The notes under the pieces were generated by a model, which did no database searches, had not been told where the DNA came from, and worked only from the letters and a program-made list of their open reading frames with translations. A stretch of DNA of 58,419 bases from a virus, in the IMG/VR virus record IMGVR_UViG_3300045988_147113, one strand, 5' to 3'. The position numbers and the translations under genes were made by a program. Positions 1 to 58,419 of the stretch are shown here, piece after piece (the first letter of the stretch is position 1; the number at the start of each line of letters is the position of its first letter).

Positions 1-119
1 ATTTTTTTTTTCACCGGAATAGGAAGTATGTCACAGAAATATTACACACAGAAAAATACTCTTAAAACCCCAAAAACGTTGAAATTCCAACGTTTTCAGG
101 CCCTAAAAGACGTTTTCAA
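1..119. repeat. Terminal direct repeat, copy 1 (identical to 58301..58419)
   Basis: The first 119 nt recur exactly as the last 119 nt, giving a unit length of 58300 bp. This is either the assembly overlap of a circular or permuted genome, or a true DTR. Confidence 0.9.
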
Positions 120-120
120 A

Positions 121-301
121 TGTGTAACGTTTGTGTGACAAAACCGATTTGTGTGTAACGTTTGTGTGACAAAACCGATTTTGGCGTTTTTACCGCATTA
201 AGGGCATTTTCGCTCGTGTCACACAAACGTTACACACAAATCGATTTTGTCACACAAACGTTACACATTTAGAACTGCTTTTGTCACACAAACGTTACAC
301 A
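121..301. repeat. Dyad-symmetric array of the 19-nt motif TGTGTAACGTTTGTGTGAC (iteron, operator or promoter-like)
   Basis: Forward copies at 121..149 and 152..180 (29-nt units, 31-bp period). Reverse-complement copies at 218..236, 249..267 and 283..301. The array lies in the only large intergenic region between the last and first genes. Confidence 0.85.
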
Positions 302-315
302 TTTAGAAGTGCTTT

Positions 316-924
316 TTAATACCATTCACTCCCTCTAAAACTGGCGTTTGAGGGGTCGTACCGCGTAAAAGACATCTTTCCGACGTTCACGCAAGTCATC
401 GCAAAACAGTCCGGACACCAGACCAAATGATACTGTTCGTCACCGCTACTCAACGGGAACCACTGCTTCGCCAAAGCCTTACGCTTCTTGAACCAGATAT
501 AATTCCTGGTGTTCTCCTCTCTGACATGGAACGCGATATCCTTCGATCGAACCGCAGAAGACATCATCAAACGACGATGCCCGCAAACACGACCATGTCT
601 ATCCATACGAGCAGGAAGCTCATCCATCGCACGACGAATCACTACTCCGCGTGATGGCGACACCGCAGAAAACCATCCATTGGTCTCGATCCATCCAGAT
701 CCATGTCTCTTACAGCGAGGACAATAGGCATTGATCTTTGTCTCGGTCATATCATATGATATTTCGGGATGTGCAAGATCCGTCTGCAACAGCAGAATAT
801 CACTCATGATGATCTCATGTCTCGGCAATAGATCATCGCATGACCCACGATGATTCACTAATCTCGTAATGGTGTTCTGTACATCGCTCATGGGGTTGAT
901 CAGTTCGAATTCGTTAATACGCAT
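316..924 (-). CDS. Hypothetical protein, possible Zn-ribbon
   Basis: 202-aa ORF with CPRC and CPDC pairs. It is the last gene of the unidirectional array. No family recognised. Confidence 0.6.
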   Translation of the reverse strand: MRINEFELINPMSDVQNTITRLVNHRGSCDDLLPRHEIIMSDILLLQTDLAHPEISYDMTETKINAYCPRCKRHGSGWIETNGWFSAVSPSRGVVIRRAMDELPARMDRHGRVCGHRRLMMSSAVRSKDIAFHVREENTRNYIWFKKRKALAKQWFPLSSGDEQYHLVWCPDCFAMTCVNVGKMSFTRYDPSNASFRGSEWY

Positions 925-950
925 GGTTCTCCAAGTAAATTGTTGTGATA

Positions 951-1259
951 TTAAATGTTTGTTCGATAATCGGTATTATATACTACAAACATGTATACAC
1001 GTTGCTGATGGCATGACGGGCATGTTACACGTCGACGTTCGGTATATAGGTCTAGATATTCATCATTGTTATCTAGAATCGGTCGATGCTTTATAGCATA
1101 TGATAGTCCAATTCCGTATGCAGCTGGGTCATGTCTACAGAAACTACCTCTATGCTCGATATATTCTCTAAGTTCTCGAATGTCGAACATATCCAAACGT
1201 AAATTTCGATGACCCATATGTATGCATATAATAGACTTATCATCTTCAGATTTATCCAT
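951..1259 (-). CDS. Hypothetical protein, tandem paralog A
   Basis: 102 aa. Shares H.G.RN...D.FDIREL...GSFC...P.GYGIG and a C-terminal CP.C with the adjacent ORF 1263..1601. Confidence 0.65.
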   Translation of the reverse strand: MDKSEDDKSIICIHMGHRNLRLDMFDIRELREYIEHRGSFCRHDPAAYGIGLSYAIKHRPILDNNDEYLDLYTERRRVTCPSCHQQRVYMFVVYNTDYRTNI

Positions 1260-1262
1260 GTC

Positions 1263-1601
1263 TCACTCCTTCGAATAATCAAACCGTGTTTCCTGGTACC
1301 ATGCAGAGGACGTATCATAGGCACTAAATACATACTCGCGATGCTTGCGGCAATCAGGGCATATCACCTGATGAGTCTCGCTATATATATCCAAAGTGTA
1401 TCCATCGGGTCTCAACATGACCTGATCCCGTTCAATATGAGTTATTTGTCCTATTCCGTATCCAGCAGGATTGTCTCCGCAGAAACTCCCCTTGCTTTCC
1501 GCCCATTCATGTAGTTCTCGAATATCGAACGGATCGTGTTGTATGTTTCGGTATCCCGTATGAACATACACGACAGCCATTCTCCCTTTCGGCATGATCA
1601 C
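1263..1601 (-). CDS. Hypothetical protein, tandem paralog B
   Basis: 112 aa. Collinear similarity to the 951..1259 product. Overlaps the helicase gene by 4 nt. Confidence 0.65.
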   Translation of the reverse strand: MIMPKGRMAVVYVHTGYRNIQHDPFDIRELHEWAESKGSFCGDNPAGYGIGQITHIERDQVMLRPDGYTLDIYSETHQVICPDCRKHREYVFSAYDTSSAWYQETRFDYSKE

Positions 1602-2845
1602 TCCTTTTGTCGCGCACTGCTCCTCAAGAACCCGGAAGTGTTGAAATCCTCCTTGTTCCGAAGCGCCCGGATGATTCCCAGATCCAAAGGCGCGAACGAT
1701 CGCATGATGTAATAGTTCAGGGTCTTGTACGACGTATCGAGTCTGTCGATCCTGCCGGCCGCCTGCTCAGCCTGTTTGTAGCTGTACGGCAGTGACCAAT
1801 ACAGGACCGTATTGCAGCTCGTGCAATTCCAGCCCTCGGATCCAGCCTGAAACTGCACCGCATACACCCAGGAATTCCCCTGAGGCAGATCATCGTGCTG
1901 ACCGCCATTGTACTGGTATACTGGCACGCCTGTGACCTCCTCAAGCTTCAGAATCTGTTCGAGCTCGGCACGCAGCGTGTAGAATATGATCACCTTGCGA
2001 TGATCACGTACCACATGTGCTGCGTATGACAGACGTGTGGGATCCGTATCGATCACCCTCCGCAGATAAAAGCACAGTTCCGTGGCGTTGAGGAACGGCT
2101 CCTCCGTCTCAGGATTCCACCGTGTCTTCATCGCCTTGCGAACCGTCTCCTTATCATATGCGCAGGTCAGCTGATGCACCACACGTTCGGTCTCTCGAGG
2201 CACCTCGCAGGTCACCAGCACTCGGTCACGACACCGGTTCAGATAATCCTCATCGATCCAGCGGTCTATTCTCGGATACTTCGTGTACCGGGAATATACT
2301 GCATGACGACGAAAAAACTCGGTTCGATTGCGGTAGAACCCGTCCGCGACGAATATCGGGCACCAATCGCTCCAGGTATCGGCCGGTGTCGCACTCAGCA
2401 TCACCCAGGGATTCCGTCTGGCGATCCGCACGAACGCCTTGCTCCAGGCTCCGGAACCAATGGCACGTTGCTCGTCGAATACGAACACAGCCGACATATC
2501 GACGTATTTCGTGATGTTATTCCACGAATCCACCGTGACATGAACCTTACCCATCTTCTTCGAATTCTCACCCTGATGCAGGGCATAGCGATAGAGTTCA
2601 TCATCCCATTCGTGGTTATCGCGTTTCTTGGCGGTTGTGATGATCACCAGATCCGGACTCCCCGGCATGATCTGAAACAGCTCGCCATTGGCGTTATGCG
2701 AGGTCCGCACCGTACAGCACTTGGTGACGTACCAATATAACGCCATGATGGACTTGCCGGCGCCAACTCCGGCCGCCAACACCTTGCCCGACCTCAGGGC
2801 CCGCACGCACTCGTGCTGAAACTGTCGTAAGTTGACACCAGGCAT
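1598..2845 (-). CDS. Superfamily-2 helicase (DEAD/SNF2-like)
   Basis: 415 aa with Walker A AGVGAGKS, VFVFDEQR (DExx), MLSATP (motif III) and QAAGRIDR (motif VI). Confidence 0.8.
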   Translation of the reverse strand: MPGVNLRQFQHECVRALRSGKVLAAGVGAGKSIMALYWYVTKCCTVRTSHNANGELFQIMPGSPDLVIITTAKKRDNHEWDDELYRYALHQGENSKKMGKVHVTVDSWNNITKYVDMSAVFVFDEQRAIGSGAWSKAFVRIARRNPWVMLSATPADTWSDWCPIFVADGFYRNRTEFFRRHAVYSRYTKYPRIDRWIDEDYLNRCRDRVLVTCEVPRETERVVHQLTCAYDKETVRKAMKTRWNPETEEPFLNATELCFYLRRVIDTDPTRLSYAAHVVRDHRKVIIFYTLRAELEQILKLEEVTGVPVYQYNGGQHDDLPQGNSWVYAVQFQAGSEGWNCTSCNTVLYWSLPYSYKQAEQAAGRIDRLDTSYKTLNYYIMRSFAPLDLGIIRALRNKEDFNTSGFLRSSARQKE

Positions 2846-2864
2846 AATGTCTCCTAATCATCTA

Positions 2865-3110
2865 TTAAACAAAGAACGGATCGGCATTCTCTTGAATATA
2901 ACTTGTTACGGCAATTGACTTCGAATCCATCAAACTCGTAACTTCATAAATTCTATTATCATCAGACAGATCGGTTACAACGAATGCAAAGAAGTTTCCT
3001 CGAATATATCCTCCAGTCTTTATAGACAGGTGGTAATCCTTTCGTCCCTCAAACAACTTCTTTTCATCAATATAACGACGAACTGCGTATTCAATCATTT
3101 GATAGTTCAT
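2865..3110 (-). CDS. Hypothetical protein
   Basis: ATG at 3110 is preceded by GGAG. The longer ORF-track start (3191) would run through a hairpin-rich spacer. Confidence 0.55.
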   Translation of the reverse strand: MNYQMIEYAVRRYIDEKKLFEGRKDYHLSIKTGGYIRGNFFAFVVTDLSDDNRIYEVTSLMDSKSIAVTSYIQENADPFFV

Positions 3111-3250
3111 TATTTGCTCCTTATACAATAAACCTAGTACTTTAACCGGACAAAATACTAGGTTTATCGCGTTTTTATGAGATGTGGCCACAGAAACCTC
3201 GCGAAACGCGATATATGTTTCCTGGCCACATGTTGAGATAGCTTTTTCGG

Positions 3251-3565
3251 TTATTTTGTCACAGTCGACATGCGTTCTCGCACCATGTCGCCGATGTAAT
3301 ACGCAACGGTCGAGCGTTTCAGTTTGAGAAACTCCTCTTCAGATTGGTTCCAGCTGACAATGGCATGCCGGTCATCCACATAGGATGCCGGCGCCTTGGC
3401 CGTTACCGCCGAAGCGCTCCAGATGAACATGCCGATGGATCGATCGAGGTTGAGACGGACTTTCTTCTTCCATCCCCAGAACCAGGTGTCCTCAACGGGA
3501 TCGTACTCGAATCCGAGGATCTTGAGCTTCCATCGCAAATATGGTCCTATGCTGATTGAGGTCAT
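3251..3565 (-). CDS. Hypothetical protein
   Basis: 104-aa ORF with a 4-nt overlap to the upstream ORF. Confidence 0.6.
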   Translation of the reverse strand: MTSISIGPYLRWKLKILGFEYDPVEDTWFWGWKKKVRLNLDRSIGMFIWSASAVTAKAPASYVDDRHAIVSWNQSEEEFLKLKRSTVAYYIGDMVRERMSTVTK

Positions 3566-3867
3566 GACTCCTCCACGCTCTCCGTAATCACATCATAGAT
3601 CTGTTGCAATCGTTCCGTCGTCTCCGCGCCCAAATGGATATCGGGACGCATGACATGGCTCAGACCAATGCAGACCATGGCCACGAAATGACCATCGGTC
3701 ACCAAGGCCAGACGAGCGGTGAGATGACCGATGTTCTTATGACGCCATTTCGAGAGATTCGGCTGATCGTCGATGTTGCCATCCCAGACGAATCCGAGTT
3801 CGCGAAGCTTGTCGATCCATTCGGCTTTCTCGAGAGCCTGATCATGGGTAAGATTATCCTGTGTCAT
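3562..3867 (-). CDS. Hypothetical protein
   Basis: 101-aa ORF, tightly packed in the operon. Confidence 0.6.
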   Translation of the reverse strand: MTQDNLTHDQALEKAEWIDKLRELGFVWDGNIDDQPNLSKWRHKNIGHLTARLALVTDGHFVAMVCIGLSHVMRPDIHLGAETTERLQQIYDVITESVEES

Positions 3868-3876
3868 GGTGTTCTC

Positions 3877-4083
3877 CTATTCCTGCCAGATCTCACGATT
3901 ATCCATCTCGCGATATTCTTCCCGTGAGATCGGGATATAGACTTGTCGCCGGCAACGCGAACACATTGCCAGACATTCGTACTGCATGGGACTGATTTTC
4001 CATGCATCGGTGATGATGATCGAGGCTCCAGCATGGCATGATAGCTGTCTATGAGCCTTGCCGAATACACTGGCCGGAGCCAT
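3877..4083 (-). CDS. Hypothetical small Cys-rich protein
   Basis: 68 aa with C..C/CSRC cysteines and an acidic tail. Preferred over the overlapping R/S-rich frame 3864..4088. Confidence 0.45.
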   Translation of the reverse strand: MAPASVFGKAHRQLSCHAGASIIITDAWKISPMQYECLAMCSRCRRQVYIPISREEYREMDNREIWQE

Positions 4084-4101
4084 GGCAAATATCCTTTCCC
4101 A

Positions 4102-4587
4102 TCATACGTCTTCGAAGTGGAAGCCGCATAATGTCTGTTGTTTCCTATATCCGTTCAGTATCTGCGAGATCTTGGTCTGGACTGTATGAGGATCCTTATC
4201 GGTGTAGCCATGCTTGATGAGATATTGCGACGTCTCCATGATGGTAGGAAACACCAGATTGAGCTCCACGATACGATTCGGACGATGACGTCCGTGACGC
4301 GCATCGCTGTCGGGATCGCTTTGTTCGCCAAGCCAGGCTATGACCGTACGGTTGCCGTTGAGAATCGCCTCGACGGCAAATAACAGGTCGGGATGCTTGA
4401 TACGGGCATATTCGCGCAGCCACACGTCGTAGTAGCGCGAATATGCCTCCCAGGTGCGCGGCGTGTCGGGATTGATGGACTCCAGCTGTCCCACGGTCTC
4501 GCGACGGATCTTCATCATCTTGCCGACTTGATGCTGCGTGAGTCCAAGCAGGCACCGTGCGCTGCGATATTCGTCAGGCGTTGGCAT
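4102..4587 (-). CDS. HTH (XRE-like) DNA-binding protein with a NUMOD/IENR-like C-terminal module
   Basis: The N-terminus (ARCLLGLTQHQVGKMMKIRRETVGQLE) is a typical XRE HTH. The C-terminus (F.T..E...YL......I...LNGYRK...GFHFE) resembles the DNA-binding tail of the HNH endonuclease at 9677..10144. Confidence 0.65.
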   Translation of the reverse strand: MPTPDEYRSARCLLGLTQHQVGKMMKIRRETVGQLESINPDTPRTWEAYSRYYDVWLREYARIKHPDLLFAVEAILNGNRTVIAWLGEQSDPDSDARHGRHRPNRIVELNLVFPTIMETSQYLIKHGYTDKDPHTVQTKISQILNGYRKQQTLCGFHFEDV

Positions 4588-5140
4588 GGGCCGGTTCCTT
4601 CGGATAGATCAGTCCAAGAGATCCGAGCTGGTCGAATTCTTGGATCACTTGCTTATCGAATTGCGACATATATGTGTCTTTGAGGATGTATCCTTTCAGA
4701 GCTCGTACGGTGAGGCCTCGTCCGATCGCCATATTGAATAGGTTGATGGTGAAGGTTCCATCACTATAGGATTGAGGATACGTCCATGCAAGATCGGCAT
4801 CCGATGCCTCTATAGGTAAATATCCTCGTCTGTTGACCTCATTGACGAACATATAGATCTTATCAGCATCGAGTTCCCACACATCATTTGGTGCGGTTTT
4901 GGGAAAATGATACATGCTGCATTCGACTCTGCGCTTTGTACCGCAGAACGGGCACCAGCTCGTGCATACATACATGCGGCCTTTGTTGGCAACGGCCATC
5001 GGCTTGGTCATAGCCAAAGGCGTATCGCATTGACATTCTCGCATCTTTTCGACAGCGAGAGACATGCCATTATATATCACGATCGGTGCGAACGATGTGC
5101 TGGACAGGGTTATGAACGGCGAAAAAGTCGTGTCGGACAT
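4574..5140 (-). CDS. Hypothetical protein
   Basis: 188-aa ORF with cysteine pairs (CQC, CPFC). Confidence 0.65.
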   Translation of the reverse strand: MSDTTFSPFITLSSTSFAPIVIYNGMSLAVEKMRECQCDTPLAMTKPMAVANKGRMYVCTSWCPFCGTKRRVECSMYHFPKTAPNDVWELDADKIYMFVNEVNRRGYLPIEASDADLAWTYPQSYSDGTFTINLFNMAIGRGLTVRALKGYILKDTYMSQFDKQVIQEFDQLGSLGLIYPKEPAHANA

Positions 5141-5164
5141 GATTACTCCTTGTGTATAGATATA

Positions 5165-5458
5165 TTAATCGTATTTGGTTTCCAATGCCATCGGACGTTC
5201 GGAATTCTCAACCGGACGTTCCTTCTGGCAAACATGCTCCAGGATCCATCGAATCTGTGATGGATCATTGAAATATGGCGCCAGCTCATACCAGAGAAAT
5301 ACATCGCCACTGCCGGTGATGAAGCTCACCCCATGCGGTCCAGCGGATTTGTATTCGAAGACGCTGTTGGCAAGTTCAGGCAAGACATATTCGAATATGT
5401 CTTTGGCGTGTTTGTCATAGACGTCCGAATCAGGCGTTTCAGGTTCATAATTCGCCAC
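5165..5458 (-). CDS. Hypothetical protein
   Basis: 97-aa acidic ORF. Confidence 0.6.
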   Translation of the reverse strand: MANYEPETPDSDVYDKHAKDIFEYVLPELANSVFEYKSAGPHGVSFITGSGDVFLWYELAPYFNDPSQIRWILEHVCQKERPVENSERPMALETKYD

Positions 5459-5657
5459 TGAAGTTCGCCCCCTTCGTCCACAGATACCATTGGTCGAATT
5501 CCACGGTGAATATCACATATTCGGTCGAGTCGTCGACTTCGTATTGATCGTCCTCGTAGAATTTTCTGGTCGCCTTGTTGATGACCAGTTTTAATGAGTG
5601 ATCATCGAAATCCTCAGCCGATTCGACGTTAGATACATCGTCGGGGAATATCAGCAT
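5445..5657 (-). CDS. Hypothetical small acidic protein (trimmed start)
   Basis: ATG at 5657 is preceded by GGGAG. The ORF-track start (5831) would overlap the upstream gene by 119 nt. Confidence 0.45.
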   Translation of the reverse strand: MLIFPDDVSNVESAEDFDDHSLKLVINKATRKFYEDDQYEVDDSTEYVIFTVEFDQWYLWTKGANFSGEL

Positions 5658-5712
5658 GAAGATCTCCCAGAGACGATCGAAGTTGCTCGGCAGATAGGAG
5701 ACATGACAAGCC

Positions 5713-6114
5713 CTAGCAATACTTTTCCGAGATGTCTCGGCCACCCATGCTGTTGCCACTGGCTCGCTGCGACTTGGCAGGTTCCGGGTGTTGCTTGCTA
5801 TCATGGAGTTCCTCCTGATCCTTGATGTCAATGAAACCGCTGGCGTTGCAATCGACGCACTCCATCCAGATATGGATTACCGGATTGCCATGAGCATCTT
5901 CGATTTCCTCCATACGATCCGCATCCAAATATACGATCGGATACTTATATGGTTCAATATAATCATCGGTTAGGACGACATGTTTTCCTTTCACGAGATC
6001 GACAAAGCCGTTGTAACGCTCTGCGATTTGATCAGACGCCTTGCAGACATTGGCATGTTGTCTCGATACCTGATCAACAAGCTTTTTGATATCAAGAGTG
6101 CCAAAATTAATCAT
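5713..6114 (-). CDS. Hypothetical protein
   Basis: ATG at 6114 with AAAGGTG 5 nt upstream. The track start at 6129 is a TTG codon. Confidence 0.6.
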   Translation of the reverse strand: MINFGTLDIKKLVDQVSRQHANVCKASDQIAERYNGFVDLVKGKHVVLTDDYIEPYKYPIVYLDADRMEEIEDAHGNPVIHIWMECVDCNASGFIDIKDQEELHDSKQHPEPAKSQRASGNSMGGRDISEKYC

Positions 6115-6124
6115 AATTACACCT

Positions 6125-6171
6125 TTCAAAAATAAAGGACAGGTACAGGCCGATGACGGCCCATACCTGTC
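6125..6171 (-). terminator. Rho-independent terminator
   Basis: The GACAGGTA...TACCTGTC stem (6138..6171) has an inner GGCCG/CGGCC stem. On the minus strand it is followed by CCTTTATTTTT. Confidence 0.7.
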
Positions 6172-6182
6172 GAAATGTCATG

Positions 6183-6305
6183 TCAGCGGTATCCGCCGGA
6201 CAATGTCTTGACGAACCACCAGAAGAAATATAATCCTCCGGTGAGGATGGAATAGATGCAGACCTTCAGGACGCCAGGTCTTGGGGTTCGATTATCGTAT
6301 GACAT
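6183..6305 (-). CDS. 40-aa hydrophobic mini-protein
   Basis: MSYDNRTPRPGVLKVCIYSILTGGLYFFWWFVKTLSGGYR. Its ATG overlaps the upstream stop (TGATG). A terminator follows. Confidence 0.45.
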   Translation of the reverse strand: MSYDNRTPRPGVLKVCIYSILTGGLYFFWWFVKTLSGGYR

Positions 6306-6832
6306 CAATCCTTCTCCACCTTGTGGAACGTCATGGTGTTCATGGCGGAATCCGGTTCGTCGAAGAATCGAGCTTCATAATCTGATTCCTGAACCGTCAC
6401 CAGCAGCTTCTGCAAATATGCAGTGGTGAACTGATCGTAATGGTTCAGATTGAAGCTTAGCCACGATTCAGTCACGGCGTCGGCGGACACCAGCGGATCG
6501 AGCATCTTGACGGAATCCTCATCCAGCTGGGCGTTGCCATGCGAATTCTTCATCCAGATCTCCGGAGGATTGTAAGACTTGAAGTTGATCTTCACCTGAA
6601 GTGTGTAGATGCCAGGCTCCGTTTCGTCACGGCCCTCATGGAACTTGACGTTCAGGCCAAGGTCCTGAAGCACCTTGGCGTCAGATTCCTCGAGAACGAT
6701 GTTGAAGTTGCGATTGCCGGCCGGATTGTACTTGCCTTCGCGGCCTGCGAAATTCGTCCAGATCAGACGAACGTTCTCGCATTCGATCTTGTTGACGTCA
6801 CCGTTCGGGCGCTTGATGATGTTGATAGGCAT
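6305..6832 (-). CDS. Putative ssDNA-binding protein (gp2.5/DUF2815-like)
   Basis: 175 aa. The N-terminal VRLIWTNFAGREGKYNPAGNRNFNIVL beta-rich region and the acidic C-terminal tail (FFDEPD) fit phage SSBs. It lies in the replication module. The call is tentative. Confidence 0.4.
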   Translation of the reverse strand: MPINIIKRPNGDVNKIECENVRLIWTNFAGREGKYNPAGNRNFNIVLEESDAKVLQDLGLNVKFHEGRDETEPGIYTLQVKINFKSYNPPEIWMKNSHGNAQLDEDSVKMLDPLVSADAVTESWLSFNLNHYDQFTTAYLQKLLVTVQESDYEARFFDEPDSAMNTMTFHKVEKD

Positions 6833-6857
6833 AATGATCTCCTTTTATTAAAATATA

Positions 6858-6887
6858 AAGCCAAAGCCGCATGTGCGACTCAGGCTT
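6858..6887 (-). terminator. Conserved terminator hairpin (AAGCCAAAGCCGCATGTGCGACTC.GGCTT family)
   Basis: A hairpin followed on the minus strand by TTATATTT. Same family as 18402, 21758 and 22808. Confidence 0.65.
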
Positions 6888-6891
6888 ATGA

Positions 6892-7107
6892 TTACTTCTC
6901 AGCGAAAGTGGTTTCGTTGATGTCTTGTTTCTTTGTTAGTTTGTTGACTGCTTTCTTCTCCTTATGATTATTCCAGTGGCGACCGATCCAGGCAAACCAA
7001 GTCATATCCTTATGCTTGATACGATCTTGAATGCCTGCTTCGATCCCCAGCACGACAATCGTGATGAGAATGAAATCAGCGATGGCTTGGCAAATATCAA
7101 CAGACAT
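6892..7107 (-). CDS. Small membrane protein
   Basis: 71 aa with a hydrophobic N-terminal segment. Preceded by an RBS and conserved upstream motif copy 1. Confidence 0.6.
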   Translation of the reverse strand: MSVDICQAIADFILITIVVLGIEAGIQDRIKHKDMTWFAWIGRHWNNHKEKKAVNKLTKKQDINETTFAEK

Positions 7108-7126
7108 GTTGACTCCTTTTCTTGAT

Positions 7127-7158
7127 AGTTCTCATTAAAGGACATGTCTGGTTCGCGA
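7127..7158 (-). promoter_or_regulatory. Conserved upstream motif, copy 1 (minus-strand consensus TCGCGAATGAAACATGTCCTTTAATGAGAACC)
   Basis: Minus strand reads TCGCGAACCAGACATGTCCTTTAATGAGAACT. Located upstream of gene 6892..7107. Confidence 0.6.
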
Positions 7159-7217
7159 AATATAGCCAAAAGACAAAGACCAAGCCGCATGTGCGACTCA
7201 GTCTTTTTTGTCAATTA

Positions 7218-7604
7218 CTAATTTGGATTAACGGTTTTCGTTTCGATTATGTGGCCTTTGCCATCATTCATCTTGACACAGAGATCGTCGATAAATAGTT
7301 TGGCATCCTTAACGATCGTTGATGCTATATTATTAAAATCGTCTATGATCTTCTGCCAACGTTCAACGATGAAATTGTTGTAGAACTTCTGTTTGACGGG
7401 ATCATGCAGATCATTATAAATGTCTGGATAAAGACCTTCAAACTCTTCGTTCCACGAATCAATTTGTTCGTTGAATCGTTTGGCTTGGAAAATATAGCCG
7501 AGCTTGTATAATATCAACAACATTTTGGTGTCAAATGAATCATTATCGATGATATCTCCAGTTTCGATGTCGATGATGACAGGCTTGACATAAATATCGG
7601 TCAT
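7218..7604 (-). CDS. Hypothetical protein
   Basis: 128-aa ORF preceded by motif copy 2. Confidence 0.65.
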   Translation of the reverse strand: MTDIYVKPVIIDIETGDIIDNDSFDTKMLLILYKLGYIFQAKRFNEQIDSWNEEFEGLYPDIYNDLHDPVKQKFYNNFIVERWQKIIDDFNNIASTIVKDAKLFIDDLCVKMNDGKGHIIETKTVNPN

Positions 7605-7626
7605 GATTAACTCCTTAATGTAGTAA

Positions 7627-7657
7627 TAGCTTCATTAAGGGCTATGTTTCTTCCGCG
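7627..7657 (-). promoter_or_regulatory. Conserved upstream motif, copy 2
   Basis: Minus strand reads CGCGGAAGAAACATAGCCCTTAATGAAGCTA. The anti-SD CCTTAATG (7633..7640 on the plus strand as CATTAAGG) pairs perfectly with 7613..7620. Confidence 0.6.
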
Positions 7658-7738
7658 TTAAAAATGATCATCCCACCACAATGGGAACCAAGCTGCGAAA
7701 ATCATAACCAATATGGCGCCTATGAGTAAATATAACAT
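7658..7738 (-). CDS. 26-aa hydrophobic mini-protein
   Basis: MLYLLIGAILVMIFAAWFPLWWDDHF. Its start overlaps the upstream stop as TGATG. Confidence 0.35.
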   Translation of the reverse strand: MLYLLIGAILVMIFAAWFPLWWDDHF

Positions 7739-7932
7739 CAGTTGCTCATCGCGAATTTGAGTAACGAGTTCACGCCCTGGTTACGGCCAAGCTGATACCC
7801 GATGGCGAAAATGCCAAGACCGGCCAATGCCAGATATGCCGGATGATCGAGCACGACATCCTTGAGCGTGGACTTGGATTGATCGATGACCTCGTTGGCG
7901 TCGAGGATCTGAGTGGTGTCATTATCGGACAT
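7738..7932 (-). CDS. Small membrane protein
   Basis: ATG at 7932 with a strong AAGGAG RBS. An alternative upstream start at 7998 is possible. It has a C-terminal TM segment (AYLALAGLGIFAIGY). Confidence 0.55.
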   Translation of the reverse strand: MSDNDTTQILDANEVIDQSKSTLKDVVLDHPAYLALAGLGIFAIGYQLGRNQGVNSLLKFAMSN

Positions 7933-7994
7933 GATTTTCTCCTTGTTTTTTACAATGGTTGGTTGCATTTCGAAATGGACTTTGAATGGAAGTT

Positions 7995-8219
7995 TCATTC
8001 GCAGTCCTCCGAGTCATCCTGGACGAGTCGTACGGTTTCGGCATATGTCACATCCGAAATCCTATCGATATCGCCGGACACCGATACCATTTTTCCGCAT
8101 CCGGTGCAGATGAGGATGCATTTGATCCGGTTTGCAGTAATATCGAAATCAAGAGCTTTGACCTCGGCATCGCAGTTGCAATGCATGAGATCGTCTACTT
8201 CTTCGGTGGTGAGCGGCAT
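7995..8219 (-). CDS. Small Zn-ribbon protein
   Basis: 74 aa with CNC and CTGC pairs. Confidence 0.55.
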   Translation of the reverse strand: MPLTTEEVDDLMHCNCDAEVKALDFDITANRIKCILICTGCGKMVSVSGDIDRISDVTYAETVRLVQDDSEDCE

Positions 8220-8284
8220 GATTACTCCTGTTCTTGGTATACTTTATCGAAAGTAATATTTTCAGACCTCAATTCAAATGAGGT

Positions 8285-8461
8285 CTGATTTTATTCATAA
8301 CTTCCTTCCACATTCAATCGGCACCATTGCCGGACGATCAAATGTCTGCATCATGGCGATATACAAATCGGAATGTCGAGGTATCGGTCGTTGCTTGGGA
8401 ATATAGGTCCATAGATTGACGCTGATCATCAGGACCAGCGCCCAAATTGCAACGATCATAG
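8285..8461 (-). CDS. 58-aa membrane protein (absent from the ORF track)
   Basis: MSITMIVAIWALVLMISVNLW..., with a GGAG RBS. Confidence 0.4.
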
Positions 8462-8470
8462 TAATTGACA

Positions 8471-8557
8471 TGATTGCTCCTTAGAATTTATGATTGTCTA
8501 CAAACCAGCTCATAAGTATAAGCAAGCCGAGTAAAATCATCAAACTTAAAATATCGC
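8471..8557 (-). CDS. 28-aa hydrophobic mini-protein
   Basis: MSVSDILSLMILLGLLILMSWFVDNHKF, with a GAAAGG RBS. Confidence 0.35.
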
Positions 8558-8591
8558 TTACACTCATGAGCTGACCTTTCTGATCCGTATG

Positions 8592-9680
8592 TTATCGAGT
8601 CAAGGAAGCAACCAGATCATTGCTTCCAGGATTCGGCGAAATATAGGGTTCGCCGTTTACCAGCCAGTCGAAATCGCCATACTGCGAAATATCATCTCGT
8701 GCCTCATCGGCGAGATGTTCGTAGTAGGTGTAATCGACTTCGTCTTGTTTGTGACTGTCTCGGAGAACGCTCGATTCCTTCCATCGATAGCCCTTGGTAC
8801 CGGACAGCGCGGCGTAACCGCCGTTGCCGTTGTCGCGAACCAACAGACCTCCACCGCAACCCGGTTGGACCGGACTGAAGGCGCTTACCTTTCCGACGAA
8901 ATCATAGCGATGCTCGTCCTCGGGCAGACCTTCGTTGAAGTCTAGGTAGATCGATGTCGTGGCGGATTTGGTTTCGCAAAGATCCTTGAAATCAATCGTT
9001 TCATGAGAGAACAGCGTCTTGAAGACATATGGTACGGCGAACTGTGCACCCGTTGCCGCCCAACCACCATGCGATGCGGCGTCGTGCCCGTCGTCGCCGT
9101 AACAATGATGGGCGATGTACGTCGCTTTGTTGACGATACACATCTTGTCGTAGATCGCTTCGAGTTCGAAATTGTACCCATATTTTTTACCAAAGTCCAT
9201 AACAAATTGCACGATATACTGGTCGGCATCAGCAATTTTAATGGAGTCGGTTTTTACATGTACAGATACATACCCGAGTTCCATGACTTTTTGCTTAAGC
9301 AAAAGCATAAACAAAGCACCACGTTTAGCGACCATGTTTTCAATATTTCGGTCGTTTGATCTATTTTCAACATCGTTGAATTTCGTTGGAAAATGAGCCG
9401 AAGTCAATCCATAAGTCGAATTGATGACGATCTTCAACGCTTGAGCTAACGACTTGGTGTTTTCGCCTTCTTTAAGAAGCGGAGCTAATGCGCCATCCAT
9501 GCATTTTCGGGCTTTTTCAATTTGACCATGTTTAATGAAAATACGAGCTTTCTTAATATCGCTATACTTTTTAGTATAAGGGCCGAAGAAGTTCATATTC
9601 TCAATGCTTGAAGGATGTAGAGATGACACATCCAACAACGCAACATTGCCAAACATTCCTCCGAGTTTCTGACCGCTCAT
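8592..9680 (-). CDS. Family B DNA polymerase, C-terminal (palm/thumb) fragment
   Basis: Motif A is LLDVSSLHPSS (DxxSLYPS-like), motif B is KIVINSTYG and motif C is VHVKTDSI. Its ATG overlaps the HNH gene stop (ATGA). Confidence 0.8.
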   Translation of the reverse strand: MSGQKLGGMFGNVALLDVSSLHPSSIENMNFFGPYTKKYSDIKKARIFIKHGQIEKARKCMDGALAPLLKEGENTKSLAQALKIVINSTYGLTSAHFPTKFNDVENRSNDRNIENMVAKRGALFMLLLKQKVMELGYVSVHVKTDSIKIADADQYIVQFVMDFGKKYGYNFELEAIYDKMCIVNKATYIAHHCYGDDGHDAASHGGWAATGAQFAVPYVFKTLFSHETIDFKDLCETKSATTSIYLDFNEGLPEDEHRYDFVGKVSAFSPVQPGCGGGLLVRDNGNGGYAALSGTKGYRWKESSVLRDSHKQDEVDYTYYEHLADEARDDISQYGDFDWLVNGEPYISPNPGSNDLVASLTR

Positions 9681-10144
9681 GATTTCTCCACTCGTCGAAT
9701 CGTGAATCCTTTATGTTTTTTGACTTTACCAAGTACAGCCTTCGAAATGTTCGATTTTGTACTATGTAAAGCTTTTGCGCATTCAATTTGGCTATCGAAT
9801 TGTTCTCCAGTTTCAATGATCTCAACCGGATAATGATGACCAGGATGAAGCCCTTCCAAATAAGCATGTTTTAGATTCCTAGAATGAGTAGTCCATTCTA
9901 GGTTATCAACAGCATTATTGGCTTTATCTCCGTCAATATGATTGACTTCGTTCCCCGAATGTTTCGGAATCCAAGTTTCAGCGACCAATCTATGAACGAA
10001 TCCGGCTGAAGTTTGTTGATATCCAGAATCATTAATAAATATTGGAAGCTCTCGGCAATGGCTTTGTCGACAACTCACAATTCGTCCTTTATTGGACACC
10101 AAAATTCTTTGATCTTTCAGCCATTGCCTCCAAAGTTCATCCAT
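9677..10144 (-). CDS. HNH homing endonuclease (NUMOD4-HNH-IENR/NUMOD-like) splitting the polB gene
   Basis: The NHIDGDKANNAVDNLEWTTHSRN HNH core is present. The N-terminal W...LVSNKGRIVS is NUMOD4-like. The gene fills the whole gap between the polymerase fragments. Confidence 0.8.
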   Translation of the reverse strand: MDELWRQWLKDQRILVSNKGRIVSCRQSHCRELPIFINDSGYQQTSAGFVHRLVAETWIPKHSGNEVNHIDGDKANNAVDNLEWTTHSRNLKHAYLEGLHPGHHYPVEIIETGEQFDSQIECAKALHSTKSNISKAVLGKVKKHKGFTIRRVEKS

Positions 10145-10147
10145 GAT

Positions 10148-13123
10148 TCACCTTGTACTTTCTAAGTTCATCCATGAGATTTTATTGGTATCCATTCCGA
10201 ACTCTTTATACATGGCTTCAAATTCCTTTCGTCGTTCTTCGCCAGGTTTTTCATAGGACTTGATCATGGTTGATTGATCGATTCCATTCCCATTTGGCAT
10301 TCCATAAACATGGACGTAGCCGCCCTCACTCGGATATTCTCCAAGATATTTGGACTTATGTTCACGATCGGCGAACTTATCAAAAGTATATCCGGGAAAC
10401 TCTTTATGAAGATCAGGCCATGGAAACTCGTCTTGTGGATGTTTGACATCACCAAACACGATTTGTGTGACATGTTGGTTCGTCGAATCATTCGGCGTGA
10501 GGCCGGACAGATTCGCCAGACCTTGACGGGCCACGAAATCCTCATGAAGATGGTTGAACACCGCTTCCGTCGCTCGGACATCATCCTCGCAATATGATTG
10601 CACCAGATCCCAAAGCTTCGGATCGACCGGCTTGTCCCACGGCATGCCGAGTTCGTGATGATCGATTCCAAGCTCGATCTCCCACTTCTTCAATGACTGC
10701 TTCTTTGCGGAGAAGTCGTAGATATCCGTATAGGAGATGTTGTAGGCATTCTGGAACATGGCGTTTCGACTGCGAGGTCCGCCAGCCACGATATCCTGAG
10801 ACAGGTTGTAGAGCTGTTGGTTGTCATAGCCGAGCCAACCCCACGCATACAGCATATGATTGTCGTATCGTCTGTTGTTGAATCCAACCAGCGCCTTGCC
10901 GCAGAGTTTGCGAACATCCTTCGGATCGGGATTGATCAAGGTCTTCACTGGATGATCCTTCTCATCACCTGCGTCTTTGAAGCAGATCATGAATAGGTTC
11001 GGGAACACCTCTACGTCGTAGAACGTCAGAATATCAGGCGTCCCAGTATGCTTTGGCGGTTCCAAGCTATCGGGTTCATCGGAACGAAGCTTCATATTCG
11101 CCACGACCTTCATGCAATAATCTCGATTATGCGTGGAGTTCATGGCAAAATTGAGAATATCCAGACGCATGTCTTCGACGTTATACTGGATGCCAGACTC
11201 GTACGCTTCGTCCAGCAGCTTACAGATGAAGTCGATCGATGGCTTGGTTCCCGGACAATATTCCTTTCTTAGATTCCCTTTGATGAGATTACGAAGATGC
11301 TGCTCATCTTTGATCGCTTTCTCATTGATCATGGTTTTATCTCCTTTGAGAGGAAGACCGCTGGAAATATGCGCGACTTCGAGATCGTTGCATGTGCTGA
11401 GTTTCCTTCGCAATGCAGACTTCCCTCGATACACCTTGCATTCCACGTTGATATCGATCAGAGGCTTCAGTCTCGTCACGTCACCATCGTAAATATAATG
11501 CAGGTGTACGCCCTTACCGGATTTGCTCAATTCCGCATACGTCGGCGGATACTTCGCGGCTTCGGCAAGATTGCGTTCCAGGCTCTTCTCGCCGTCATCG
11601 CCCTTGAGATCAAAGTCGATGACGATATGATTCTCAGGTACTCGTACCCAATGCAGTTTGGTGGTATCCACATCTTTCAATGTGCTGGTCACCTGATCCC
11701 AAGGCAACCGAGGTCCTCCGGTTGGATTATCGGCGGCGTATTGCGCCGGCCAATTCTGAGCCATGCGATCGAATGCCGAATCGGTCGAATCGAGTTCGAG
11801 TTTTCTCGCTTCGATCGGCTTCGGTTTCTCCACTTTCTCGAATTTATCCCAACGGATTCCCTCGAAACCGGTGTTACGAGTGGATTTGCGACCATTGACG
11901 ATGTTGTCAGTCGTCTTGTTGAAATATGATGACAATTCGAACAGGAAGTCATCACGTTTCATGCGCATGGTCACGTTGCCTTCATCACACCAAACCTTAT
12001 ATTGACGCCAAAGTTCGAGGCCATCGATATGATCGTTATCTTCGAATTGGTCGAGAACGCTTGACAAGAACGAATACATATCATTCGTTCTGGCCACCAT
12101 TTCGGTTGGCACGTAATTGCCATATGCGTTCGGACCCAATTCCTGATAGACCTCTCGGCAATGGTGGGCGATCGCACCGAGTTCGAACTTGATGCCGTCC
12201 ATGGCTTCGAAATATTCAGCATTGTTGAGTTTTCGTCCCGATGGATAGACGTCGATCAACCTTCGGATCAGACCAGATTTGGAGTCGGTGATCTTCACTG
12301 GTTTATTCGAGGCCATGAACAGCATTGTCTTGATCGGAATATCATACTGCTTGACGCCTTTCTCATTGACTTTGATGTATTCATGCGAAACAATGGTGTT
12401 CAACAATGAATTATCATCGATCTTTGAGAGGTCGCCGTCGCTTTGAATGGCCACAAGTGGCGCATTCTTGAACGCAGCAGTGGCGAACTGATATCCCTGA
12501 CCAAGTTCCTTGGCATTGAAGAACGAAACGTAGTTCCCGAACAGTTCCTGAATGATATTCAGAATCGTCGATTTACCGGTACCGGGAGCACCGGTAATGG
12601 CGAAGAATTTCTGAATGCGTTTCTGGTCCTTACCATCTACGATCAGACCTATGCCCCATTCGAGCTTTCGACGCTCGTCCGGGTCATAGATCGTTTCCAT
12701 CAGGCGATCATAGTTCGGCGTCGGACCCTCGATGAGATCATATGGCAATTTGAATGATGCGTAATCCTCTCGAGCAACGTCATCATTGTCAAATATAACC
12801 TTCTGATCCAGCATGATGCTGTTGTCATCGAGGTTCTTCAGTTGGGATAGATATCGGTTCCATTGTCCATTGGACATATTGTCCATGTATTCCGGAGTCA
12901 AGGTCTTGTCCGAATGCGTTGCGATATATTCGCTGATATCCCTATCAATGAGTTCGGAGAGGCGACCGACACTTCTGGACCACAGGTGCGTATCTGGATC
13001 ATATACGGCGTAGAACTGTCCACCCTTGACAATAAGATCCTTGAATCCACGGGCCCTAGGATTCGCAATGACCTTGGTTGCGGTTTTGGTGCTTTTGACT
13101 TCAGTCACTCGTATTTGGTCCAT
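10148..13123 (-). CDS. Fusion replicase: SF3 (D5-like) helicase + AEP primase + PolB 3'-5' exonuclease/N-terminal fragment
   Basis: - Walker A is GAPGTGKST (about 12569..12592).
- AEP motifs are IVIDFDL and SKSGKGVHLHYIY (about 11500..11620).
- Exonuclease motifs are ExoI FYDVEVF, ExoII GFNNRRYDNHML and ExoIII YCEDDVRA.
- GGYV is present just before the C-terminus.
- ATG at 13123 follows AAAGGAG. Confidence 0.75.
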   Translation of the reverse strand: MDQIRVTEVKSTKTATKVIANPRARGFKDLIVKGGQFYAVYDPDTHLWSRSVGRLSELIDRDISEYIATHSDKTLTPEYMDNMSNGQWNRYLSQLKNLDDNSIMLDQKVIFDNDDVAREDYASFKLPYDLIEGPTPNYDRLMETIYDPDERRKLEWGIGLIVDGKDQKRIQKFFAITGAPGTGKSTILNIIQELFGNYVSFFNAKELGQGYQFATAAFKNAPLVAIQSDGDLSKIDDNSLLNTIVSHEYIKVNEKGVKQYDIPIKTMLFMASNKPVKITDSKSGLIRRLIDVYPSGRKLNNAEYFEAMDGIKFELGAIAHHCREVYQELGPNAYGNYVPTEMVARTNDMYSFLSSVLDQFEDNDHIDGLELWRQYKVWCDEGNVTMRMKRDDFLFELSSYFNKTTDNIVNGRKSTRNTGFEGIRWDKFEKVEKPKPIEARKLELDSTDSAFDRMAQNWPAQYAADNPTGGPRLPWDQVTSTLKDVDTTKLHWVRVPENHIVIDFDLKGDDGEKSLERNLAEAAKYPPTYAELSKSGKGVHLHYIYDGDVTRLKPLIDINVECKVYRGKSALRRKLSTCNDLEVAHISSGLPLKGDKTMINEKAIKDEQHLRNLIKGNLRKEYCPGTKPSIDFICKLLDEAYESGIQYNVEDMRLDILNFAMNSTHNRDYCMKVVANMKLRSDEPDSLEPPKHTGTPDILTFYDVEVFPNLFMICFKDAGDEKDHPVKTLINPDPKDVRKLCGKALVGFNNRRYDNHMLYAWGWLGYDNQQLYNLSQDIVAGGPRSRNAMFQNAYNISYTDIYDFSAKKQSLKKWEIELGIDHHELGMPWDKPVDPKLWDLVQSYCEDDVRATEAVFNHLHEDFVARQGLANLSGLTPNDSTNQHVTQIVFGDVKHPQDEFPWPDLHKEFPGYTFDKFADREHKSKYLGEYPSEGGYVHVYGMPNGNGIDQSTMIKSYEKPGEERRKEFEAMYKEFGMDTNKISWMNLESTR

Positions 13124-13135
13124 ACCCACTCCTTT

Positions 13136-13696
13136 CTAGTCCCACTTATATGGAATATCGTGGTCGGAATTGCCGAACAATGTCCACTGATCGAACAGTT
13201 GCATCCGTCGAAGATCCTTGTCGCATCCCTTGATGACGAACAATCCACCATTGCTCCCATCGGTGTTATACTTCCGGTTCATGGTGCGTTCGACAAGCAG
13301 TCGTACCGGTTCGGATGCGTCTCCAACGGCATCGAAATATGAATCCGTGTAGGCTTGCAGATCCATATTTTTGATGAATAGATGCATCCAATCGGCACGA
13401 GACATCTTGAGTGCGAGATCGTTATCGACCCGTAGAATCACTGCGATGAGGAATTCCAGGAAGCTCGTCACTCCTCCCTGGAATTGCGCTTCGCATGGTG
13501 CATGATTGTAATATTCGTAATCGCCACGGAGTTCGAGAGCATCGCCTTCTCGATTGGCATCCATGGCGATACGATAGGTGTAACGGATCGTATCCATCAC
13601 ATGATAGAGTTTGGAATATCCATCATTATCAATACCGACCACATCTTCTAGAAGCCAATCGAAATATGGTTTCACATGTGGTTCGCTCTTAGGCAT
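13136..13696 (-). CDS. Hypothetical protein
   Basis: 186 aa from the ATG at 13696, which overlaps the upstream gene end by 8 nt. Confidence 0.6.
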   Translation of the reverse strand: MPKSEPHVKPYFDWLLEDVVGIDNDGYSKLYHVMDTIRYTYRIAMDANREGDALELRGDYEYYNHAPCEAQFQGGVTSFLEFLIAVILRVDNDLALKMSRADWMHLFIKNMDLQAYTDSYFDAVGDASEPVRLLVERTMNRKYNTDGSNGGLFVIKGCDKDLRRMQLFDQWTLFGNSDHDIPYKWD

Positions 13697-14558
13697 GTCG
13701 GTCCTCCTCATAGGCTTTCCTGGCCATATCTTCGAGAACACGGTGAGATGGCAAGGTGATCTTATCCGGATCGATGCCGAACACCGATTCCTGATATGAT
13801 TCTTCGTGACGTTCAATCACGTAGTCCGTCTCGAACGTGTCATTACGGCAAATCACAACATTCGGATCTTCCTGCCATCCATACTTACCGAATTGCATAA
13901 GTACGGCCATATCGATAAGATCATCCGGACGTTCGACGAGCACTCGTCCTTCGGCGAGTTTGTCGTCTCTGACATAGTAGTCAAGATACACCGTATCGAT
14001 GAAGTCCGGAGCGGTCTTGTGCTCATAGTCGTCGATCATATATGCGGTTCGGTTCGGATCGATGGAGTTCTTGAATCGATGCTCCTTCACTTCGGTGAGC
14101 AGTCCGAGAATGAGATTCTCATCACCTTCGCAAGCATCATATGATGCCTGTTCCTCATCGGTCAACGGCCCATCCCATCGAGGATTGCCGTCATGGATTT
14201 CGAATCGCGCGAAGATCTTGGTTTCGTCTTTGGTCAAGGTTTCAGCCTCCTCTATCTTGGGTTTGATTGCTTCGAGTTCTTTTTTGGCGTCGGCTATGTC
14301 GCTATCGTACATATCGAGACGATCGGACCGTTCTTGGAGATCCTTCTCGTATGCCGCTTTGCGTTCCTCGTAAGCGGCATCCATGGCATCGAGCTGACGT
14401 CCTTTGGATTGACGTTGCTCCTCGAGCTGATTGACTTCGTCCTCCAGCTGTCGAAGCGGTATATACTTTCGATATACACCGAAATATCCGATGACGGTCG
14501 TGACGGCGACACCGGCCAGAAATCCGATGCCGGCGAATATCAGATTCTCACGATTCAT
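13689..14558 (-). CDS. Membrane-anchored coiled-coil protein
   Basis: ATG at 14558 after AAAGGAG. It has an N-terminal TM segment (LIFAGIGFLAGVAVTTVIGYF) and then a charged coiled-coil region. Confidence 0.65.
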   Translation of the reverse strand: MNRENLIFAGIGFLAGVAVTTVIGYFGVYRKYIPLRQLEDEVNQLEEQRQSKGRQLDAMDAAYEERKAAYEKDLQERSDRLDMYDSDIADAKKELEAIKPKIEEAETLTKDETKIFARFEIHDGNPRWDGPLTDEEQASYDACEGDENLILGLLTEVKEHRFKNSIDPNRTAYMIDDYEHKTAPDFIDTVYLDYYVRDDKLAEGRVLVERPDDLIDMAVLMQFGKYGWQEDPNVVICRNDTFETDYVIERHEESYQESVFGIDPDKITLPSHRVLEDMARKAYEEDRHA

Positions 14559-14612
14559 GTTCGCTCCTTTCGAATAAAAAGGGAGCGCCACGATTCCAAT
14601 GACGCTCCCGTA

Positions 14613-15527
14613 TCAGATCTGATCGTAGACGATGCCGTCGCAGTTGAACTGAAGAAGAATCTCTTCCTTGCCATCCCATGGGCAATCCTTGACGTTATCC
14701 CACGGATCATCGCTGCAACCGAATACGCCGAAGTCGACAATCGAATCGTGATCAGGCGTATTGATCCAACCGAGCACAGCGCCTTCCTTGGTATCAGGAA
14801 GACCGAGCAGACGATAGACATCGTTCAAGAACAGATGCCCGGTGTAATCGAGCTTGTTCTGAGCACGATCCAATGCGGACTTCAACATCACGGTATTCAT
14901 ATCCGGTGATTCGTGATCCCAGATCTGAGAATCCGGTCCGAACCATTTATCGGTCGGACTCAGCGTCTGGACGTTCTGCTCCTTCTTGGTCTCGATGATC
15001 TTGCCTTTGTCGTCGGCGACTTCGACGGTGTCGATGTTCTGATAGAACTTCTTATCGACCTCTTCTCCATACTGGGCCACGACACGTTCGCGGTAATCAC
15101 TAAACTTGGCGCTTACAGCAGCGAATGCCGAAGCAACCGCCGTGTATCGAGTCTGGAGGATGTTGTGTGCCGACAGAATGCAGGCGATGCTCAAGCCGGT
15201 CAGAATAATGGTCGGAGCATAGAGCTTCGCGTAAGCCACGGTGGTGCGCATATAGATAATCTGCTTCGACGAAGCCGCTTCATTGACCGTGAAATCACCA
15301 TCATCGAGCTCGCCGTTGTCCACCATCTTTTCGAGGGTTTCGACGCGGCTCATCTCGGTTTCATGGTTCTTCTTCACGTCATCGATATGCATGGTCGACC
15401 GACATGCGGTGACTGTTGCGGCGACGCCAAGCACGATGCCCGAATATGTCAGGATTTCCGGGCCATGTTTCTTCAGAAAGAGACCGCTCTTAGCTGCGGT
15501 TTTGACCAATGTGCTTTTAATGGACAT
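14613..15527 (-). CDS. Membrane protein, paralog of 17611..18363
   Basis: 304 aa. The two proteins share an architecture: an N-terminal K..G.EILT..G..GV TM hairpin, a second TM segment and a C-terminal globular part with GW...D motifs. Confidence 0.65.
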   Translation of the reverse strand: MSIKSTLVKTAAKSGLFLKKHGPEILTYSGIVLGVAATVTACRSTMHIDDVKKNHETEMSRVETLEKMVDNGELDDGDFTVNEAASSKQIIYMRTTVAYAKLYAPTIILTGLSIACILSAHNILQTRYTAVASAFAAVSAKFSDYRERVVAQYGEEVDKKFYQNIDTVEVADDKGKIIETKKEQNVQTLSPTDKWFGPDSQIWDHESPDMNTVMLKSALDRAQNKLDYTGHLFLNDVYRLLGLPDTKEGAVLGWINTPDHDSIVDFGVFGCSDDPWDNVKDCPWDGKEEILLQFNCDGIVYDQI

Positions 15528-15536
15528 GTTTGCTCC

Positions 15537-15731
15537 TTATTTGTTTTTGTAGGCGAACTCGGTTTGCAGAGTCCACTTGTTGGTTGATTCCCAGCGAAAC
15601 ACATAATGCGCTCCACTGAATAATATGATCAATGCCGTATGGTTATCTATTCGGCGGTATTTCTGAACTCGCTCCGAGAGTTCCGGGAAAAGCTGTTGGA
15701 ATTTCACCATGGCAAGAAAACGATCCATCAT
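15537..15731 (-). CDS. Hypothetical protein
   Basis: 64-aa ORF with a 4-nt overlap to the upstream ORF. Confidence 0.5.
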   Translation of the reverse strand: MMDRFLAMVKFQQLFPELSERVQKYRRIDNHTALIILFSGAHYVFRWESTNKWTLQTEFAYKNK

Positions 15732-16015
15732 ATCTCCTCGATCGTGCCGAAATCATTATTCGGATCGGACGTATATAGATATTTCCGTCCATCCCTGGTT
15801 GTAATCACGGCCGTATTCGGCAATCGTCCCGGCCAATCAATAGTGATATCAATCGTCAAGTTCGCTATCTCTGGAAAATGTCGAAACAGGCGATGCAACC
15901 ATGATCTATTGATCAAGGATATCGTTCTGGCTCGATCGGACTCCCGAATATCGTCGACAGTCAACAGCATCTGATGATCGGTTTTATCGATGCCGTCTAT
16001 GATTGGATATGCCAT
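15728..16015 (-). CDS. Hypothetical protein
   Basis: 95-aa ORF. Confidence 0.55.
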   Translation of the reverse strand: MAYPIIDGIDKTDHQMLLTVDDIRESDRARTISLINRSWLHRLFRHFPEIANLTIDITIDWPGRLPNTAVITTRDGRKYLYTSDPNNDFGTIEEI

Positions 16016-16150
16016 TCTGATCGTTCCTCGCTTGCTCTTTGATTGCTCGCACTCGTTTGAGCACGATCGGTATTTGTTCGTCTGTCATTTTATCGACTTT
16101 ATAAGCCCATGACGGACTCGAATACCAGTTCCTCAGCTCGTCCCGGTCGC

Positions 16151-16789
16151 TCATTGCAGGTGCTCCGTAGGTGGAAGTTCCACAATATATCCGCCATAGA
16201 TCGATCGAACACGGCTACCACGAATGTCATGCCAGCCCCAGTTCTGATCGGTGTACTCAGCGGTGATTCCGGCAAATTCGTAGAAGTCCTTCACCCGAAC
16301 GACACCATATTGCTGAATATAATCGTTCATGGCCGTCAAGACGTTTTCAGCCGACGGCTTGTCAGGAAACACGACTTTGCTGAAATCGTGGCGTTCACGA
16401 ACTGTGCTGTCGATCACACGTCGATTGCTCGACATGGCGTTATAGTTCGTGTTCTGCGAATAGCTCGGGTTATCACGTCGAACCAATCGAGGACTGGTCG
16501 GGCGATAATCGGACGCGCTCATACCATACACCATTCGTTTCGTTCCGCCGATGACCATATCGACGAACGTATCCTTAAGCGCTGGCACTAGCACATCGGT
16601 CAGCATATACATCATGACGTCTTTCGGATCACCACCGAAGAAGCGCTTTACGCCTTTCTCGACCATGGTATCCTCTTTGAGTTTACCATGAGCGACTGCT
16701 GATTTCTTCGGCGCTTCTTTGGATTCCGGAAGACCCAAGTTCTGTCGAGAGACATCGACGACTAATGGCTTGCGATCGTCTTCAGCCAT
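16151..16789 (-). CDS. Hypothetical protein
   Basis: ATG at 16789 has AAAGGA 8 nt upstream. The track start at 16798 lacks RBS spacing. Confidence 0.6.
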   Translation of the reverse strand: MAEDDRKPLVVDVSRQNLGLPESKEAPKKSAVAHGKLKEDTMVEKGVKRFFGGDPKDVMMYMLTDVLVPALKDTFVDMVIGGTKRMVYGMSASDYRPTSPRLVRRDNPSYSQNTNYNAMSSNRRVIDSTVRERHDFSKVVFPDKPSAENVLTAMNDYIQQYGVVRVKDFYEFAGITAEYTDQNWGWHDIRGSRVRSIYGGYIVELPPTEHLQ

Positions 16790-16869
16790 GCTCTTCATCC
16801 TTTCGAAATAGACACGGAAAGGGCCTAGACATCGTCCAAACCCTTTCCTTGTTACTTAATATATGAGAA

Positions 16870-17328
16870 TCAGTTATTCTGCTGGTTCAGCTGAGCGAGA
16901 TACTGCGCCGCTTCCGGCGTGAGTGCAGCCTTAGCCGAGCCGTTGCTGATGGCATTCAGGCGATCGGACAAGGCCTTCGGCACCAGACCAGTGAAGAATC
17001 GCGTAGCGAACTGGTCATCGGACATCAGCTTGCCCAACAGACTGTCGTACGCTTCAGACTCCATGAAGATCTTGGTAGTTTCGGGATTCTTTACGAAATG
17101 CGCTTCGCCATCGACTTCGGTTCGCTTGCCATACGATGCCTTGATCAGATCGTCGATCAGATCGAACGTATCATCCGGAGACGCCTTTCCGGAAGTCACG
17201 GCTTCAAGCTTTTCCTGGATGCCGTCCTTCAGCAGTTGACGCATTTCGCGCATGGTGAGATGGAAATATGCATCCATGGTCTTGCTGCTGCCGTCGATGT
17301 CCTCGTAGGAAATGGTTTCCTTGATCAT
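16870..17328 (-). CDS. Hypothetical protein
   Basis: 152-aa ORF. Confidence 0.6.
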   Translation of the reverse strand: MIKETISYEDIDGSSKTMDAYFHLTMREMRQLLKDGIQEKLEAVTSGKASPDDTFDLIDDLIKASYGKRTEVDGEAHFVKNPETTKIFMESEAYDSLLGKLMSDDQFATRFFTGLVPKALSDRLNAISNGSAKAALTPEAAQYLAQLNQQNN

Positions 17329-17329
17329 G

Positions 17330-17590
17330 TTAGTTTTCCTCCTGTTGGTTGGACATAGCCACTTTTTGTTGGGCTATGAGTTGTTTGAGTTCCATATCCT
17401 GCTGAATCGCTTCGCGAATATCACGATCGCGTTGCGCCAGAATATGGTCCCCGGTTATACGGAATGCATACTTACCCGCAAGCTGAGTAAGCACGCCCGT
17501 ACAGATGGATTTGCCCAATCGGATGCCAAGAGGCTTCAGATATGGAGCGGCCGCTTTACCGGCTTGGGCGAGTAGGGAAATATAAGACAT
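17330..17590 (-). CDS. Hypothetical protein
   Basis: ATG at 17590 follows AAGGAG. Confidence 0.55.
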   Translation of the reverse strand: MSYISLLAQAGKAAAPYLKPLGIRLGKSICTGVLTQLAGKYAFRITGDHILAQRDRDIREAIQQDMELKQLIAQQKVAMSNQQEEN

Positions 17591-17610
17591 GATTTGCTCC
17601 TTGTTGATAC

Positions 17611-18363
17611 TCAAATAAGATTGCGATAGTCAGCCATCGGCGATTCGTGGAAATTCACCACAAGTGCCGGTTTCCCGTCAGGGGTCAGCGCGGTGCTGAA
17701 ACTCAGTTCGATTGGATGATCCGACGTCCAACCGAGATCATCGCCACAACCGATATAGGGCAGATCCAAGGCTTCATAGAAGTCATTTAACGATGCATAC
17801 ATTTCAGCATTCATCTTGTAATTGACGTCATTCTGGGCCTTGCGGATCTTCTCCAGTGTTGACGGGAAGAACCGTCCGCTGAACCCGTCCATGCACAGCA
17901 CATTGCCGTCGCCGATGACCACGGCCGAAGCGTCGTCTTTGGATTTTGCGATTTGATCCTTAGCTACGGCCGCTTCGATTTCCTTGGCTTTCTTTTCGCC
18001 GACGATCTCGTGCACTTTATCGCGATAGATGGTCGCTGCTTCCTGGGCCATGGTATATGCCGAGGAATATGCGATGATCTTATGTGTGGCGGTCTGATGG
18101 GCTCCGACGATCGCAGTAATCGTCGCACCGACAGTCAACGCGGTCGGAATATAACATGGAGCGATTCGTTTGACGAGCTCCTTCTTGTCACATGGCTTGC
18201 CATCGAGCTCCATGCGATACTCCAGCAGACGATCATTCGCCTGAATGGTATCTCGCGATGCCATGATGGCGGTTCCGATCACGCCCACCACTGCCGTGCC
18301 TGTGAGAATCGTATGGGAATTTCTTCCTAGAAATTTTCGTCCTTTGGTGATAATATCGTTCAC
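17611..18363 (-). CDS. Membrane protein, paralog of 14613..15527 (GTG start)
   Basis: GTG at 18363 follows AGAAAGG. The track ATG at 18447 would place the terminator hairpin 18402..18433 inside the gene. Confidence 0.55.
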   Translation of the reverse strand: MNDIITKGRKFLGRNSHTILTGTAVVGVIGTAIMASRDTIQANDRLLEYRMELDGKPCDKKELVKRIAPCYIPTALTVGATITAIVGAHQTATHKIIAYSSAYTMAQEAATIYRDKVHEIVGEKKAKEIEAAVAKDQIAKSKDDASAVVIGDGNVLCMDGFSGRFFPSTLEKIRKAQNDVNYKMNAEMYASLNDFYEALDLPYIGCGDDLGWTSDHPIELSFSTALTPDGKPALVVNFHESPMADYRNLI

Positions 18364-18401
18364 TATAATGGCCTTTCTTATGAACGATCGAAAAAAAATA
18401 T

Positions 18402-18433
18402 AAAGCCAAAGCCGCATGTGCGACTTGGGCTTT
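18402..18433 (-). terminator. Conserved terminator hairpin
   Basis: AAAGCCAAAGCCGCATGTGCGACTTGGGCTTT, followed on the minus strand by ATATTTTTTTT. Confidence 0.7.
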
Positions 18434-18443
18434 ATAGAACAAT

Positions 18444-18701
18444 TCACTCTTGCGAGGAATCTGTGGATTCAGCGTTGGACTTCGATTCATCGGATGAGGA
18501 ATAGTCCCAATCGTCGTCCTCGTCGTCAATATCTTCGGACTTTCCCAGGTGAATCAGCAGTGCGAGTCCTGCGGCGGCAGCGGCTCCAATGGTGATATCC
18601 CTGATACGGTCCTTGTGATCTTTGACGAACTGGACGATCTTGTTGGGCTTCTTCTCCTCGGTCTCGACGACTTCGGTGGTTTCCTTGTTCTGATCTTCCA
18701 T
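18444..18701 (-). CDS. Small acidic protein with one TM segment
   Basis: Starts MEDQNKETTEV at 18701. The TM segment is ITIGAAAAAGLALLI. Preceded by motif copy 3. Confidence 0.6.
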   Translation of the reverse strand: MEDQNKETTEVVETEEKKPNKIVQFVKDHKDRIRDITIGAAAAAGLALLIHLGKSEDIDDEDDDWDYSSSDESKSNAESTDSSQE

Positions 18702-18727
18702 GATTGTTCCTTTCATTAGGTTGTGTA

Positions 18728-18759
18728 TGGTTCTCATTAAGGGGGATGTATGGTTCGCG
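18728..18759 (-). promoter_or_regulatory. Conserved upstream motif, copy 3
   Basis: Minus strand reads CGCGAACCATACATCCCCCTTAATGAGAACCA. Confidence 0.55.
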
Positions 18760-18760
18760 T

Positions 18761-19147
18761 TTAACCGAGCCAGCTCTCTTCTAGTTCGCCGGAAGGATAA
18801 CGTCCTCGTTCGTCGTTATGACGAACGACCTTCATATAAGTGTTCTCGATCTCGGTCTGGGAAAATCCGAAAGCGAATGCGATATTTACCAGCGTCTGGT
18901 ATACGTCGCAGAACTCTTCGAGGGAATGCTGGCGAAGTGCTTCGTAATCGGCTTCCGGATCATTCTGTCCTTTCAGCTGGTCTTTGATCGCTTCCGTCAA
19001 TTCGGCCGCTTCTTCGAGTGTCTTGAGCGGAGCCTGTTTTCCTTCCGGAATCTGATTGCTATCAAAAGCCAATCCGACTGGAAAATGAACTTCCTGTTCT
19101 CCGGTATTCAAATATACGCCGTATTCTTTCGGGTTATCCCAACTCAT
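18761..19147 (-). CDS. Putative MazG-like nucleotide pyrophosphohydrolase
   Basis: 128 aa. SLEEFCDVYQTLVNIAFAFGFSQTEIENTYMKVVRHNDERG fits the MazG EExxD...helix...K..N..R pattern. The call is tentative. Confidence 0.4.
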   Translation of the reverse strand: MSWDNPKEYGVYLNTGEQEVHFPVGLAFDSNQIPEGKQAPLKTLEEAAELTEAIKDQLKGQNDPEADYEALRQHSLEEFCDVYQTLVNIAFAFGFSQTEIENTYMKVVRHNDERGRYPSGELEESWLG

Positions 19148-19314
19148 AATAAACCTCCAAGTTTCTTTTCGATTCGTGACTTCAGAAAACGGCTTTTGAA
19201 ATCGGCACGATTGTCGGGATTACTGAAATATAATGTCGCCATTCCAGCCAATGGAATAATGACTTTCGTGATCCACAGCCGTGCTTCACGATATAATTCG
19301 ATTTTATTTTTCAT
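19144..19314 (-). CDS. Small membrane protein
   Basis: 56 aa from the ATG at 19314 (AAGGAG RBS). The TM segment is VIIPLAGMATLYF. Confidence 0.5.
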   Translation of the reverse strand: MKNKIELYREARLWITKVIIPLAGMATLYFSNPDNRADFKSRFLKSRIEKKLGGLL

Positions 19315-19376
19315 GTTTTGCTCCTTAAAAGTTAAAGCCAAAGCCACATGTGTGAAATGCGGCCTTAGCCTTGAGG

Positions 19377-19562
19377 TCATTTGGTACTGTTTTGTTTCAT
19401 ATATTCAGCAATCATCGGATCTTCCTCCAGAGACTCTTTCTCTTGAGCTTTCTTTCCGATGTGGTAGAGAACGCCGATTCCGGCGATTCCCAATAGCATC
19501 GAAATAGCAAAGTAGATGAGGCTAGAGATGGTGTACTTTCCGAAGAAGGTGCTAAACTTCAT
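19377..19562 (-). CDS. Small membrane protein, paralog of 21511..21690
   Basis: 61 aa, MKFSTFFGKYTISSLIYFAISMLLGIAGIGVLYHIGKKA... The N-terminal two thirds are nearly identical to the paralog at DNA level. Confidence 0.65.
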   Translation of the reverse strand: MKFSTFFGKYTISSLIYFAISMLLGIAGIGVLYHIGKKAQEKESLEEDPMIAEYMKQNSTK

Positions 19563-19586
19563 GATAACTCCTTTATTGATGGTTAA

Positions 19587-19619
19587 TGGTTCTCATTAAA
19601 GGGTGTGTTTCATTTGCGA
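19587..19619 (-). promoter_or_regulatory. Conserved upstream motif, copy 4
   Basis: Minus strand reads TCGCAAATGAAACACACCCTTTAATGAGAACCA. Confidence 0.6.
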
Positions 19620-20081
19620 TTACATATATTCATATTCGGCATTCCCCAACGACCATCGTTCTGCTCCCCACACACGAAATATCCATCGAGTCATGCCGTT
19701 TTCGACAAAGAACAGCGATACACCTTGCGATGATCGTATAATGGCTTGTCTGAAATCGCAGTCGAGCAGCCATGGCGCTATCTGCTCGAGAAAACAAGTA
19801 AATTCATTCTTCGGAGTATGGATATCAAAATCCGCATCGACAATTGTCATATTCGTGGCGTTTCTCACCGCTTCGGTTTGGATGCAGACAGCGCCGTGGT
19901 CATCCACGTACACCCAGAATGATACGCCATTCGGTCGAACATACTGATACCAGCCGCTGATGGCGTTGTGTGGCACTTGATACGACCTATCCATGATCTT
20001 GGGAAAGAGTTCCGATGCCACCTTCTCATTGTGCAACTGCTCGCGTAAATTCGGTGGTTGATGCTTCAATGAAATTAACAT
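19620..20081 (-). CDS. Hypothetical protein
   Basis: 153-aa ORF. Confidence 0.6.
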   Translation of the reverse strand: MLISLKHQPPNLREQLHNEKVASELFPKIMDRSYQVPHNAISGWYQYVRPNGVSFWVYVDDHGAVCIQTEAVRNATNMTIVDADFDIHTPKNEFTCFLEQIAPWLLDCDFRQAIIRSSQGVSLFFVENGMTRWIFRVWGAERWSLGNAEYEYM

Positions 20082-20100
20082 GTTTTCTCCTTAGCTATAA

Positions 20101-20772
20101 TCAGAATTCCGGATCATGATCGAACACCGGTTGTGGTGCTCGTTCATAATTGATTTCTCCGCGATTGAACGCGTTCATATATCGAAGAATCCGATCGACT
20201 TCTTCGGTCACGGTTCGACTGGTATCATATCCCCCTTTCGAGAATTCCTCGAAATTGACCCATCGTTTGCCGTTGGACATCATGTCCATGACATCGGTAA
20301 GCCGTTCTTCGAGTACAGCGAACTGGGCGGCATCGTCGCGTTCCCTACGACTGATTTCCTCCGGATTGTCGCCTCGAAGAAGTAGTCGCTGATATCGAAT
20401 GTTGTCATCGATATGCAGATAGACTCCGAATCGATCGGTGATGCGGTCTTTGATGGTCAAATATCCAGTCGGATCAAGAATGGTCACGGTGTCGTCATCG
20501 GCATTGATATCCTGAAGATTCACGCCGTAACGCCACGTACTGAATATGGTCCGATATTCTCGAACGGCTACCAAATCCGGCAAAGCCGCATCGAATTCGG
20601 CATCGTCAACGAACCAGTAATCGACACCATCCTCTTCGTTATCGCGAGGAGGACGTGTGGTCACCGATACGACTCGCCGAAACCCTCGACGAGCAAGTTC
20701 TTCGGCAATGGACGTCTTACCCGAACCCTGCTTGCCAAGAAGGACAATATGATTGGTATAAGCACCGGTCAT
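20101..20772 (-). CDS. Guanylate kinase-like nucleoside monophosphate kinase
   Basis: P-loop GKQGSGKTS, then SVTTRPPRDNEEDGVDYWFVDDAEF, which matches the Gmk signature TTR.PR..E.DG.DY.FV. Confidence 0.7.
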   Translation of the reverse strand: MTGAYTNHIVLLGKQGSGKTSIAEELARRGFRRVVSVTTRPPRDNEEDGVDYWFVDDAEFDAALPDLVAVREYRTIFSTWRYGVNLQDINADDDTVTILDPTGYLTIKDRITDRFGVYLHIDDNIRYQRLLLRGDNPEEISRRERDDAAQFAVLEERLTDVMDMMSNGKRWVNFEEFSKGGYDTSRTVTEEVDRILRYMNAFNRGEINYERAPQPVFDHDPEF

Positions 20773-20773
20773 G

Positions 20774-21031
20774 TTACCACTTCCTTACCTGGAAATTGGC
20801 ATAGAATATATCGTTGATCGCGTCAAGTCCGTCCATGATCTGAACATCGTACTCATCCCAGGTTTCGATCGGAATATCAATGCGACGCTCATATAGTCTG
20901 CAAGGAATATCACGTCCAAGCATCCAGGCATAGAACATATTCAGAGCGATTTTTGGTCCTGAAATATGAGGCGATACCTTATTATGAAATTTGCGAGTGA
21001 ATTTAAGTCGTCCGACTGGTCTTCTCGCCAT
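20774..21031 (-). CDS. Hypothetical protein
   Basis: 85-aa ORF. Confidence 0.5.
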   Translation of the reverse strand: MARRPVGRLKFTRKFHNKVSPHISGPKIALNMFYAWMLGRDIPCRLYERRIDIPIETWDEYDVQIMDGLDAINDIFYANFQVRKW

Positions 21032-21086
21032 GTTTTTACTCCTAAAATAAAAAGCGAATGGCCAAGTGTCATTCGCCAGTAATGTG

Positions 21087-21353
21087 TCAGTCGTGGTAGG
21101 CTTGGTCCGACAATGCTTTCAGATAACGTCGTACGACGTCAAGCTGTAGACTTGCGGTTCCGAGCTTGTCCATGACGATGCACACAGCATGGCGTTTGCG
21201 TTCTTGGCCATTCGGCAGTTGATCATAATATCCTTCGTTGAGACGACGGATCACGAGATCAACATTGTCCTCTTCCTGTTCTTTGTCCCAAAGTTCCTTG
21301 ACGCGGTCCTTTGCGGTGCTGAACAGATTCTTGGATGTTGTCTTGATATCCAT
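21087..21353 (-). CDS. Hypothetical protein
   Basis: 88-aa ORF preceded by motif copy 5. Confidence 0.6.
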   Translation of the reverse strand: MDIKTTSKNLFSTAKDRVKELWDKEQEEDNVDLVIRRLNEGYYDQLPNGQERKRHAVCIVMDKLGTASLQLDVVRRYLKALSDQAYHD

Positions 21354-21374
21354 GTTTCTCCTTTTTGTGGATTA

Positions 21375-21406
21375 TTCGGTCATTAAAGGCCATGGATGAA
21401 TCGCGG
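21375..21406 (-). promoter_or_regulatory. Conserved upstream motif, copy 5
   Basis: Minus strand reads CCGCGATTCATCCATGGCCTTTAATGACCGAA. Confidence 0.55.
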
Positions 21407-21510
21407 CACCATGGAAACGAATGCAGCGATGACAATAAACATAATATGCTCTTGACATCGAAAAAAGCCAAAGCCGCATGTGTGAAATGCGGCCTTAGCC
21501 TTGGATGTCA

Positions 21511-21690
21511 TTAGTCATTATTTAGATTCATGTCATCAGCAGTGATCGGATTCTCCTCGTCATCCTTCTCTTCAGCTTTCTTTCCGATGTGGTAGAGAAC
21601 GCCGATTCCGGCGATTCCCAATAGCATCGAAAATGCAGTGTAGATAAGGGTGCAGATGGTGTACTTTCCGAAGAAGGTGCTAAACTTCAT
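21511..21690 (-). CDS. Small membrane protein, paralog of 19377..19562 (absent from the ORF track)
   Basis: 59 aa, MKFSTFFGKYTICTLIYTAFSMLLGIAGIGVLYHIGKKAEEKDDEENPITADDMNLNND. It has the same RBS and leader as the paralog. Confidence 0.6.
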   Translation of the reverse strand: MKFSTFFGKYTICTLIYTAFSMLLGIAGIGVLYHIGKKAEEKDDEENPITADDMNLNND

Positions 21691-21714
21691 GATAACTCCT
21701 TTATTGATGGTTAA

Positions 21715-21747
21715 TGGTTCTCATTAAAGGGTGTGTTTCATTCGCGA
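21715..21747 (-). promoter_or_regulatory. Conserved upstream motif, copy 6
   Basis: Minus strand reads TCGCGAATGAAACACACCCTTTAATGAGAACCA. Confidence 0.6.
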
Positions 21748-21757
21748 CTGCAAATAT

Positions 21758-21789
21758 AAAGCCAAAGCCGCATGTGCGACTCTGGCTTT
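21758..21789 (-). terminator. Conserved terminator hairpin
   Basis: AAAGCCAAAGCCGCATGTGCGACTCTGGCTTT, followed on the minus strand by ATATTT. Confidence 0.7.
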
Positions 21790-21813
21790 TGACGTAATCC
21801 TATAGATCACATG

Positions 21814-22209
21814 TCAGATCTTCGGTTTGGGCAGAAACCCGAGGCTTCTCGAACTGATGGTGTGATTTGTTTCGAATCCCAGCAGGATGACGATTCCAGC
21901 GAGCGAGACCCCGGCTTTCACGACGGTTTCGATGAGGCTCTTCCGATGGTCATTATAGTCGTTCTTGACGGCGACCAGCGACTTCAGCGATTCCAGATTG
22001 TGGTTCGTCATTTCATCATGACGCTCCACAACCGAACTCGTGACGTTGCCGTCGCCATCAAGAGTGTCTCTTGTGACTTCGGAAGTCCTTGTCAAATCGT
22101 CGCTCAAATCGGATTCGTTCTCCGGATTCATCTCCTCTTTGAGACGATCCAAATATGCATCGATCTGTTCATCGAACTTCTGATTAATGCTCTTCGATTG
22201 ATTGGACAT
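21814..22209 (-). CDS. Hypothetical protein with a C-terminal TM segment
   Basis: 131 aa with an acidic N-terminal part and the TM segment VKAGVSLAGIVILLGF. Confidence 0.6.
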   Translation of the reverse strand: MSNQSKSINQKFDEQIDAYLDRLKEEMNPENESDLSDDLTRTSEVTRDTLDGDGNVTSSVVERHDEMTNHNLESLKSLVAVKNDYNDHRKSLIETVVKAGVSLAGIVILLGFETNHTISSRSLGFLPKPKI

Positions 22210-22227
22210 GTTTGCTCCTTTCGGTTA

Positions 22228-22259
22228 TGTTGTCATTAAAGGCGATGATTCATGCGCGA
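22228..22259 (-). promoter_or_regulatory. Conserved upstream motif, copy 7
   Basis: Minus strand reads TCGCGCATGAATCATCGCCTTTAATGACAACA. Confidence 0.55.
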
Positions 22260-22381
22260 AAAAAAATATAAACGCCATGTCCTGTCTCAGTGGTGGTACG
22301 TGACGTTACAGCTATACTCAACATATCGGATAAATGAGAAGCCGTGTGATTAACGGCTTGTCATTATTAGGATTGATCAAG

Positions 22382-22486
22382 CTAGAACAATCCGCAGACG
22401 ATGAGGACAATCGCAATAACGAATATAGCGATAATGGCGATTGCGCCCCAGACGACGGTCTTGAAAATAGTCTTGATGAGGTCCAT
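22382..22486 (-). CDS. 34-aa hydrophobic mini-protein
   Basis: MDLIKTIFKTVVWGAIAIIAIFVIAIVLIVCGLF, with an AAGGAG RBS and motif copy 8 upstream. Confidence 0.45.
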   Translation of the reverse strand: MDLIKTIFKTVVWGAIAIIAIFVIAIVLIVCGLF

Positions 22487-22508
22487 AATAACTCCTTTGG
22501 TTGATATA

Positions 22509-22542
22509 TAGCTTCTCATTAAGGACCATGATTAATTCGCGA
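22509..22542 (-). promoter_or_regulatory. Conserved upstream motif, copy 8
   Basis: Minus strand reads TCGCGAATTAATCATGGTCCTTAATGAGAAGCTA. Confidence 0.55.
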
Positions 22543-22653
22543 ATACATCATCAAGCTCCTTGCCCAAAAATATAAACCATACGCATCATCGGACAAGAAG
22601 CAAAGCAGATGGCTTTGCTTCTATTGATCATTCCTGATTAGAGGAAATGGTGT

Positions 22654-22740
22654 TCAGTGTTCTTGCGTCAAAGCGACCGCATAGTACTCTCCAGCGAGAG
22701 CAGCGATTGCGATGGCAATGGCGGAAATTCCAGCGAACAT
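22654..22740 (-). CDS. 28-aa hydrophobic mini-protein
   Basis: MFAGISAIAIAIAALAGEYYAVALTQEH, with an AAAGGAG RBS and motif copy 9 upstream. Confidence 0.4.
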   Translation of the reverse strand: MFAGISAIAIAIAALAGEYYAVALTQEH

Positions 22741-22763
22741 AGTTTTCTCCTTTAATGATGGTA

Positions 22764-22796
22764 TGGTTCTCATTAAAGGACATGTTTCATTCGCGA
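22764..22796 (-). promoter_or_regulatory. Conserved upstream motif, copy 9
   Basis: Minus strand reads TCGCGAATGAAACATGTCCTTTAATGAGAACCA. A perfect 10-bp stem forms between 22749..22758 and 22770..22779 and includes the SD. Confidence 0.6.
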
Positions 22797-22807
22797 CTGC
22801 AAATATA

Positions 22808-22837
22808 AAGCCAAAGCCGCATGTGCGACTCTGGCTT
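22808..22837 (-). terminator. Conserved terminator hairpin
   Basis: AAGCCAAAGCCGCATGTGCGACTCTGGCTT, followed on the minus strand by TATATTT. Confidence 0.7.
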
Positions 22838-22842
22838 GATGA

Positions 22843-23097
22843 TCATTCATCAATATACATTTTTTCAGCGATCTTTTTTGCGATTTGATCTCGACGTCCG
22901 TGTCCCCACGTAGTGATGGTTATACACAAGGTTGGATGATCGTAAAATGGATACGTTACTATGGCATGGTTATAGCTCTTTACGTATGGTAAAGAGCCGA
23001 CCACGTTAAGAATCGTGTTCACTTGATCTTGGTCCTTGCAATAGCCATCGGCAGTGAAAGACTCGGTTCGGTTCAAAATCTTGTCGATGATAAGCAT
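22843..23097 (-). CDS. Hypothetical protein
   Basis: 84 aa from the ATG at 23097 (AAAGGAG RBS). Confidence 0.55.
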   Translation of the reverse strand: MLIIDKILNRTESFTADGYCKDQDQVNTILNVVGSLPYVKSYNHAIVTYPFYDHPTLCITITTWGHGRRDQIAKKIAEKMYIDE

Positions 23098-23120
23098 GAT
23101 TACTCCTTTGATATTGTTGA

Positions 23121-23153
23121 ATTTCTTCAATAAAGGACATGTATCATGCGCGA
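23121..23153 (-). promoter_or_regulatory. Conserved upstream motif, copy 10
   Basis: Minus strand reads TCGCGCATGATACATGTCCTTTATTGAAGAAAT. Confidence 0.5.
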
Positions 23154-23161
23154 AAAAAAAT

Positions 23162-23193
23162 AAAGAGCAAGCCGCACATGCGGCTTGCTCTTT
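23162..23193 (-). terminator. Terminator hairpin
   Basis: AAAGAGCAAGCCGCACATGCGGCTTGCTCTTT is a perfect palindromic stem with a T-run on the minus strand. Confidence 0.7.
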
Positions 23194-23403
23194 TCAGACG
23201 AGAGTGATGGTCTTCAGATAATCTGCGAATGCACTCATGTCTTCCAGGTTGGTACTGACCATGATCACCCGAAGCTTCTTTGTCTTGGTCGTAAGAATAC
23301 CGCTCTCCGTTTCCGGATCGCAGTGGTTCTTGATCCACTGAACAAGCTTCAGGCAGGTGTGCTGGCTGTACTGTTGGCTGACATAAGTAAACGTATCGTT
23401 CAT
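23194..23403 (-). CDS. Hypothetical protein
   Basis: 69 aa from the ATG at 23403 (AAGGAG RBS). Confidence 0.55.
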   Translation of the reverse strand: MNDTFTYVSQQYSQHTCLKLVQWIKNHCDPETESGILTTKTKKLRVIMVSTNLEDMSAFADYLKTITLV

Positions 23404-23424
23404 GATTGCTCCTTTATGATAGAT

Positions 23425-23457
23425 TCTCTTGTCATTAAAGGCCATGTACGATTCGCG
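23425..23457 (-). promoter_or_regulatory. Conserved upstream motif, copy 11
   Basis: Minus strand reads CGCGAATCGTACATGGCCTTTAATGACAAGAGA. Confidence 0.55.
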
Positions 23458-23469
23458 TCGAGACAAAAT

Positions 23470-23502
23470 ATAAGAGCCCATGCGCGCGGCATAGGCTCTT
23501 AT
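23470..23502 (-). terminator. Terminator hairpin (ATAAGAGCCCATGCG....GCATAGGCTCTTAT family)
   Basis: Near-identical to the hairpin at 23847..23879. Confidence 0.65.
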
Positions 23503-23508
23503 ATGATA

Positions 23509-23805
23509 TCATTCGGCATCGCTCTCGGTGGTGTCGTCCGGATCGGTCGAAGTGTTCCACTGATCCTTGGCACGCTTCAGCAGCTCATTGATGCCCCAGC
23601 TCAGTGCCATGCAGATACCGGAAACCGTGGACAGACCGGCCGTGGCGGCGTCCATGCCGTGGACGTGACCGAGCTGCGTGCAGACACCGGCGATCACGAT
23701 CAGCAGCACACTGAGTGCAGGCAGATATCGACGCGCGGCCTTGACGAGGCCGTCGTAACCTGAATCGGTGAGAAATGACGTATTCTGATTGGCGTGTTCG
23801 GCCAT
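23509..23805 (-). CDS. Putative holin (two TM segments, charged C-terminus)
   Basis: 98 aa. The TM segments are LPALSVLLIVIAGVCTQLG and LSTVSGICMALSWGI, and the tail is acidic. It lies downstream of the tail-fibre genes. Confidence 0.5.
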   Translation of the reverse strand: MAEHANQNTSFLTDSGYDGLVKAARRYLPALSVLLIVIAGVCTQLGHVHGMDAATAGLSTVSGICMALSWGINELLKRAKDQWNTSTDPDDTTESDAE

Positions 23806-23846
23806 AATATATGGTCCTTTCTTCTATGGTTTGCGTGAGAAAAAAC

Positions 23847-23879
23847 ATAAGAGCCCATGCGTGGCGCATAGGCTCTTAT
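23847..23879 (-). terminator. Terminator hairpin
   Basis: ATAAGAGCCCATGCGTGGCGCATAGGCTCTTAT. Confidence 0.65.
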
Positions 23880-23882
23880 ACT

Positions 23883-24176
23883 TTATTCTGAAATTAATGC
23901 CTCCATGATGGCTTTAAATTTCCTGTGTGGAGTCATGAGGTATTTCAATGTCTTAACGATGGATCTACTAATAAACCGAAGGGTATACTTCTGCTCGAAT
24001 ATCATGCATCTTACCAGTCCGCGTTTTTCGACGACTACGCATGGCATGCAAATATCGCTGTCGTACGCGACACAGGTGAGCGCCAAATATCCAAGATATG
24101 TTATACCCCTGATTATGCATATATCGTTCTTGAATTGTACTTCATAGTTGCCACAAGGGTTCTTGCTGTTTTTCAT
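23883..24176 (-). CDS. Hypothetical Cys-rich protein
   Basis: 97 aa from the ATG at 24176. Confidence 0.5.
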   Translation of the reverse strand: MKNSKNPCGNYEVQFKNDICIIRGITYLGYLALTCVAYDSDICMPCVVVEKRGLVRCMIFEQKYTLRFISRSIVKTLKYLMTPHRKFKAIMEALISE

Positions 24177-24188
24177 AATGGCTCCTTT

Positions 24189-24214
24189 CATAAAGGGCCA
24201 TGTATGTCACGCGA
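24189..24214 (-). promoter_or_regulatory. Conserved upstream motif, copy 12 (degenerate)
   Basis: Minus strand reads TCGCGTGACATACATGGCCCTTTATG. Confidence 0.45.
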
Positions 24215-24218
24215 CGTC

Positions 24219-24545
24219 TTAATGATCCATAGTACTATGAATCGACGAAATCGATTTGAACGGAAGGTCCGATATGTCATCGATCATTTTCTTCGCCAGA
24301 CCGTTTGATCCGGACTCCAGATACGGGTTGCCAAGATACTTCATGAAGTCGTCGTATTCCTCATGAGCAATCCATCCGCGGTCAATGAATTTCTGGCCCT
24401 CCTCTATAATTTGGTAATGTGCCATACCACGGGTCATAAGAAGTCCGGTATCTTTTTGTTTTGCTTTATACAAGATCAACGTCCACAATCCGCCGGATGC
24501 AAATACCGATCCAGCAATTGTGGTCAACATTTCGATCCAATGCAT
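24219..24545 (-). CDS. Membrane protein, holin-like or lysis-associated
   Basis: 108 aa with an N-terminal TM segment (LTTIAGSVFASGGLWTLILY). It lies immediately downstream of the fibre-tip cassettes. Confidence 0.45.
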   Translation of the reverse strand: MHWIEMLTTIAGSVFASGGLWTLILYKAKQKDTGLLMTRGMAHYQIIEEGQKFIDRGWIAHEEYDDFMKYLGNPYLESGSNGLAKKMIDDISDLPFKSISSIHSTMDH

Positions 24546-24567
24546 TGATATGATCCTTTCTATATAA

Positions 24568-25235
24568 TATATCGGAGGCTCCTGGGAGGCGTATGCTCCC
24601 GGAAGGACGCTGGTGGGTGTGGATGAGAAACATCCACTTAACAGTACTGGCGGAAGCGAGACACATAGTCATAATCCAGGCACTCTTAGTGCACAGGTCT
24701 CGCTTGACGGACAGAACACCGTCGTACGACGTGTCAGGATCCCTGACTTTGTCGGCGATGTTCGACATATTGGCGATATCTATGGCGGTTCATTCAACGC
24801 AACCTGGGGAGCTGCCATCGTCGGACATTCTGACCCCGCGAGCTCGATGGAACCGTATGTCGCCGTTTGTTATTGGCGTAGAATCGCTTAAGCAACACGG
24901 CACCAATAGCATACTGAAATGTAAGGCGGTTCGATTGGCAAAATACCAGCAACCTTGGTTCCGACATGCGTTGATTGGTACTTCCAGTTAATTGGAGCGC
25001 GCATGTCGGCCGATAAACCAGTTCTTACGCTGGCTGATGCATGATAACCACGATTCCATTCAACTTGGATGTTTCCATTTCCATCAATGTGCAGCGCCGT
25101 TGCTAGATCGGTATCTTTTCCGACATCAACGGTTTTCGCACCGCCCTGCTTGTTGAGGGTGAAGTCAGTATCCGTTGCGGACACACCCACCAGCGTCCTT
25201 CCGGGAGCATACGCCTCCCAGGAGCCTCCGATATA
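24568..25235. mobile_element. Invertible DNA segment 1 (intragenic inverton in a tail-fibre tip gene)
   Basis: A perfect 54-bp inverted repeat: 24568..24621 is the reverse complement of 25182..25235. The repeat flanks 560 bp that hold two convergent alternative 3' gene ends. Confidence 0.8.
24622..24891 (+). other. Silent alternative C-terminal cassette for gene 24888..25349
   Basis: It has no own start or RBS. The frame continues the IR-encoded YIGGSWEAYAPGRTLVGV into DEKHPLNSTGGSETHSHNPG...SSMEPYVAVCYWRRIA, a tail-collar-like ending. Confidence 0.75.
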
Positions 25236-25349
25236 GGACGCCGGCGAAGTGTTGGTGGATGTCGCCAGAATCGTGCCGACCGGCCAAAACGTATTACGAA
25301 TCTTCGCAATAAGATGTTGTACGCCTGCCTGATCCAAATATGCAACCAT
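24888..25349 (-). CDS. Tail-fibre tip / receptor-binding protein C (tail-collar-like), current orientation
   Basis: 153 aa from MVAYLDQAGVQHL (ATG at 25349). It ends PPYISVCYWCRVA. The N-terminus is paralogous to gene 25692..26137. Confidence 0.7.
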   Translation of the reverse strand: MVAYLDQAGVQHLIAKIRNTFWPVGTILATSTNTSPASYIGGSWEAYAPGRTLVGVSATDTDFTLNKQGGAKTVDVGKDTDLATALHIDGNGNIQVEWNRGYHASASVRTGLSADMRAPINWKYQSTHVGTKVAGILPIEPPYISVCYWCRVA

Positions 25350-25374
25350 TGTAGGTCTTGCCTTTCCGTGAGGA

Positions 25375-25946
25375 GTCGGCAAAACCGGCGGAGAGAAGAC
25401 GCATAAACATACGTACGGCATTGTGTTCGGTACTAGTTATGGAATGTGTGTATTGACAGACGATCGACCTTCACCACATATTGGTCTCATCGATTATTCT
25501 CTGACCGTTGGCAATCGTATTCGGCGACACGGCATTCCAACTATCAGTACAATCACGAACAGCTTTGCGGATACGGTCTATGGATCATTTGGTGAAAATA
25601 AACAGCTGGCACTTCGAATGAATGAAGCACACACCACGACAAACTCATCAATGGAGCCATATATCGCCGTCTATGTTTGGAGGCGCACCGCTTAAGCCGT
25701 CCTTCGCCAAATATAAACCGCGATATATGGCTGCAAGTTGTTATGCGGTTTGTCGTTTCCGATAGCAATCGTAACTGCGCCAATCCAGTGGGAATCAGCC
25801 CCAGGGGTTGCTAATGTAGCTAAGCGAACACCGTAATCGTGGTCAACGTCCCTAAACAAAGCAGCGCTCGTTCCTGGAGCATGCGAATGTTTTGCTAATT
25901 CATCAATAGTTAGTTTATGCGTCTTCTCTCCGCCGGTTTTGCCGAC
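25375..25946. mobile_element. Invertible DNA segment 2 (intragenic inverton in the second tail-fibre tip gene)
   Basis: A perfect 34-bp inverted repeat: 25375..25408 is the reverse complement of 25913..25946. The repeat encodes VGKTGGEKTHK in frame on both arms and flanks 504 bp with two convergent 3' ends. Confidence 0.8.
25409..25695 (+). other. Silent alternative C-terminal cassette for gene 25692..26137
   Basis: The frame opens after the TGA at 25369..25371 and reads GVGKTGGEKTHK-HTYGIVFGTSYG...SSMEPYIAVYVWRRTA. No RBS or start context. Confidence 0.75.
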
Positions 25947-26137
25947 GGTGAAGTCTGTATCGGTGTCCGATGCAGAGACCATTACTCGTCCCTGCGCATA
26001 GCGTTCCCAGGTGCCACCGAATAAACTCGCCGGGGACGTGCTGTCAGTGCTGAAATAGAGAGATCCAACGGGCTGGATCCGGTCAAGAACCTTCCTGACT
26101 AGATACCGAGCCCCCCCTCGTCAAGATAAGCTACCAT
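25692..26137 (-). CDS. Tail-fibre tip / receptor-binding protein B (tail-collar-like), interrupted by a frameshift at a G7 run
   Basis: The ATG at 26137 follows AGGAGG. It reads MVAYLDEGG and then stops at 26099..26101. The -1 frame continues ARYLVRKVLDRIQPVGSLYF...GGEKTHKLTIDELAKHSHAPG...NLQPYIAVYIWRRTA and is collinear with gene C. Confidence 0.65.
26111..26117 (-). other. Homopolymeric G7 (C7 on the plus strand) slippery or phase-variable tract
   Basis: It reads G GGG GGG in the zero frame. An eighth G, or a -1 slip, restores the full-length fibre-tip ORF. Confidence 0.8.
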
Positions 26138-26161
26138 GATATCATACCTCCTAAAACATCA

Positions 26162-26833
26162 TCAAATTCTGAAGAAACCGTCGATTGTGTTGTTAGAAAT
26201 CGAGCCGATCGCATCGAGTTTCGCTTTATCGCCTTTAGACATCAAACCGTCTTTTGACGGTGTTGCGAGACCGATGGCTCCGGTGACGTTGCTCGAGAGA
26301 CCGTCGAGTTTCTTCTTGTCTGCTGCCGACATAAGGCCATTAACCGACTGAGTGGCTACGGAGTATGTCGTGTTGTTGTCCGGAGGGACAGCCCATGTAC
26401 CGTCGCTTCTCAGATAGCGGTTGTTCTCACCTGTTGCCGGAGCAGGAACAAGGCCAGCCTTTCCAGCTGCCGATGTCGTTGCCCCTCCCATGTTTCCGTA
26501 AGTCGTATCCTGCGTGGTGAACGTCGATGCCGTGCCGTTGCCTTTGGTCACCGTGACCGTGCGGCCGGATGCGGTGACGGACTTCACATACGTCGAGGCG
26601 ATGTTCTGACCGACGGAATCGTTGGTGGCGGCATTGGCGTTGGCGACGGCTGACGTGATATCGCTGCCCGGATGCTTGTGGCTTTTAGGAGCGAATATGC
26701 CGGTGAGAACGCTCTTCAACACGGACCACAACACGATTCGAGTGCCTGCGGTGCCCTGCGTCGAGTCGATGATGAAACAGTCGGAATCAGCCGGTGCTCC
26801 GGTGATCTTGGTATAACTGTTGATTCGCGCCAT
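26162..26833 (-). CDS. Tail fibre protein
   Basis: 223 aa. It carries the typical fibre motifs LRSDGTWAVP, NGLMSAADKKKLDGL and DGLMSKGDKAKLDAI. Confidence 0.7.
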   Translation of the reverse strand: MARINSYTKITGAPADSDCFIIDSTQGTAGTRIVLWSVLKSVLTGIFAPKSHKHPGSDITSAVANANAATNDSVGQNIASTYVKSVTASGRTVTVTKGNGTASTFTTQDTTYGNMGGATTSAAGKAGLVPAPATGENNRYLRSDGTWAVPPDNNTTYSVATQSVNGLMSAADKKKLDGLSSNVTGAIGLATPSKDGLMSKGDKAKLDAIGSISNNTIDGFFRI

Positions 26834-26845
26834 GACAGCCTCCTA

Positions 26846-27754
26846 TCAGGATTCGACCCACTGGGTCACTCCGGAAGCACCGGGCTCCCAGACATTGCCG
26901 GACACCGTTGAAGCCCATCGCTTGCCATTATGACGCACCACGGCACCTTCGGCATAGGCGTTGTTCGCATCGGTCGGCTGAGTCCACTCGGAGACGGCGT
27001 CACTCTTCAATGTCCAACCGTCGACTCCGGGTTCGTGCATGTTGTAGTCCTCATTGGAGGACCACTGCTGATCATCATGCATGACGACGGCCGCTGAATC
27101 ATACGCGTTCTCCGCGCTGTTCGGCTGAATCCATCGTGCGACCCCATCGACCGGCTTCGTCAGATCCATCCACTTGTCGGTAGCCGCATCAGGAACCGTG
27201 TTGGCCGAGACATCACCATGGGCCTGATACAGGCTCTGCTGATAACGGACGATGTCGTTTGCAATGTATGTCTTCGACGCGTCCCAGTTCGGGAGAATCG
27301 CTGCGACCTGCATCAGTTCGTCCGTGGATAGAGACGGAGCGATTTTCTGCACAATGAGACGAATCGCCGACTTTTCAGCGGCCGCAACAGCCGCACTGGC
27401 CTGGGCGTCTGCCTTCTCCTTGGCGATCTTATCGAGTTCTTCAGCGGTATACGGGATGTATCGCTGGATCTCCTCCTGTTCATCCCAGGCTTCCTTGGCT
27501 TCAACGCCTGGGACATCAATGATGGTCTTTACATCCTTGCCGAAGACGATCTTATGACCGTCCTCATCGAGAACCGGAGTGCCATCCGGACCAGTCTCAT
27601 AGTATTCTTTAAGCACCTCGACATGGGATACTTCCTCGACGCCTTCAACAGCGTCGTGATGGACGGTAATGGTCTCGTCAACGAGCTTGCCGGCGTTTAG
27701 ATCAATGTCTTCCAGCTTGAGTTCGTTCCCGTGTGCATCGAGAATTCTTGTCAT
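26846..27754 (-). CDS. Tail protein with three CBM5/12-like carbohydrate-binding repeats
   Basis: The C-terminal repeats are Y.A.D.V.Y....Y......P....W, YDSAAVVMHDDQQW...EPGVDGW and YAEGAVVRHNGKRW...EPGASGVTQW. Confidence 0.55.
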   Translation of the reverse strand: MTRILDAHGNELKLEDIDLNAGKLVDETITVHHDAVEGVEEVSHVEVLKEYYETGPDGTPVLDEDGHKIVFGKDVKTIIDVPGVEAKEAWDEQEEIQRYIPYTAEELDKIAKEKADAQASAAVAAAEKSAIRLIVQKIAPSLSTDELMQVAAILPNWDASKTYIANDIVRYQQSLYQAHGDVSANTVPDAATDKWMDLTKPVDGVARWIQPNSAENAYDSAAVVMHDDQQWSSNEDYNMHEPGVDGWTLKSDAVSEWTQPTDANNAYAEGAVVRHNGKRWASTVSGNVWEPGASGVTQWVES

Positions 27755-27764
27755 TTTGACTCCT

Positions 27765-28391
27765 TTATTTGATGGCGAACATGCTATCGATCGTGGAATT
27801 TGAAATTGGACTCAGCACTTTCGGATCCAGCGTTGATTTGTGAATGAAATCCTGGAATTGCGATTCCCATTGCTTGATCAGGTTCGCCGAATCGAACGTA
27901 TTATTCACCAGTTCAGCGAATGGGGTGTCGCGTCCGATCTGATTCGTGATGTTCGATTGAGAGATTGCGGTGGCGCCGTTATTGACGCGAATGTCGGCGA
28001 GAACATACTCACAAACCGTCGATGTGTTTTCGAGCTGCGGTCGTGACGGCGAACCGGACGCCTGTCCTTGTTTGATGTAGATTCGATTCCATCGGACCGA
28101 CGTCGACTTGTCGACGCGGAGCACCACTGCATCGATGCGAGGCATGGACGGTGATGCGCCGCCCAATGTCAGACGTTCGTCGGCGGTGACCACGGTCCAT
28201 GTATGATTGAACCATGCTCGGCCGGTGCCGACCGTCACCACCATGCCGCCGACGGCGGTCACGACCATGCCTTTGCCCCATGTACGGAAGACGCCATCGT
28301 TGATGACACCGTCGAACATGGAGCCGAAAGCATCGGCGTCATATGTTCGGTCGTGATTGACCGAATTGAAGAATCCTGAAGTATATGTCAT
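27765..28391 (-). CDS. Tail / baseplate structural protein (BppU-like N-terminus)
   Basis: 209 aa from the ATG at 28391, starting MTYTSGFFNSVNHDRTYDADAFGSMFDGVINDGVF. It ends ISNSTIDSMFAIK, like the fibre gene 26162..26833. Confidence 0.55.
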   Translation of the reverse strand: MTYTSGFFNSVNHDRTYDADAFGSMFDGVINDGVFRTWGKGMVVTAVGGMVVTVGTGRAWFNHTWTVVTADERLTLGGASPSMPRIDAVVLRVDKSTSVRWNRIYIKQGQASGSPSRPQLENTSTVCEYVLADIRVNNGATAISQSNITNQIGRDTPFAELVNNTFDSANLIKQWESQFQDFIHKSTLDPKVLSPISNSTIDSMFAIK

Positions 28392-28407
28392 TGAGATCTC
28401 CTTTTGA

Positions 28408-29661
28408 TCAGATGAATCCCTCATTGATGGTACTGCCGTAATTATCCAGCACGTAATTGCCGTACGAATCCTCAAGTGCATCGATGCCTTCGGTGGAAAA
28501 CGGCGTGAACGTCGGGTATTCACGGTAACCGTTATCGTCCTCATTACGAACGTACTCGGTGATACGTGCGGTCTTGTTGACACCGTAGGTGTTATCGAAC
28601 TGGATGATGTCGCCGATATCATAGTCGCGATGATACCGAACCGAGCCAAGTAAAGCGATTTCGGCATCGAACGAGTCGTTGGATTTCTGCGCTTTCAATT
28701 CGTCTCGGCCGTACTTTTCCAATTCAGGATATATGTCGTGGTCGGGACGAGGATGGTTATCAGCATCATTCAACTTAACGTCGGAATCCGTATAGAACGT
28801 TTCCCGGATGTCCCAACCAGAACGACCGGAGTTGTTCGGCACGTATTTGATCAGACGACGGGTCACGTTATCCTTGGTCTCCTCTGTCGAGGCGACATAT
28901 GCCGAATTGAAGAATTCGGTATCATCTTCAGTGGTATCTGAAGAGATAAGATTGTCGAATCTCGGCGAAAAGACCATATAGGGGTTCTTGATCTGTTCAT
29001 ATGAACGATCGGCACCTTCGAGAACCGAAAACGACAGATAGGACGATTGCCAATGATCATCGGACTTCAGATCGAGAGAGAACCCCAAGTCATAAGTATC
29101 GCATATCGTCTTGATGGCATCATAGACGTAATCGCCATCGAATTCGAAGGTTTTCCTGTACTTCGGATCCAGTGGTTGTGAATTATCGGTTGCTATTTTG
29201 AAGTTCGGAATCTTTCGTGCAGGTTCCGAAGGTTTGATGATGTTTTCGTTCAATATCGTCTTGATGATCTCTCGAGGATCGACAGATTCATACTTGACTT
29301 TCTTCGGAATCACACGTCGAAGCAGCAACGATTCAAGCGAACGGCCGGAGATAACCAATTGATCGCCATCTTCGATGTCCGTACTTAGTTCGGTTTTCTC
29401 AATGATCATGACGTCATTACGAGTCTCGATCTTTCGACCATTTTTATCAAGTACAGGAGGTTCGATCAGCCATAGATAAAAGCCTCGAGGAAACATGTTG
29501 ATATTTGCCATAGAAGCTGGGAGGTAGAGTTCGAAGTCGCCATACCCAGAATATCGTTCAGTCCAAATGAGTGAACTGAACGTATCACATAAGCTGACGA
29601 CTTCGAAACTCTTATCGAGCACGAACAGCTGCATGGAACGTTTGTTTAACTGTTCAGCCAT
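28408..29661 (-). CDS. Tail-associated protein (ReqiPepy6 Gp37-like / Tal-like)
   Basis: 417 aa. The N-terminus is LFVLDKSFEVVSLCDTFSSLIWTERYSGYGDFELYLP. It lies directly after Dit. Confidence 0.6.
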   Translation of the reverse strand: MAEQLNKRSMQLFVLDKSFEVVSLCDTFSSLIWTERYSGYGDFELYLPASMANINMFPRGFYLWLIEPPVLDKNGRKIETRNDVMIIEKTELSTDIEDGDQLVISGRSLESLLLRRVIPKKVKYESVDPREIIKTILNENIIKPSEPARKIPNFKIATDNSQPLDPKYRKTFEFDGDYVYDAIKTICDTYDLGFSLDLKSDDHWQSSYLSFSVLEGADRSYEQIKNPYMVFSPRFDNLISSDTTEDDTEFFNSAYVASTEETKDNVTRRLIKYVPNNSGRSGWDIRETFYTDSDVKLNDADNHPRPDHDIYPELEKYGRDELKAQKSNDSFDAEIALLGSVRYHRDYDIGDIIQFDNTYGVNKTARITEYVRNEDDNGYREYPTFTPFSTEGIDALEDSYGNYVLDNYGSTINEGFI

Positions 29662-29667
29662 ATAACG

Positions 29668-30597
29668 TCACACTCCTGTATACAACGTTTCGTTCTCGAT
29701 TGACATCCTGATATTATCAACACCCGAATCAGCGGAATACACGATGGTGTTCGCACCTTTATGCAACGTGATGAATCTCACATCTCGATTGATGGCGTTG
29801 AGAATGTTATACGAGATACCGTCTCGTATAATTTCAACTGATTTCTGCTTTGGAATGGTACAAATAACCAATTCGTCGCCGGATTTGATACCATCGGGGA
29901 TGATCTGTCGGACCTTATCCGTAAAGACGTCGATCTCCTGACCGGCCTCTTCATTGTAGATGCGAATATTATTCGCCGGGCCATCAAATGACATACGGAT
30001 GATCACGCCGACTTCGGATTCGCCATCATAGACGATGTTTTTCGAATGCATATTCTGAATGGCACCAAACCACAATGGTTTAGGTTCATTCACCGGATTA
30101 TTTGCCCAGTTGAATGGGAATTCGAATACCGGTTCGACATTGGAAAAAGAGGTGACCCTATTCAACTCGTTGTCGATCCTGAACCATGGGTCAGGACATT
30201 TGATGACGATGGATGACGACTCTTTTTCGGAAAATAACGAAACGTCATTCGATTCGACGATGCCGGTCGTAAGAACCGAACGAGTGTCGGCATGAAACAC
30301 CAAGGTGACTTCCTCTTTTTCGGGAAAATACTTGTATGTTCCATGCCGAAGGTCCTCAATGTTCTTACCCGATTCCGGATAATACGCGAGGTTGATGGTA
30401 ATCTCGCGTTCGTCCTTACGGGCACCATTGAAGATCACACCATCGGTGGTGACGGTATTGCTGGTTTGAAGCACGGCATCGACCGGTCCGAGACCGTCAA
30501 TGGCGACGACGTTATAGCCAGTCGCCATTGGGTTTCGGATGGGGAGATCGAGCGTGTCGCCACGAGCATTCGTAACAGTCATAGACTGAAACATCAT
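29668..30597 (-). CDS. Distal tail protein (Dit, siphovirus tail component)
   Basis: 309 aa, immediately downstream of the TMP with a 4-nt overlap. The N-terminus is typical of Dit. Confidence 0.65.
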   Translation of the reverse strand: MMFQSMTVTNARGDTLDLPIRNPMATGYNVVAIDGLGPVDAVLQTSNTVTTDGVIFNGARKDEREITINLAYYPESGKNIEDLRHGTYKYFPEKEEVTLVFHADTRSVLTTGIVESNDVSLFSEKESSSIVIKCPDPWFRIDNELNRVTSFSNVEPVFEFPFNWANNPVNEPKPLWFGAIQNMHSKNIVYDGESEVGVIIRMSFDGPANNIRIYNEEAGQEIDVFTDKVRQIIPDGIKSGDELVICTIPKQKSVEIIRDGISYNILNAINRDVRFITLHKGANTIVYSADSGVDNIRMSIENETLYTGV

Positions 30598-33500
30598 CGA
30601 CCTCCATTTCGATTCATTTGCTCGAATTGACGGAACTGCGTACGGGTCTGCTTGTAGATATCATAACGACTGAGCGCCTTCGGAGAAGTGTTGTTCTGCG
30701 TGAAGTCGTAGTTGTTGATGATCTGCTGAGGGGTCTTCTCAACACTTTCGGCAGCACGACCGGCATCCCTCTGGCGAGGCATCGCAGTGATCTTGTCGAT
30801 CATCTTGGACGAATATCCGATGCCAACTGTGTCGGACAGCATGGAATTCAGATATGCGGCTTGACCCTCGACGACCGATAGATCCATCACCGGAGTGATG
30901 GTCGGATTGACATCGAATTCCGGAATATCGAGCTTGCCGATGTTGCTCAACGAGGAATCGACAACGTCGATGCCGCTCGTCATCATGGTCTTTGCGGCTC
31001 GAACAACTCCACCGACATTGTCGGCGATGCCGTTCTCCAAGCCCTTGTCGAACCACATACCGACCTTGGCCATGACACGTGACGGCGATTTGATCTTGCC
31101 TGCTTCCTTAGCTGCCTCAACAGCATTCGACACGGCATCTGCTGCGGCCTGGCTGACAACACCGGAATTGCGTGAGATACCCACGGCCAAACCGACTGCC
31201 AGATAGGAACCGGCACTCTCGAAGCTTCCCCGATATGCACGAGCACCGTTGACAGCGGCACTCAGCGCGTTATTGAAGATGCCCGAAAGATTGCCGATAC
31301 CAGAACGCATGCCGCTGCCCAGACTGTTCGCCAAACTACGTCCCTCTTGCGAGAAACGACCGTTGTACGAGGAAATCGCCTGAGCGACCAGGTTGAGACC
31401 GGTACGAGTGGCTCCGATTATCGGCGTGAACGATGCCTGCCAGATCGAAGCGAAACCGCTCAACCAAGTGGCGAGAGCATTCAATGCCGAACGGATCTGG
31501 TTTGCTCCAGAATTCGCAGCACTTGCAGCGGCACTCATCTGAGACGAGAGATTACCGCTCAGATTGATACCACTGAAAGCGGAATTCAGGGCATTCACGG
31601 ATCCGGTCAAGGTCGTTGTGCCAGTGCTCAACGCCGTGTTCAACTCGGACAGACCAGTGCTAATGGAACTATTGGCATTTTGAATGGCCCTGACCAGAGA
31701 CATGAACGATGTCGCGGCGAGCGTGGACACGGCTTGCTGGAACGCCGTGACTCCGCCATACTCGGCAGGCATTCCGCCCATGACCTTGGACAACGAACCA
31801 ACGGCACTGACGCTGGCCGAAATATTCGAGAAGTCCAGTCCAGCTACATGGGATGTGTAGTTCGACAATCCGACACCAAGCTGAGTAGCAGCCGTGATGA
31901 ATCCGACCGATGTACCTTCCATCTTCATGCCGCCAAGACCGTTGACGACATTGATTAACGAACGCAATGGAGCGAACGTCGGTGTGATGGCATCCGGAGC
32001 CACCTCGGAAACGGCGTTGTAGTATCCAGCCAGACCGTTGCCGAGCTGTGTTGCAGCAGCCTTTATGGGACCGAAATCGCCGACCTGACTGAAGTCGCTC
32101 TTCAGAATCTCGGTCAACGACTTAACTGCCGGAACAGTGTTCTGAATGGCTCCGACGTTGACATCATCACCGGATACGGCTTTGCCATATCCGGCAAGTG
32201 CCTCGCCGAGACCCTTCAGGCCTTCAGTGAGCGTGCCCCAGTTCTTACCACCGACAATCTTCTGCCACCAACCGTCATCAGAAGGAACGTTCTGAAGTAC
32301 GTTGTTCAGCGTCTTAACGGCTGGAACCGTCTTCTGAATGGCTTCAATATTGACGCCGTCTCCGGAGATGGCTTTGCCATATCCAGCAAGCGCCTTACCC
32401 ATTCCAGTGAGTCCGGTGGACAGCGTGCTCCAGTCCTTGCCACCGGCGATCTTCTGCCACCAGCCGTCATCGGAAGGAACAGCATTCAGCACACCGTTCA
32501 ATCCGTTGAGTGCTTCGATAGAAGCACTTATCGGTCCGGGCTGAAGTCCAGTCACGGTAATACCGTACATCTTCAACGCCATGCCCATTTGGACGAGGCC
32601 GTTGGATAAGGTGCTCCAGTCCTTACTACCGGCAATCCTCTGCCAAAGCCCATCGTCGGCAGGAAGCGCATTCAGCACTTGTGTCAATGCTTGAGCAGCC
32701 ATGGCAGACGACACGATGGATGCTGAATCCAAATCAGCAACCACTGCGGAGTAGTCTTTTAATGCTTGGCCAAGCGGTACCAGCTTGGTTCCGAAATTCT
32801 CAATACCATCGCCACCGGTTATGAAACTGGTGATGGCATCGAGAAGATTCGAAGCCGTGAGCTTGAGCACCACATTAGCCAAAGTATCAACTGCCGTTGC
32901 GACAGAGCCATCGATCTCTTTGGCTCCGGCAATGAATGGCTTCAGATTGGTCATGAAGTTGGACAAACCGGTAGCCAATGCCGGCAGCGAACTTCCAATC
33001 GCTCCCATGATGGCACCGGTAATAGCACCGGCAATGGATCCGATGAATCCGCCAAGTGCGGCTCCGATCTTCGCCATGAACGCAGCGCCTTCAGACACTA
33101 ACCAGTCGACGCCGGGTATCTGCTTAATGGCACCAGCGGCAACGACGATGGCAGAGAGACCGGCGATGAAGGTCGCCAAAGCGGTGACGCCACTCATAGC
33201 GGCACCGACGTTGATCAGGCTCATGATCGCTGCCGTTGCGGATATGGCCAGAATGGTTCCGGACAACGACGCTGCGATGGTGCCAACGCTGTCGATGTTC
33301 ATGGCGGACATCAGTCCGAAGACCAATGCCAACTCGGTCAGGATTGCAGCCATTGCCGAGCCGACAGCCAGAACACCGAGGACGTTCTTCTTCGCGGTCT
33401 CCATGATCTTGAATGCGCCGGTCATGGCGATCAAGGCCGTGGATAGCGATACCGCCGATGCCACGGTGTTGACTGGATTCAGCAGATTCATGAGCGCGAA

Positions 33501-36500
33501 GACACCGGTAAGGGCTGTCATGAGCCCGATCATGGTGCCGCCAACCATCAGTGCTCCAATGACATCTTTCTTCATCTTTGCCAACGCCTTGAATATCAAG
33601 GCCATGACTCCAACGGAAAGAAGTAGCGAAGTAAGCACCGATGGATCGAGATTGCGTATCGAATCAGCGATGGCAGTGAATATGGCGGTCATGATATTGC
33701 CAAGAGCTGCTGTAATCTCCGGAGCATGACCGGCCACGGCGTTAAGCGCTGCAACCAGAATGGTTACAAGACTGTCGGTGATGGTGTCAGCGTGTGCGGC
33801 AACCACCTGCAATATCTTATCGATCATTGCTACGACGGTTTCGGCGACTGCCGGAACTTGCTGGACAAGCCACGCCATAAGATCCCTGAGAATCGATGAC
33901 AACGCGTCAAGAATCTGAGGCAAAGCAGCCACGATCACCTGAAGAACGCCGATCAACGCGGTCACCAAAGACTTCGCCAATGCCGGAATGAACTGAATCA
34001 GAGCGTCGAGCGCCGTCGCCAGAATGCCACCGGCAGCGGACCCGGTGGCTGCGAGAGCGGTGAGGCCAGCTCCGGCAAGTGCCATGCCGGCGCCGATGGC
34101 GAGGCAGGCGAGACCGAACACGCCCATGGCTTTGGCGACTGCCATAAGCTCTGCGGCCATCGGGCCGAGAACCGTGCCTGCGAATCCGAGTCCGAGAAGA
34201 GCCCCATAGAATCCAGTCAACCCAGTAATGAGCTGCTTAAGATCCATCGATCCCATAAGACGGATGGCGACGGCAAGGACCGTGATTCCAGCGGCGAATG
34301 CCATCATCCCTGCGGCTTGACCAGCCATGTTGTTGGGCATGAGATTCATGGCCGCAACCATACCCGCTAAAGCCAAACCGAAACCGCTGAGACCCTTGGC
34401 CAGACTATTCAGATCCATTCCGCCAAGGACCTTGATCGGAATGGTCAATGCAACAGCCGCCGTGGCAAATGACAATATAGCGGCTGAAGCCATCAGCATT
34501 CCGGCAAATTGGCCATTGAACTTGCTGAATAGTGCCATGGCTCCGGCGAAGGCGCCGAGGGTGATGACCAAAGCGCCGACGCCTTTGGCGAGGTCATCAA
34601 GATCCATGCCGCCGAGCACCTTGATCGGGACCGCAAGAAGCACCATGGCGGTCGCGAATGCCATGATGGCCGCTGCGGACTTCCCATAACTGCCGCCTAT
34701 ACCTTGGATATAACCGAGTCCGGCCATCGCGCCGGCGAGGACGCCCAAGCCAATCGCTATCGAACCGAGACCCTTAGCAAGATCATCAAGGTCCATAGTG
34801 CCAAGGATCTTGACCGCGGCGGCAAGAGGAATCAGAGCCGTCGCCATCAAGAGAATATTCTTGCCGACACCGGAATAATCAGCACCGAATTTCGCACCGG
34901 CGCCAAGACCGCCCATGGCTGTGGTCAGAAGAACGATGCCCAGTGCGACGGCATTCATGGAACGCGCAAGGTCATCGGGTTTGACGCTCGCAATCATGAG
35001 AATAGCTCCGGCGAGCACGGCCAAGGAGGAAGCCATCAATATGAATCCAGTGCCCAACTTAATCATGTTGGTGCCGACGGCATTCAGTCGTTCTGGCTTG
35101 GCCGTTCCCATCAAAGCGATTGATCCGCCGAGAGCGACGATCGCAGTGGCCATCGAACCAAATATCACTGCGATTTGCGCTGGATCCATGTCCTTGAGCA
35201 TATAGGCGGCTTCAGCCATAAGCTTCATGGAAGCGCCAAGCGCCACCATGGCCAAAGCGACCTTATTCAACGCATCGAAATCAAAGACCAGTTTTCCGGC
35301 TTTGTTGGTTACTTCTGCCAAAGCAGCAAGTCCAGTCATCATGCCGGTCATGACGGCAATGATGGCGGTCATGGCGCCAAGCGCCGGCATGATCTTTTCG
35401 GTCCTAATGGTCGACAATTGTGTTAAGGCGTCAGCAAGCAAGTTGATCGATGCGGCAATAGCGGCGATCGAAACGATCTTGAACGACTTGGCGAAATCCT
35501 TAAATGAATTACCGATATCATCGAGAGTCTTCTTCAGAGCGCCTTTGAAGGTCGACTTCTCAAGATCATCGCCAACTTCATTGAGTCCCTTGATGAACTT
35601 TCTAAGACCGACGAGAACGCCAGTCAATAAACCACCATTGATCAACGACAGAATCTGATCGAGGGTGATCTTACCGTTAAGATCGCCGAAGAATCGCTGA
35701 ATAGCTTCTCCGATTTCCCGAACACGATCGCCAATCCAATCAAATACCGGTTGAAGCGATTGCACTGCCGAAGCGATCTTATCCGAAACCTTCTGAGCGA
35801 TATCAGGAACGGTTCCGAATTTATCTTGGAATGCCTGTTGGAATTCGATACCGTATCGATCGACTTCTTTAGTCCAATCGGCCAAGGCGTTGCTGATAAT
35901 ACCGAGAATATCGGGGAATCCAGAAGAGCCCTTCTTTAAGCCATCAAACATGCCATCGAATACACCACTGATGGATTTGCCAATGGTTTCGACGACGGTT
36001 CCAAGCGACGAGAATGCAGATTCCCAGAATTTAATAAGATTGGTAACAACCTGAGATTGTCGAACGTATGCAGCAAATGCTCTGGCACCATCAATAACCG
36101 ATGAAGCGATATTAATGAATGCTCCAGAGATTTTTCCAGCAAAGCCAAGCAATACACCGAAGCCCTTGGCTACCAAACCAACAGCACCGAGAAGTGCCTT
36201 AAATGCTGTCGCCACAACCTTGGTAGTTGTTCCAATGACATTCAGCAACTGAGGCGAAGGCTTCAGCCCTTCGGTGAACTTGCGGAAAGCTTCAGTAAGT
36301 GCATAAATGGTATCACCACTCATGCTAGGCATGACTTCGTCCCAAGCCTTGCCCACCGCCTGAATGATCGTCTTCAGGGAATTCCAAACATTAGCTAGGC
36401 CCTGAATGACATTCTCTCGACCGGACATCCGCTGCATTTTGTTGGCGAAATCATCAGCGGAAATACTGCCATTTTGAAGACCTGCATTGAGTGCGTTTAG

Positions 36501-38288
36501 TTGGTTGATCTGCGCATTAGTGATGCCGAGATTCTGTTTCTTCGCATCGTCATAGCCGTTAACCTCTTGGGTCAAGCGGTTAACGCTATCTTTCAGAATA
36601 TTAGCGTTGACCCATCCTTTTCGCAACGACTTCTCAAATGAGCCGTATTCCTGAATGGCAGCACTTGCTCCGGCACCGGCTGCGTCTCCGGTCTCCTTTA
36701 ATATGTCATTAAATCGCTGGGTATCGACAATTCCTTGATTCACCAGCTGCTTGTATCCGGACGAGAACCCGGAAGACAGTAACTGGTTTCGAGCCTGCGA
36801 TTGGGCGTTGATGATGTTATTGATCTCGTCGGAAACACCGGTCCACAGATCCTTGGCTTCTTCGAAATCACCAAACAGGATTTGCATCGACTGAGCCCAA
36901 CCCGAACCGACTGCTTCCTTGGCGGTATCAATAAGCTGCGAGAATGTCTTGACCTTGGTCGCGGCATCCTGAGCGGTCTGGGCGAGCTGGACAAGCTGAC
37001 GAGCTTCTTCCTCGGTGTAGCCCTTGGAGACGAGCGACTGAACGGCCTTCTCGACATCAGTGATGTCCATGGCTAGGATGTTCAGCGACTGGGTCAGAAC
37101 ATCCGAAGTCAGCCAACCCTTCTGAAGTGAATCACGGAATGAACCCTCAGCAGCGATATACTTCTTAGCACCAGTTCCGAGTTTCTCAGAAGTCTGAACC
37201 AACAGATCCTGGAATACCTGACCACCCATACCGGCGTTGACAACAGAGTTCCAATCCATCAGCTTCACGGTTCCAGTAGCCAGAGCCTGGGATAGCTGAT
37301 ACATAGCGGTCGAGGCCTGAGCAGAACTTGAACCAGAAATGGCCGCGAGGTTGGCGATACCCTTGATCGAGTTCACCGAAGTTTGCAGATCAACACCGGC
37401 AGCTGTGAACGTACCGATGTTCCTGGTCATTTCAGTGAAATTATAAATAGTCTTATCAGCGTAGGTATTAAGCTGATTCAGAGCGGTATTGACCTGAGTG
37501 AGATTGGTTCCCTCCTTCTGGGTGTTGGCAAGAATGGTCTGAACCGAGTTCAGCTGAGTCTCATACTCTTCGAAACCGCTACGAATGCCATTGGTCAGAT
37601 TACTGGCAAGTTGCATGCCATACGTAGCAGCTTTGGCCGCAAGATTGCCCATGGCAACAACGCCGATGGCCTCAAGGGCCTTGAAATGCGGTTGAACCGC
37701 ATCAAGCTGCTCGCCGATAGGTGTGGCCTTGAAGGTATTCACACCGTCCATCAAGGAATCCCTCATGGAAGAGATTCCCATTTTGACGTTTTCAACGCCC
37801 TTCTGAATCGGGCCCAAATCGACACGATTGGCCGCATCATTGATACCATCAATCGCGTCAACGGTTTGTTGAATACCGACAGTATTGGTGCCGATCTTTC
37901 CGATTGCAGAGTTTGCTTCAGCGGCAGACTGCTGCACCTGATCGGACATCTTGTTCGCAGCGGATGCGACACCGGTTAAATTGACGTTATCGGAAGCGGC
38001 GCCAATCTGTTGAACACTCTTCTGAGCGCTCGAACCCATCTCAGCAAAGTTGTCAGCCGCTTTTGACGTGGCTTTGCTGACATCCCTTTGCATATCAGAT
38101 GCGGACTTGGAGACACTATCAAACTTGACTTTCTTGGCAGCTTTATCGAGCTCTTCAAACGACTTGGTGTCGCTGAAATTGAACGCTTTCTTGAGCTGCT
38201 CCAAAGCCTTGGTAACACGAGATACGCCTTGCTGCAAGGACGAATCGTCCATGGACAGCTTGACCACACGTTCGTCGATGTTAGCCAT
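30594..38288 (-). CDS. Tail tape-measure protein (2564 aa)
   Basis: A giant Ala/Gly/Leu-rich ORF with hydrophobic tandem repeats. It lies between the chaperone-like genes and Dit. Confidence 0.85.
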   Translation of the reverse strand: MANIDERVVKLSMDDSSLQQGVSRVTKALEQLKKAFNFSDTKSFEELDKAAKKVKFDSVSKSASDMQRDVSKATSKAADNFAEMGSSAQKSVQQIGAASDNVNLTGVASAANKMSDQVQQSAAEANSAIGKIGTNTVGIQQTVDAIDGINDAANRVDLGPIQKGVENVKMGISSMRDSLMDGVNTFKATPIGEQLDAVQPHFKALEAIGVVAMGNLAAKAATYGMQLASNLTNGIRSGFEEYETQLNSVQTILANTQKEGTNLTQVNTALNQLNTYADKTIYNFTEMTRNIGTFTAAGVDLQTSVNSIKGIANLAAISGSSSAQASTAMYQLSQALATGTVKLMDWNSVVNAGMGGQVFQDLLVQTSEKLGTGAKKYIAAEGSFRDSLQKGWLTSDVLTQSLNILAMDITDVEKAVQSLVSKGYTEEEARQLVQLAQTAQDAATKVKTFSQLIDTAKEAVGSGWAQSMQILFGDFEEAKDLWTGVSDEINNIINAQSQARNQLLSSGFSSGYKQLVNQGIVDTQRFNDILKETGDAAGAGASAAIQEYGSFEKSLRKGWVNANILKDSVNRLTQEVNGYDDAKKQNLGITNAQINQLNALNAGLQNGSISADDFANKMQRMSGRENVIQGLANVWNSLKTIIQAVGKAWDEVMPSMSGDTIYALTEAFRKFTEGLKPSPQLLNVIGTTTKVVATAFKALLGAVGLVAKGFGVLLGFAGKISGAFINIASSVIDGARAFAAYVRQSQVVTNLIKFWESAFSSLGTVVETIGKSISGVFDGMFDGLKKGSSGFPDILGIISNALADWTKEVDRYGIEFQQAFQDKFGTVPDIAQKVSDKIASAVQSLQPVFDWIGDRVREIGEAIQRFFGDLNGKITLDQILSLINGGLLTGVLVGLRKFIKGLNEVGDDLEKSTFKGALKKTLDDIGNSFKDFAKSFKIVSIAAIAASINLLADALTQLSTIRTEKIMPALGAMTAIIAVMTGMMTGLAALAEVTNKAGKLVFDFDALNKVALAMVALGASMKLMAEAAYMLKDMDPAQIAVIFGSMATAIVALGGSIALMGTAKPERLNAVGTNMIKLGTGFILMASSLAVLAGAILMIASVKPDDLARSMNAVALGIVLLTTAMGGLGAGAKFGADYSGVGKNILLMATALIPLAAAVKILGTMDLDDLAKGLGSIAIGLGVLAGAMAGLGYIQGIGGSYGKSAAAIMAFATAMVLLAVPIKVLGGMDLDDLAKGVGALVITLGAFAGAMALFSKFNGQFAGMLMASAAILSFATAAVALTIPIKVLGGMDLNSLAKGLSGFGLALAGMVAAMNLMPNNMAGQAAGMMAFAAGITVLAVAIRLMGSMDLKQLITGLTGFYGALLGLGFAGTVLGPMAAELMAVAKAMGVFGLACLAIGAGMALAGAGLTALAATGSAAGGILATALDALIQFIPALAKSLVTALIGVLQVIVAALPQILDALSSILRDLMAWLVQQVPAVAETVVAMIDKILQVVAAHADTITDSLVTILVAALNAVAGHAPEITAALGNIMTAIFTAIADSIRNLDPSVLTSLLLSVGVMALIFKALAKMKKDVIGALMVGGTMIGLMTALTGVFALMNLLNPVNTVASAVSLSTALIAMTGAFKIMETAKKNVLGVLAVGSAMAAILTELALVFGLMSAMNIDSVGTIAASLSGTILAISATAAIMSLINVGAAMSGVTALATFIAGLSAIVVAAGAIKQIPGVDWLVSEGAAFMAKIGAALGGFIGSIAGAITGAIMGAIGSSLPALATGLSNFMTNLKPFIAGAKEIDGSVATAVDTLANVVLKLTASNLLDAITSFITGGDGIENFGTKLVPLGQALKDYSAVVADLDSASIVSSAMAAQALTQVLNALPADDGLWQRIAGSKDWSTLSNGLVQMGMALKMYGITVTGLQPGPISASIEALNGLNGVLNAVPSDDGWWQKIAGGKDWSTLSTGLTGMGKALAGYGKAISGDGVNIEAIQKTVPAVKTLNNVLQNVPSDDGWWQKIVGGKNWGTLTEGLKGLGEALAGYGKAVSGDDVNVGAIQNTVPAVKSLTEILKSDFSQVGDFGPIKAAATQLGNGLAGYYNAVSEVAPDAITPTFAPLRSLINVVNGLGGMKMEGTSVGFITAATQLGVGLSNYTSHVAGLDFSNISASVSAVGSLSKVMGGMPAEYGGVTAFQQAVSTLAATSFMSLVRAIQNANSSISTGLSELNTALSTGTTTLTGSVNALNSAFSGINLSGNLSSQMSAAASAANSGANQIRSALNALATWLSGFASIWQASFTPIIGATRTGLNLVAQAISSYNGRFSQEGRSLANSLGSGMRSGIGNLSGIFNNALSAAVNGARAYRGSFESAGSYLAVGLAVGISRNSGVVSQAAADAVSNAVEAAKEAGKIKSPSRVMAKVGMWFDKGLENGIADNVGGVVRAAKTMMTSGIDVVDSSLSNIGKLDIPEFDVNPTITPVMDLSVVEGQAAYLNSMLSDTVGIGYSSKMIDKITAMPRQRDAGRAAESVEKTPQQIINNYDFTQNNTSPKALSRYDIYKQTRTQFRQFEQMNRNGGR

Positions 38289-38664
38289 TAGTCACCGCCC
38301 TCCAGGCCTCATCGGCCAATTGATCAAATGTTTTTGCAAGCGCCGGGTTGATGTAATCGCGTCCAGCGACGTATCCACCAGTTCCGGTGCCGTGTCCATA
38401 CTGGAGAATAATGGCGATGTTCACGCCATCGTTGACATTGGAATTGGTAAAAATAATTTCGGATCGATGTTTCGACCTATGAACCTCATATCCCCAGGAA
38501 GCGGCTGTCGCGCCGCTATCAACAGGTGTGGCGTTGGACAAAGCATCAACGCCTCGACGTCCGATTCGATCCAGTACTTTGAGATACCGTTGCTCTTTGA
38601 TGCTAGTGATAAAACGATCAAGGCCACTGAAGTCGCCGTTAACCTCAACCCTGATACCCGTCAT
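38281..38664 (-). CDS. HK97 gp10-like head-tail/tail-completion protein
   Basis: 127 aa. ALSNATPVDSGATAASWGYEV matches the gp10-family P.DTG.L..S motif. Its position directly before the TMP is unusual. Confidence 0.45.
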   Translation of the reverse strand: MTGIRVEVNGDFSGLDRFITSIKEQRYLKVLDRIGRRGVDALSNATPVDSGATAASWGYEVHRSKHRSEIIFTNSNVNDGVNIAIILQYGHGTGTGGYVAGRDYINPALAKTFDQLADEAWRAVTNG

Positions 38665-38666
38665 GA

Positions 38667-39224
38667 CTAACCTCTCGTGTTAAAACGTTTACGATTCTCC
38701 GCAAGGATGCGAGCACGTTCGGCTCTGTTGTCTTTGGCACTCATACGATTGTGTTTATCGCCCTTCGAATTTTCCACATCGATAAGACGTATCAATGTCA
38801 GCAAACGATTGATATGCCAATATTGAGCGCTCCAATCAATGCCTCGAGCAGTCATCGCGGCATAAATGGTCTCGGAAGACGTGAACGAATTGACATGGGT
38901 TTTCGTTTCGCGTCGATCTTTGATCACCGTCGCGGTATGAGGATCGGCAATGTACTCCTGAATGGCCTGCCTATCGGCATCGGTCAAGCGAAAATATAAA
39001 GAAAGGGCATGTTCAGAATCCTGGTCCATGCACCAAATGTAATAATTGCTCTCCTCTTCAGTCTTGGATACCTTGGAGAAGAACGGCTTCTTAAATTTTG
39101 ATTCCCATTTTGAGATTGCGACAAGATTATGCTCGAGCCTAAGGGTTACGGCAGGAGCGGCTGCAACAAATGTTCCAGTGTTCTCGTCATAACCCTCAAC
39201 CTCTGGAAGAGTGAGCTCGAGCAT
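38667..39224 (-). CDS. Putative tail assembly chaperone
   Basis: 185 aa, upstream of the TMP. The call rests on position only; no clear motif. Confidence 0.35.
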   Translation of the reverse strand: MLELTLPEVEGYDENTGTFVAAAPAVTLRLEHNLVAISKWESKFKKPFFSKVSKTEEESNYYIWCMDQDSEHALSLYFRLTDADRQAIQEYIADPHTATVIKDRRETKTHVNSFTSSETIYAAMTARGIDWSAQYWHINRLLTLIRLIDVENSKGDKHNRMSAKDNRAERARILAENRKRFNTRG

Positions 39225-39233
39225 AATTATTCC

Positions 39234-40355
39234 TTACCTAACGCGAAGAACCTGACCAGGATAGATAAGATCAGGATTCGCCAAACCATTCAGATCACGA
39301 ATGTGCTGCCAGCTGGTGCCGTATCGAGCGGCGATGGCCGACAGAGTATCTCCAGGCTGAACCGTGTGGTATTCGGCAATCGACTGTGGTGATCCTCCGG
39401 AAATATTCAGCACTTCACCTGGATAAATCAAGTCGGGATTGCCGGAATGGAATCCGCTGATCTGAGACTGATCCACACCAAGTTTTGCGGCGATCGTCGA
39501 CAGTGTATCGTTGGGCCGAACCGTATATGTCCGACCCGGGGATACGGGAGCAGCGAGCTTCTGATTCACCAACGCCTGAACGGCAGCATAACGACCGCCG
39601 AGCTTCTGCTTGCGAGCATCACCGTCACCGAATTCGCCGCGAATCACGGCATTGGCGAGATCGTCATCGGAACGTCCGGCAAGCGGATCGGCAGGCTGCG
39701 AAGGAGAAACATTCGAAGCGTTTCCGCCGCCAGTCACATACTTGTCGAACGTGGCGCCATCGCCGTAGAACTTGTTCAGATCCAGATTTCCGCCATAGCC
39801 AGGAAGGCGACCGGTGGAAGAATACTGGCGAATGACGCAAGCGTAAGCACCTTCGTTCCACGGAGTGTCCTGATATCCGGTAGGATTCATATTCGCATAC
39901 TGCGCGATCCACAGCCCACAGTTCTGACGATTGGCGACAGCGGCGACCTGAGCATAATAAGATGCCGACGAGTAAATGAGCGGAGGAATTCCCGTACGAG
40001 CCTTCACCTGAGCGACAACTTGTTCAAGATACCCCTCATTGCCCCAAGCGGAATTCTCTTGAGATTCCCAATCGATACAGAACAGACCTTTGCCAACCCA
40101 ATTGGCACAATTGTCGACGAAGAAATTGGCTTCGGCGATGGCGTTGCCACCGGAGACGTAATGATAGACGCCGAAACGCTTTCCGGACTGACGTGCCTGC
40201 TCAACTTGTCGAGCGCAGTCAGGAGAAACATATCCAGTCCCCTGAGTGGCCTTTGCGATGACGAAATCGGCGGGAACAGCGGTAAGATCGATGTAGGCCT
40301 GCCAATTCGAGATATCGATACCATTGAGAAACATGATATCTCTTTTGAGAGACAT
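39234..40355 (-). CDS. Endolysin: GH25 muramidase + Cpl-7-like domain + two LysM domains
   Basis: The N-terminus (GIDISNWQ...[12 protein letters not shown]...GVYHY) is GH25. The middle ([37 protein letters not shown]) is Cpl-7-like. The C-terminus has 2x Y.V..GDTLS.IA...G LysM repeats. Confidence 0.85.
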
Positions 40356-40505
40356 GATAGCTCCTTTCCGTTATAATGGTCAGGCCCTCTGAAAGATGAT
40401 GGCCAAGAGAACGTATAGCATCAATTGTGGCTAATGTTGTTATCTTCCAGAGAGTCTGACCACCATAAAGGTGGCCAGGAAGAATTACTTCCTATTTTGA
40501 ACGAC

Positions 40506-41252
40506 TCAGGACAGGGCGAGTGCGTTCGGTTCGTCGAGATCGAGAGCGGACATTTCGGAGGACGCAGCTGCTGATGCAGCTGCGTCGGTCTTGAACATGG
40601 CAATCACTTCGGCAATCGTAGGCAGAGTCGGACTAGTGGAGCCCGCACCACGTCCGTACAGCTTGTCTTCGAGTGCCTTGAGCTTGTTCGCATCGACCTT
40701 GGTGGAGTCGATGGTAACCTGAGCGGTTGAAGTCACGCCATCGACACCGACTTCGACCGGATCGGTGCTGATCTCCCAGCTCAGGGTCTGTGCCTCAGGA
40801 GAATCATTGACGGTCGCATATTCGCGATCGGACGGGGCTGCGGTGGCACCATAGATCAGGTGCAGCTTGTAGCCATAGTTGATGCCAGCGGTGTCGTTGC
40901 CGACCTTGGTACGATACGAGAAACCGAACTTGCGACGAGCCTGCTGACCAACGGTAACGCCCTTAACCGGAGTGGCCTGACCATCACACGGAGCGAACTC
41001 CGGCGGATAAGTGAAGGCCTCGATGGTGGCGCCGAATTCCTCAGCGGAAGTCAGAGTCAGGTACTTGATGTTATCGGCGTACTGAGCGGACGCTTCAGCG
41101 CCGGAAGGCGATTCGGTGACGCCAGTCAGACCGTTCCAAGCGACACCGGCATCGTAGCCGCTGCCGTCCTCCTTCATGACGAACAGAACGCCACGATCGA
41201 CGCCAGTCTCATACGTACGTTCACCGGTCTTATCCCAAACAAGAGCTGCCAT
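40506..41252 (-). CDS. Major tail protein
   Basis: 248 aa with a strong RBS. The N-terminus (AALVWDKTGERTYETGVDRGVLF) is typical of phi13/TP901-type major tail proteins. Hairpins lie downstream. Confidence 0.6.
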   Translation of the reverse strand: MAALVWDKTGERTYETGVDRGVLFVMKEDGSGYDAGVAWNGLTGVTESPSGAEASAQYADNIKYLTLTSAEEFGATIEAFTYPPEFAPCDGQATPVKGVTVGQQARRKFGFSYRTKVGNDTAGINYGYKLHLIYGATAAPSDREYATVNDSPEAQTLSWEISTDPVEVGVDGVTSTAQVTIDSTKVDANKLKALEDKLYGRGAGSTSPTLPTIAEVIAMFKTDAAASAAASSEMSALDLDEPNALALS

Positions 41253-41264
41253 GGGATACTCCTT

Positions 41265-41618
41265 TCAGAAATAAATGACAAATGAGTCGTGATGCAGATT
41301 TTCAGTGACGTAATGCCTGTCGAAAAGGCATTTCGGAAGCATCGCGACTCGATCTGGTATGGATGAATCGGGATCTTTTTCGATGACAGTCACCTGGTAA
41401 CGCTTCTCATAGATATATGGCGCGTCATCAGCGAACTGTGTATCGGCACTCGTCCGTTCATAAACGATTGCAGGATATTCGATTCTTGATGGAGCCTGAA
41501 AATAAACATGCCCCGAGAAATTCGGTGTTACATTGCGAACATCATCGGGAAGTGCCTCATAAGCTTCACTCATGAGATTCTCAAGTATCCGTTGTAGTTC
41601 CTCACGGGGTCTGCTCAT
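41265..41618 (-). CDS. Head-tail / tail-completion protein (hypothetical)
   Basis: 117 aa from the ATG at 41618. The call rests on position only. Confidence 0.4.
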   Translation of the reverse strand: MSRPREELQRILENLMSEAYEALPDDVRNVTPNFSGHVYFQAPSRIEYPAIVYERTSADTQFADDAPYIYEKRYQVTVIEKDPDSSIPDRVAMLPKCLFDRHYVTENLHHDSFVIYF

Positions 41619-41925
41619 GATACTCACTTCCCAGTTGCAATATAACACGTGGACGCTGGATCTGAACGGACGTGATTTTCCACAATCCGCCCATCCAACG
41701 CACATAACGCAACGCTTGCAGATGATTGTTGAAATACGGGTCCAAGATGATCGATATCGACTGATCCAGTCGCATCGGTTCATTCACCTCGGACCCGGTA
41801 TCCCAACGAACGGTATTGCGAACGACAGTGCCTGTATACTGTCGTTCGACAATTTCATCTCGATATACACCGGGAGCCGTCTTCACCTGTTCCGCGAATC
41901 CTACTGCTCCAGCGAATCGGGCCAT
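41602..41925 (-). CDS. Head-tail joining (head closure) protein
   Basis: 107 aa. Size, position and sequence pattern resemble SPP1 gp16/HK97-type head-tail adaptors. Confidence 0.45.
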   Translation of the reverse strand: MARFAGAVGFAEQVKTAPGVYRDEIVERQYTGTVVRNTVRWDTGSEVNEPMRLDQSISIILDPYFNNHLQALRYVRWMGGLWKITSVQIQRPRVILQLGSEYHEQTP

Positions 41926-41939
41926 TGATCACCTTTATA

Positions 41940-42509
41940 TCAAGCGGACAGTCCCGGAAGCACTGCCTTACCGAACTTGCGAGCCTTGCCATCGGCGGTC
42001 AATTCAACCACGGAGATGACCTGACCCTTGGTCCCGACAATCTTCTGTCCTGCGGAGAGCGCAGTCCATTCGGAAGTCGTCACCGTCTGATCATACATGA
42101 TCGTCGGAGCGCCGTTCGCTTCGGTCACACGATAATACAGAGCATTGCCGGTTTCAAGATCGGGGTTCACCGTCACCAAATATTCACCGGACATCGGCGT
42201 GACGCCGACCGTCAATTCGCCAAGCGTCGGAGCGGTCACCGTGATCTGGGCCTCACCGGTCACTTTGCTGCCGTCCTGAGCGGAAGCCACGATATGGGCA
42301 AAACCAGCGGTCTTTCCAGTCACCACACCGGATTCCGACACGGAAGCTACAGAGTCCTCCTTGGAAGACCACTTGACATTTTGATTGGTTGCATCAGTGG
42401 GAGTGATCGTCGCCTTGAGCTGTGTAGTGCCTCCGACCGCGATCGACTGCGTGGAAGGAGCGACCGTGATGGCGGTCACCTTCTTGTCAGTCGATTCAGG
42501 AGGCGTCAC
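41940..42509 (-). CDS. Big_2 Ig-like domain protein (probable capsid decoration)
   Basis: ITVAPSTQSIAVGGTTQLKATITPTDATNQNVKWSSKEDSVASVSESGVVTGKTAG is a canonical Big_2 domain. The gene overlaps the capsid gene end by 4 nt. Confidence 0.7.
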   Translation of the reverse strand: MTPPESTDKKVTAITVAPSTQSIAVGGTTQLKATITPTDATNQNVKWSSKEDSVASVSESGVVTGKTAGFAHIVASAQDGSKVTGEAQITVTAPTLGELTVGVTPMSGEYLVTVNPDLETGNALYYRVTEANGAPTIMYDQTVTTSEWTALSAGQKIVGTKGQVISVVELTADGKARKFGKAVLPGLSA

Positions 42510-44440
42510 TCTTTTGGGGCTGCCTCGATCACGATCGCGGACTTCGGCTTGGTCAAAGCGGCCGACATACGAGTCTCAATCAGATACTTGTACTGGTTGT
42601 AATCAATGTCGAAGTCGTTGAACGACGTCACATCGCCGCCACGATCGGTGCCGACGGTAATATCGCGAGGATCGATGATGATAGCCTGAAGAATATTATT
42701 GTTCTTCAGCTTGAAGTTCTCAAGCAGCGGAACCTCAACGATCTTCTGGACACCGAGCTCGAAGGCCAGAGCGGCGTCGGAATCGTACAGACGACGACCC
42801 ATCTGATCACGCTGCACAGCGAAGCTGGCGTGCAGGGTCGGGGAAACATATGCAGTCAAGACGCCCGAACCCATGTAACCGACCTTGGACTGACGAATGC
42901 GGTCAACCAGAGCGGTCTGGGTTTCATCGGCCTTGCCCACGGAATGCATGACGTACAGATCGTCGTCGGAAACGACCGGACGGATGCATTCGGTGTTGAT
43001 GTGATCCTCGGCGGAAACATCACGGCCGTCGCCGATAAGGATTGCACGGGCGACTTCCTCATCGAGCTGAATACGCATCTCACGCATCAGGAAGTTCACC
43101 ACGGAGAACTCGGTGATGTCAAGCACATCATCACGGTCCACCTTCTGCTTCTTGTAGATGGTAGTCGGCGTGGTCTGACGCTTGTACGCCGTAATCATTT
43201 CATCGAACTTGCGATGATTGTTGTTACGATCAAGCGTGTAACCCTTAGCACGAGCCTCATCCGGAGTCAGATCCACATATGCGGACTTGATGCGAGTCCA
43301 CGGAACCTTGTGGACGCCATTCAGAAGGCCGGCGACCCACTCGGTGTCGCGCTTGTACAGATCAGGCTCAGTGCGCTCGGCACGGGCATCCGGGAAGAAC
43401 ACGTTGATGTTCTTGATGCCGTAATCCTGGGCGTGCTGAAGCACGAACTTCTGGAGAGAGCCGGACGGATCGCGCTGAGCAGCTCGGAAGAAGTTCTCCT
43501 GAGCATGGGTGAAATCAGTAGCGCCCTTCACACCTTCAGAATGCATAAAGCTCTGATAATCATCAGAATGCTCAAAAGACGTAGCGCCTTCGGTAGCATT
43601 GTGTTCGAAGATATTCATTTCATCTCCTTCATCCGCCGACTGTTCGACGGTTTGCTGTTTATTGGATTGTTCGCCCTCGGTCTTGGCCGATGTGGTCTTA
43701 CCCTCATTCAGAGCCATACCGACAAGGCCTTCGACAAGCGCCTTCTGCTTATCGTTCAGACTGTCGTAGACCTTCTGAGGATCCTCGTCATCCGATTCAG
43801 AATCGGAATTGTCAGAATCAGTTTCTTTGGATTTTGCGGTTTGTTTGGCAGAACCGTCGGAAACTGGTTCATCCTCTTTCTCGTGCTTCTCCGCATTTGC
43901 ATCTGCGTGAAGCACTTCATTCAGAGAATCTTCAGAGAATACCTCCGAAGGATCTCCAGACTCGTCACCTTGTTCGATCTCGCACAGGAAATTAGCGCTG
44001 ATCGAGGATGGATCCTCAAACGAGTCACCGTCATCAGAATGACGAATCACATTATCAATAGTCGCCTCTGGGTTAGCCCCAGCAAAGACCAACGACACTT
44101 CACGGATCTTACCATGAAGCACATCGGCTCCTTCCTGGACTACCTTATTGGCGGCAATGGACAGCGACATCATATCGCCGTGTTGAATGATGCCACGAGC
44201 AGCCTTACCGGCATCGGTATCGTTCAAATAGCCATATGCATAGACGCCGTCATCACGGTTTTCCAGCAACGCCTTACCGATCACTGAAAGCGGACTGGTA
44301 TGATCATGCTGGAACACCAGAGGAACCACGGTGCCATCCTGATCGGCAAACGCGTTTTTACGAATGACTCGGCCATCGGAGCAAAGAACATCGTTCTTTG
44401 TAGCGTAGCCACTGAAATCACTCTTAAAGCCATCAGCCAT
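42506..44440 (-). CDS. Fused prohead protease (HK97/S78-like) - major capsid protein (HK97 fold)
   Basis: ATG at 44440 follows AAAGGAG. The N-terminal about 140 aa look protease-like (VPLVFQHDH...GKIREVSLVFAGANP). An acidic linker follows. The C-terminal about 380 aa look capsid-like (...RIQLDEEVARAILIGDGR...). Confidence 0.6.
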   Translation of the reverse strand: MADGFKSDFSGYATKNDVLCSDGRVIRKNAFADQDGTVVPLVFQHDHTSPLSVIGKALLENRDDGVYAYGYLNDTDAGKAARGIIQHGDMMSLSIAANKVVQEGADVLHGKIREVSLVFAGANPEATIDNVIRHSDDGDSFEDPSSISANFLCEIEQGDESGDPSEVFSEDSLNEVLHADANAEKHEKEDEPVSDGSAKQTAKSKETDSDNSDSESDDEDPQKVYDSLNDKQKALVEGLVGMALNEGKTTSAKTEGEQSNKQQTVEQSADEGDEMNIFEHNATEGATSFEHSDDYQSFMHSEGVKGATDFTHAQENFFRAAQRDPSGSLQKFVLQHAQDYGIKNINVFFPDARAERTEPDLYKRDTEWVAGLLNGVHKVPWTRIKSAYVDLTPDEARAKGYTLDRNNNHRKFDEMITAYKRQTTPTTIYKKQKVDRDDVLDITEFSVVNFLMREMRIQLDEEVARAILIGDGRDVSAEDHINTECIRPVVSDDDLYVMHSVGKADETQTALVDRIRQSKVGYMGSGVLTAYVSPTLHASFAVQRDQMGRRLYDSDAALAFELGVQKIVEVPLLENFKLKNNNILQAIIIDPRDITVGTDRGGDVTSFNDFDIDYNQYKYLIETRMSAALTKPKSAIVIEAAPKE

Positions 44441-44467
44441 ATGGATCACTCCTTTCTCGAATTAATG

Positions 44468-44977
44468 TTATTTCTTCGTTCTAGACTTTTTCTTCGTCTG
44501 AACAGCTTTGGTCATCGAAGCATCGGAATAGAGTTTATTGATTTCACTATCCAGAGTCTTCGAATAATCAGAACGAGTCTTCTGCGCAAACTCGATATAC
44601 TTCTTCTGAAAATCGGCTTTAGCTCGAGCATTGTCTTCGCGCAATCCTGCGATCTTGCGTTGAATCTGCTTACCGAGCGTCTTCTTTTTTTCAGGAGTGA
44701 GTTGTTTCATCTGCAATTGCAACTGACGAATCTGATTAGACATTTCCACTGAAGCTGAATAAATCTTTTGATTCCGATTACTCTGTTCCTTCTTGAGAAC
44801 CGAGTGACGTTCCTCTCGGATTCGTTTGGTAATATAAGCTTTCGCTTGCTTACCTTCGTCATTCAACGTCTTGCCTTGAGTATCATATCCTTTAAGTTGT
44901 CTAGTCTTCATGTAATATTCATGAGCTTTGACTGGATCATAATACTTTGATGCATAGTGTTCAAACGATTCGGTCAT
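44468..44977 (-). CDS. Coiled-coil basic protein (scaffold-like or minor head protein)
   Basis: 169 aa, K/Q/E-rich, between the portal and capsid genes. Confidence 0.45.
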   Translation of the reverse strand: MTESFEHYASKYYDPVKAHEYYMKTRQLKGYDTQGKTLNDEGKQAKAYITKRIREERHSVLKKEQSNRNQKIYSASVEMSNQIRQLQLQMKQLTPEKKKTLGKQIQRKIAGLREDNARAKADFQKKYIEFAQKTRSDYSKTLDSEINKLYSDASMTKAVQTKKKSRTKK

Positions 44978-46302
44978 TTTAGTTCTTTTTCAAGGTCTGC
45001 AAGATCGGCATCATTCTTATCGAACGCTGCTGTTTCCGCATCGTATCGTTCCTGGGTCATTGGTTCTTCGTCAGAGCCTTCGGACTGACCTTCATCGGTA
45101 AGACCGGACATATCTGATCCGGAATCAGCCTTGTTGAGATTCTTGTTACGAAGTTCATCGGCAGCAGGATCGTCGACTCGAGACATGCCGAGAACGGAAC
45201 GGAATTCGTTCGAGGTCATGATCTCGTTTCTGGTGAACTTATCAGCGAGTTCAGCAATCTGATCGACCGGAGCCAGCTTGAACGGATCTCGGAAGAATTT
45301 AATGGTCTGTCCTTGAGATCGAGCGGTCTTCGTGAGGAACTTGGCGTTCATTGCATCACAGATCGACGAGATGATTGGTTCAATCGTGCGATTGTGATAG
45401 TTCAGCATTTCCTCAGCAGTAGCGGTGCCATTAGCAATGGCTTCCGATACACCCAATTGACCGTACAGTATGGTTGTCAGGTATTTGATATGTTCGAGAA
45501 GATTGTTCTCAACAGATCGATTCAACTGGGTAATACGTTCAGTACCATCGGTATAGGCAATACCATACTTCGAACCAGTGAGCTGCTTTTCAATTTCGGA
45601 ACGACGACGTTCGGCTTCCTTACGGCGAGCATCAGACTTAATCGTATATGGAAGCTGAAGAATCAAATCCAATTTTCCAGAACTGGATTGATCATCAATC
45701 GCATCCGAAAGATTAAGTTTCCGAATCAATCGCTGAAGCGTCGAATTCGGTTCATTCATGACCGAGTATAGCGGGTTCTCGACGATTGCCACCCAGGTCT
45801 TGGGAAGAACAAGTTCTTCTCGTTGACCTGAAATATCGTTATATACCGATACTCGAACATGCTGCGGCATCCAAGCAATAATCCTGCCGACCCTCAGTTC
45901 ATAAATGTCGTATGAACCGGATGAGTTCGGATTATCAGATGTCTTTACCGGAACAGCAGCTGCGACTCCATCATCGAACATGGTGGTTGTCAAATCATGA
46001 ATGAACTGACGACCGGTTTGATCGATATTAGCCGCAACATTGAGGCAATCATCCAAAGGATCCTTGATTTCCTCAATGTATTGGCCTTGAGCATCCAATC
46101 GGCAATGTCGAATTGTCAGTGTCGACACGTCGAGAGCAACCCTATTATACAACGCCGAAACAATAGACCGTTCGTTTCCACCGGTGAAATAAGGCCGATC
46201 GGGATTCAACGAATATGATTGTCCAACGTTTGGAATATACTTTCCTGGAGGAGTCGAAAAAGCATTCCAGAATTTGCTGATTCTTGTTAATGCGGTAGCC
46301 AT
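44974..46302 (-). CDS. Portal protein
   Basis: 442 aa between the TerL and capsid genes. Acidic C-terminus. Confidence 0.6.
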   Translation of the reverse strand: MATALTRISKFWNAFSTPPGKYIPNVGQSYSLNPDRPYFTGGNERSIVSALYNRVALDVSTLTIRHCRLDAQGQYIEEIKDPLDDCLNVAANIDQTGRQFIHDLTTTMFDDGVAAAVPVKTSDNPNSSGSYDIYELRVGRIIAWMPQHVRVSVYNDISGQREELVLPKTWVAIVENPLYSVMNEPNSTLQRLIRKLNLSDAIDDQSSSGKLDLILQLPYTIKSDARRKEAERRRSEIEKQLTGSKYGIAYTDGTERITQLNRSVENNLLEHIKYLTTILYGQLGVSEAIANGTATAEEMLNYHNRTIEPIISSICDAMNAKFLTKTARSQGQTIKFFRDPFKLAPVDQIAELADKFTRNEIMTSNEFRSVLGMSRVDDPAADELRNKNLNKADSGSDMSGLTDEGQSEGSDEEPMTQERYDAETAAFDKNDADLADLEKELK

Positions 46303-46303
46303 G

Positions 46304-46603
46304 TCAGTTCATCACCTTCTTTCGAACGGCTTTAGCAACGAACTGGTTGTTCGACGGCTTCTTTCGAACTGCCTTAGCCGCAGGCATATTTGAAACCCAT
46401 GATTCTGGAATTAATTTCTCCAATCCCAGAGCCTTGGCGCGTTGCTTGATCCACGCTTTGGCTTTCTCAGGGTCTTTGGAGCGACCATACGAACTAATGG
46501 CATTCTTCAAATCTTTTTCGTTACGAATTGGAAAGCTTCCATCAGGAAGAGCCTCCCCTTCCTGCGAAAGTTTTTTGCGAAGAGCAGCCTTAAATTCAGC
46601 CAT
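46304..46603 (-). CDS. Hypothetical basic protein
   Basis: 99-aa ORF between TerL and the portal gene. Confidence 0.5.
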   Translation of the reverse strand: MAEFKAALRKKLSQEGEALPDGSFPIRNEKDLKNAISSYGRSKDPEKAKAWIKQRAKALGLEKLIPESWVSNMPAAKAVRKKPSNNQFVAKAVRKKVMN

Positions 46604-46614
46604 GATTCACCTCC

Positions 46615-48381
46615 TTACTCGAATGCATCTCGATTGTTCTTGAATGCTATAAAAGCATCCATCATTGCGGCAACGGCATCGATCTTATCTTCGCGACGAG
46701 CCTTGTATAGCTTTCGATTACCGTTGGTATCTTCCAATGTCATACAATTTGCCATGGTGAATGACATCAATGATTCATCAAACAGCAAACGACGATCTTC
46801 AGCGAGTTTCTTCAATTCACCAAGCGGAACGGATTCCGTCTTGGCTCCTTGAATAACTTTCTCAATAGCGAAAGCACCGTTGTCTTGAGTCCATCGTTCA
46901 ACGAATCGTTTGGCATTGTACGGATCATAACCGAATGCGCGAACATCATACTGGCAATCAATGATGTGTTGATCGAGATCATCGTACACCAGATCCATGT
47001 CAAGAGTGGTCCCCTCCATGATATGCAAAGAACCTTCTCGAATGAATTCCTCATACTTCTGACGAGCGGCTGTAGGAAGTTTTGTCAAGGTATACTCAGA
47101 AATATAATTTCGAGTCTTGATTCCGAACACTTCACCACGCAGCGGGAACATGAAGGTGAACGAACAGAAATCATCGCCTTGTGAAAGATCGGCACCGAGT
47201 GCGCATGGTAATCCCCAGAAGTCCTTCTTGGTGTGTGGCTTTGTTTCCTCATACGTAAAGAAGTAGGTGTAGCCTTCCATAGGGATACCGAAACGTTTAG
47301 CCAAAATATCATTACGATTGGCCGGTGCTTTCTCAGCACGTTCGACATCGTTCTGTAGCGTTTCATACGTTACGGTGATGCCAATGTTCGGATTTGATTT
47401 CATCCAAGTTGAAGGATCGGCGACCTCTTTGACATCATCCTGTCGATAGTAAAATATCGAGGTGTGAAAGTCCTGATACTCGCCTTTCAGAATACTCATA
47501 AGCTCAAGCTTGATGGTATCACCGACCGAATTACGGACGGTGCCTTCAGACGACGTCGCCACGATCAGCCAATCGGAACCGCCTCTATCGGATTGTTCTT
47601 TAGAAGCGCCTTGGGCCAATGCACCGACGACATCTTCGCGAGTATCGCCAGAAAGCCACTCGTCAACAGTAGCGATCTTAGGTCGAGCGCCCTGAAGTTT
47701 ATCGATGGACATCGGACGAACTTCGACAAGACTGTTCGTCGGAAAATATTGAATACCAGCCTTTGTCGATGCCAGCATAACCTGATTGCCAGTGACACCG
47801 CCACTTCGTCCTGGGAGTTTTCCCTGTGTCATCATCTTGATCGCCGGTCCTGGAGCTCGCTGAATAGCGGTGCGAATCGGCGACATAATCTCATCGGCAA
47901 GCTTCATGGTCGGTGCCACGACAATTCCGGTGGTGGTATTCGGATCGCACAGTAGCATGTATGCCTGCAAGCATGTCGCATACAATGACTTGGCATTACC
48001 ACGGGAAACGATCAAATACTGTCGATTGATCAAACGCTTTTTGATGCGTTTGTTGACGTAATGGCCTCCAGGACGATCAGCATTCGGAATATAGACTGAT
48101 CGGTCCACAAAATAATACCATCCGAAGATCTGCTCGCCCCATAGCTTGAACGAATCAAGCAAATGAAGTGGAGAGCCATCGGTCAACACAAGTTCGTGCT
48201 CGCAGAAATTCACCCAATGCTCGACAGCGGTATCATCATAGTAAATGCCAGGATTTGCGATCATGGCATCTATACGATTCATCTCCATCGAAATTTCACG
48301 ACATACCGGGATTTCACCCGATATCACTTTCTGACGAAACTTACCATAGTATCGCGGAGTCGCAGTGTTTGACAGTGTCAT
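46615..48381 (-). CDS. terL: Terminase large subunit
   Basis: 588 aa. It has a Walker A-like VSRGNAKS and a C-terminal nuclease region with FGYDPYNAKRF, typical of Terminase_1-type TerL. Confidence 0.8.
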   Translation of the reverse strand: MTLSNTATPRYYGKFRQKVISGEIPVCREISMEMNRIDAMIANPGIYYDDTAVEHWVNFCEHELVLTDGSPLHLLDSFKLWGEQIFGWYYFVDRSVYIPNADRPGGHYVNKRIKKRLINRQYLIVSRGNAKSLYATCLQAYMLLCDPNTTTGIVVAPTMKLADEIMSPIRTAIQRAPGPAIKMMTQGKLPGRSGGVTGNQVMLASTKAGIQYFPTNSLVEVRPMSIDKLQGARPKIATVDEWLSGDTREDVVGALAQGASKEQSDRGGSDWLIVATSSEGTVRNSVGDTIKLELMSILKGEYQDFHTSIFYYRQDDVKEVADPSTWMKSNPNIGITVTYETLQNDVERAEKAPANRNDILAKRFGIPMEGYTYFFTYEETKPHTKKDFWGLPCALGADLSQGDDFCSFTFMFPLRGEVFGIKTRNYISEYTLTKLPTAARQKYEEFIREGSLHIMEGTTLDMDLVYDDLDQHIIDCQYDVRAFGYDPYNAKRFVERWTQDNGAFAIEKVIQGAKTESVPLGELKKLAEDRRLLFDESLMSFTMANCMTLEDTNGNRKLYKARREDKIDAVAAMMDAFIAFKNNRDAFE

Positions 48382-48384
48382 ACG

Positions 48385-48927
48385 CTACTTCTTTTTCTTT
48401 TTCGGCTTCGCATGTCGTGGAGTAGAAGGCGCGATCTTGCTTTCAGCATATCCTTTGAGAGCCGTCTTAAGATAATCTTTGGCGATTTCTTTGCCTGCAT
48501 CGATGGCCATGGATTTTCCGGTATCCAACATGAAATGAATGAATTTCTGGCCTTTGGATCGTGATGCCTCTTTCTGCTGAGCCGTCAATCGGTTATAATT
48601 GGCTATGGCATTGGTTCGATTCACCCAATCGTTAATCTCTTGAGTGGACATATCCTGAACCTTCATGCGAGAAAGACGCTGGTATTTCTCATGGTCGGAT
48701 TCTTTGCGAACTGCCTTGGAACTTTCAGATGAATCTTTCCTAGGCGCCTGAGATCCTTCAGTTGAGTCCTTACCGGAATTCTTGTCGGAATCGCCTTCCC
48801 AATCTTTCTTGCCGCGAGCGGCTTGAAGTTCTTTGGTCGAACGTCGACGTCCCCATTTCATACCGAGGATGCCGAAATGTTCAAAACATTGCTCGACTGG
48901 ATCAATGGCTTCAATGTCGTTATCCAT
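48385..48927 (-). CDS. Hypothetical protein (GILGMKWGRRR motif)
   Basis: ATG at 48927 follows GAAGGAG. It has a low-complexity Ser/Lys-rich centre. Confidence 0.5.
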   Translation of the reverse strand: MDNDIEAIDPVEQCFEHFGILGMKWGRRRSTKELQAARGKKDWEGDSDKNSGKDSTEGSQAPRKDSSESSKAVRKESDHEKYQRLSRMKVQDMSTQEINDWVNRTNAIANYNRLTAQQKEASRSKGQKFIHFMLDTGKSMAIDAGKEIAKDYLKTALKGYAESKIAPSTPRHAKPKKKKK

Positions 48928-49279
48928 CAAATGCTCCTTCCGCGTTGACATTCAATCGCCATTCAAGCTCTTGAATCTGTTTTTCCATAGATTGCACGAG
49001 GAATGAATTGGACGGAGGATCAAACAGCAATCGTGTCTTGAGATAGATATAGGTTTTAATTCCATTGAGTTGTGATACGTCACTGGTAAGATTATGCCAA
49101 ACCTCGCTCTCGGAAGTGATCTGAAATCCGTCCGAAGGTCCGATTCCTATCTGATGCAAAGTCATCAATGCCGAATTGATATCAATGATAATTTCCGGAT
49201 CAAAACCATTAAACGTTTCATCGATGCCGAGCATCTGCTTGATGGTGTTCAGGATCGAAGACTGCAATAGCGTACCCAT
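48920..49279 (-). CDS. Hypothetical protein
   Basis: 119-aa ORF. Confidence 0.55.
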   Translation of the reverse strand: MGTLLQSSILNTIKQMLGIDETFNGFDPEIIIDINSALMTLHQIGIGPSDGFQITSESEVWHNLTSDVSQLNGIKTYIYLKTRLLFDPPSNSFLVQSMEKQIQELEWRLNVNAEGAFDG

Positions 49280-49285
49280 TGATCC

Positions 49286-49858
49286 TCATTTCACTCTGAC
49301 GGTAACATCTTGTTCGAGATGTTCGTCATTGACATCATAACTAAAATACAACGTGTATACGTTGTTGGCGATCATCGGTTGGATCTTTGCTTTCAACACC
49401 GTATAATCGCTTCGAATCGCTTGCACTTCGCAATCGCCCGAAGCCTCAATAGTATCACCATTCGTGAGAGACCACAGTGCATTGGTGACCTCAAACGGAT
49501 GATGATCGGTACTGTTGATGGCGATGGATACCCTACGATCTTCTCCGCATAAAAACGTTTCCGATTCAAGCATACGATGACTCCTTCCGGCATCGGCGAA
49601 CGGCAGGCCGTCTCGCATCAAACGTATGACATACGGATACAAGACAAGCCGGCACTTGGTTTTAGCGTTGCCGATATACTGGATTTTCACGAATCCATCG
49701 AAATGGCCTCTGGCTCCTCGATCGTTCTCGGCCCACAACTCCATATGCAGCAGATTCGGGGACCAATCGCAATACCCATACCAGTAATCCGGCTTGTCTT
49801 TTAGGGGTCGCAACGGTATTTCGACACCGTCGACTTCTCCCCATACCCGTATGATCAT
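49286..49858 (-). CDS. Hypothetical protein
   Basis: 190-aa ORF. Confidence 0.55.
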   Translation of the reverse strand: MIIRVWGEVDGVEIPLRPLKDKPDYWYGYCDWSPNLLHMELWAENDRGARGHFDGFVKIQYIGNAKTKCRLVLYPYVIRLMRDGLPFADAGRSHRMLESETFLCGEDRRVSIAINSTDHHPFEVTNALWSLTNGDTIEASGDCEVQAIRSDYTVLKAKIQPMIANNVYTLYFSYDVNDEHLEQDVTVRVK

Positions 49859-49870
49859 GATGTGATCCTA

Positions 49871-50833
49871 TCAGACGTTGGCGACGGGGTCGGTCACCTT
49901 GAAGGTGAAGACGATTTGACCGCCGGCATCGACGGTGGTAGCGGACGCCTTGATATCGGTAATCACCGGCTTGGTGGTATCGATCGTGACGTTGCGCACA
50001 ACCTGCGTGGTCTTGCCGAGCGAATCGGTGGCGATGATCGTGATCGTGTGACGACCATCAGTGGCGAGAGTGATCGCCTTGCTGAACGACCCATTGGCAC
50101 CGAGAGTGACGGGTTCAGCAGTACCGCTGTCGACCTTGATAACGACCTTGGAGATGGTGACGCCAGCGACCGCTGTAGTAGCAGCGCCTGCAACGGTGAT
50201 GGTCTTGGAGTTGGTAAGCAGATTGTCCGCCGGAGAGGTGATGTTAAGGGCCGGAGCCGCGGTCGAAATGGTGAAGTTCGACGTAAGGACAGTGCCAGCA
50301 TTGCCATCGTTATCGGCGAATTCGAAAGTGACCTTATTGGCGCCATCGGAAAGGTTCTTCGCCGTGTACTTGACAAGGGTCTTGCCAGCATCGGCGCCGG
50401 AACCGGCTTCAATAGTGTAACCATCGGCTTCGCCAGCCTTCAACGGAATGACGGTGTTATTCACCTTCAGCTTGAAGCTGGCGTTGTTCAAACCGGATCC
50501 GCCATTATCAGACACAGCGATGACCACGTTCTGAGTGTCGGTACCGAGCACAGAACCATTAGACGGGGTACGAATCTGACCCTCAGGCTTGGTCTTCTCG
50601 AGAACGCGAATCTTCAGTTGGGCGCCATACGTGGGATCATTGGAATTAACAGTCGCAGAGTTTCCAGCCTGATCTTGAGCAAAGACTTCGGCCTTGTATA
50701 CATGATCGGGCTGACCATACGAAGACGTGGCAGGTGCCGTCGCAGTGGCTGTCCACAACTGAGTATCAACATTATAAGTCGCCACAAGTTCCTGACCGTT
50801 GAACCGTACGACTGCTTTCTTGATATTGGACAT
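49871..50833 (-). CDS. Ig-like repeat protein
   Basis: 320 aa of Thr/Val/Ala-rich beta-strand repeats (...TITIIATDSLGKTTQVVRNVTIDTTKPVITDIKASATTVDAGGQIVFTFKVTD). Confidence 0.6.
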   Translation of the reverse strand: MSNIKKAVVRFNGQELVATYNVDTQLWTATATAPATSSYGQPDHVYKAEVFAQDQAGNSATVNSNDPTYGAQLKIRVLEKTKPEGQIRTPSNGSVLGTDTQNVVIAVSDNGGSGLNNASFKLKVNNTVIPLKAGEADGYTIEAGSGADAGKTLVKYTAKNLSDGANKVTFEFADNDGNAGTVLTSNFTISTAAPALNITSPADNLLTNSKTITVAGAATTAVAGVTISKVVIKVDSGTAEPVTLGANGSFSKAITLATDGRHTITIIATDSLGKTTQVVRNVTIDTTKPVITDIKASATTVDAGGQIVFTFKVTDPVANV

Positions 50834-50844
50834 TTTTTTTCTTT

Positions 50845-51006
50845 CTAGTAAATCGGTAAACCGAAATTGATCTTCGAACCATGGTCATCATAAATGTTGA
50901 CGTAGTTCGAATCCTTAAGACCATCATCGACGATCTTAAAACTGAATATGATCTGTTGCCCTGATTCCACGGTGTGGGGTGAGGATTCGACATCTATGAT
51001 TTCCAT
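50845..51006 (-). CDS. 53-aa Ig-like fragment protein (absent from the ORF track)
   Basis: MEIIDVESSPHTVESGQQIIFSFKIVDDGLKDSNYVNIYDDHGSKINFGLPIY resembles the C-terminal repeat of the downstream 320-aa protein. Confidence 0.4.
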   Translation of the reverse strand: MEIIDVESSPHTVESGQQIIFSFKIVDDGLKDSNYVNIYDDHGSKINFGLPIY

Positions 51007-51021
51007 TGATAGACGCCTATC

Positions 51022-51249
51022 CTATGCGTGTGGCAATATTTGGCAACTTTCAGCAACGATACGATCGCCATCTTTTGTATCGAGACAGATCCAAGAAATG
51101 TCGCCGGTTTTAACCGTTCGCACTTCCTGTTGCTGATCCCTGATGACAATCATGAAACTGCACACGATGCCTAGAAGAATCGCTGAGATCAATGCCGACA
51201 TTATCGCCGAAACAAATGCTATGATCTCAAATGTGGTATGTTTGTTCAT
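51022..51249 (-). CDS. Small membrane protein
   Basis: ATG at 51249 follows GGAGGTG. The TM segment is IIAFVSAIMSALISAILLGIVCSFMIVI. Confidence 0.55.
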   Translation of the reverse strand: MNKHTTFEIIAFVSAIMSALISAILLGIVCSFMIVIRDQQQEVRTVKTGDISWICLDTKDGDRIVAESCQILPHA

Positions 51250-51251
51250 GT

Positions 51252-51668
51252 TCACCTCCATGGTATCATATCGTTCGGAAAACGTTCATTCATGATCCGA
51301 AGTTGGCCTTTGTCGCCGTAGTGAATGGCATTATGGGTTGCCAGAGAACACGAGATAAGAAACTCTGGATCAAGCATGTTGCGATCTGCATGTTCGATCT
51401 GATCGGGAGTCAATGGATTCATGTGATGAATCATGATCTTTCCTGGTATCGGGAAATCCCGATGACCTAGATCAAAGCCATTGTCTCGAGCGATGACATA
51501 ATCTCGAACATCATACCATTCTTTCGAATGATAGAATCTCTGATTCATCCATCGTTCGTTACCGAATGTCGGACGAGCGACTGTTCCATTCAGAGCCAGA
51601 TACTCGAAACGTTCTTCATACGATTCGATACACATGAGTTCTGAATAAGTTCGAACAATGCCATTCAT
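51252..51668 (-). CDS. HNH endonuclease (packaging-associated type)
   Basis: 138 aa with IHHMNP...HNAIH HNH motifs. It lies in the packaging module. Confidence 0.7.
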   Translation of the reverse strand: MNGIVRTYSELMCIESYEERFEYLALNGTVARPTFGNERWMNQRFYHSKEWYDVRDYVIARDNGFDLGHRDFPIPGKIMIHHMNPLTPDQIEHADRNMLDPEFLISCSLATHNAIHYGDKGQLRIMNERFPNDMIPWR

Positions 51669-52222
51669 GATCGAGCCTCGGTGACACCTATCTGGTTCTG
51701 GTAGTGGGAACCAAGTTCGACCGAACCATACATCCGATCAACTGTGGTATTGAGACGAATAAAGCACAACTGACCGATGAGCATTCCAGGCTTTAATAGA
51801 ATCGGGAATTGATTCTCGTTTTTGATTTCCAAGGTTATGGTTCCTTGAAAACCAGGATCGATGAACCCAGCCGTGACATGTGTCATCAGACCGATACGTC
51901 CCAACGACGATTTTCCTTCGAAATGACACGCCAGGTAATCTGGGATCGATACTGATTCGACGGTCGATCCGAGAACGAATTCGCCAGGGCGAAGAATATA
52001 TTCCATGTTGGCGACGTTGAGGGTATCCATCGATACGCCACGTAATTCTTTCGATAAACCGTTAATCAGATGCATCGCTGAATCGTTAGTCTTCACGAAT
52101 CGCTTGATTCGCGAATCGAGTCGAACATCATAACTGCACGGCTGCAATTGATCTTCATCGAATGGATCGATCAAACCGCGAATTGTGGCAAGGCCTCGAA
52201 TGGTTCTATCCGATAAAATCAT
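51665..52222 (-). CDS. dcd: dCTP deaminase (Dcd/dUTPase superfamily)
   Basis: MILSDRTI..., QPCSYDVRL and GKSSLGRIGLMTHVTAGFIDPGFQGTITLEIKN...GMLIGQLCF match Dcd signatures. Confidence 0.8.
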   Translation of the reverse strand: MILSDRTIRGLATIRGLIDPFDEDQLQPCSYDVRLDSRIKRFVKTNDSAMHLINGLSKELRGVSMDTLNVANMEYILRPGEFVLGSTVESVSIPDYLACHFEGKSSLGRIGLMTHVTAGFIDPGFQGTITLEIKNENQFPILLKPGMLIGQLCFIRLNTTVDRMYGSVELGSHYQNQIGVTEARS

Positions 52223-52560
52223 TCTTCCACCTCTTCTTCGCCGGATGGCATGATGTAGCCCTGCATGGCTTTGACTGCTTCTTGGAAAAGCTTGGTTTGA
52301 TCTTCAAAGCTATTGATGGCGTGGGTCTGCGCTTCGATCTTGCGATTCTCATACCGCATCTTCTCCATCTCGAGTTGGTTTCGAGATGAAGCTTGCTTCA
52401 AAAAGTGCACTGTCTCTGCCGAGGAAGCGGTCCCCTCTCTTAAACGACGTTCAACAAGATCCATAGCTAGTGCTTCGAGCTGTTGCTCACGTCCTTCCGG
52501 AGTTCTTTCTGGAATAAGTGGAGGGGAGATGGGTTCCTCGACCCGTTTACGACGAGCCAT
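52219..52560 (-). CDS. Small coiled-coil protein, possible terminase small subunit
   Basis: 113 aa from MARRKRVEEP (AAGGAG RBS). It is the first gene after the 650-bp non-coding block. No HTH recognised. Confidence 0.3.
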   Translation of the reverse strand: MARRKRVEEPISPPLIPERTPEGREQQLEALAMDLVERRLREGTASSAETVHFLKQASSRNQLEMEKMRYENRKIEAQTHAINSFEDQTKLFQEAVKAMQGYIMPSGEEEVEE

Positions 52561-52984
52561 ATGGACATCATCTCCTTTTGTTAGCGGATTCTCAACGCTA
52601 TCGCAGAGTTTTCTAGGGGTATTGGGGAGAATCATGCTCGATCCAAGGGAGTATTTCCACCGTTTCGCAGCGGTACATGTATCGGAAACTAATTCGGAGA
52701 GCACCCAACACCCCCGGAGAACCCTACGAGAGCTAAAAAGCAATTCCAAAATATCCCCCGCGGGGTATTTTCGAGTTGCCGGGCGATGCTATAGGGGGTG
52801 TGTTTTTCACGACCCCTCCCCCCGGTATCTCAAAAGAGATCCTAGGGTTGGGCATCTCAATAATTTTGAATTCGAACGAATCTAAATTCAAAATTATTCT
52901 TTGATATGAATTATAAACCATCCATAGATGGTTGCAGTCGAATGAAAGTTAATTCATTCGCATTTAATTGATTTCGATTTGCAA

Positions 52985-53212
52985 CGACAACGAATGATAA
53001 CAATCAGCATCGATGAACGATGTGATTCATATAGGCAAATGCTATTCGTTGCTCATATGAATCACATCATTCATCATTGTTGCTGTTGTTATTCATGCAT
53101 GTCGACAACGAATGATAACAATCAGCATCGATGAACGATGTGATTCATATAGGCAAATGCTATTCGTTGCTCATATGAATCACATCATTCATCATTGTTG
53201 CTGTTGTTATTC
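52985..53212. repeat. Two perfect 110-bp tandem repeats, each a long imperfect hairpin
   Basis: 52985..53094 is identical to 53103..53212 (118-bp period, ATGCATGT spacer). Within each unit, GATGAACGATGTGATTCATAT pairs with ATATGAATCACATCATTCATC. Confidence 0.9.
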
Positions 53213-53512
53213 GTTTGATGCAGCAGACGGAACTTCGCGCCATGAAGGACGCTTAGCTAATGTGTACACACCCAAAGGATCATGAGCAAAGAGATCTCGA
53301 ATCATTCGAGCATACTCGATGGCTTGATCCTCATCAGACATGTTGTCATAACCCATGAACATTTGGTTGACTAAACCACATGTATCATAGCCCATGGCAA
53401 TGTCTAGATTCATCCACCCTTCGAAATCAACGAATGGATTGATAGGGTTGTCCACTGTGGTTACCAATACATCATGTCTAAGGCATGCTTGCTCTAGCGG
53501 TGATAATGTCAT
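53207..53512 (-). CDS. Hypothetical protein
   Basis: 101-aa ORF downstream of the RNAP-like gene. Confidence 0.55.
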   Translation of the reverse strand: MTLSPLEQACLRHDVLVTTVDNPINPFVDFEGWMNLDIAMGYDTCGLVNQMFMGYDNMSDEDQAIEYARMIRDLFAHDPLGVYTLAKRPSWREVPSAASNE

Positions 53513-53518
53513 ACTTCA

Positions 53519-56320
53519 TCACTTCCCAAGATTCTCAGACAATGTTGAAGTCGAAATACCCAAAGCATCTGCGACTTCTGCATTGGTATAGCCAGCATTC
53601 ATGAGCGATTTCGCTCTAGCAATAGCCCAAGAAGGAAGCTTTTCTTTCTTTCTCGGAGTAGCTAGTTCTCGAACTCGATCAGGATCGGCGTATTGCAGTA
53701 TCTCACGAAGACGATTTGCTGAGATGGCCCTTGCTTGAATTGCCTCCCAGTCTCGATCCGTAAGATCCACCCTCTTGGATTGAATACCAACAATAGCTCT
53801 AGCTCGTTTGAGTTCCTTTTGTCCAGCTTTCTTCAGATCTTCCTTATCATAGTCAGGATGATCCTCTTTGATGGCACGAAGTCTCTCATTGGCTATGACC
53901 TGAGCCTTTCGTTCCAGGGGCTGGTTCTTCTTGGCTTCGTTGAGCTGGGCTACCATCTTCTTAACTTCGGGGGCGTATTGTTTTCTAGCCTGGGGGTCCA
54001 CTTTGAAAGGCTCTGCCTGGAGGTAGGCCTTTCGAGATTGGTTACCCAAATCTTTCATGCCGTTAGAGTAACGGGCATAAATAGATTCCATCAAAGTCCC
54101 AGAAGAAAGTTCCCTAGCATCCTTGGCCTCGGCGAGTTTCGTAGACTTCGTAATATTGGGGACTGTTTCATAACGAACAACCTCACCCTTCGAATTACGA
54201 ACCGCTCGATGATGAGATTCACCGGTAAGTTCATAACGTTTCTCACCAGTCTCAGGATCAATCGGGCCGCCATTCTTCATGGATCGGGGCTTGCGCTCCG
54301 GAAGACGAACTACACCCTTAGCCCTTGAAACAAGAGTAGAAGCGCCACCACTTTGGAACTTTTCCTTGAGGGCCTTAATGTTATTATCCGTCTCGGATTG
54401 TTTCCAATCAAGCTTATGCTTTTCGGAATCAATCACCACCATGGAATGACGAACCGCACGAACCAATTCATCAGGACGAGCGCCTTGGATTGTCATATCG
54501 GTAATCAAATTGGATACGATACCCATCTGACGCTGCTTCATCTCAGGAGAAATCAAACGCTTGTCATTGGGCTTGATGTCCTTTGGCAAGGCGTATGATT
54601 CCTTGGGATCAAATCCTTGAAGCCCCTTCAATGGAGCAGCGTTCTTGATCTGACCGCTTTTATTTGGAATTACCTGTACGGTATCTCCATCAAAATCGGC
54701 ACCCGATAGACGTTCGGCGACCTTGGAATTAATACCCACTGCATCCTTGGCATTGCCGATATATTTGAGACCTTCCTTGTTGCGATTGTTCACCACAAGT
54801 TCAGGCATCTCAAATCGACCAGCGTGCGGGTATCGAACCAGCATCACCTTCTCGCCATTTCGGTAGTTCGGAGCATAAATCTCACGATCGCTCAACGAAT
54901 TGATCGGAAGGATCACATGAGACTTCTGACGGGGAACAGCGGCAGCCTTCAAAGAAACGGCAGCAGAATCGCATTCGTCGGCAAACTCTTGAAGAAGCTT
55001 TTGCTTGACGACTGGATTGGTCAACGATTTGATTTCTTTAAGATTCAATCGAGAACGATCCAGAGCAATGCCAAGTTGCTGAGAAGCAAACGAAGGTTCC
55101 TGCTTGGAAAGCATCTGAGATGGTAGATTCTTAGACCAACCATCCCAATCACCTTCGGTATTCAAAATATTCAAAGACGATTGTTTTCTCTTACCGGTTT
55201 TTGGATCCACATAAGTAGGTTGCAAACGAACGGCTGCCTTGAATGGGTTCTCCGTATCGATGACTTCTGTTCCGTTGGCAGACTTGATAGTCTGCATCTT
55301 CTTCAGAACATCCATCTTCGGAGTGCCCTTGTGTTTGTTGGTACAGAAAGCCACATCAACACCAGGTGGGAACGACCGAGGATCACCAACGAGTGCCATG
55401 CCTTTGAGGTAGTGGGTACCGTCAACGGCAATTCGAACCTGAGCGTAACGTTTACCATCCGGCAACTGAAGATCAGGAGCCTTGGGATTGATCAGCATCA
55501 CACCGTCTCGTTCGACGCCTTTGAAACCAGCAAACTTGTCTTCAGCATAAACGATCTTAACTCGCTTACTGTCGATTGAGACTGGAGGCTTCAGTGCTCC
55601 GGAAAATCCTGCTGGAATGTCATCGAGGTTCTTCGCCAAAGAAGCAATACGCTCACGATGAGCGTACAGACCTTCCGGGCCTGAAACCTTGACACCGGGA
55701 GCGGTCAACAGCTTGAGGGTCGTCTTCTGGCCAGGACCAGTGCCGAGCTGATTCTCATACATGTAGTGGACTTCGTAACCATTATCGACCGCCATCTGCA
55801 CTGCGACCTTGAGCTTATCGGCAGAAGTTCCCAGATATAATTCTGAGGATTTACCGATATCAAGACCACCGTTCTTCGGAACCGAAGCCATAAGCTTTTC
55901 TGAGATGTCGGTAGCGATGTCCTTACGAACTTCACGACCATCTTTGAGCCAGCCACGGACTGTCGATTCAGAACGTCCAAGCTCTTTGCCGATGGCTGTG
56001 GCACCCCAACCTTGCTTCTGAAGATTCAGCGCTCGGTTGCGAGTATAGTTCTCGGCTTCATTCCATGCCATGGAATATCGTGCTCGGTATTCGGTTGTAG
56101 TCATGCCAAGCGCTCGTGCGATCTCTGTTGAATTGCTGATCCCTTGCTCTTTGAGCCGAGCCACTTGACCCAGCAAGCCATTGGCTCTGGTCAAGGAATC
56201 CTCATCGCCAGAACCCCATTTGTACCGTCCGGAATGCGGAGTGGCTCCTTGATGTGGGATACCGTAATGCTCGAAGTCATACAACGACTCGTCATCACCG
56301 GAATATGACTCTTCAGCCAT
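53519..56320 (-). CDS. Putative single-subunit two-barrel (YonO-like) DNA-dependent RNA polymerase with terminal HTH modules
   Basis: 933 aa.
- VMLVRYPHAGRFEM...GINSKVAERLSGADFDGDTVQVI (ADFDGD at 54683..54700) mirrors the beta-prime DPBB motifs R.P.lH and NADFDGD.
- The upstream DKFAGFKGV resembles the beta DPBB motif GDKmAGRHGnKGV.
- HTH-like segments lie at both termini. Confidence 0.6.
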   Translation of the reverse strand: MAEESYSGDDESLYDFEHYGIPHQGATPHSGRYKWGSGDEDSLTRANGLLGQVARLKEQGISNSTEIARALGMTTTEYRARYSMAWNEAENYTRNRALNLQKQGWGATAIGKELGRSESTVRGWLKDGREVRKDIATDISEKLMASVPKNGGLDIGKSSELYLGTSADKLKVAVQMAVDNGYEVHYMYENQLGTGPGQKTTLKLLTAPGVKVSGPEGLYAHRERIASLAKNLDDIPAGFSGALKPPVSIDSKRVKIVYAEDKFAGFKGVERDGVMLINPKAPDLQLPDGKRYAQVRIAVDGTHYLKGMALVGDPRSFPPGVDVAFCTNKHKGTPKMDVLKKMQTIKSANGTEVIDTENPFKAAVRLQPTYVDPKTGKRKQSSLNILNTEGDWDGWSKNLPSQMLSKQEPSFASQQLGIALDRSRLNLKEIKSLTNPVVKQKLLQEFADECDSAAVSLKAAAVPRQKSHVILPINSLSDREIYAPNYRNGEKVMLVRYPHAGRFEMPELVVNNRNKEGLKYIGNAKDAVGINSKVAERLSGADFDGDTVQVIPNKSGQIKNAAPLKGLQGFDPKESYALPKDIKPNDKRLISPEMKQRQMGIVSNLITDMTIQGARPDELVRAVRHSMVVIDSEKHKLDWKQSETDNNIKALKEKFQSGGASTLVSRAKGVVRLPERKPRSMKNGGPIDPETGEKRYELTGESHHRAVRNSKGEVVRYETVPNITKSTKLAEAKDARELSSGTLMESIYARYSNGMKDLGNQSRKAYLQAEPFKVDPQARKQYAPEVKKMVAQLNEAKKNQPLERKAQVIANERLRAIKEDHPDYDKEDLKKAGQKELKRARAIVGIQSKRVDLTDRDWEAIQARAISANRLREILQYADPDRVRELATPRKKEKLPSWAIARAKSLMNAGYTNAEVADALGISTSTLSENLGK

Positions 56321-56333
56321 AATCCGCTCCTTT

Positions 56334-56927
56334 CTAGAAGATCAATTTATTAGCTTTCGCTTCGGCGCGAAGTTCACGAATCATCTTATCATCATGAACG
56401 ATAAGATTCATAACATCCTTGATGGTTTCCGGATCAGTAAACTCTTCAATGCGAACTTCATCATTCTGATAGAGTCGGCATTCAAAATTGATATCATCTG
56501 GTTTGATGTTGTACTCGAGACAGAACAGAGCGCAATACACATGCAGCTGTCCGAACTCGAGCACATCCTTCTGACCGGTCTTGAGATCAAATACTCGAAG
56601 AAGTTTCTTCTTGGGATCGAATCCGATAAGATCGGCAGTCCCGAAACAATACTCGCTGTAATAGAGCACCACTTCCGGACTCATGTTGTATCCGAGACCA
56701 TCATTGATGAACTCGTTGATGGTCTCATGGTTGCGCGGCATCTTCCGACCCATCCTATTCGCAAACTCGGCGAAGGCGTGAAGCTGTGTGCCACGTTCTT
56801 TCATGAGATTGGAATAGAAGATATCCTTGAAGTGCTCATCGTCGTAGTTGAGCCAGACATGATGACTGGCACTCAAATATGCATGCTTACCTTGAAGGTC
56901 AGTGTGCTGATTGAACGTGAATGTCAT
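56334..56927 (-). CDS. PD-(D/E)XK nuclease (RecB/Cas4-like exonuclease fold)
   Basis: 197 aa from the ATG at 56927. GTADLIGFDPKKKLLRVFDLKTGQ fits the D...(D/E).K motif. Confidence 0.5.
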   Translation of the reverse strand: MTFTFNQHTDLQGKHAYLSASHHVWLNYDDEHFKDIFYSNLMKERGTQLHAFAEFANRMGRKMPRNHETINEFINDGLGYNMSPEVVLYYSEYCFGTADLIGFDPKKKLLRVFDLKTGQKDVLEFGQLHVYCALFCLEYNIKPDDINFECRLYQNDEVRIEEFTDPETIKDVMNLIVHDDKMIRELRAEAKANKLIF

Positions 56928-56958
56928 GATGACCCCTAAAATGAAAAGCCGTGATTCC

Positions 56959-57258
56959 CTAGGCTTTGGATAGATATCGCTTGACTTGGTCCACCACATC
57001 GTCTTCATTCGAAGGATCGACAAACGAAGCAAAACCGCCATCGTCGTTGATCTTCTGAACGAAGTGATCCTGATTTGGTCGATGGGATGCGGTGGCTGAG
57101 CGTTTGACTTCCAGCGAAGCAAATCGGCCATGTGCGAGGATCAAGAGATCCGGGATGCCTTGCACTTGGTTCGCATCGGCTTTCATGACAATGGATCCTG
57201 GAATCTCGGTCCTCAATCGCTTGACCAGTTTACGCTGGAAGTCTCGCTCTAAAACCAT
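56959..57258 (-). CDS. VRR-NUC domain nuclease
   Basis: 99 aa. GIPDLLILAHGRFASLEVKR is the VRR-NUC PD...(E)VK core. Confidence 0.65.
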   Translation of the reverse strand: MVLERDFQRKLVKRLRTEIPGSIVMKADANQVQGIPDLLILAHGRFASLEVKRSATASHRPNQDHFVQKINDDGGFASFVDPSNEDDVVDQVKRYLSKA

Positions 57259-57368
57259 GAAAAAACCTCCAACCGTAAAATACGGGAGATACCTGTAGTT
57301 ATATGTATATTCTATCCATTATGGGAAATGTACGAGACGATGTTTGTGCACAAATGTGCACAAATGAT

Positions 57369-57734
57369 CTAGATGTATTCAGCAACGAAGTTATCCGACC
57401 ATATGCCCCTTCCACACAACAGATCTCGCAACGAAGAAAGACTAAAGCCTTTCTTGATGCTTGCTTCGTAAATGTTCGGAAATACTTCCGAAGTGCCATA
57501 TCGAAGCGTGGTGATCTTAATCGGATGATCCTGGTACTTCCGAACTGGATGTAACGGTACCACATGCATCCATCCGATCTTGATGATCTCATCGCCGTTA
57601 TGCTCGACGAGTTCGCACTTGGCGTCCTCCAGCTGCATTCCGGCATAGTAACTATAGTCGTCGATGTCCTGGCAGATATGATCGTCTTCCATGACTCGCA
57701 TGGACTGTTCGAATATTGGTTCGCGAAAACGCAT
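57369..57734 (-). CDS. Hypothetical early protein
   Basis: 121 aa from the ATG at 57734 (AGGAGG RBS). Confidence 0.55.
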   Translation of the reverse strand: MRFREPIFEQSMRVMEDDHICQDIDDYSYYAGMQLEDAKCELVEHNGDEIIKIGWMHVVPLHPVRKYQDHPIKITTLRYGTSEVFPNIYEASIKKGFSLSSLRDLLCGRGIWSDNFVAEYI

Positions 57735-57742
57735 GGTTCCTC

Positions 57743-58207
57743 CTAATACACTCGATGGGCATCGGTAATGTACACATGTACAAGATGCCGGCACTTCACG
57801 CAATAGACGATATGCAACAACAAGCGAACACCATTCAAATCGATTTGACTCGGAGCATCATCTCGAATAACTGGTGCGGTCACTTCCCAGCTCTCTCGGT
57901 TATGGTTGCAATTAATCCCCTCTGTCGACATTTGCTGTGCGATCTGTCGAATGGCGTCGGCATCGACGTGAGGGATCTTATCGAGCGGCACCATGAGTTT
58001 GGTTCGCTTGCGACATCCAGAACAATAACACGCCAGGACGAAATCGTTCATGGAAAAATTACGGCGTTCCTGAGGTGTGAGTTCATCTGGATCGATCTTC
58101 GGGATACTGATGCATACCGGAGTCCCTGGTTGACATCTACACCCAATCATGTCGTGGGCGATTTCGTAAATGGTTTCTCGATTACCATCGAGGATGAAAT
58201 AAGTCAT
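57743..58207 (-). CDS. Hypothetical Cys-rich early protein
   Basis: 154 aa from the ATG at 58207 (AAAGGAA RBS). It has several CxxC pairs. It is the first gene after the repeat array. Confidence 0.55.
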   Translation of the reverse strand: MTYFILDGNRETIYEIAHDMIGCRCQPGTPVCISIPKIDPDELTPQERRNFSMNDFVLACYCSGCRKRTKLMVPLDKIPHVDADAIRQIAQQMSTEGINCNHNRESWEVTAPVIRDDAPSQIDLNGVRLLLHIVYCVKCRHLVHVYITDAHRVY

Positions 58208-58241
58208 GACGGTTCCTTTCTGCAAAAAAGTGGTTTTCAAA

Positions 58242-58261
58242 TGTGTAACGTTTGTGTGACA
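58242..58261. repeat. Third forward copy of the TGTGTAACGTTTGTGTGAC motif
   Basis: Shares GTTTTCAAATGTGTAACGTTTGTGTGACA with the copy at 113..140. It sits about 35 nt upstream of the first early gene start (58207). On the circular map this makes 3 forward and 3 reverse copies. Confidence 0.85.
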
Positions 58262-58300
58262 TAGGTTATACTTTATATCTTTTCATATTATAATGATTAT

Positions 58301-58419
58301 ATTTTTTTTTTCACCGGAATAGGAAGTATGTCACAGAAATATTACACACAGAAAAATACTCTTAAAACCCCAAAAACGTTGAAATTCCAACGTTTTCAGG
58401 CCCTAAAAGACGTTTTCAA
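58301..58419. repeat. Terminal direct repeat, copy 2
   Basis: Exact copy of 1..119. Confidence 0.9.

What the first reader, a model, noticed from the sequence alone, without database searches (positions are those of the whole stretch)
52985..53212. Two perfect 110-bp tandem repeats, each folding into a long hairpin, immediately upstream of the packaging module
The sequence 52985..53094 is identical to 53103..53212, separated by ATGCATGT. Each unit is an imperfect inverted repeat: the arms ...GATGAACGATGTGATTCATAT and ATATGAATCACATCATTCATC... flank a 22-nt loop. Outer arms rich in (C)GAATGA/TCATTC(G) words lie further out. A related 8-bp hairpin (CGAATGAA/TTCATTCG) sits at 52939..52960.

Perfect identity of two 110-bp units in a phage genome implies recent duplication or strong selection. 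The location matters too: between the early block and the first packaging or late gene, within 650 bp free of ORFs. This fits a pac/cos-type terminase recognition site, a replication origin, or a pair of structured non-coding RNAs.
Basis: seen in the sequence. Interest (0 to 1): 0.68.

Follow-up and report, generated by a model that had tools for sequence, protein, structure and literature searches.

The report
Duplicated stem-loop beside phage cos site
The two perfect 110-bp repeats are a recent, private duplication of one conserved long stem-loop within a fast-drifting block of hairpins next to the true cos (genome-end) site of a common human-gut phage; the block is not cos and most likely acts as structured RNA at the end of the phage RNA polymerase operon.

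Summary
In detail: 52985-53094 equals 53103-53212, the spacer is ATGCATGT, and each unit is a long hairpin (about -47 kcal/mol, z about -7.8).

The window is a circularly assembled phage genome of about 58.3 kb. The repeats lie between the last gene of the rightmost operon (YonO-like RNA polymerase, then a 101-aa gene) and cos.

Cos is a separate element at about 52745-52832:
- It matches the mapped 9-base 3' cohesive ends of Arthrobacter phage Mudcat.
- Many metagenome contigs stop exactly there.
- It is 98% conserved among relatives.

The repeats belong to a ~370-390-nt block of 5-7 stem-loops. Block sequence drifts at the neutral rate with many indels, but pairing is kept.

The core hairpin (B) occurs twice only in this window, once in most of about 35 relatives, and not at all in two. 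Distant relatives have 6 to 200 nt at this position, usually with unrelated hairpins, and the gene-sense strand is the more stable one.

The block is not a canonical terminator, a dispersed mobile element, or an Rfam family.

Best reading (confidence about 0.4): a transcribed 3'-UTR stem-loop block for RNA stability, processing or insulation. The tandem repeat is a recent conversion and duplication event.

The parts
53103..53212 (-). Repeat unit 2, the first one transcribed on the gene strand. It is a long stem-loop: hairpin B core plus outer arms. It contains the stop codon TAA (53207-53209) of the 101-aa gene. It occupies the position where relatives carry an unrelated hairpin A.
53095..53102 (-). 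8-nt spacer (ATGCATGT on +, ACATGCAT on -). In relative L005 the same sequence precedes the single B unit.
52985..53094 (-). Repeat unit 1, the ancestral-position copy of the hairpin B super-stem. The inner branch (hairpin C of relatives) is deleted. Core 21-bp stem: 53012-53032 with 53055-53075. Apical part: 53033-53054.
52939..52960 (-). Hairpin D (CGAATGAA / TTCATTCG, 6-nt loop). Conserved in nearly all clade members.
52916..52933 (-). Hairpin E (AACCATC..GATGGTT on the minus strand). Conserved in the clade and also in the 85%-identity relative L165 and the short-block variant L170.
52859..52898 (-). Hairpin F. An AT-rich perfect palindrome with 14-nt arms and a 12-nt loop. Conserved, with G.U-type changes on the minus strand.
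52745..52832 (-). The cos site proper. On the minus strand it comprises a G-box (+ 52813-52825), an A-rich spacer, a C-box (+ 52794-52798), GCAT, the predicted 9-10-nt 3' overhang CGCCCGGCA(A) (+ 52776/7-52785), an A-rich tract, and the CCCCGCGGGG palindrome (+ 52755-52765).
   Evidence: Homology to the Mudcat ends (9-base 3' ends, PMC5513430) and to the HotFries end. Contigs end at ...CTATGGCAT. 98% identity among relatives. Conserved across the supercluster.
53207..53512 (-). 101-aa gene (phrog_4303), the last gene of the rightmost operon. The homologous small gene directly precedes cos in Mudcat (gp95), BitterVaud1 and HotFries (gp57).
53519..56320 (-). 933-aa YonO/QDE-1-like single-subunit RNA polymerase with HTH domains at both ends.
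   Evidence: 10.1101/842583
52219..52560 (-). 113-aa protein (phrog_4259), the first gene after cos. Function unknown. The model has a basic disordered N-terminus and two helices, with no match by structure or sequence.

Best explanation
The two 110-bp repeats are two copies of one long stem-loop, called hairpin B here. It sits in a ~370-390-nt, AT-rich (31% GC) block of 5-7 stem-loops. The block fills the gap between the stop codon of the last gene of the rightmost operon (RNA polymerase, then the 101-aa gene) and the cos site.

Shown:
- cos is a separate, conserved element about 150-200 bp further along the gene strand.
- The block's sequence drifts at about the neutral rate with frequent indels, duplications and conversions, while base-pairing is retained.
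- The window's perfect tandem is a private, recent rearrangement. An L005-like ancestor first lost inner hairpin C. The shortened B unit then replaced hairpin A, using 4-9-nt microhomologies (GAATA and TCGTTGTCG).

Inferred:
- The block is transcribed as the 3' untranslated tail of the RNA polymerase operon and works as RNA.
- The stack of long stems (21-45 bp) would block 3'-to-5' exonucleases, or provide RNase III-type processing sites.
- It would also insulate or punctuate transcription that otherwise runs unterminated across cos into the late genes of circular or concatemeric DNA.
- On this view function depends on having stable hairpins, not on their sequence or exact number. That explains why copy number can be 0, 1 or 2.
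For: Position:
- The block starts at the stop codon of the last gene of the operon, and the stop codon sits in the 5' arm of the first hairpin in the window and its relatives.
- No ORF is conserved within it.

Structure is conserved while sequence is not:
- Block identity in aligned columns is 0.818, against 0.816 at fourfold sites of the adjacent RNAP gene. A further 17% of columns are indels. cos is 0.977 identical.
- Block MFE is -112 to -142 kcal/mol at 30-33% GC.
- In hairpin B, 99% of cells are paired and 4 pairs show compensatory double changes.
- 31 of 42 B stem columns are invariant, against 168 of 384 fourfold sites (p = 0.0003).
- L165 (85% identity in the small protein) has unrelated hairpins of the same total size.

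Strand asymmetry points to the gene-sense single strand:
- Single-sided changes in B are G.U in 16 cells against 3 others. The same tendency is seen in D, F' and F.
- The sense strand has the lower MFE in 21 of 25 clade members.
- In 12 unrelated spacer lineages of the supercluster, 9 are structured (z < -2) and the sense strand is more stable in 11 of 12 (Wilcoxon p = 0.012). In coding-sequence controls the figure is 55%.

Comparative evidence:
- Relatives carry 6 to 200 nt at this position, mostly with hairpins. One (L035) is a textbook terminator. The isolate HotFries has one or two hairpins before its mapped end.
- Other operon ends in this genome have canonical terminators, but none lies between this operon and cos. 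Transcripts should therefore extend through the block.
Against: - There is no transcript data, so transcription of the block is inferred from gene orientation only.
- The window's own units show no strand asymmetry (-47 against -48 kcal/mol).
- The window genome's background already favours the sense strand: 72% of control windows, mean -4.5 kcal/mol.
- The symmetric mismatch count is only a trend: G.T 20 against A.C 11 distinct contexts, p = 0.15.
- The hairpins are AT-rich and lack U-tracts, unlike this phage's own terminators. Classical termination is therefore unlikely.
- BitterVaud1, Mudcat and several metagenomic relatives manage with 6-27 nt here, and L170 lacks hairpin B. Any function is accessory.
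- Concerted evolution of palindrome arms by template switching could mimic compensatory change without selection.
Confidence: 0.4

Rival explanations
1. No function. The block is tolerated filler in the only slack spot between the last gene and cos. It is made and remade by replication slippage, palindrome-templated repair and recombination between co-infecting strains. The 110-bp tandem is just the latest such accident.
For: - The substitution rate is neutral, with 17% indel columns.
- Short words vary in copy number: CAATCATTGT x2-4, and a 22-nt duplication in L005.
- Hairpin B occurs 0, 1 or 2 times in nature.
- The block is absent from BitterVaud1 and Mudcat.
- The window's arrangement is private. 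None of its three junctions is found in 166 loci, and the B-B joint is not found in IMG/VR.
Against: - The hairpin B stem is more conserved than fourfold sites (p = 0.0003), and pairing is 99% retained.
- Block length stays at 369-394 nt in nearly all members despite the turnover.
- Independent lineages repeatedly hold structured spacers with a sense-strand bias.
- From general knowledge: long palindromes are normally unstable and lost unless selected.
Confidence: 0.22
2. A DNA-level accessory of cos. The palindromes would be bound as duplex or cruciform by terminase, HNH or a host bending protein. They would help recognition or cutting of the terminal cos as the motor approaches, like cosQ or the repeats around 936-type cos sites.
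For: - The block lies within 30-400 bp of cos, on the side expected to be packaged last.
- Hairpins E and F, next to cos, are the best conserved in sequence.
- In L032 and L090 the hairpin abuts the G-box.
- Cos regions of other phages carry inverted and direct repeats (PMC6105707).
Against: - The same cos box works with 6-27 nt of spacer in Mudcat, BitterVaud1, L036, L074, L037 and L078.
- The block is unconstrained in sequence while cos is 98% identical.
- Block words are not repeated elsewhere.
- A duplex or cruciform site predicts no strand asymmetry, yet asymmetry is seen across lineages.
Confidence: 0.15
3. A replication signal: either an origin of replication or a single-strand priming signal. 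It would use AT-rich DNA, inverted repeats and short direct repeats.
For: - The block is 31% GC against about 48% for the genome.
- It holds many inverted repeats and short tandem words.
- A single-strand hairpin signal would be strand-specific, as observed.
Against: - The block is absent from relatives with homologous primase-polymerase and helicase genes.
- It has no iterons of fixed sequence and is not adjacent to a replication initiator.
- A stronger candidate exists at window 1-316: six or more copies of a 20-mer in both orientations beside the helicase block.
- L170 lacks most of the block.
Confidence: 0.07
4. An arms-race module. The block would be a rapidly changing structured RNA or DNA decoy at the genome end that enters the cell first, for example an anti-defence RNA. 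Copy-number expansion, such as the window's duplication, would be adaptive, by analogy with pseudo-ToxI expansion in phage PhiTE.
For: - Diversity is extreme between otherwise 94-98% identical genomes that co-occur in the same samples.
- A conserved core hairpin sits within variable surroundings.
- The duplication is private.
- The phage is very prevalent in human gut metagenomes.
Against: - The substitution rate is not above neutral.
- No associated defence or anti-defence gene was identified.
- There is no Rfam match.
- Nothing here links the hairpins to any host system.
Confidence: 0.08

Closest known systems
Cohesive-end (cos) regions of siphophages: lambda cosQ-cosN-cosB, and 936-type lactococcal cos with flanking inverted and direct repeats and R1-R4 sites (PMC6105707)
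   Same: - A non-coding region lies between the end of the early/middle genes and the first late genes.
- It contains the nick site plus inverted repeats.
- A true cos with a 3' overhang lies in the same intergenic region, at 52745-52832.
   Different: - The tandem hairpins are not part of the conserved cos.
- They are missing or replaced in relatives that share the cos box.
- They drift neutrally, whereas terminase-binding repeats are sequence-conserved.
RNase III processing or stabilising hairpins of phage polycistronic mRNAs: T7 R-sites and the lambda sib retroregulator (from general knowledge)
   Same: - Long stems (20 bp or more) are imperfectly paired.
- They lie in untranslated stretches between co-oriented gene blocks.
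- Structure matters, not sequence.
- As with lambda sib, the element lies just beyond a gene and next to a site where genome topology changes (att there, cos here).
   Different: - No cleavage or transcript data exist here.
- There are 5-7 hairpins in a row rather than one.
- They are AT-rich.
- The number varies between strains.
Intrinsic (Rho-independent) terminators
   Same: A hairpin lies immediately after the last stop codon of an operon. The relative L035 has a textbook terminator at the homologous position.
   Different: - The window's hairpins have no U-tract.
- Their stems are 21-45 bp long and AT-rich.
- This phage's own terminators elsewhere have GC-rich stems of 8-14 bp followed by T-runs.
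REP/BIME-type extragenic palindromes (from general knowledge)
   Same: - They are imperfect palindromes, often tandem.
- They lie in 3' untranslated regions.
- They stabilise upstream mRNA.
- They are prone to copy-number change.
   Different: REP elements are dispersed in many copies per genome. Hairpin B occurs only at this one locus, in this one phage clade.
Phage T5 injection-stop region (from general knowledge)
   Same: It is a non-coding cluster of direct repeats, inverted repeats and palindromes near the genome end that enters the cell first.
   Different: - T5 has long terminal repeats and two-step DNA transfer.
- Nothing here indicates stepwise ejection.
- The identity of the entering end is itself inferred from lambda-type packaging polarity.

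Membership tests
cos site of the YonO-RNAP actinophage/Firmicutes-phage supercluster | Sequence homologous to experimentally mapped cohesive ends (G-box, A-rich spacer, C-box, GCATCGCC.. overhang) | tested here: not met
   The repeats at 52985-53212 share nothing with the Mudcat or HotFries ends. The homologous sequence is at 52745-52832.
cos site of the YonO-RNAP actinophage/Firmicutes-phage supercluster | Present and conserved in all relatives that use the same terminase and cos | tested here: not met
   - Absent in BitterVaud1, Mudcat, L036, L074 and others.
- Copy number among close relatives is 0 to 2.
- Identity is 68% overall (82% in aligned columns), against 98% for cos.
cos site of the YonO-RNAP actinophage/Firmicutes-phage supercluster | Physical genome or contig ends map to it | tested here: not met
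   Contigs end at ...CTATGG(CAT), about 200 nt beyond the repeats and not within them. A few contigs (L011, L014, L158) break inside hairpin F, but none breaks in the repeats.
Intrinsic (Rho-independent) terminator | GC-rich stem of about 5-15 bp followed by a U-tract on the transcribed strand | tested here: not met
   - The scan finds only trivial 5-bp sub-stems in the units.
- No T-run follows the hairpins.
- This genome's other terminators are canonical.
Dispersed palindromic elements (REP/BIME, MITE) | Multiple copies at different loci in the phage or host genomes | tested here: not met
   - There is no other copy in the window.
- IMG/VR hits are the same locus of the same clade.
- The 38 bacterial-genome hits are single-arm matches in unrelated taxa, consistent with chance matches.
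Replication origin (iteron type) | Several copies of a fixed-sequence iteron plus an AT-rich region, next to or inside a replication initiator gene, and conserved with the replication module | tested here: not met
   - AT-richness is met.
- There is no fixed iteron, and short words vary in number and sequence.
- The block is not next to a replication gene.
- It is absent in relatives with the same replication genes.
Described RNA families (Rfam 15) | Match at or above the family's gathering score | tested here: not met
   There are no matches at gathering thresholds. The only sub-threshold hits are to miRNA-precursor hairpins at 15-34 bits, against cut-offs of 65-160.
RNase III-type processing or stabilising hairpins in phage mRNA | Stem of about two helical turns or more in a transcribed untranslated region | tested here: met
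   There are 21-bp core stems extended to about 29-45 bp. They lie directly after a stop codon on the gene strand. Transcription itself is inferred.
RNase III-type processing or stabilising hairpins in phage mRNA | Staggered cleavage in the stem, or mRNA 3' ends at the hairpin, dependent on RNase III | not testable with these tools
   This needs RNA end-mapping in infected cells.
N4-type hairpin promoters for phage RNA polymerase | Short (5-7 bp) stem with a 3-nt loop, extruded on the template strand upstream of transcribed genes, and recurring at several promoters | tested here: not met
   - The stems are 21-45 bp long.
- The structure bias is on the non-template (sense) strand.
- The sequence occurs once in the genome.
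- A different recurrent promoter-like motif exists elsewhere.

The most novel reading that the evidence does not exclude
The hairpin block is a functional, fast-turnover structured-RNA (or folded-DNA) module at the genome end that leaves the capsid first. It is selected for hairpin content and remodelled in an arms race with host nucleases or defence systems. On this reading the window's perfect duplication of the conserved core hairpin is an adaptive copy-number expansion rather than an accident.
Probability: 0.1. Interest if true: 0.7.

Novelty: new variant of a known kind. Interest (0 to 1): 0.4.

Why it matters
- It separates the real cos site of a very prevalent, uncultured human-gut phage clade from a neighbouring repeat that looks like a packaging signal but is not. 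The predicted 3' overhang gives a concrete target for end-mapping. It also warns against reading conspicuous repeats near packaging genes as pac or cos sites.
- It documents a structure-conserved, sequence-free stem-loop block at the boundary between the phage RNA polymerase operon and the late genes. Comparable structured spacers occur across the whole YonO-type RNAP phage supercluster. How these polymerases start, stop and hand over to late transcription is unknown, and this boundary is an obvious place to look.
- Natural variants with 0, 1 and 2 copies of the core hairpin provide a ready-made allelic series.

Tried and rejected
- Similar DNA in 50,697 phage records: none.
- Rfam at gathering and permissive thresholds: only non-specific miRNA-like hairpin hits.
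- tRNA or tmRNA genes: none.
- Mobile-element idea: there is no second locus in the window, in IMG/VR or in 185,579 bacterial and archaeal genomes beyond chance single-arm hits.
- Assembly artefact:
  - The window has a 119-bp terminal overlap from circular assembly.
  - The 110-bp repeat is shorter than that overlap.
  - The three private junctions share only 4-9 nt with the relatives' sequences. That is too short for a de Bruijn graph mis-join.
  - The repeat is therefore taken as real, although reads were not available.
- Protein-binding-word idea (GAATGA and similar): the words are not enriched outside the block.
- Promoter idea:
  - The sigma-70 scan is at or below chance.
  - The genome's recurrent bipartite motif CGCGAATGAA-N7-CTTTAATGAGAAC has only a half-match, in hairpin D.
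- Hidden small gene: the mechanical ORFs across the region (52733-52921 minus strand and 52313-52885 plus strand) are broken by indels in relatives.
- 113-aa neighbour as small terminase: no Pfam, NCBIfam or PDB sequence hit, and no fold match for a pLDDT-80 model. This stays unresolved.
- Symmetric mismatch count within the clade (G.T against A.C): only a trend, p = 0.15.
- Two tool calls failed on length limits, one on a search-term format, and one script timed out.

Full report
**1. Observation**

The repeat is exactly as described. 52985-53094 and 53103-53212 are identical over 110 nt and are separated by ATGCATGT.

Each unit is a long imperfect palindrome. It has a 21-bp core stem (53012-53032 with 53055-53075, and 53130-53150 with 53173-53193), a 22-nt apical part and further outer arms. 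As RNA a unit folds at -47 kcal/mol on the minus strand and -48 on the plus strand (z -7.8 and -7.9). As DNA the z-scores are -6.5 and -7.0. The small hairpin at 52939-52960 is also present. A 110-nt perfect repeat cannot be chance.

**2. Context**

The first and last 119 nt of the window are identical. The window is therefore a circularly closed assembly of a genome of about 58.3 kb. Nearly all genes are on the minus strand.

Reading the minus strand, the gene order is as follows:
- Cas4-like exonuclease (56334-57131)
- a 933-aa YonO/QDE-1-like single-subunit RNA polymerase with HTH domains at both ends (53519-56320; phrog_4291, weak PF05183)
- a 101-aa gene (53207-53512)
- the repeats
- about 430 nt of further non-coding DNA
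- a 113-aa gene (52219-52560)
- dCTP deaminase, HNH endonuclease, connector, TerL (46615-48381), portal, and the structural, tail and replication genes

This polymerase is the signature gene of a supercluster that spans Streptomyces, Arthrobacter, Gordonia and Curtobacterium phages and some Lactococcus and Faecalibacterium phages (10.1101/842583). The closest isolate is Bifidobacterium phage BitterVaud1, at 50.7% identity. [quoted passage not shown]

**3. Where cos really is**

In Arthrobacter phage Mudcat the RNAP gene and a homologous small gene (gp95) are the last genes before the right physical end. Mudcat has 9-base 3' cohesive ends (PMC5513430 Table 1).
- Mudcat's right end reads ...GGGGGAGGGGGTCTCGCAAAAGGTACCCCCCCTCTGCATCGCCGGCCT.
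- Its left end starts CCCCAAAAAATCCCCGGGGGAATATTT.
- The window's minus strand at 52832 to 52745 reads GATACCGGGGGGAGGGGTCGTGAAAAACACACCCCCTATAGCATCGCCCGGCAACTCGAAAATACCCCGCGGGGGATATTTTGG.
- BitterVaud1 has the same box directly after its small gene. Streptomyces phage HotFries ends at ...GCATCGCCGCCCT.

Among close relatives, contigs L007, L016, L017 and L018 end at ...CCCCCTATGGCAT. L015, L009, L020, L153, L159, L160 and L163 end within three bases of it. This is the signature of a physical end.

The box recurs across the supercluster and is 97.7% identical among close relatives.

The cos site is therefore at about 52745-52832, with a predicted 3' overhang CGCCCGGCA(A) at + 52776/7-52785. 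It lies about 150-200 bp from the repeats and is a different sequence.

**4. What the repeats belong to**

I retrieved about 35 distinct close relatives from IMG/VR, JGI/ENA metagenomes and ENA assemblies. All named sources are human gut metagenomes. The exact 113-aa protein is indexed in about 1,950 blocks of the collection, so the clade is very common.

In all of these relatives the space between the small gene's stop codon and the cos-proximal sequence GAGATGCCCAA is a block, usually 369-394 nt long and 30-33% GC. It folds into 5-7 stem-loops with a total MFE of -112 to -142 kcal/mol:
- hairpin A
- a 'B super-stem', whose outer arms enclose the conserved hairpin B and a variable hairpin C
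- hairpins D, E, F' and the AT-rich palindrome F

The window's 110-nt unit is the B super-stem.

Compared with the nearest relative L005, the window differs by two events:
- the inner C branch was deleted between short CATC/TTCAT repeats;
- the shortened unit then replaced hairpin A, with joints in GAATA and TCGTTGTCG.

This changed the stop codon from TAG to TAA. None of the three resulting junctions occurs in any of 166 fetched loci, and the B-B joint is absent from IMG/VR.

Hairpin B is present twice only in the window and once in most relatives. It is absent in L170, which has a short ~210-nt block and an identical 113-aa protein, and in L165. Short words also vary in copy number, for example CAATCATTGT x2-4.

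The perfect identity therefore reflects a recent, private duplication and conversion.

**5. Evolutionary regime**

Mean pairwise identities are:
- 94% in the RNAP 3' half
- 97% in the small gene
- 98% in cos plus 300 nt
- 68% in the block

The block figure is not super-neutral. In aligned columns the block is 81.8% identical, the same as fourfold-degenerate sites of the RNAP gene (81.6%). Another 17% of columns are indels.

Against this drift, pairing is retained:
- In hairpin B, 99% of 315 cells pair, and 4 of 21 pairs show double compensatory changes, for example GTG:CAC to AAG:CTT. Slid-register controls collapse to 18-49% paired.
- The 'loop' also keeps pairing through G.U intermediates.
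- B stem columns are invariant more often than fourfold sites: 31 of 42 against 168 of 384, p = 0.0003.
- Hairpins D, F' and F are conserved.
- L165, at 85% protein identity, has unrelated sequences that again form a hairpin array (>=379 nt to the contig end, -113 to -123 kcal/mol).

So the structure is constrained and the sequence is largely free.

**6. RNA or DNA?**

Within the clade:
- Single-sided changes in B are G.U on the gene-sense (window minus) strand in 16 cells, against 3 others. D, F' and F behave likewise.
- A strand-symmetric count, with folding that forbids G.U, gives G.T 20 against A.C 11 distinct contexts. This is only a trend (p = 0.15).
- The sense strand is more stable in 21 of 25 members, by a mean of -9.2 kcal/mol. 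These are not independent, and the window genome's background is already 72% and -4.5 kcal/mol.

A better test uses independent lineages. Across the supercluster the spacer between the small gene and the G-box ranges from 6 nt to about 200 nt. Among 12 mutually dissimilar spacers of 50 nt or more:
- 9 are structured (z < -2);
- the sense strand is the more stable one in 11 of 12 (mean -5.4 kcal/mol, Wilcoxon p = 0.012);
- in coding windows of the same loci the figures are 55% and -0.5 kcal/mol.

This favours function as a single strand of gene polarity, most simply the transcript. The window's own units are strand-symmetric.

**7. What the block is not**

- Canonical terminator: it is not one. 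The hairpins are AT-rich, 21-45 bp long and lack U-tracts. The same genome uses GC-stem plus T-tract terminators at about 6130-6175, 16810-16850, 21458-21504, 21749-21789, three more in 22210-22842, and 57250-57290. No canonical terminator lies between the RNAP operon and cos. Transcription should therefore run into the block and, on circular or concatemeric DNA, across cos into the late genes.
- Dispersed element: it is not one.
- Rfam family: there is no match.
- The genome's recurrent promoter-like motif: it has only a half-match.
- Origin of replication: this is unlikely, because the block is absent in relatives with the same replication genes. A better iteron-like region lies at window 1-316.

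**8. Mechanism**

Shown:
- the location, anatomy and copy-number variation of the block
- neutral sequence drift with retained pairing
- the separateness of cos
- the private origin of the tandem

Inferred:
- The block is the 3' untranslated tail of the RNAP operon.
- It acts as RNA, as an exonuclease barrier or RNase III-type processing site, and as an insulator or punctuation between the RNAP operon and the late genes beyond cos.
- Function depends on hairpin content rather than on sequence or number.

I put this at about 0.4. The rivals are:
- tolerated palindromic filler (0.22)
- DNA-level cos accessory (0.15)
- anti-defence or arms-race module (0.08)
- replication signal (0.07)

The polarity argument, that the block is packaged last and ejected first, rests on analogy with lambda-type packaging and was not tested.

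**9. Comparison and novelty**

The block works most like the RNase III and stabiliser hairpins of phage polycistronic mRNAs, and like REP-type 3' palindromes. It fails the defining features of a cos site, an intrinsic terminator, a dispersed palindromic element, an iteron origin and an N4-type hairpin promoter (see the membership table).

It is best filed as a new variant of a known kind: a strain-variable, multi-hairpin 3'-UTR block abutting cos.

**10. Verdict**

Interest is moderate (0.4), for three reasons:
- a clean cos assignment for a highly prevalent gut phage
- a structure-only conserved element at an interesting transcriptional boundary
- a natural 0/1/2-copy allelic series

No evidence points to a new mechanism.

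Noticed in passing
window 1-119 and 58301-58419: The first and last 119 nt are identical, so the window is a circularly closed assembly (overlap length typical of k = 119). The true genome length is about 58,300 bp. Assembly runs through cos, whereas many sister contigs of about 57-58 kb end at cos.
   Followed up: yes
window 58241-58300 and 1-316: This is a repeat-rich intergenic region between the helicase-side genes and the exonuclease/RNAP block. The 20-mer TGTGTAACGTTTGTGTGACA occurs about 3 times directly (121-181, plus one copy before the contig junction). Three inverted copies lie at 217-316. It is one of the most structured spots in the genome (z -4.6). It is a candidate origin or operator array.
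   Followed up: partly
window 7128, 18730, 19589, 21717, 22229, 22512, 22766, 23428 (minus strand): A recurrent bipartite motif, CGCGAATGAA-N7-C(C/T)TTAATGAGAAC, lies about 15-25 nt upstream of the ribosome-binding sites of small ORFs. It often comes directly after a canonical terminator, giving terminator-promoter cassettes. It is a candidate phage-specific promoter, possibly for the YonO-like RNAP.
   Followed up: partly
window 8592-13129 (minus strand): The primase-polymerase gene (phrog_4210) is split. A 993-aa N-terminal part (10148-13129) and a 362-aa C-terminal part (8592-9680) are separated by a free-standing HNH endonuclease gene (9677-10144).
   Followed up: no
window 53519-56320 (minus strand): The 933-aa single-subunit RNA polymerase of the YonO/QDE-1 two-barrel type has HTH domains at both termini. 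It is often annotated only as 'HTH DNA-binding protein' in isolate genomes. Its promoters and terminators are unknown.
   Followed up: partly
L170 (ENA ERZ28645744 scaffold_116), locus 513-1000: This natural variant has an identical 113-aa protein but a block of only about 210 nt. It has one A-like hairpin whose stem contains the stop codon, no hairpin B, and hairpins E, F' and F retained. The cos box carries a few substitutions.
   Followed up: partly
window 53207-53209 and the homologous positions in L004-L020 and L167-L176: The stop codon of the 101-aa gene always lies in the 5' arm of the first hairpin of the block. It is TAG in hairpin A of relatives and TAA in the duplicated B unit of the window. 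A terminating ribosome would therefore sit on the base of that stem.
   Followed up: no
(collection index): The exact 113-aa protein sequence is listed in about 1,950 blocks of the public assembly collection. All named sources of close relatives are human gut metagenomes. This uncultured phage clade, probably with an actinobacterial host, is therefore very prevalent.
   Followed up: no
window 32114-32480: A 192-bp tandem repeat (1.9 copies, 77% matches) lies inside the 2,564-aa tape-measure-like gene (30594-38288).
   Followed up: no
window 52833-52860 (minus strand: GAGATGCCCAACCCTAGGATCTCTTTTGAGATACC): This stretch between hairpin F and the G-box is nearly invariant in the close clade (substituted in L170 and L171). 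It contains GAGAT / ATCTC / GAGAT, which can form two alternative 5-bp hairpins around a TTTT run. It may be part of cos, or a weak terminator.
   Followed up: no

What the first reader, a model, noticed from the sequence alone, without database searches (positions are those of the whole stretch)
53519..56320. 933-aa early protein carries both double-psi beta-barrel signatures of cellular RNA polymerases (YonO-like single-subunit RNAP)
**Beta-prime-like barrel.** The segment EKVMLVRYPHAGRFEMPELVV...AVGINSKVAERLSGADFDGDTVQVIP reproduces the two hallmark elements of the beta-prime DPBB. These are V.L.R.P..H... and the Mg-binding NADFDGD followed by .M.V. ADFDGD lies at 54683..54700.

**Beta-like barrel.** About 280 residues upstream, YAEDKFAGFKGVERDGVMLINP resembles the beta-subunit DPBB motif GDKmAGRHGnKGV. 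The beta-like then beta-prime-like order matches single-chain two-barrel polymerases: YonO of the SPbeta prophage, QDE-1-type enzymes and crAss-like virion RNAPs.

**Extra modules.** Unlike YonO, this protein has HTH-like modules at the N-terminus (STEIARALGMTTTEYRARY, ATAIGKELGRSESTVRGWL) and at the C-terminus (YTNAEVADALGISTSTLSENL). These could supply promoter recognition within the same chain.

The gene lies in the first transcribed block, consistent with a phage RNAP that takes over middle or late transcription.
Basis: partly seen in the sequence, partly recalled or inferred. Interest (0 to 1): 0.85.

Follow-up and report, generated by a model that had tools for sequence, protein, structure and literature searches.

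The report
Phage single-chain two-barrel RNA polymerase
This phage gene encodes a one-protein RNA polymerase built on the same two-barrel active site as cellular RNA polymerases, with DNA-binding helix-turn-helix modules at both ends. It belongs to a large, already named but biochemically untested family, and I found a conserved 30-base promoter-like signal that travels with that family.

Summary
The ORF is real: window 53519-56320, minus strand, 933 aa. ADFDGD lies exactly at 54683-54700. The protein is a full-length member of PHROG 4291 ("RNA-dependent RNA polymerase", E=0) and 37% identical over its whole length to Lactococcus phage 1706 ORF75.

AlphaFold models (full length pLDDT 81; core pLDDT 92.6) match only two-barrel polymerases. 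The best matches are QDE-1 (E=3.6e-11, TM 0.55), plant RDR2 and Thermus phage P74-26 gp62.

The beta-prime-like signature (R496-x-P498-H499 and D542/D544/D546) and all three helix-turn-helix modules are confirmed and conserved. The conserved barrel-1 signature is D272 and YAQVR...YLKG (aa 292-307).

The protein is not a YonO family member; similarity is confined to the catalytic barrel.

"First transcribed block" is a coordinate artefact. The window is a circularly permuted assembly, and a conserved cos site (about 52777-52822) makes this the last large gene of the right arm.

The family, its DxDGD motif and its terminal helix-turn-helix modules were already published in 2010 and 2021, so this is a new member of a known kind.

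New lead: a 30-nt motif (CGCG-N6-ACAY-N4-TWTAAT-GA) occurs 12 times before early and replication genes, and is conserved in relatives infecting two bacterial phyla.

The parts
53519..56320 (-). 933-aa ORF: single-chain two-barrel RNA polymerase, PHROG 4291 / phage 1706 ORF75 family
   Evidence: ORF. PHROG 4291 match, E=0, aa 21-932. 37% identity over the full length to 1706 ORF75, E=3e-178. Fold matches.
56207..56272 (-). Conserved but disordered N-terminal peptide EHYG...SGRYKWGSG (aa 17-38), resembling the DUF7211 motif
   Evidence: H18, G20, S30, G31, R32, Y33, G36 and G38 are invariant. pLDDT is about 30. A related peptide occurs in ORF 48385-48951 (DUF7211, E=6.7e-8). A homologue's N-terminus hits DUF7211 only weakly (E=0.011).
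56075..56131 (-). HTH 1 (aa 64-82)
   Evidence: Helices 64-70 and 75-102 in the model. Sub-threshold AsnC-type HTH hit. A68 and T75 are invariant.
55934..56032 (-). HTH 2 (aa 97-129), resolvase / sigma-region-4-like
   Evidence: Pfam HTH_23 E=4.9e-10 and HTH_38 E=1.5e-6; Sigma70_r4_2 E=4e-4 is below the cut-off. G104, I110, E118, S119 and R122 are invariant.
55151..55573 (-). Barrel 1 (beta-like, aa ~250-390). Invariant D272-G273, YAQVR (292-296), YLKG (304-307; nt 55400-55447), K329, K340
   Evidence: Beta-strand pattern in two models. Invariant residues. Motif-level pairing with YonO DRD / FMVR...VKG in a non-significant alignment. Analogy to QDE-1 Q736-x-R738...K743 (PMC9508822).
54662..54934 (-). 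Barrel 2 (beta-prime-like, aa ~463-553). R496-Y-P498-H499 (nt 54824-54835) and SGADFDGD; DFDGD at nt 54683-54697
   Evidence: Local hits to PHROG 8308 (YonO; E=6e-5, aa 474-554) and Pfam RdRP (E=0.006, aa 533-640).
54416..54547 (-). Two long conserved helices after barrel 2 (aa 592-635: MGxVSNLITDM, RHSMVVIDxEKH); bridge-helix-like by position
   Evidence: Helices 592-611 and 616-635. Invariant residues. Aligns with YonO IGEISNNITK. The bridge-helix assignment is inference.
53528..53632 (-). HTH 3 (aa 897-931) at the C-terminus
   Evidence: Pfam HTH_3 E=1.8e-5 (above cut-off) and HTH_7 E=2e-4. Helices 897-908, 913-920 and 924-930. Family consensus GYTxAEVADxLGISxSTL.
56959..57258 (-). Endonuclease gene, conserved upstream neighbour
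   Evidence: phrog_93, E=4.9e-18. Same order in Mudcat, 1706, ReqiPoco6 and L002.
56334..57131 (-). Cas4-like exonuclease gene directly upstream; the true start is probably internal (about 197 aa in L002)
   Evidence: phrog_3953, E=2.5e-60, aa 72-259. L002 gene calls.
53207..53512 (-). 101-aa ORF directly downstream; conserved partner of unknown function
   Evidence: phrog_4303, E=1e-17. A small ORF follows the polymerase gene in 1706, Mudcat, ReqiPoco6 and BitterVaud1.
52777..52822 (-). cos-like site GGGGGAGGGGTCGTGAAAAACACACCCCCTATAGCATCGCCCGGCA; predicted physical right end of the genome
   Evidence: Matches the right termini of ReqiPoco6 (annotated 3' cos overhang), Mudcat, 1706 and many IMG/VR contig ends.
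57318..57331 (-). Degenerate promoter-like element ACAT-TTCC-CATAAT upstream of the endonuclease-exonuclease-polymerase cluster; lacks the CGCG part
   Evidence: Read from the sequence. It sits about 1 kb upstream of the polymerase start, where at least 16 of 51 related loci carry a full motif.
24182..24215 (-). Promoter-like motif copy 12 (weakest), at the boundary between the structural and early regions
   Evidence: PWM score 24.2, against a maximum of 18.2 in shuffles.
23426..23459 (-). Promoter-like motif copy
23121..23154 (-). Promoter-like motif copy
22764..22797 (-). Promoter-like motif copy (best): GTCGCGAATGAAACATGTCCTTTAATGAGAACCA
22510..22543 (-). Promoter-like motif copy
22227..22260 (-). 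Promoter-like motif copy
21715..21748 (-). Promoter-like motif copy
21374..21407 (-). Promoter-like motif copy
19587..19620 (-). Promoter-like motif copy
18728..18761 (-). Promoter-like motif copy
7626..7659 (-). Promoter-like motif copy
7126..7159 (-). Promoter-like motif copy; the last one before the replication genes, nucleases and polymerase gene

Best explanation
**What it is (shown).** The gene encodes a single-chain RNA polymerase of the two-barrel (double-psi beta-barrel) superfamily. It belongs to the phage family typified by Lactococcus phage 1706 ORF75 (PHROG 4291).

**Anatomy (shown by conservation and predicted fold).**
- The catalytic core spans aa ~250-660.
- Barrel 1 is beta-like. 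It carries D272, Q294-x-R296 and K306-G307, which would hold the RNA 3' end, the NTP and the second metal.
- Barrel 2 is beta-prime-like. It carries R496-x-P498 and the Mg-binding D542-x-D544-G-D546 loop.
- Two long helices follow barrel 2.
- Two HTH modules precede the core and one follows it.

**How it works (inferred).**
- It is a DNA-dependent transcriptase of the phage genome that needs no sigma factor, because its own HTH modules read the promoter.
- Its cognate promoter is the ~30-nt motif CGCG-N6-ACAY-N4-TWTAAT-GA(G)AA.
  - This motif stands 25-35 nt upstream of the start codons of 12 early and replication-region transcription units in this phage.
  - In many relatives it also stands about 1 kb upstream of the endonuclease-exonuclease-polymerase cluster.
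- If so, the enzyme drives early and middle genes, including its own. The first molecules would then have to arrive with the virion.

**Position (shown).** The gene is the last large gene of the right arm, just inside the cos site.

Family membership, conserved residues, predicted fold, gene position and motif conservation are shown. Template type, promoter use, timing and virion delivery are inferred.
For: **Identity**
- PHROG 4291 full-length match, E=0.
- 250 phage records carry homologues; 249 cover at least 80% of the query.
- 3856 cluster representatives match at E<=1e-3, of which 1191 at E<=1e-30.
- 37% identity, E=3e-178, to 1706 ORF75.

**Fold**
- Full-length model: pLDDT 81, pTM 0.70. 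Core model: pLDDT 92.6, pTM 0.85.
- Foldseek against the PDB gives QDE-1 E=3.6e-11, probability 1.0, TM 0.55; P74-26 gp62 E=3.7e-10; RDR2 E=1.4e-9. Beta-prime/Rpb1 chains follow at about 1e-3. All 50 listed hits are two-barrel polymerases.
- The viral library gives the same picture.

**Catalytic residues**
- R496, P498, H499, D542, D544, D546, D272, Q294, R296, K306, K329 and K340 are invariant.

**HTH modules**
- Pfam hits. Their recognition helices are among the conserved parts of the protein across two host phyla.

**Motif**
- 11 copies within 3 mismatches against 0.00 expected. A 12th is found by PWM.
- All copies are on the gene strand, all lie between 7.1 and 24.2 kb, and none lies in the structural region.
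- The same motif in the same register occurs in Arthrobacter phage Mudcat (7 copies), Bifidobacterium phage BitterVaud1 (7) and Lactococcus phage 1706 (11-12).
- Across 51 IMG/VR loci a four-phage PWM gives 35 hits on the gene strand, 1 on the other strand and 5.2 in shuffles. At least 16 loci have a copy about 0.9-1.1 kb upstream of the polymerase gene, and none has a copy downstream of it.
- The motif has no -35 hexamer at sigma-A spacing. Its conservation extends into the purine-rich start region.

**Virion delivery**
- The depositors of phage 1706 annotated ORF75 as 'structural protein'. ReqiPoco6 gp106 carries the same label by similarity.
- In 1706 the gene lies between the endolysin and, across cos, the holin.
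- The N-terminal peptide is shared with small proteins encoded beside the terminase and portal genes.

**Precedents**
- YonO is a proven DNA-dependent RNA polymerase (PMC5467207).
- P23-45 gp64 transcribes early and middle genes while host polymerase does the late ones (PMC10770324).
Against: - I found no biochemical or transcriptomic data for any member of this family in the searchable literature.
- The motif's -10-like hexamer is the bacterial sigma-A consensus (TATAAT in three of the four phages). Host polymerase could therefore be its reader, with the extra conserved bases bound by some other phage factor.
- If the polymerase gene depends on its own promoter class, pre-made enzyme is needed. 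The only support for virion packaging is an annotation label, and in the same record that label is also given to small proteins in the replication region.
- In this window the copy nearest the polymerase gene is degenerate. The next good copy is about 9 kb upstream.
- Mapping of barrel-1 residues onto known catalytic residues rests on motif analogy and a non-significant alignment (E=0.22). I could not inspect model coordinates.
- DNA versus RNA template preference cannot be read from sequence.
Confidence: 0.5

Rival explanations
1. YonO-type programme. Host sigma-A polymerase transcribes the early and replication genes from the 12 motif-bearing promoters, and through them the polymerase gene at the end of that region. 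The phage polymerase then transcribes the late structural genes that begin just across cos, from a promoter in the ~430-nt non-coding stretch between the 101-aa ORF and cos.
For: - The motif contains a sigma-A-type -10 hexamer: a perfect TATAAT in Mudcat and BitterVaud1, TTTAAT here.
- In many relatives a motif copy sits directly upstream of the nuclease-polymerase cluster, as expected for an early or middle gene read by host polymerase.
- The gene lies immediately upstream of the late genes in the circular map.
- yonO sits in the same place relative to the SPbeta terminase and portal genes, and YonO transcribes SPbeta late genes as one operon (PMC5467207).
- No motif copy occurs in the late region, so late genes need some other signal.
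Against: - Apart from cos, I found no conserved non-coding motif downstream of the polymerase gene across 23 non-redundant relatives; the other recurrent k-mers appear to lie in the conserved small ORF.
- It does not explain why CGCG, ACAY and the start region keep identical spacing in phages of hosts ranging from Lactococcus to Arthrobacter, with no -35 hexamer at 16-18 nt.
- It does not explain the 'structural protein' annotation of 1706 ORF75.
Confidence: 0.3
2. A replication-linked RNA or DNA synthase rather than a transcriptase. The enzyme would make primers or other short RNAs at the origin or at cos, guided by its HTH modules, as part of the replication-recombination module in which it is embedded.
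For: - The gene is always the last member of a conserved helicase - endonuclease - Cas4-like exonuclease block. That block was described as the second conserved region of these phages (10.1101/842583).
- An iteron-like repeat cluster lies about 2 kb upstream.
- Two-barrel cores can also support DNA synthesis, as in archaeal PolD (PMC10770324).
Against: - The phage DNA polymerase already carries a primase-like region (phrog_4210 with DNA primase hits).
- The closest structural relatives are processive RNA polymerases.
- A 933-aa enzyme with three HTH modules is large for a primase.
- No direct evidence supports this reading.
Confidence: 0.07
3. A true RNA-dependent RNA polymerase, as the database name says. 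It would copy phage or host transcripts into double-stranded or antisense RNA.
For: - The best structural matches are the RNAi polymerases QDE-1 and RDR2.
- There is a weak Pfam RdRP hit (E=0.006), and HHpred gave 95.7% probability in 10.1101/842583.
- The barrel-1 Q-x-R motif resembles the one said to be typical of RNAi-related enzymes (PMC9508822).
Against: - The name comes from homology only.
- YonO has the same affinities and is a DNA-dependent enzyme (PMC5467207). QDE-1 itself uses DNA templates (PMC9508822).
- Three DNA-binding HTH modules and a double-stranded DNA phage context fit DNA templates better.
Confidence: 0.05
4. Only a DNA-binding regulator, as most SEA-PHAGES records annotate it ('helix-turn-helix DNA-binding domain protein'). 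The barrel region would be a non-catalytic relic.
For: - Only the HTH domains pass Pfam's curated thresholds.
- Most phage records use this name.
Against: - Every catalytic-site residue is invariant across relatives with 37-73% overall identity.
- The most conserved peptides of the whole protein are GADFDGD and YAQVR.
- The core is predicted with pLDDT 92.6.
Confidence: 0.03

Closest known systems
Lactococcus phage 1706 ORF75 family (PHROG 4291). Includes Arthrobacter phage Mudcat gp94, Rhodococcus phage ReqiPoco6 gp106, Streptomyces cluster BI phages, Faecalibacterium phage FP_oengus 'putative RNA polymerase' and Bifidobacterium phage BitterVaud1
   Same: - Full-length homology: 37-51% identity to isolates and E=0 to the family profile.
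- Same domain order: N-terminal peptide, two HTH modules, two barrels, helices, C-terminal HTH.
- Same neighbours: endonuclease and exonuclease upstream, a small ORF downstream.
- Same place at the right genome end before cos.
   Different: - No isolate is closer than 50.7% identity, and there is no DNA-level match in the phage collection.
- This lineage lacks a full promoter-like motif directly upstream of the nuclease-polymerase cluster.
- Near-identical uncultured copies exist (98-99%).
YonO of Bacillus prophage SPbeta (PHROG 8308)
   Same: - Single chain with beta-like then beta-prime-like barrel.
- R-x-PH, DxDGD and G-x-x-SN-x-IT motifs align.
- Barrel-1 'VR...KG' motif (not significant).
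- Encoded just upstream of the packaging and structural genes.
- YonO is experimentally a DNA-dependent RNA polymerase for late genes (PMC5467207).
   Different: - Different family. There is no full-length similarity; hhalign gives E=0.089 and the single-sequence comparison finds nothing.
- YonO homologues show no HTH Pfam domains and carry four invariant C-terminal cysteines, C799/C802/C816/C819, instead.
QDE-1 (Neurospora) and plant RDR2, the eukaryotic RNAi polymerases
   Same: - Best structural matches to the catalytic core: E=3.6e-11, TM 0.55 normalised to the query.
- Share R-x-P, DxDGD and Q-x-R...K motifs (PMC9508822).
   Different: - 11-14% sequence identity.
- The Pfam RdRP score is below the curated cut-off (15.8 against 23.8 bits).
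- They are eukaryotic silencing enzymes.
- No terminal HTH modules are reported in the QDE-1 descriptions I read; I did not check this directly.
Thermus phage P23-45 gp64 / P74-26 gp62 non-virion RNA polymerase
   Same: - Phage-encoded single-chain two-barrel enzyme.
- Strong structural match: E=3.7e-10, TM 0.46.
- It transcribes early and some middle genes while host polymerase does the late ones (PMC10770324). That is the programme my promoter lead suggests here.
   Different: - No sequence-level similarity was detected.
- It is much smaller (about 590 aa).
- In that system a second, tape-measure-fused virion polymerase starts the cascade.
Virion RNA polymerases: crAss-like phi14:2 gp66 and N4 vRNAP
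   Same: - They show that a phage polymerase can be packaged and ejected to transcribe early genes.
- gp66 is also a single-chain two-barrel enzyme (10.1101/2020.03.07.982082; PMC10770324).
   Different: - Packaging of the present family rests only on an annotation label.
- gp66 is not among the 50 listed PDB hits; only pieces of crAss-like phage proteins hit weakly in the viral library.
- N4 vRNAP is a T7-like right-hand enzyme (own knowledge), which is an unrelated fold.

Membership tests
Two-barrel (double-psi beta-barrel) RNA polymerase superfamily | Beta-prime-like barrel with the metal-binding loop D-x-D-G-D (Rpb1 D481/D483/D485 equivalents) | tested here: met
   SGADFDGD at aa 539-546. 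D542, D544 and D546 are invariant in 50 and in 17 diverse homologues.
Two-barrel (double-psi beta-barrel) RNA polymerase superfamily | R-x-P loop in the same barrel (Rpb1 R446/P448; QDE-1 R962-x-P964) | tested here: met
   R496-Y-P498-H499 is invariant. The feature is defined in PMC2919709 and PMC9508822.
Two-barrel (double-psi beta-barrel) RNA polymerase superfamily | Beta-like barrel with two basic residues that hold the RNA 3' end and NTP (Rpb2 K979/K987) and one catalytic aspartate (Rpb2 D837) | tested here: inconclusive
   - Invariant D272, D322, Q294, R296, K306, K329 and K340 lie in the predicted barrel 1.
- Q294-x-R296...K306 resembles QDE-1 Q736-x-R738...K743 and YonO R266...K271-G272 (E=0.22).
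- One-to-one mapping needs model coordinates or a solved structure.
Two-barrel (double-psi beta-barrel) RNA polymerase superfamily | Overall fold of the catalytic core | tested here: met
   - Core model pLDDT 92.6.
- Foldseek probability 1.0 to QDE-1, RDR2 and P74-26 gp62, with TM 0.46-0.56.
- All 50 listed hits are two-barrel polymerases.
- This is a predicted structure, not an experimental one.
Two-barrel (double-psi beta-barrel) RNA polymerase superfamily | Templated RNA synthesis dependent on the aspartate triad | not testable with these tools
   Needs purified protein. No report was found for this family.
Phage 1706 ORF75 family (PHROG 4291) | Full-length match to the family profile | tested here: met
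   E=0, 1062 bits, aa 21-932 on profile positions 12-906 of 909. BLASTP to 1706 ORF75 gives 37% identity, E=3e-178.
Phage 1706 ORF75 family (PHROG 4291) | HTH domains at both termini (as described in 10.1101/842583) | tested here: met
Phage 1706 ORF75 family (PHROG 4291) | [quoted passage not shown] | tested here: met
   - Gene order.
- The cos-like site at 52777-52822 matches the termini of ReqiPoco6, Mudcat and 1706.
- In 19 of 51 related contigs the contig ends less than 700 nt after the gene.
YonO family (PHROG 8308) | Full-length sequence homology to YonO | tested here: not met
   - YonO matches PHROG 8308 at E=0.
- This protein hits PHROG 8308 only locally (aa 474-554, E=6e-5).
- hhalign family against family gives E=0.089, probability below 1%. 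Against the single YonO sequence it finds nothing meaningful.
YonO family (PHROG 8308) | Transcription of the phage late operon | not testable with these tools
   Requires transcript mapping in a knockout, as was done for YonO.
Eukaryotic-type RdRP (Pfam PF05183) | Score above Pfam's gathering threshold | tested here: not met
   15.8 bits against a cut-off of 23.8, E=0.006, and only aa 533-640.
Virion-packaged phage RNA polymerases | Presence of the protein in purified virions | not testable with these tools
   Only indirect evidence: the 'structural protein' label on 1706 ORF75 by its depositors and on ReqiPoco6 gp106 by similarity. The source papers were not readable here.

The most novel reading that the evidence does not exclude
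This widespread family of ordinary 40-60 kb siphoviruses carries a self-sufficient transcription system.
- A single-chain two-barrel RNA polymerase is packaged in the virion through a conserved N-terminal peptide.
- It is ejected with the DNA.
- Three built-in HTH readers take the place of a sigma factor.
- They recognise a ~30-nt promoter (CGCG-N6-ACAY-N4-TWTAAT-GA) that has stayed the same in phages of Actinobacteria and Firmicutes.

Early and middle transcription, including that of the polymerase gene itself, would then be independent of the host polymerase.
Probability: 0.3. Interest if true: 0.75.

Novelty: new member of a known kind. Interest (0 to 1): 0.45.

Why it matters
**The gene itself.** It adds a divergent, uncultured member to a family that is already recognised and named. 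The closest isolate is a honeybee-gut Bifidobacterium phage at 51% identity.

**The family.**
- It is very large: about 3,900 sequence clusters, and 250 sequenced phages on Arthrobacter, Gordonia, Streptomyces, Lactococcus, Faecalibacterium and Bifidobacterium among other hosts.
- Most genome records label it merely a 'helix-turn-helix DNA-binding protein'.
- As far as I could find, it has never been tested biochemically.

**What a test could show.** A 100-kDa polymerase with the cellular-type active site and its own promoter readers in one chain would be a compact model for how two-barrel enzymes find promoters without sigma or TFB-like factors. It could also serve as an orthogonal expression tool for Gram-positive bacteria.

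**Why it is now testable.** The conserved 30-nt motif and the conserved cos site reported here supply concrete templates. One can place the motif on DNA, add purified protein, and see whether transcription starts a few bases after TWTAAT.

Tried and rejected
**Sequence searches against solved structures.** Both the single protein and the 50-sequence profile found only HTH look-alikes and a spurious RecA-fusion match. No polymerase appeared. Only fold comparison showed the relationship.

**Comparison with YonO.**
- hhalign against YonO alone found nothing.
- Against a 32-sequence YonO alignment it gave E=0.089.
- For barrel 1 alone it gave E=0.22.
- The aligned motifs are sensible but not statistically significant, so I do not file the protein as a YonO family member.

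**DNA-level searches.** Megablast of the gene found nothing, and megablast of 12 kb of the structural region found essentially nothing, in the phage collection.

Rejected as the conserved signature.

**The TGTGTAACGTTTGTGTGAC repeats as polymerase promoters.** Rejected. They form one bidirectional cluster at the window junction, 6 exact and 2 degenerate copies in both orientations. That pattern fits an origin or operator.

**Sigma-70-type promoter and terminator scan around the gene.** It gave fewer promoter-like sites than shuffles did and nothing decisive.

**Search for a conserved late-promoter motif downstream of the polymerase gene.** In 23 relatives it returned the cos site plus k-mers that appear to lie in the conserved small ORF.

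**Literature.**
- Searches for the motif sequences, for DUF7211 and for experimental work on this family found nothing relevant.
- The phage 1706 and ReqiPoco6 papers are not held.

Full report
**1. The observation**

The window holds one ATG-to-stop ORF of 933 aa at 53519-56320, on the minus strand. The quoted peptides are all present:
- ADFDGD at aa 541-546, which is window 54683-54700 exactly as stated.
- EKVMLVRYPHAGRFEMPELVV at aa 490-510.
- YAEDKFAGFKGVERDGVMLINP at aa 258-279.
- The three helix-turn-helix (HTH) stretches at aa 64-82, 107-125 and 911-931.

Pfam confirms HTH_23 at aa 97-126 (E=4.9e-10) and HTH_3 at aa 908-928 (E=1.8e-5). It also gives many weaker HTH and sigma-region-4 hits, and a sub-threshold hit to eukaryotic-type RdRP (PF05183, E=0.006, aa 533-640).

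**2. What family it is**

- PHROGs gives a full-length match to phrog_4291, 'RNA-dependent RNA polymerase' (E=0, aa 21-932). It gives only a local hit to phrog_8308 (E=6e-5, aa 474-554). phrog_8308 turned out to be the YonO family.
- tblastn finds homologues in 250 phage records, 249 of them nearly full length and all below 60% identity.
  - Hosts include Arthrobacter, Gordonia, Streptomyces, Curtobacterium, Rhodococcus, Lactococcus, Faecalibacterium and Bifidobacterium.
  - The best is Bifidobacterium phage BitterVaud1 at 50.7%.
  - The records call it variously 'HTH DNA-binding domain protein', 'RNA-dependent RNA polymerase', 'putative RNA polymerase', 'structural protein' or 'hypothetical'.
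- Lactococcus phage 1706 ORF75 aligns end to end (37% identity, E=3e-178).
- The family is large.
  - More than 7,800 proteins match in the 90%-identity database, including a 98%-identical one.
  - 3,856 representatives of 50%-identity clusters match at E<=1e-3, of which 1,191 at E<=1e-30.
  - 524 stretches in IMG/VR encode a relative, including a 59-kb contig that encodes a 99%-identical protein.

**3. What was already published**

- Ruprich-Robert and Thuriaux (2010) listed the phage 1706 protein as one of five YonO-like families of two-barrel polymerases. They defined eight invariant residues: the R-x-P pair and three aspartates on the beta-prime side, and two lysines and one aspartate on the beta side (PMC2919709).
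[quoted passage not shown] It proposed RNA polymerase activity (10.1101/842583).
- I found no experimental study of any member.

**4. Structure**

- An AlphaFold2 model built from a 50-sequence alignment has mean pLDDT 81 and pTM 0.70. Only the first ~45 residues and two loops are disordered.
- Foldseek against the PDB returns QDE-1 (E=3.6e-9), maize and Arabidopsis RDR2 and Thermus phage P74-26 gp62 (E=5e-7), all at probability 1.0. Largest subunits of cellular and viral multisubunit polymerases follow at E about 1e-2.
- The viral library gives phage 'RdRP' proteins, pieces of crAss-like phage proteins and giant-virus polymerase subunits.
- A second model of the core alone (aa 245-660) has pLDDT 92.6 and pTM 0.85. 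It matches as follows:
  - QDE-1 at E=3.6e-11 with TM 0.55 normalised to the query.
  - gp62 at E=3.7e-10.
  - RDR2 at E=1.4e-9.
  - Beta-prime/Rpb1-type chains at about 1e-3.
  - All 50 listed hits are two-barrel polymerases.
- The strand pattern shows two barrel regions, aa ~250-390 and ~463-553, separated by two long helices and followed by two more.
That test is not triggered.

**5. Catalytic residues**

- Beta-prime side. In both the 50-sequence alignment and a 17-sequence alignment that adds isolates from four host genera, R496, P498, H499 and S539-D546 are invariant. All five invariant positions on this side are therefore met.
- Beta side.
  - EDKF-AGFKG lies in a loop that varies and that most relatives shorten by six residues. 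Neither lysine is conserved.
  - The invariant barrel-1 residues are R253, D272-G273, Y292-A-Q-V-R296, Y304-L-K306-G307, D322, K329 and K340.
  - The locus finder picked GADFDGD and YAQVR as the two most conserved peptides of the whole protein.
- Correspondence with known enzymes.
  - QDE-1 uses Q736-x-R738...K743 in the equivalent barrel. Pol II uses K979 and K987 there, with one barrel-1 aspartate completing the metal site (PMC9508822).
  - A non-significant alignment pairs 'RDG' and 'YAQVR...YLKG' with YonO's invariant 'DRD' and 'FMVR...VKG'.
  - I therefore take D272, Q294/R296 and K306 as the likely functional counterparts. This is inference, because I could not inspect coordinates.

**6. 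Relation to YonO**

- YonO from the SPbeta record shows no significant full-length similarity. The single-sequence comparison finds nothing, and family against family gives E=0.089.
- The aligned segment does pair R-x-PH, DxDGD and G-x-x-SN-x-IT sensibly.
- YonO relatives show no HTH Pfam domains and carry four invariant C-terminal cysteines.
- The two proteins therefore belong to the same superfamily and have the same single-chain layout, but they are different families.

**7. Where the gene sits**

- The window ends in an exact 119-bp direct repeat (1-119 = 58301-58419). This marks a circularised assembly of a 58,300-bp genome, so window coordinates say nothing about transcription order.
- Almost all genes are on the minus strand.
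- Reading along that strand, the order is as follows:
  - structural and packaging genes, 52.7 down to 24.5 kb
  - a block of small genes, 24 down to 19 kb
  - replication genes: a DNA polymerase split by an HNH endonuclease ORF, a single-strand-binding protein, and a helicase at 2.8-1.6 kb
  - an iteron cluster across the window junction
  - endonuclease, Cas4-like exonuclease, the polymerase, and a 101-aa ORF
- The same order holds in Mudcat, 1706, ReqiPoco6 and a close uncultured relative. In those genomes the polymerase gene is the last large gene at the right end.
- ReqiPoco6 has an annotated 3' cos overhang about 530 nt after the gene.
- The right termini of ReqiPoco6, Mudcat and 1706, and many IMG/VR contig ends, share GGGGGAGGGGTCTCGCAA...ACCCCCCTCTGCATCGCC. 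The window has this sequence at 52822 down to about 52777, which is 28 nt before the first left-arm ORF.
- In 19 of 51 related contigs the contig stops within 700 nt after the gene.
- The gene is therefore the terminal large gene of the right arm. After circularisation it lies directly upstream of the late genes.

**8. A promoter-like motif that travels with the family**

On the gene strand it reads (T)CGCGAATGAAACATGTCCTTTAATGAGAAC.
  - There are 11 copies within 3 mismatches against 0.00 expected. A 12th is found by position weight matrix, score 24.2 against a shuffle maximum of 18.2.
  - All copies are on the gene strand, all lie between 7.1 and 24.2 kb, and each lies 25-35 nt before a Shine-Dalgarno sequence and ATG.
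- The same motif, in the same register, recurs in relatives whose DNA is otherwise unalignable:

| Phage | Host | Motif | Copies |
|---|---|---|---|
| This window | unknown | CGCGAATGAAACATGTCCTTTAATGAGAAC | 12 |
| Mudcat | Arthrobacter | CGCGTAAATTACACGGGCTATAATGAGAAC | 7 |
| BitterVaud1 | Bifidobacterium | CGCGATAAAAACATCGCTTATAATGAA | 7 |
| 1706 | Lactococcus | CACATGTTTTACATACACTATAGTAGAAAG | 11-12 |

- In each of those three relatives the copies begin where the structural module ends.
- With a PWM weighted equally over the four phages, 51 IMG/VR loci around the polymerase gene (GC 31-62%) give 35 hits on the gene strand, 1 on the other strand and 5.2 in shuffles.
  - At least 16 loci have a copy 0.9-1.1 kb upstream of the polymerase start, before the endonuclease-exonuclease-polymerase cluster.
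  - None has a copy in the 10 kb downstream.
- In this window that position holds only a degenerate ACAT-N4-CATAAT (57318-57331).
- The motif has a sigma-A-like -10 hexamer but no -35 hexamer at 16-18 nt. Its conservation runs from about -30 into the purine-rich start region.
- That pattern is typical of promoters read by phage-encoded polymerases. It matches the fact that the three HTH recognition helices are among the conserved parts of the protein.
- The host polymerase remains a live alternative reader.

**9. Hints of virion association**

- The depositors of phage 1706 annotated ORF75 as 'structural protein'; RefSeq later renamed it. ReqiPoco6 gp106 is labelled the same by similarity.
- In 1706 the gene lies between the endolysin and, across cos, the holin.
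- The conserved, disordered N-terminal peptide (D-x-L-x-HYG-x-x-R-x-SGRYPWGSG) resembles the 25-residue DUF7211 motif.
  - That motif is found at the same N-terminal position in small proteins encoded next to the terminase and portal genes, here (48385-48951, E=6.7e-8) and in BitterVaud1.
  - It could be a shared capsid-targeting or portal-binding signal.
- The evidence is thin. The 1706 record also labels two small replication-region proteins as structural, and the papers were not readable.

**10. Explanations and probabilities**

- That the protein is an active two-barrel RNA polymerase of the 1706-ORF75 family: about 0.9.
- That it is DNA-dependent and transcribes phage genes: about 0.7. 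This rests on analogy with YonO and P23-45 gp64, and on the DNA-binding modules.
- Which genes it serves is open.
  - I give about 0.5 to the reading that the 30-nt motif is its promoter, so that it serves early and middle genes and probably needs virion delivery.
  - I give about 0.3 to the YonO-like reading, in which host polymerase reads the motifs and the phage enzyme transcribes the late genes across cos.
  - Small remainders go to a replication-linked role, a true RNA-dependent activity, or a purely regulatory protein.

**11. Novelty and score**

- The finding is real and its core interpretation is right. It re-discovers a family that is already named in PHROGs and RefSeq and whose architecture has been published.
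- This copy is a new, fairly divergent member.
- The family remains biochemically untested. The conserved motif, the conserved cos site and the N-terminal peptide make specific experiments possible.
- Interest: 0.45.

Noticed in passing
window 1-119 and 58301-58419: An exact 119-bp direct repeat joins the two window ends. The window is a circularised or permuted assembly of a 58,300-bp genome, and its start point is arbitrary.
   Followed up: yes
window 7126-24215, minus strand (12 sites); also L007, L008, L009 and 51 IMG/VR loci: A ~30-nt promoter-like motif, CGCG-N6-ACAY-N4-TWTAAT-GA(G)AA, stands 25-35 nt before early and replication genes. It is conserved in register in phages of Arthrobacter, Bifidobacterium and Lactococcus that carry the same polymerase family. 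It is strand-specific and absent from the late regions.
   Followed up: yes
window 52777-52822, minus strand: A conserved cos-like site, GGGGGAGGGGTC...ACCCCCT..GCATCGCC, matches the right genome termini of ReqiPoco6 (annotated 3' cos overhang), Mudcat and 1706 and many IMG/VR contig ends. It predicts the physical genome end about 28 nt before the first left-arm ORF.
   Followed up: partly
window 30-301 and 58242-58348: An iteron-like cluster: TGTGTAACGTTTGTGTGAC occurs 6 times exactly and twice in degenerate form, in both orientations (0.02 expected). It lies between ORF 316-924 and ORF 57743-58240. It is a candidate replication origin or operator array.
   Followed up: partly
window 52985-53212: A perfect tandem duplication of 110 nt with a 118-nt period lies in the non-coding stretch between the 101-aa ORF and the cos-like site. 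Each unit holds a long inverted repeat (GTGATTCATAT...ATATGAATCAC). Function unknown; possibly a regulatory or packaging-related site.
   Followed up: no
window 8592-13129, minus strand: The DNA polymerase (phrog_4210) is split into two ORFs. ORF 10148-13129 covers profile positions 6-949 and ORF 8592-9680 covers 953-1291. An HNH endonuclease ORF lies between them (9677-10144, phrog_59, E=2.6e-34). BitterVaud1 shows a similar three-ORF layout, whereas 1706 and Mudcat have a single ~1317-aa gene.
   Followed up: partly
window 48385-48951 (minus) and 56207-56272 (minus); L001 around 7048 and 9229: The short N-terminal DUF7211 motif (EHFGILGMKWGRRR) occurs in a 188-aa protein encoded next to the large terminase gene, and in two BitterVaud1 proteins that flank the terminase gene. 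The polymerase N-terminus carries a related peptide (HYG...SGRYKWGSG). This may be a shared virion-targeting or partner-binding signal.
   Followed up: partly
window 6849-23177 (9 copies, e.g. 21750-21797 and 22799-22837): A repeated AAAGCCAAAGCCGCATGTGCGACTCTGGCTTT element, a hairpin followed by a T-rich run on the gene strand, lies just upstream of several promoter-like motifs. It looks like intrinsic terminators that separate short early transcription units (families D2, D7 and D16).
   Followed up: no
window 19435-19629 and 21563-21757: A 195-nt segment is duplicated at 93% identity. It includes a promoter-like motif and the 5' end of a gene (both copies continue ...ATGAAGTTTAGCACC), so an early gene start has been duplicated.
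   Followed up: no
L003 11356-13875 (SPbeta yonO) and alignment A2: YonO relatives carry four invariant C-terminal cysteines (C799, C802, C816, C819), which suggests a zinc ribbon where the present family has an HTH. Some sources name such proteins 'ribosomal protein L37E'.
   Followed up: no
window 42506-44449, minus strand: A 647-aa ORF matches head maturation protease over its whole length (phrog_3270, aa 9-645, E=3.4e-178) and also major head protein profiles (phrog_7080 at aa 411-638, phrog_2263 at aa 13-210). It is possibly a protease-capsid fusion, as in 1706 ORF10.
   Followed up: no
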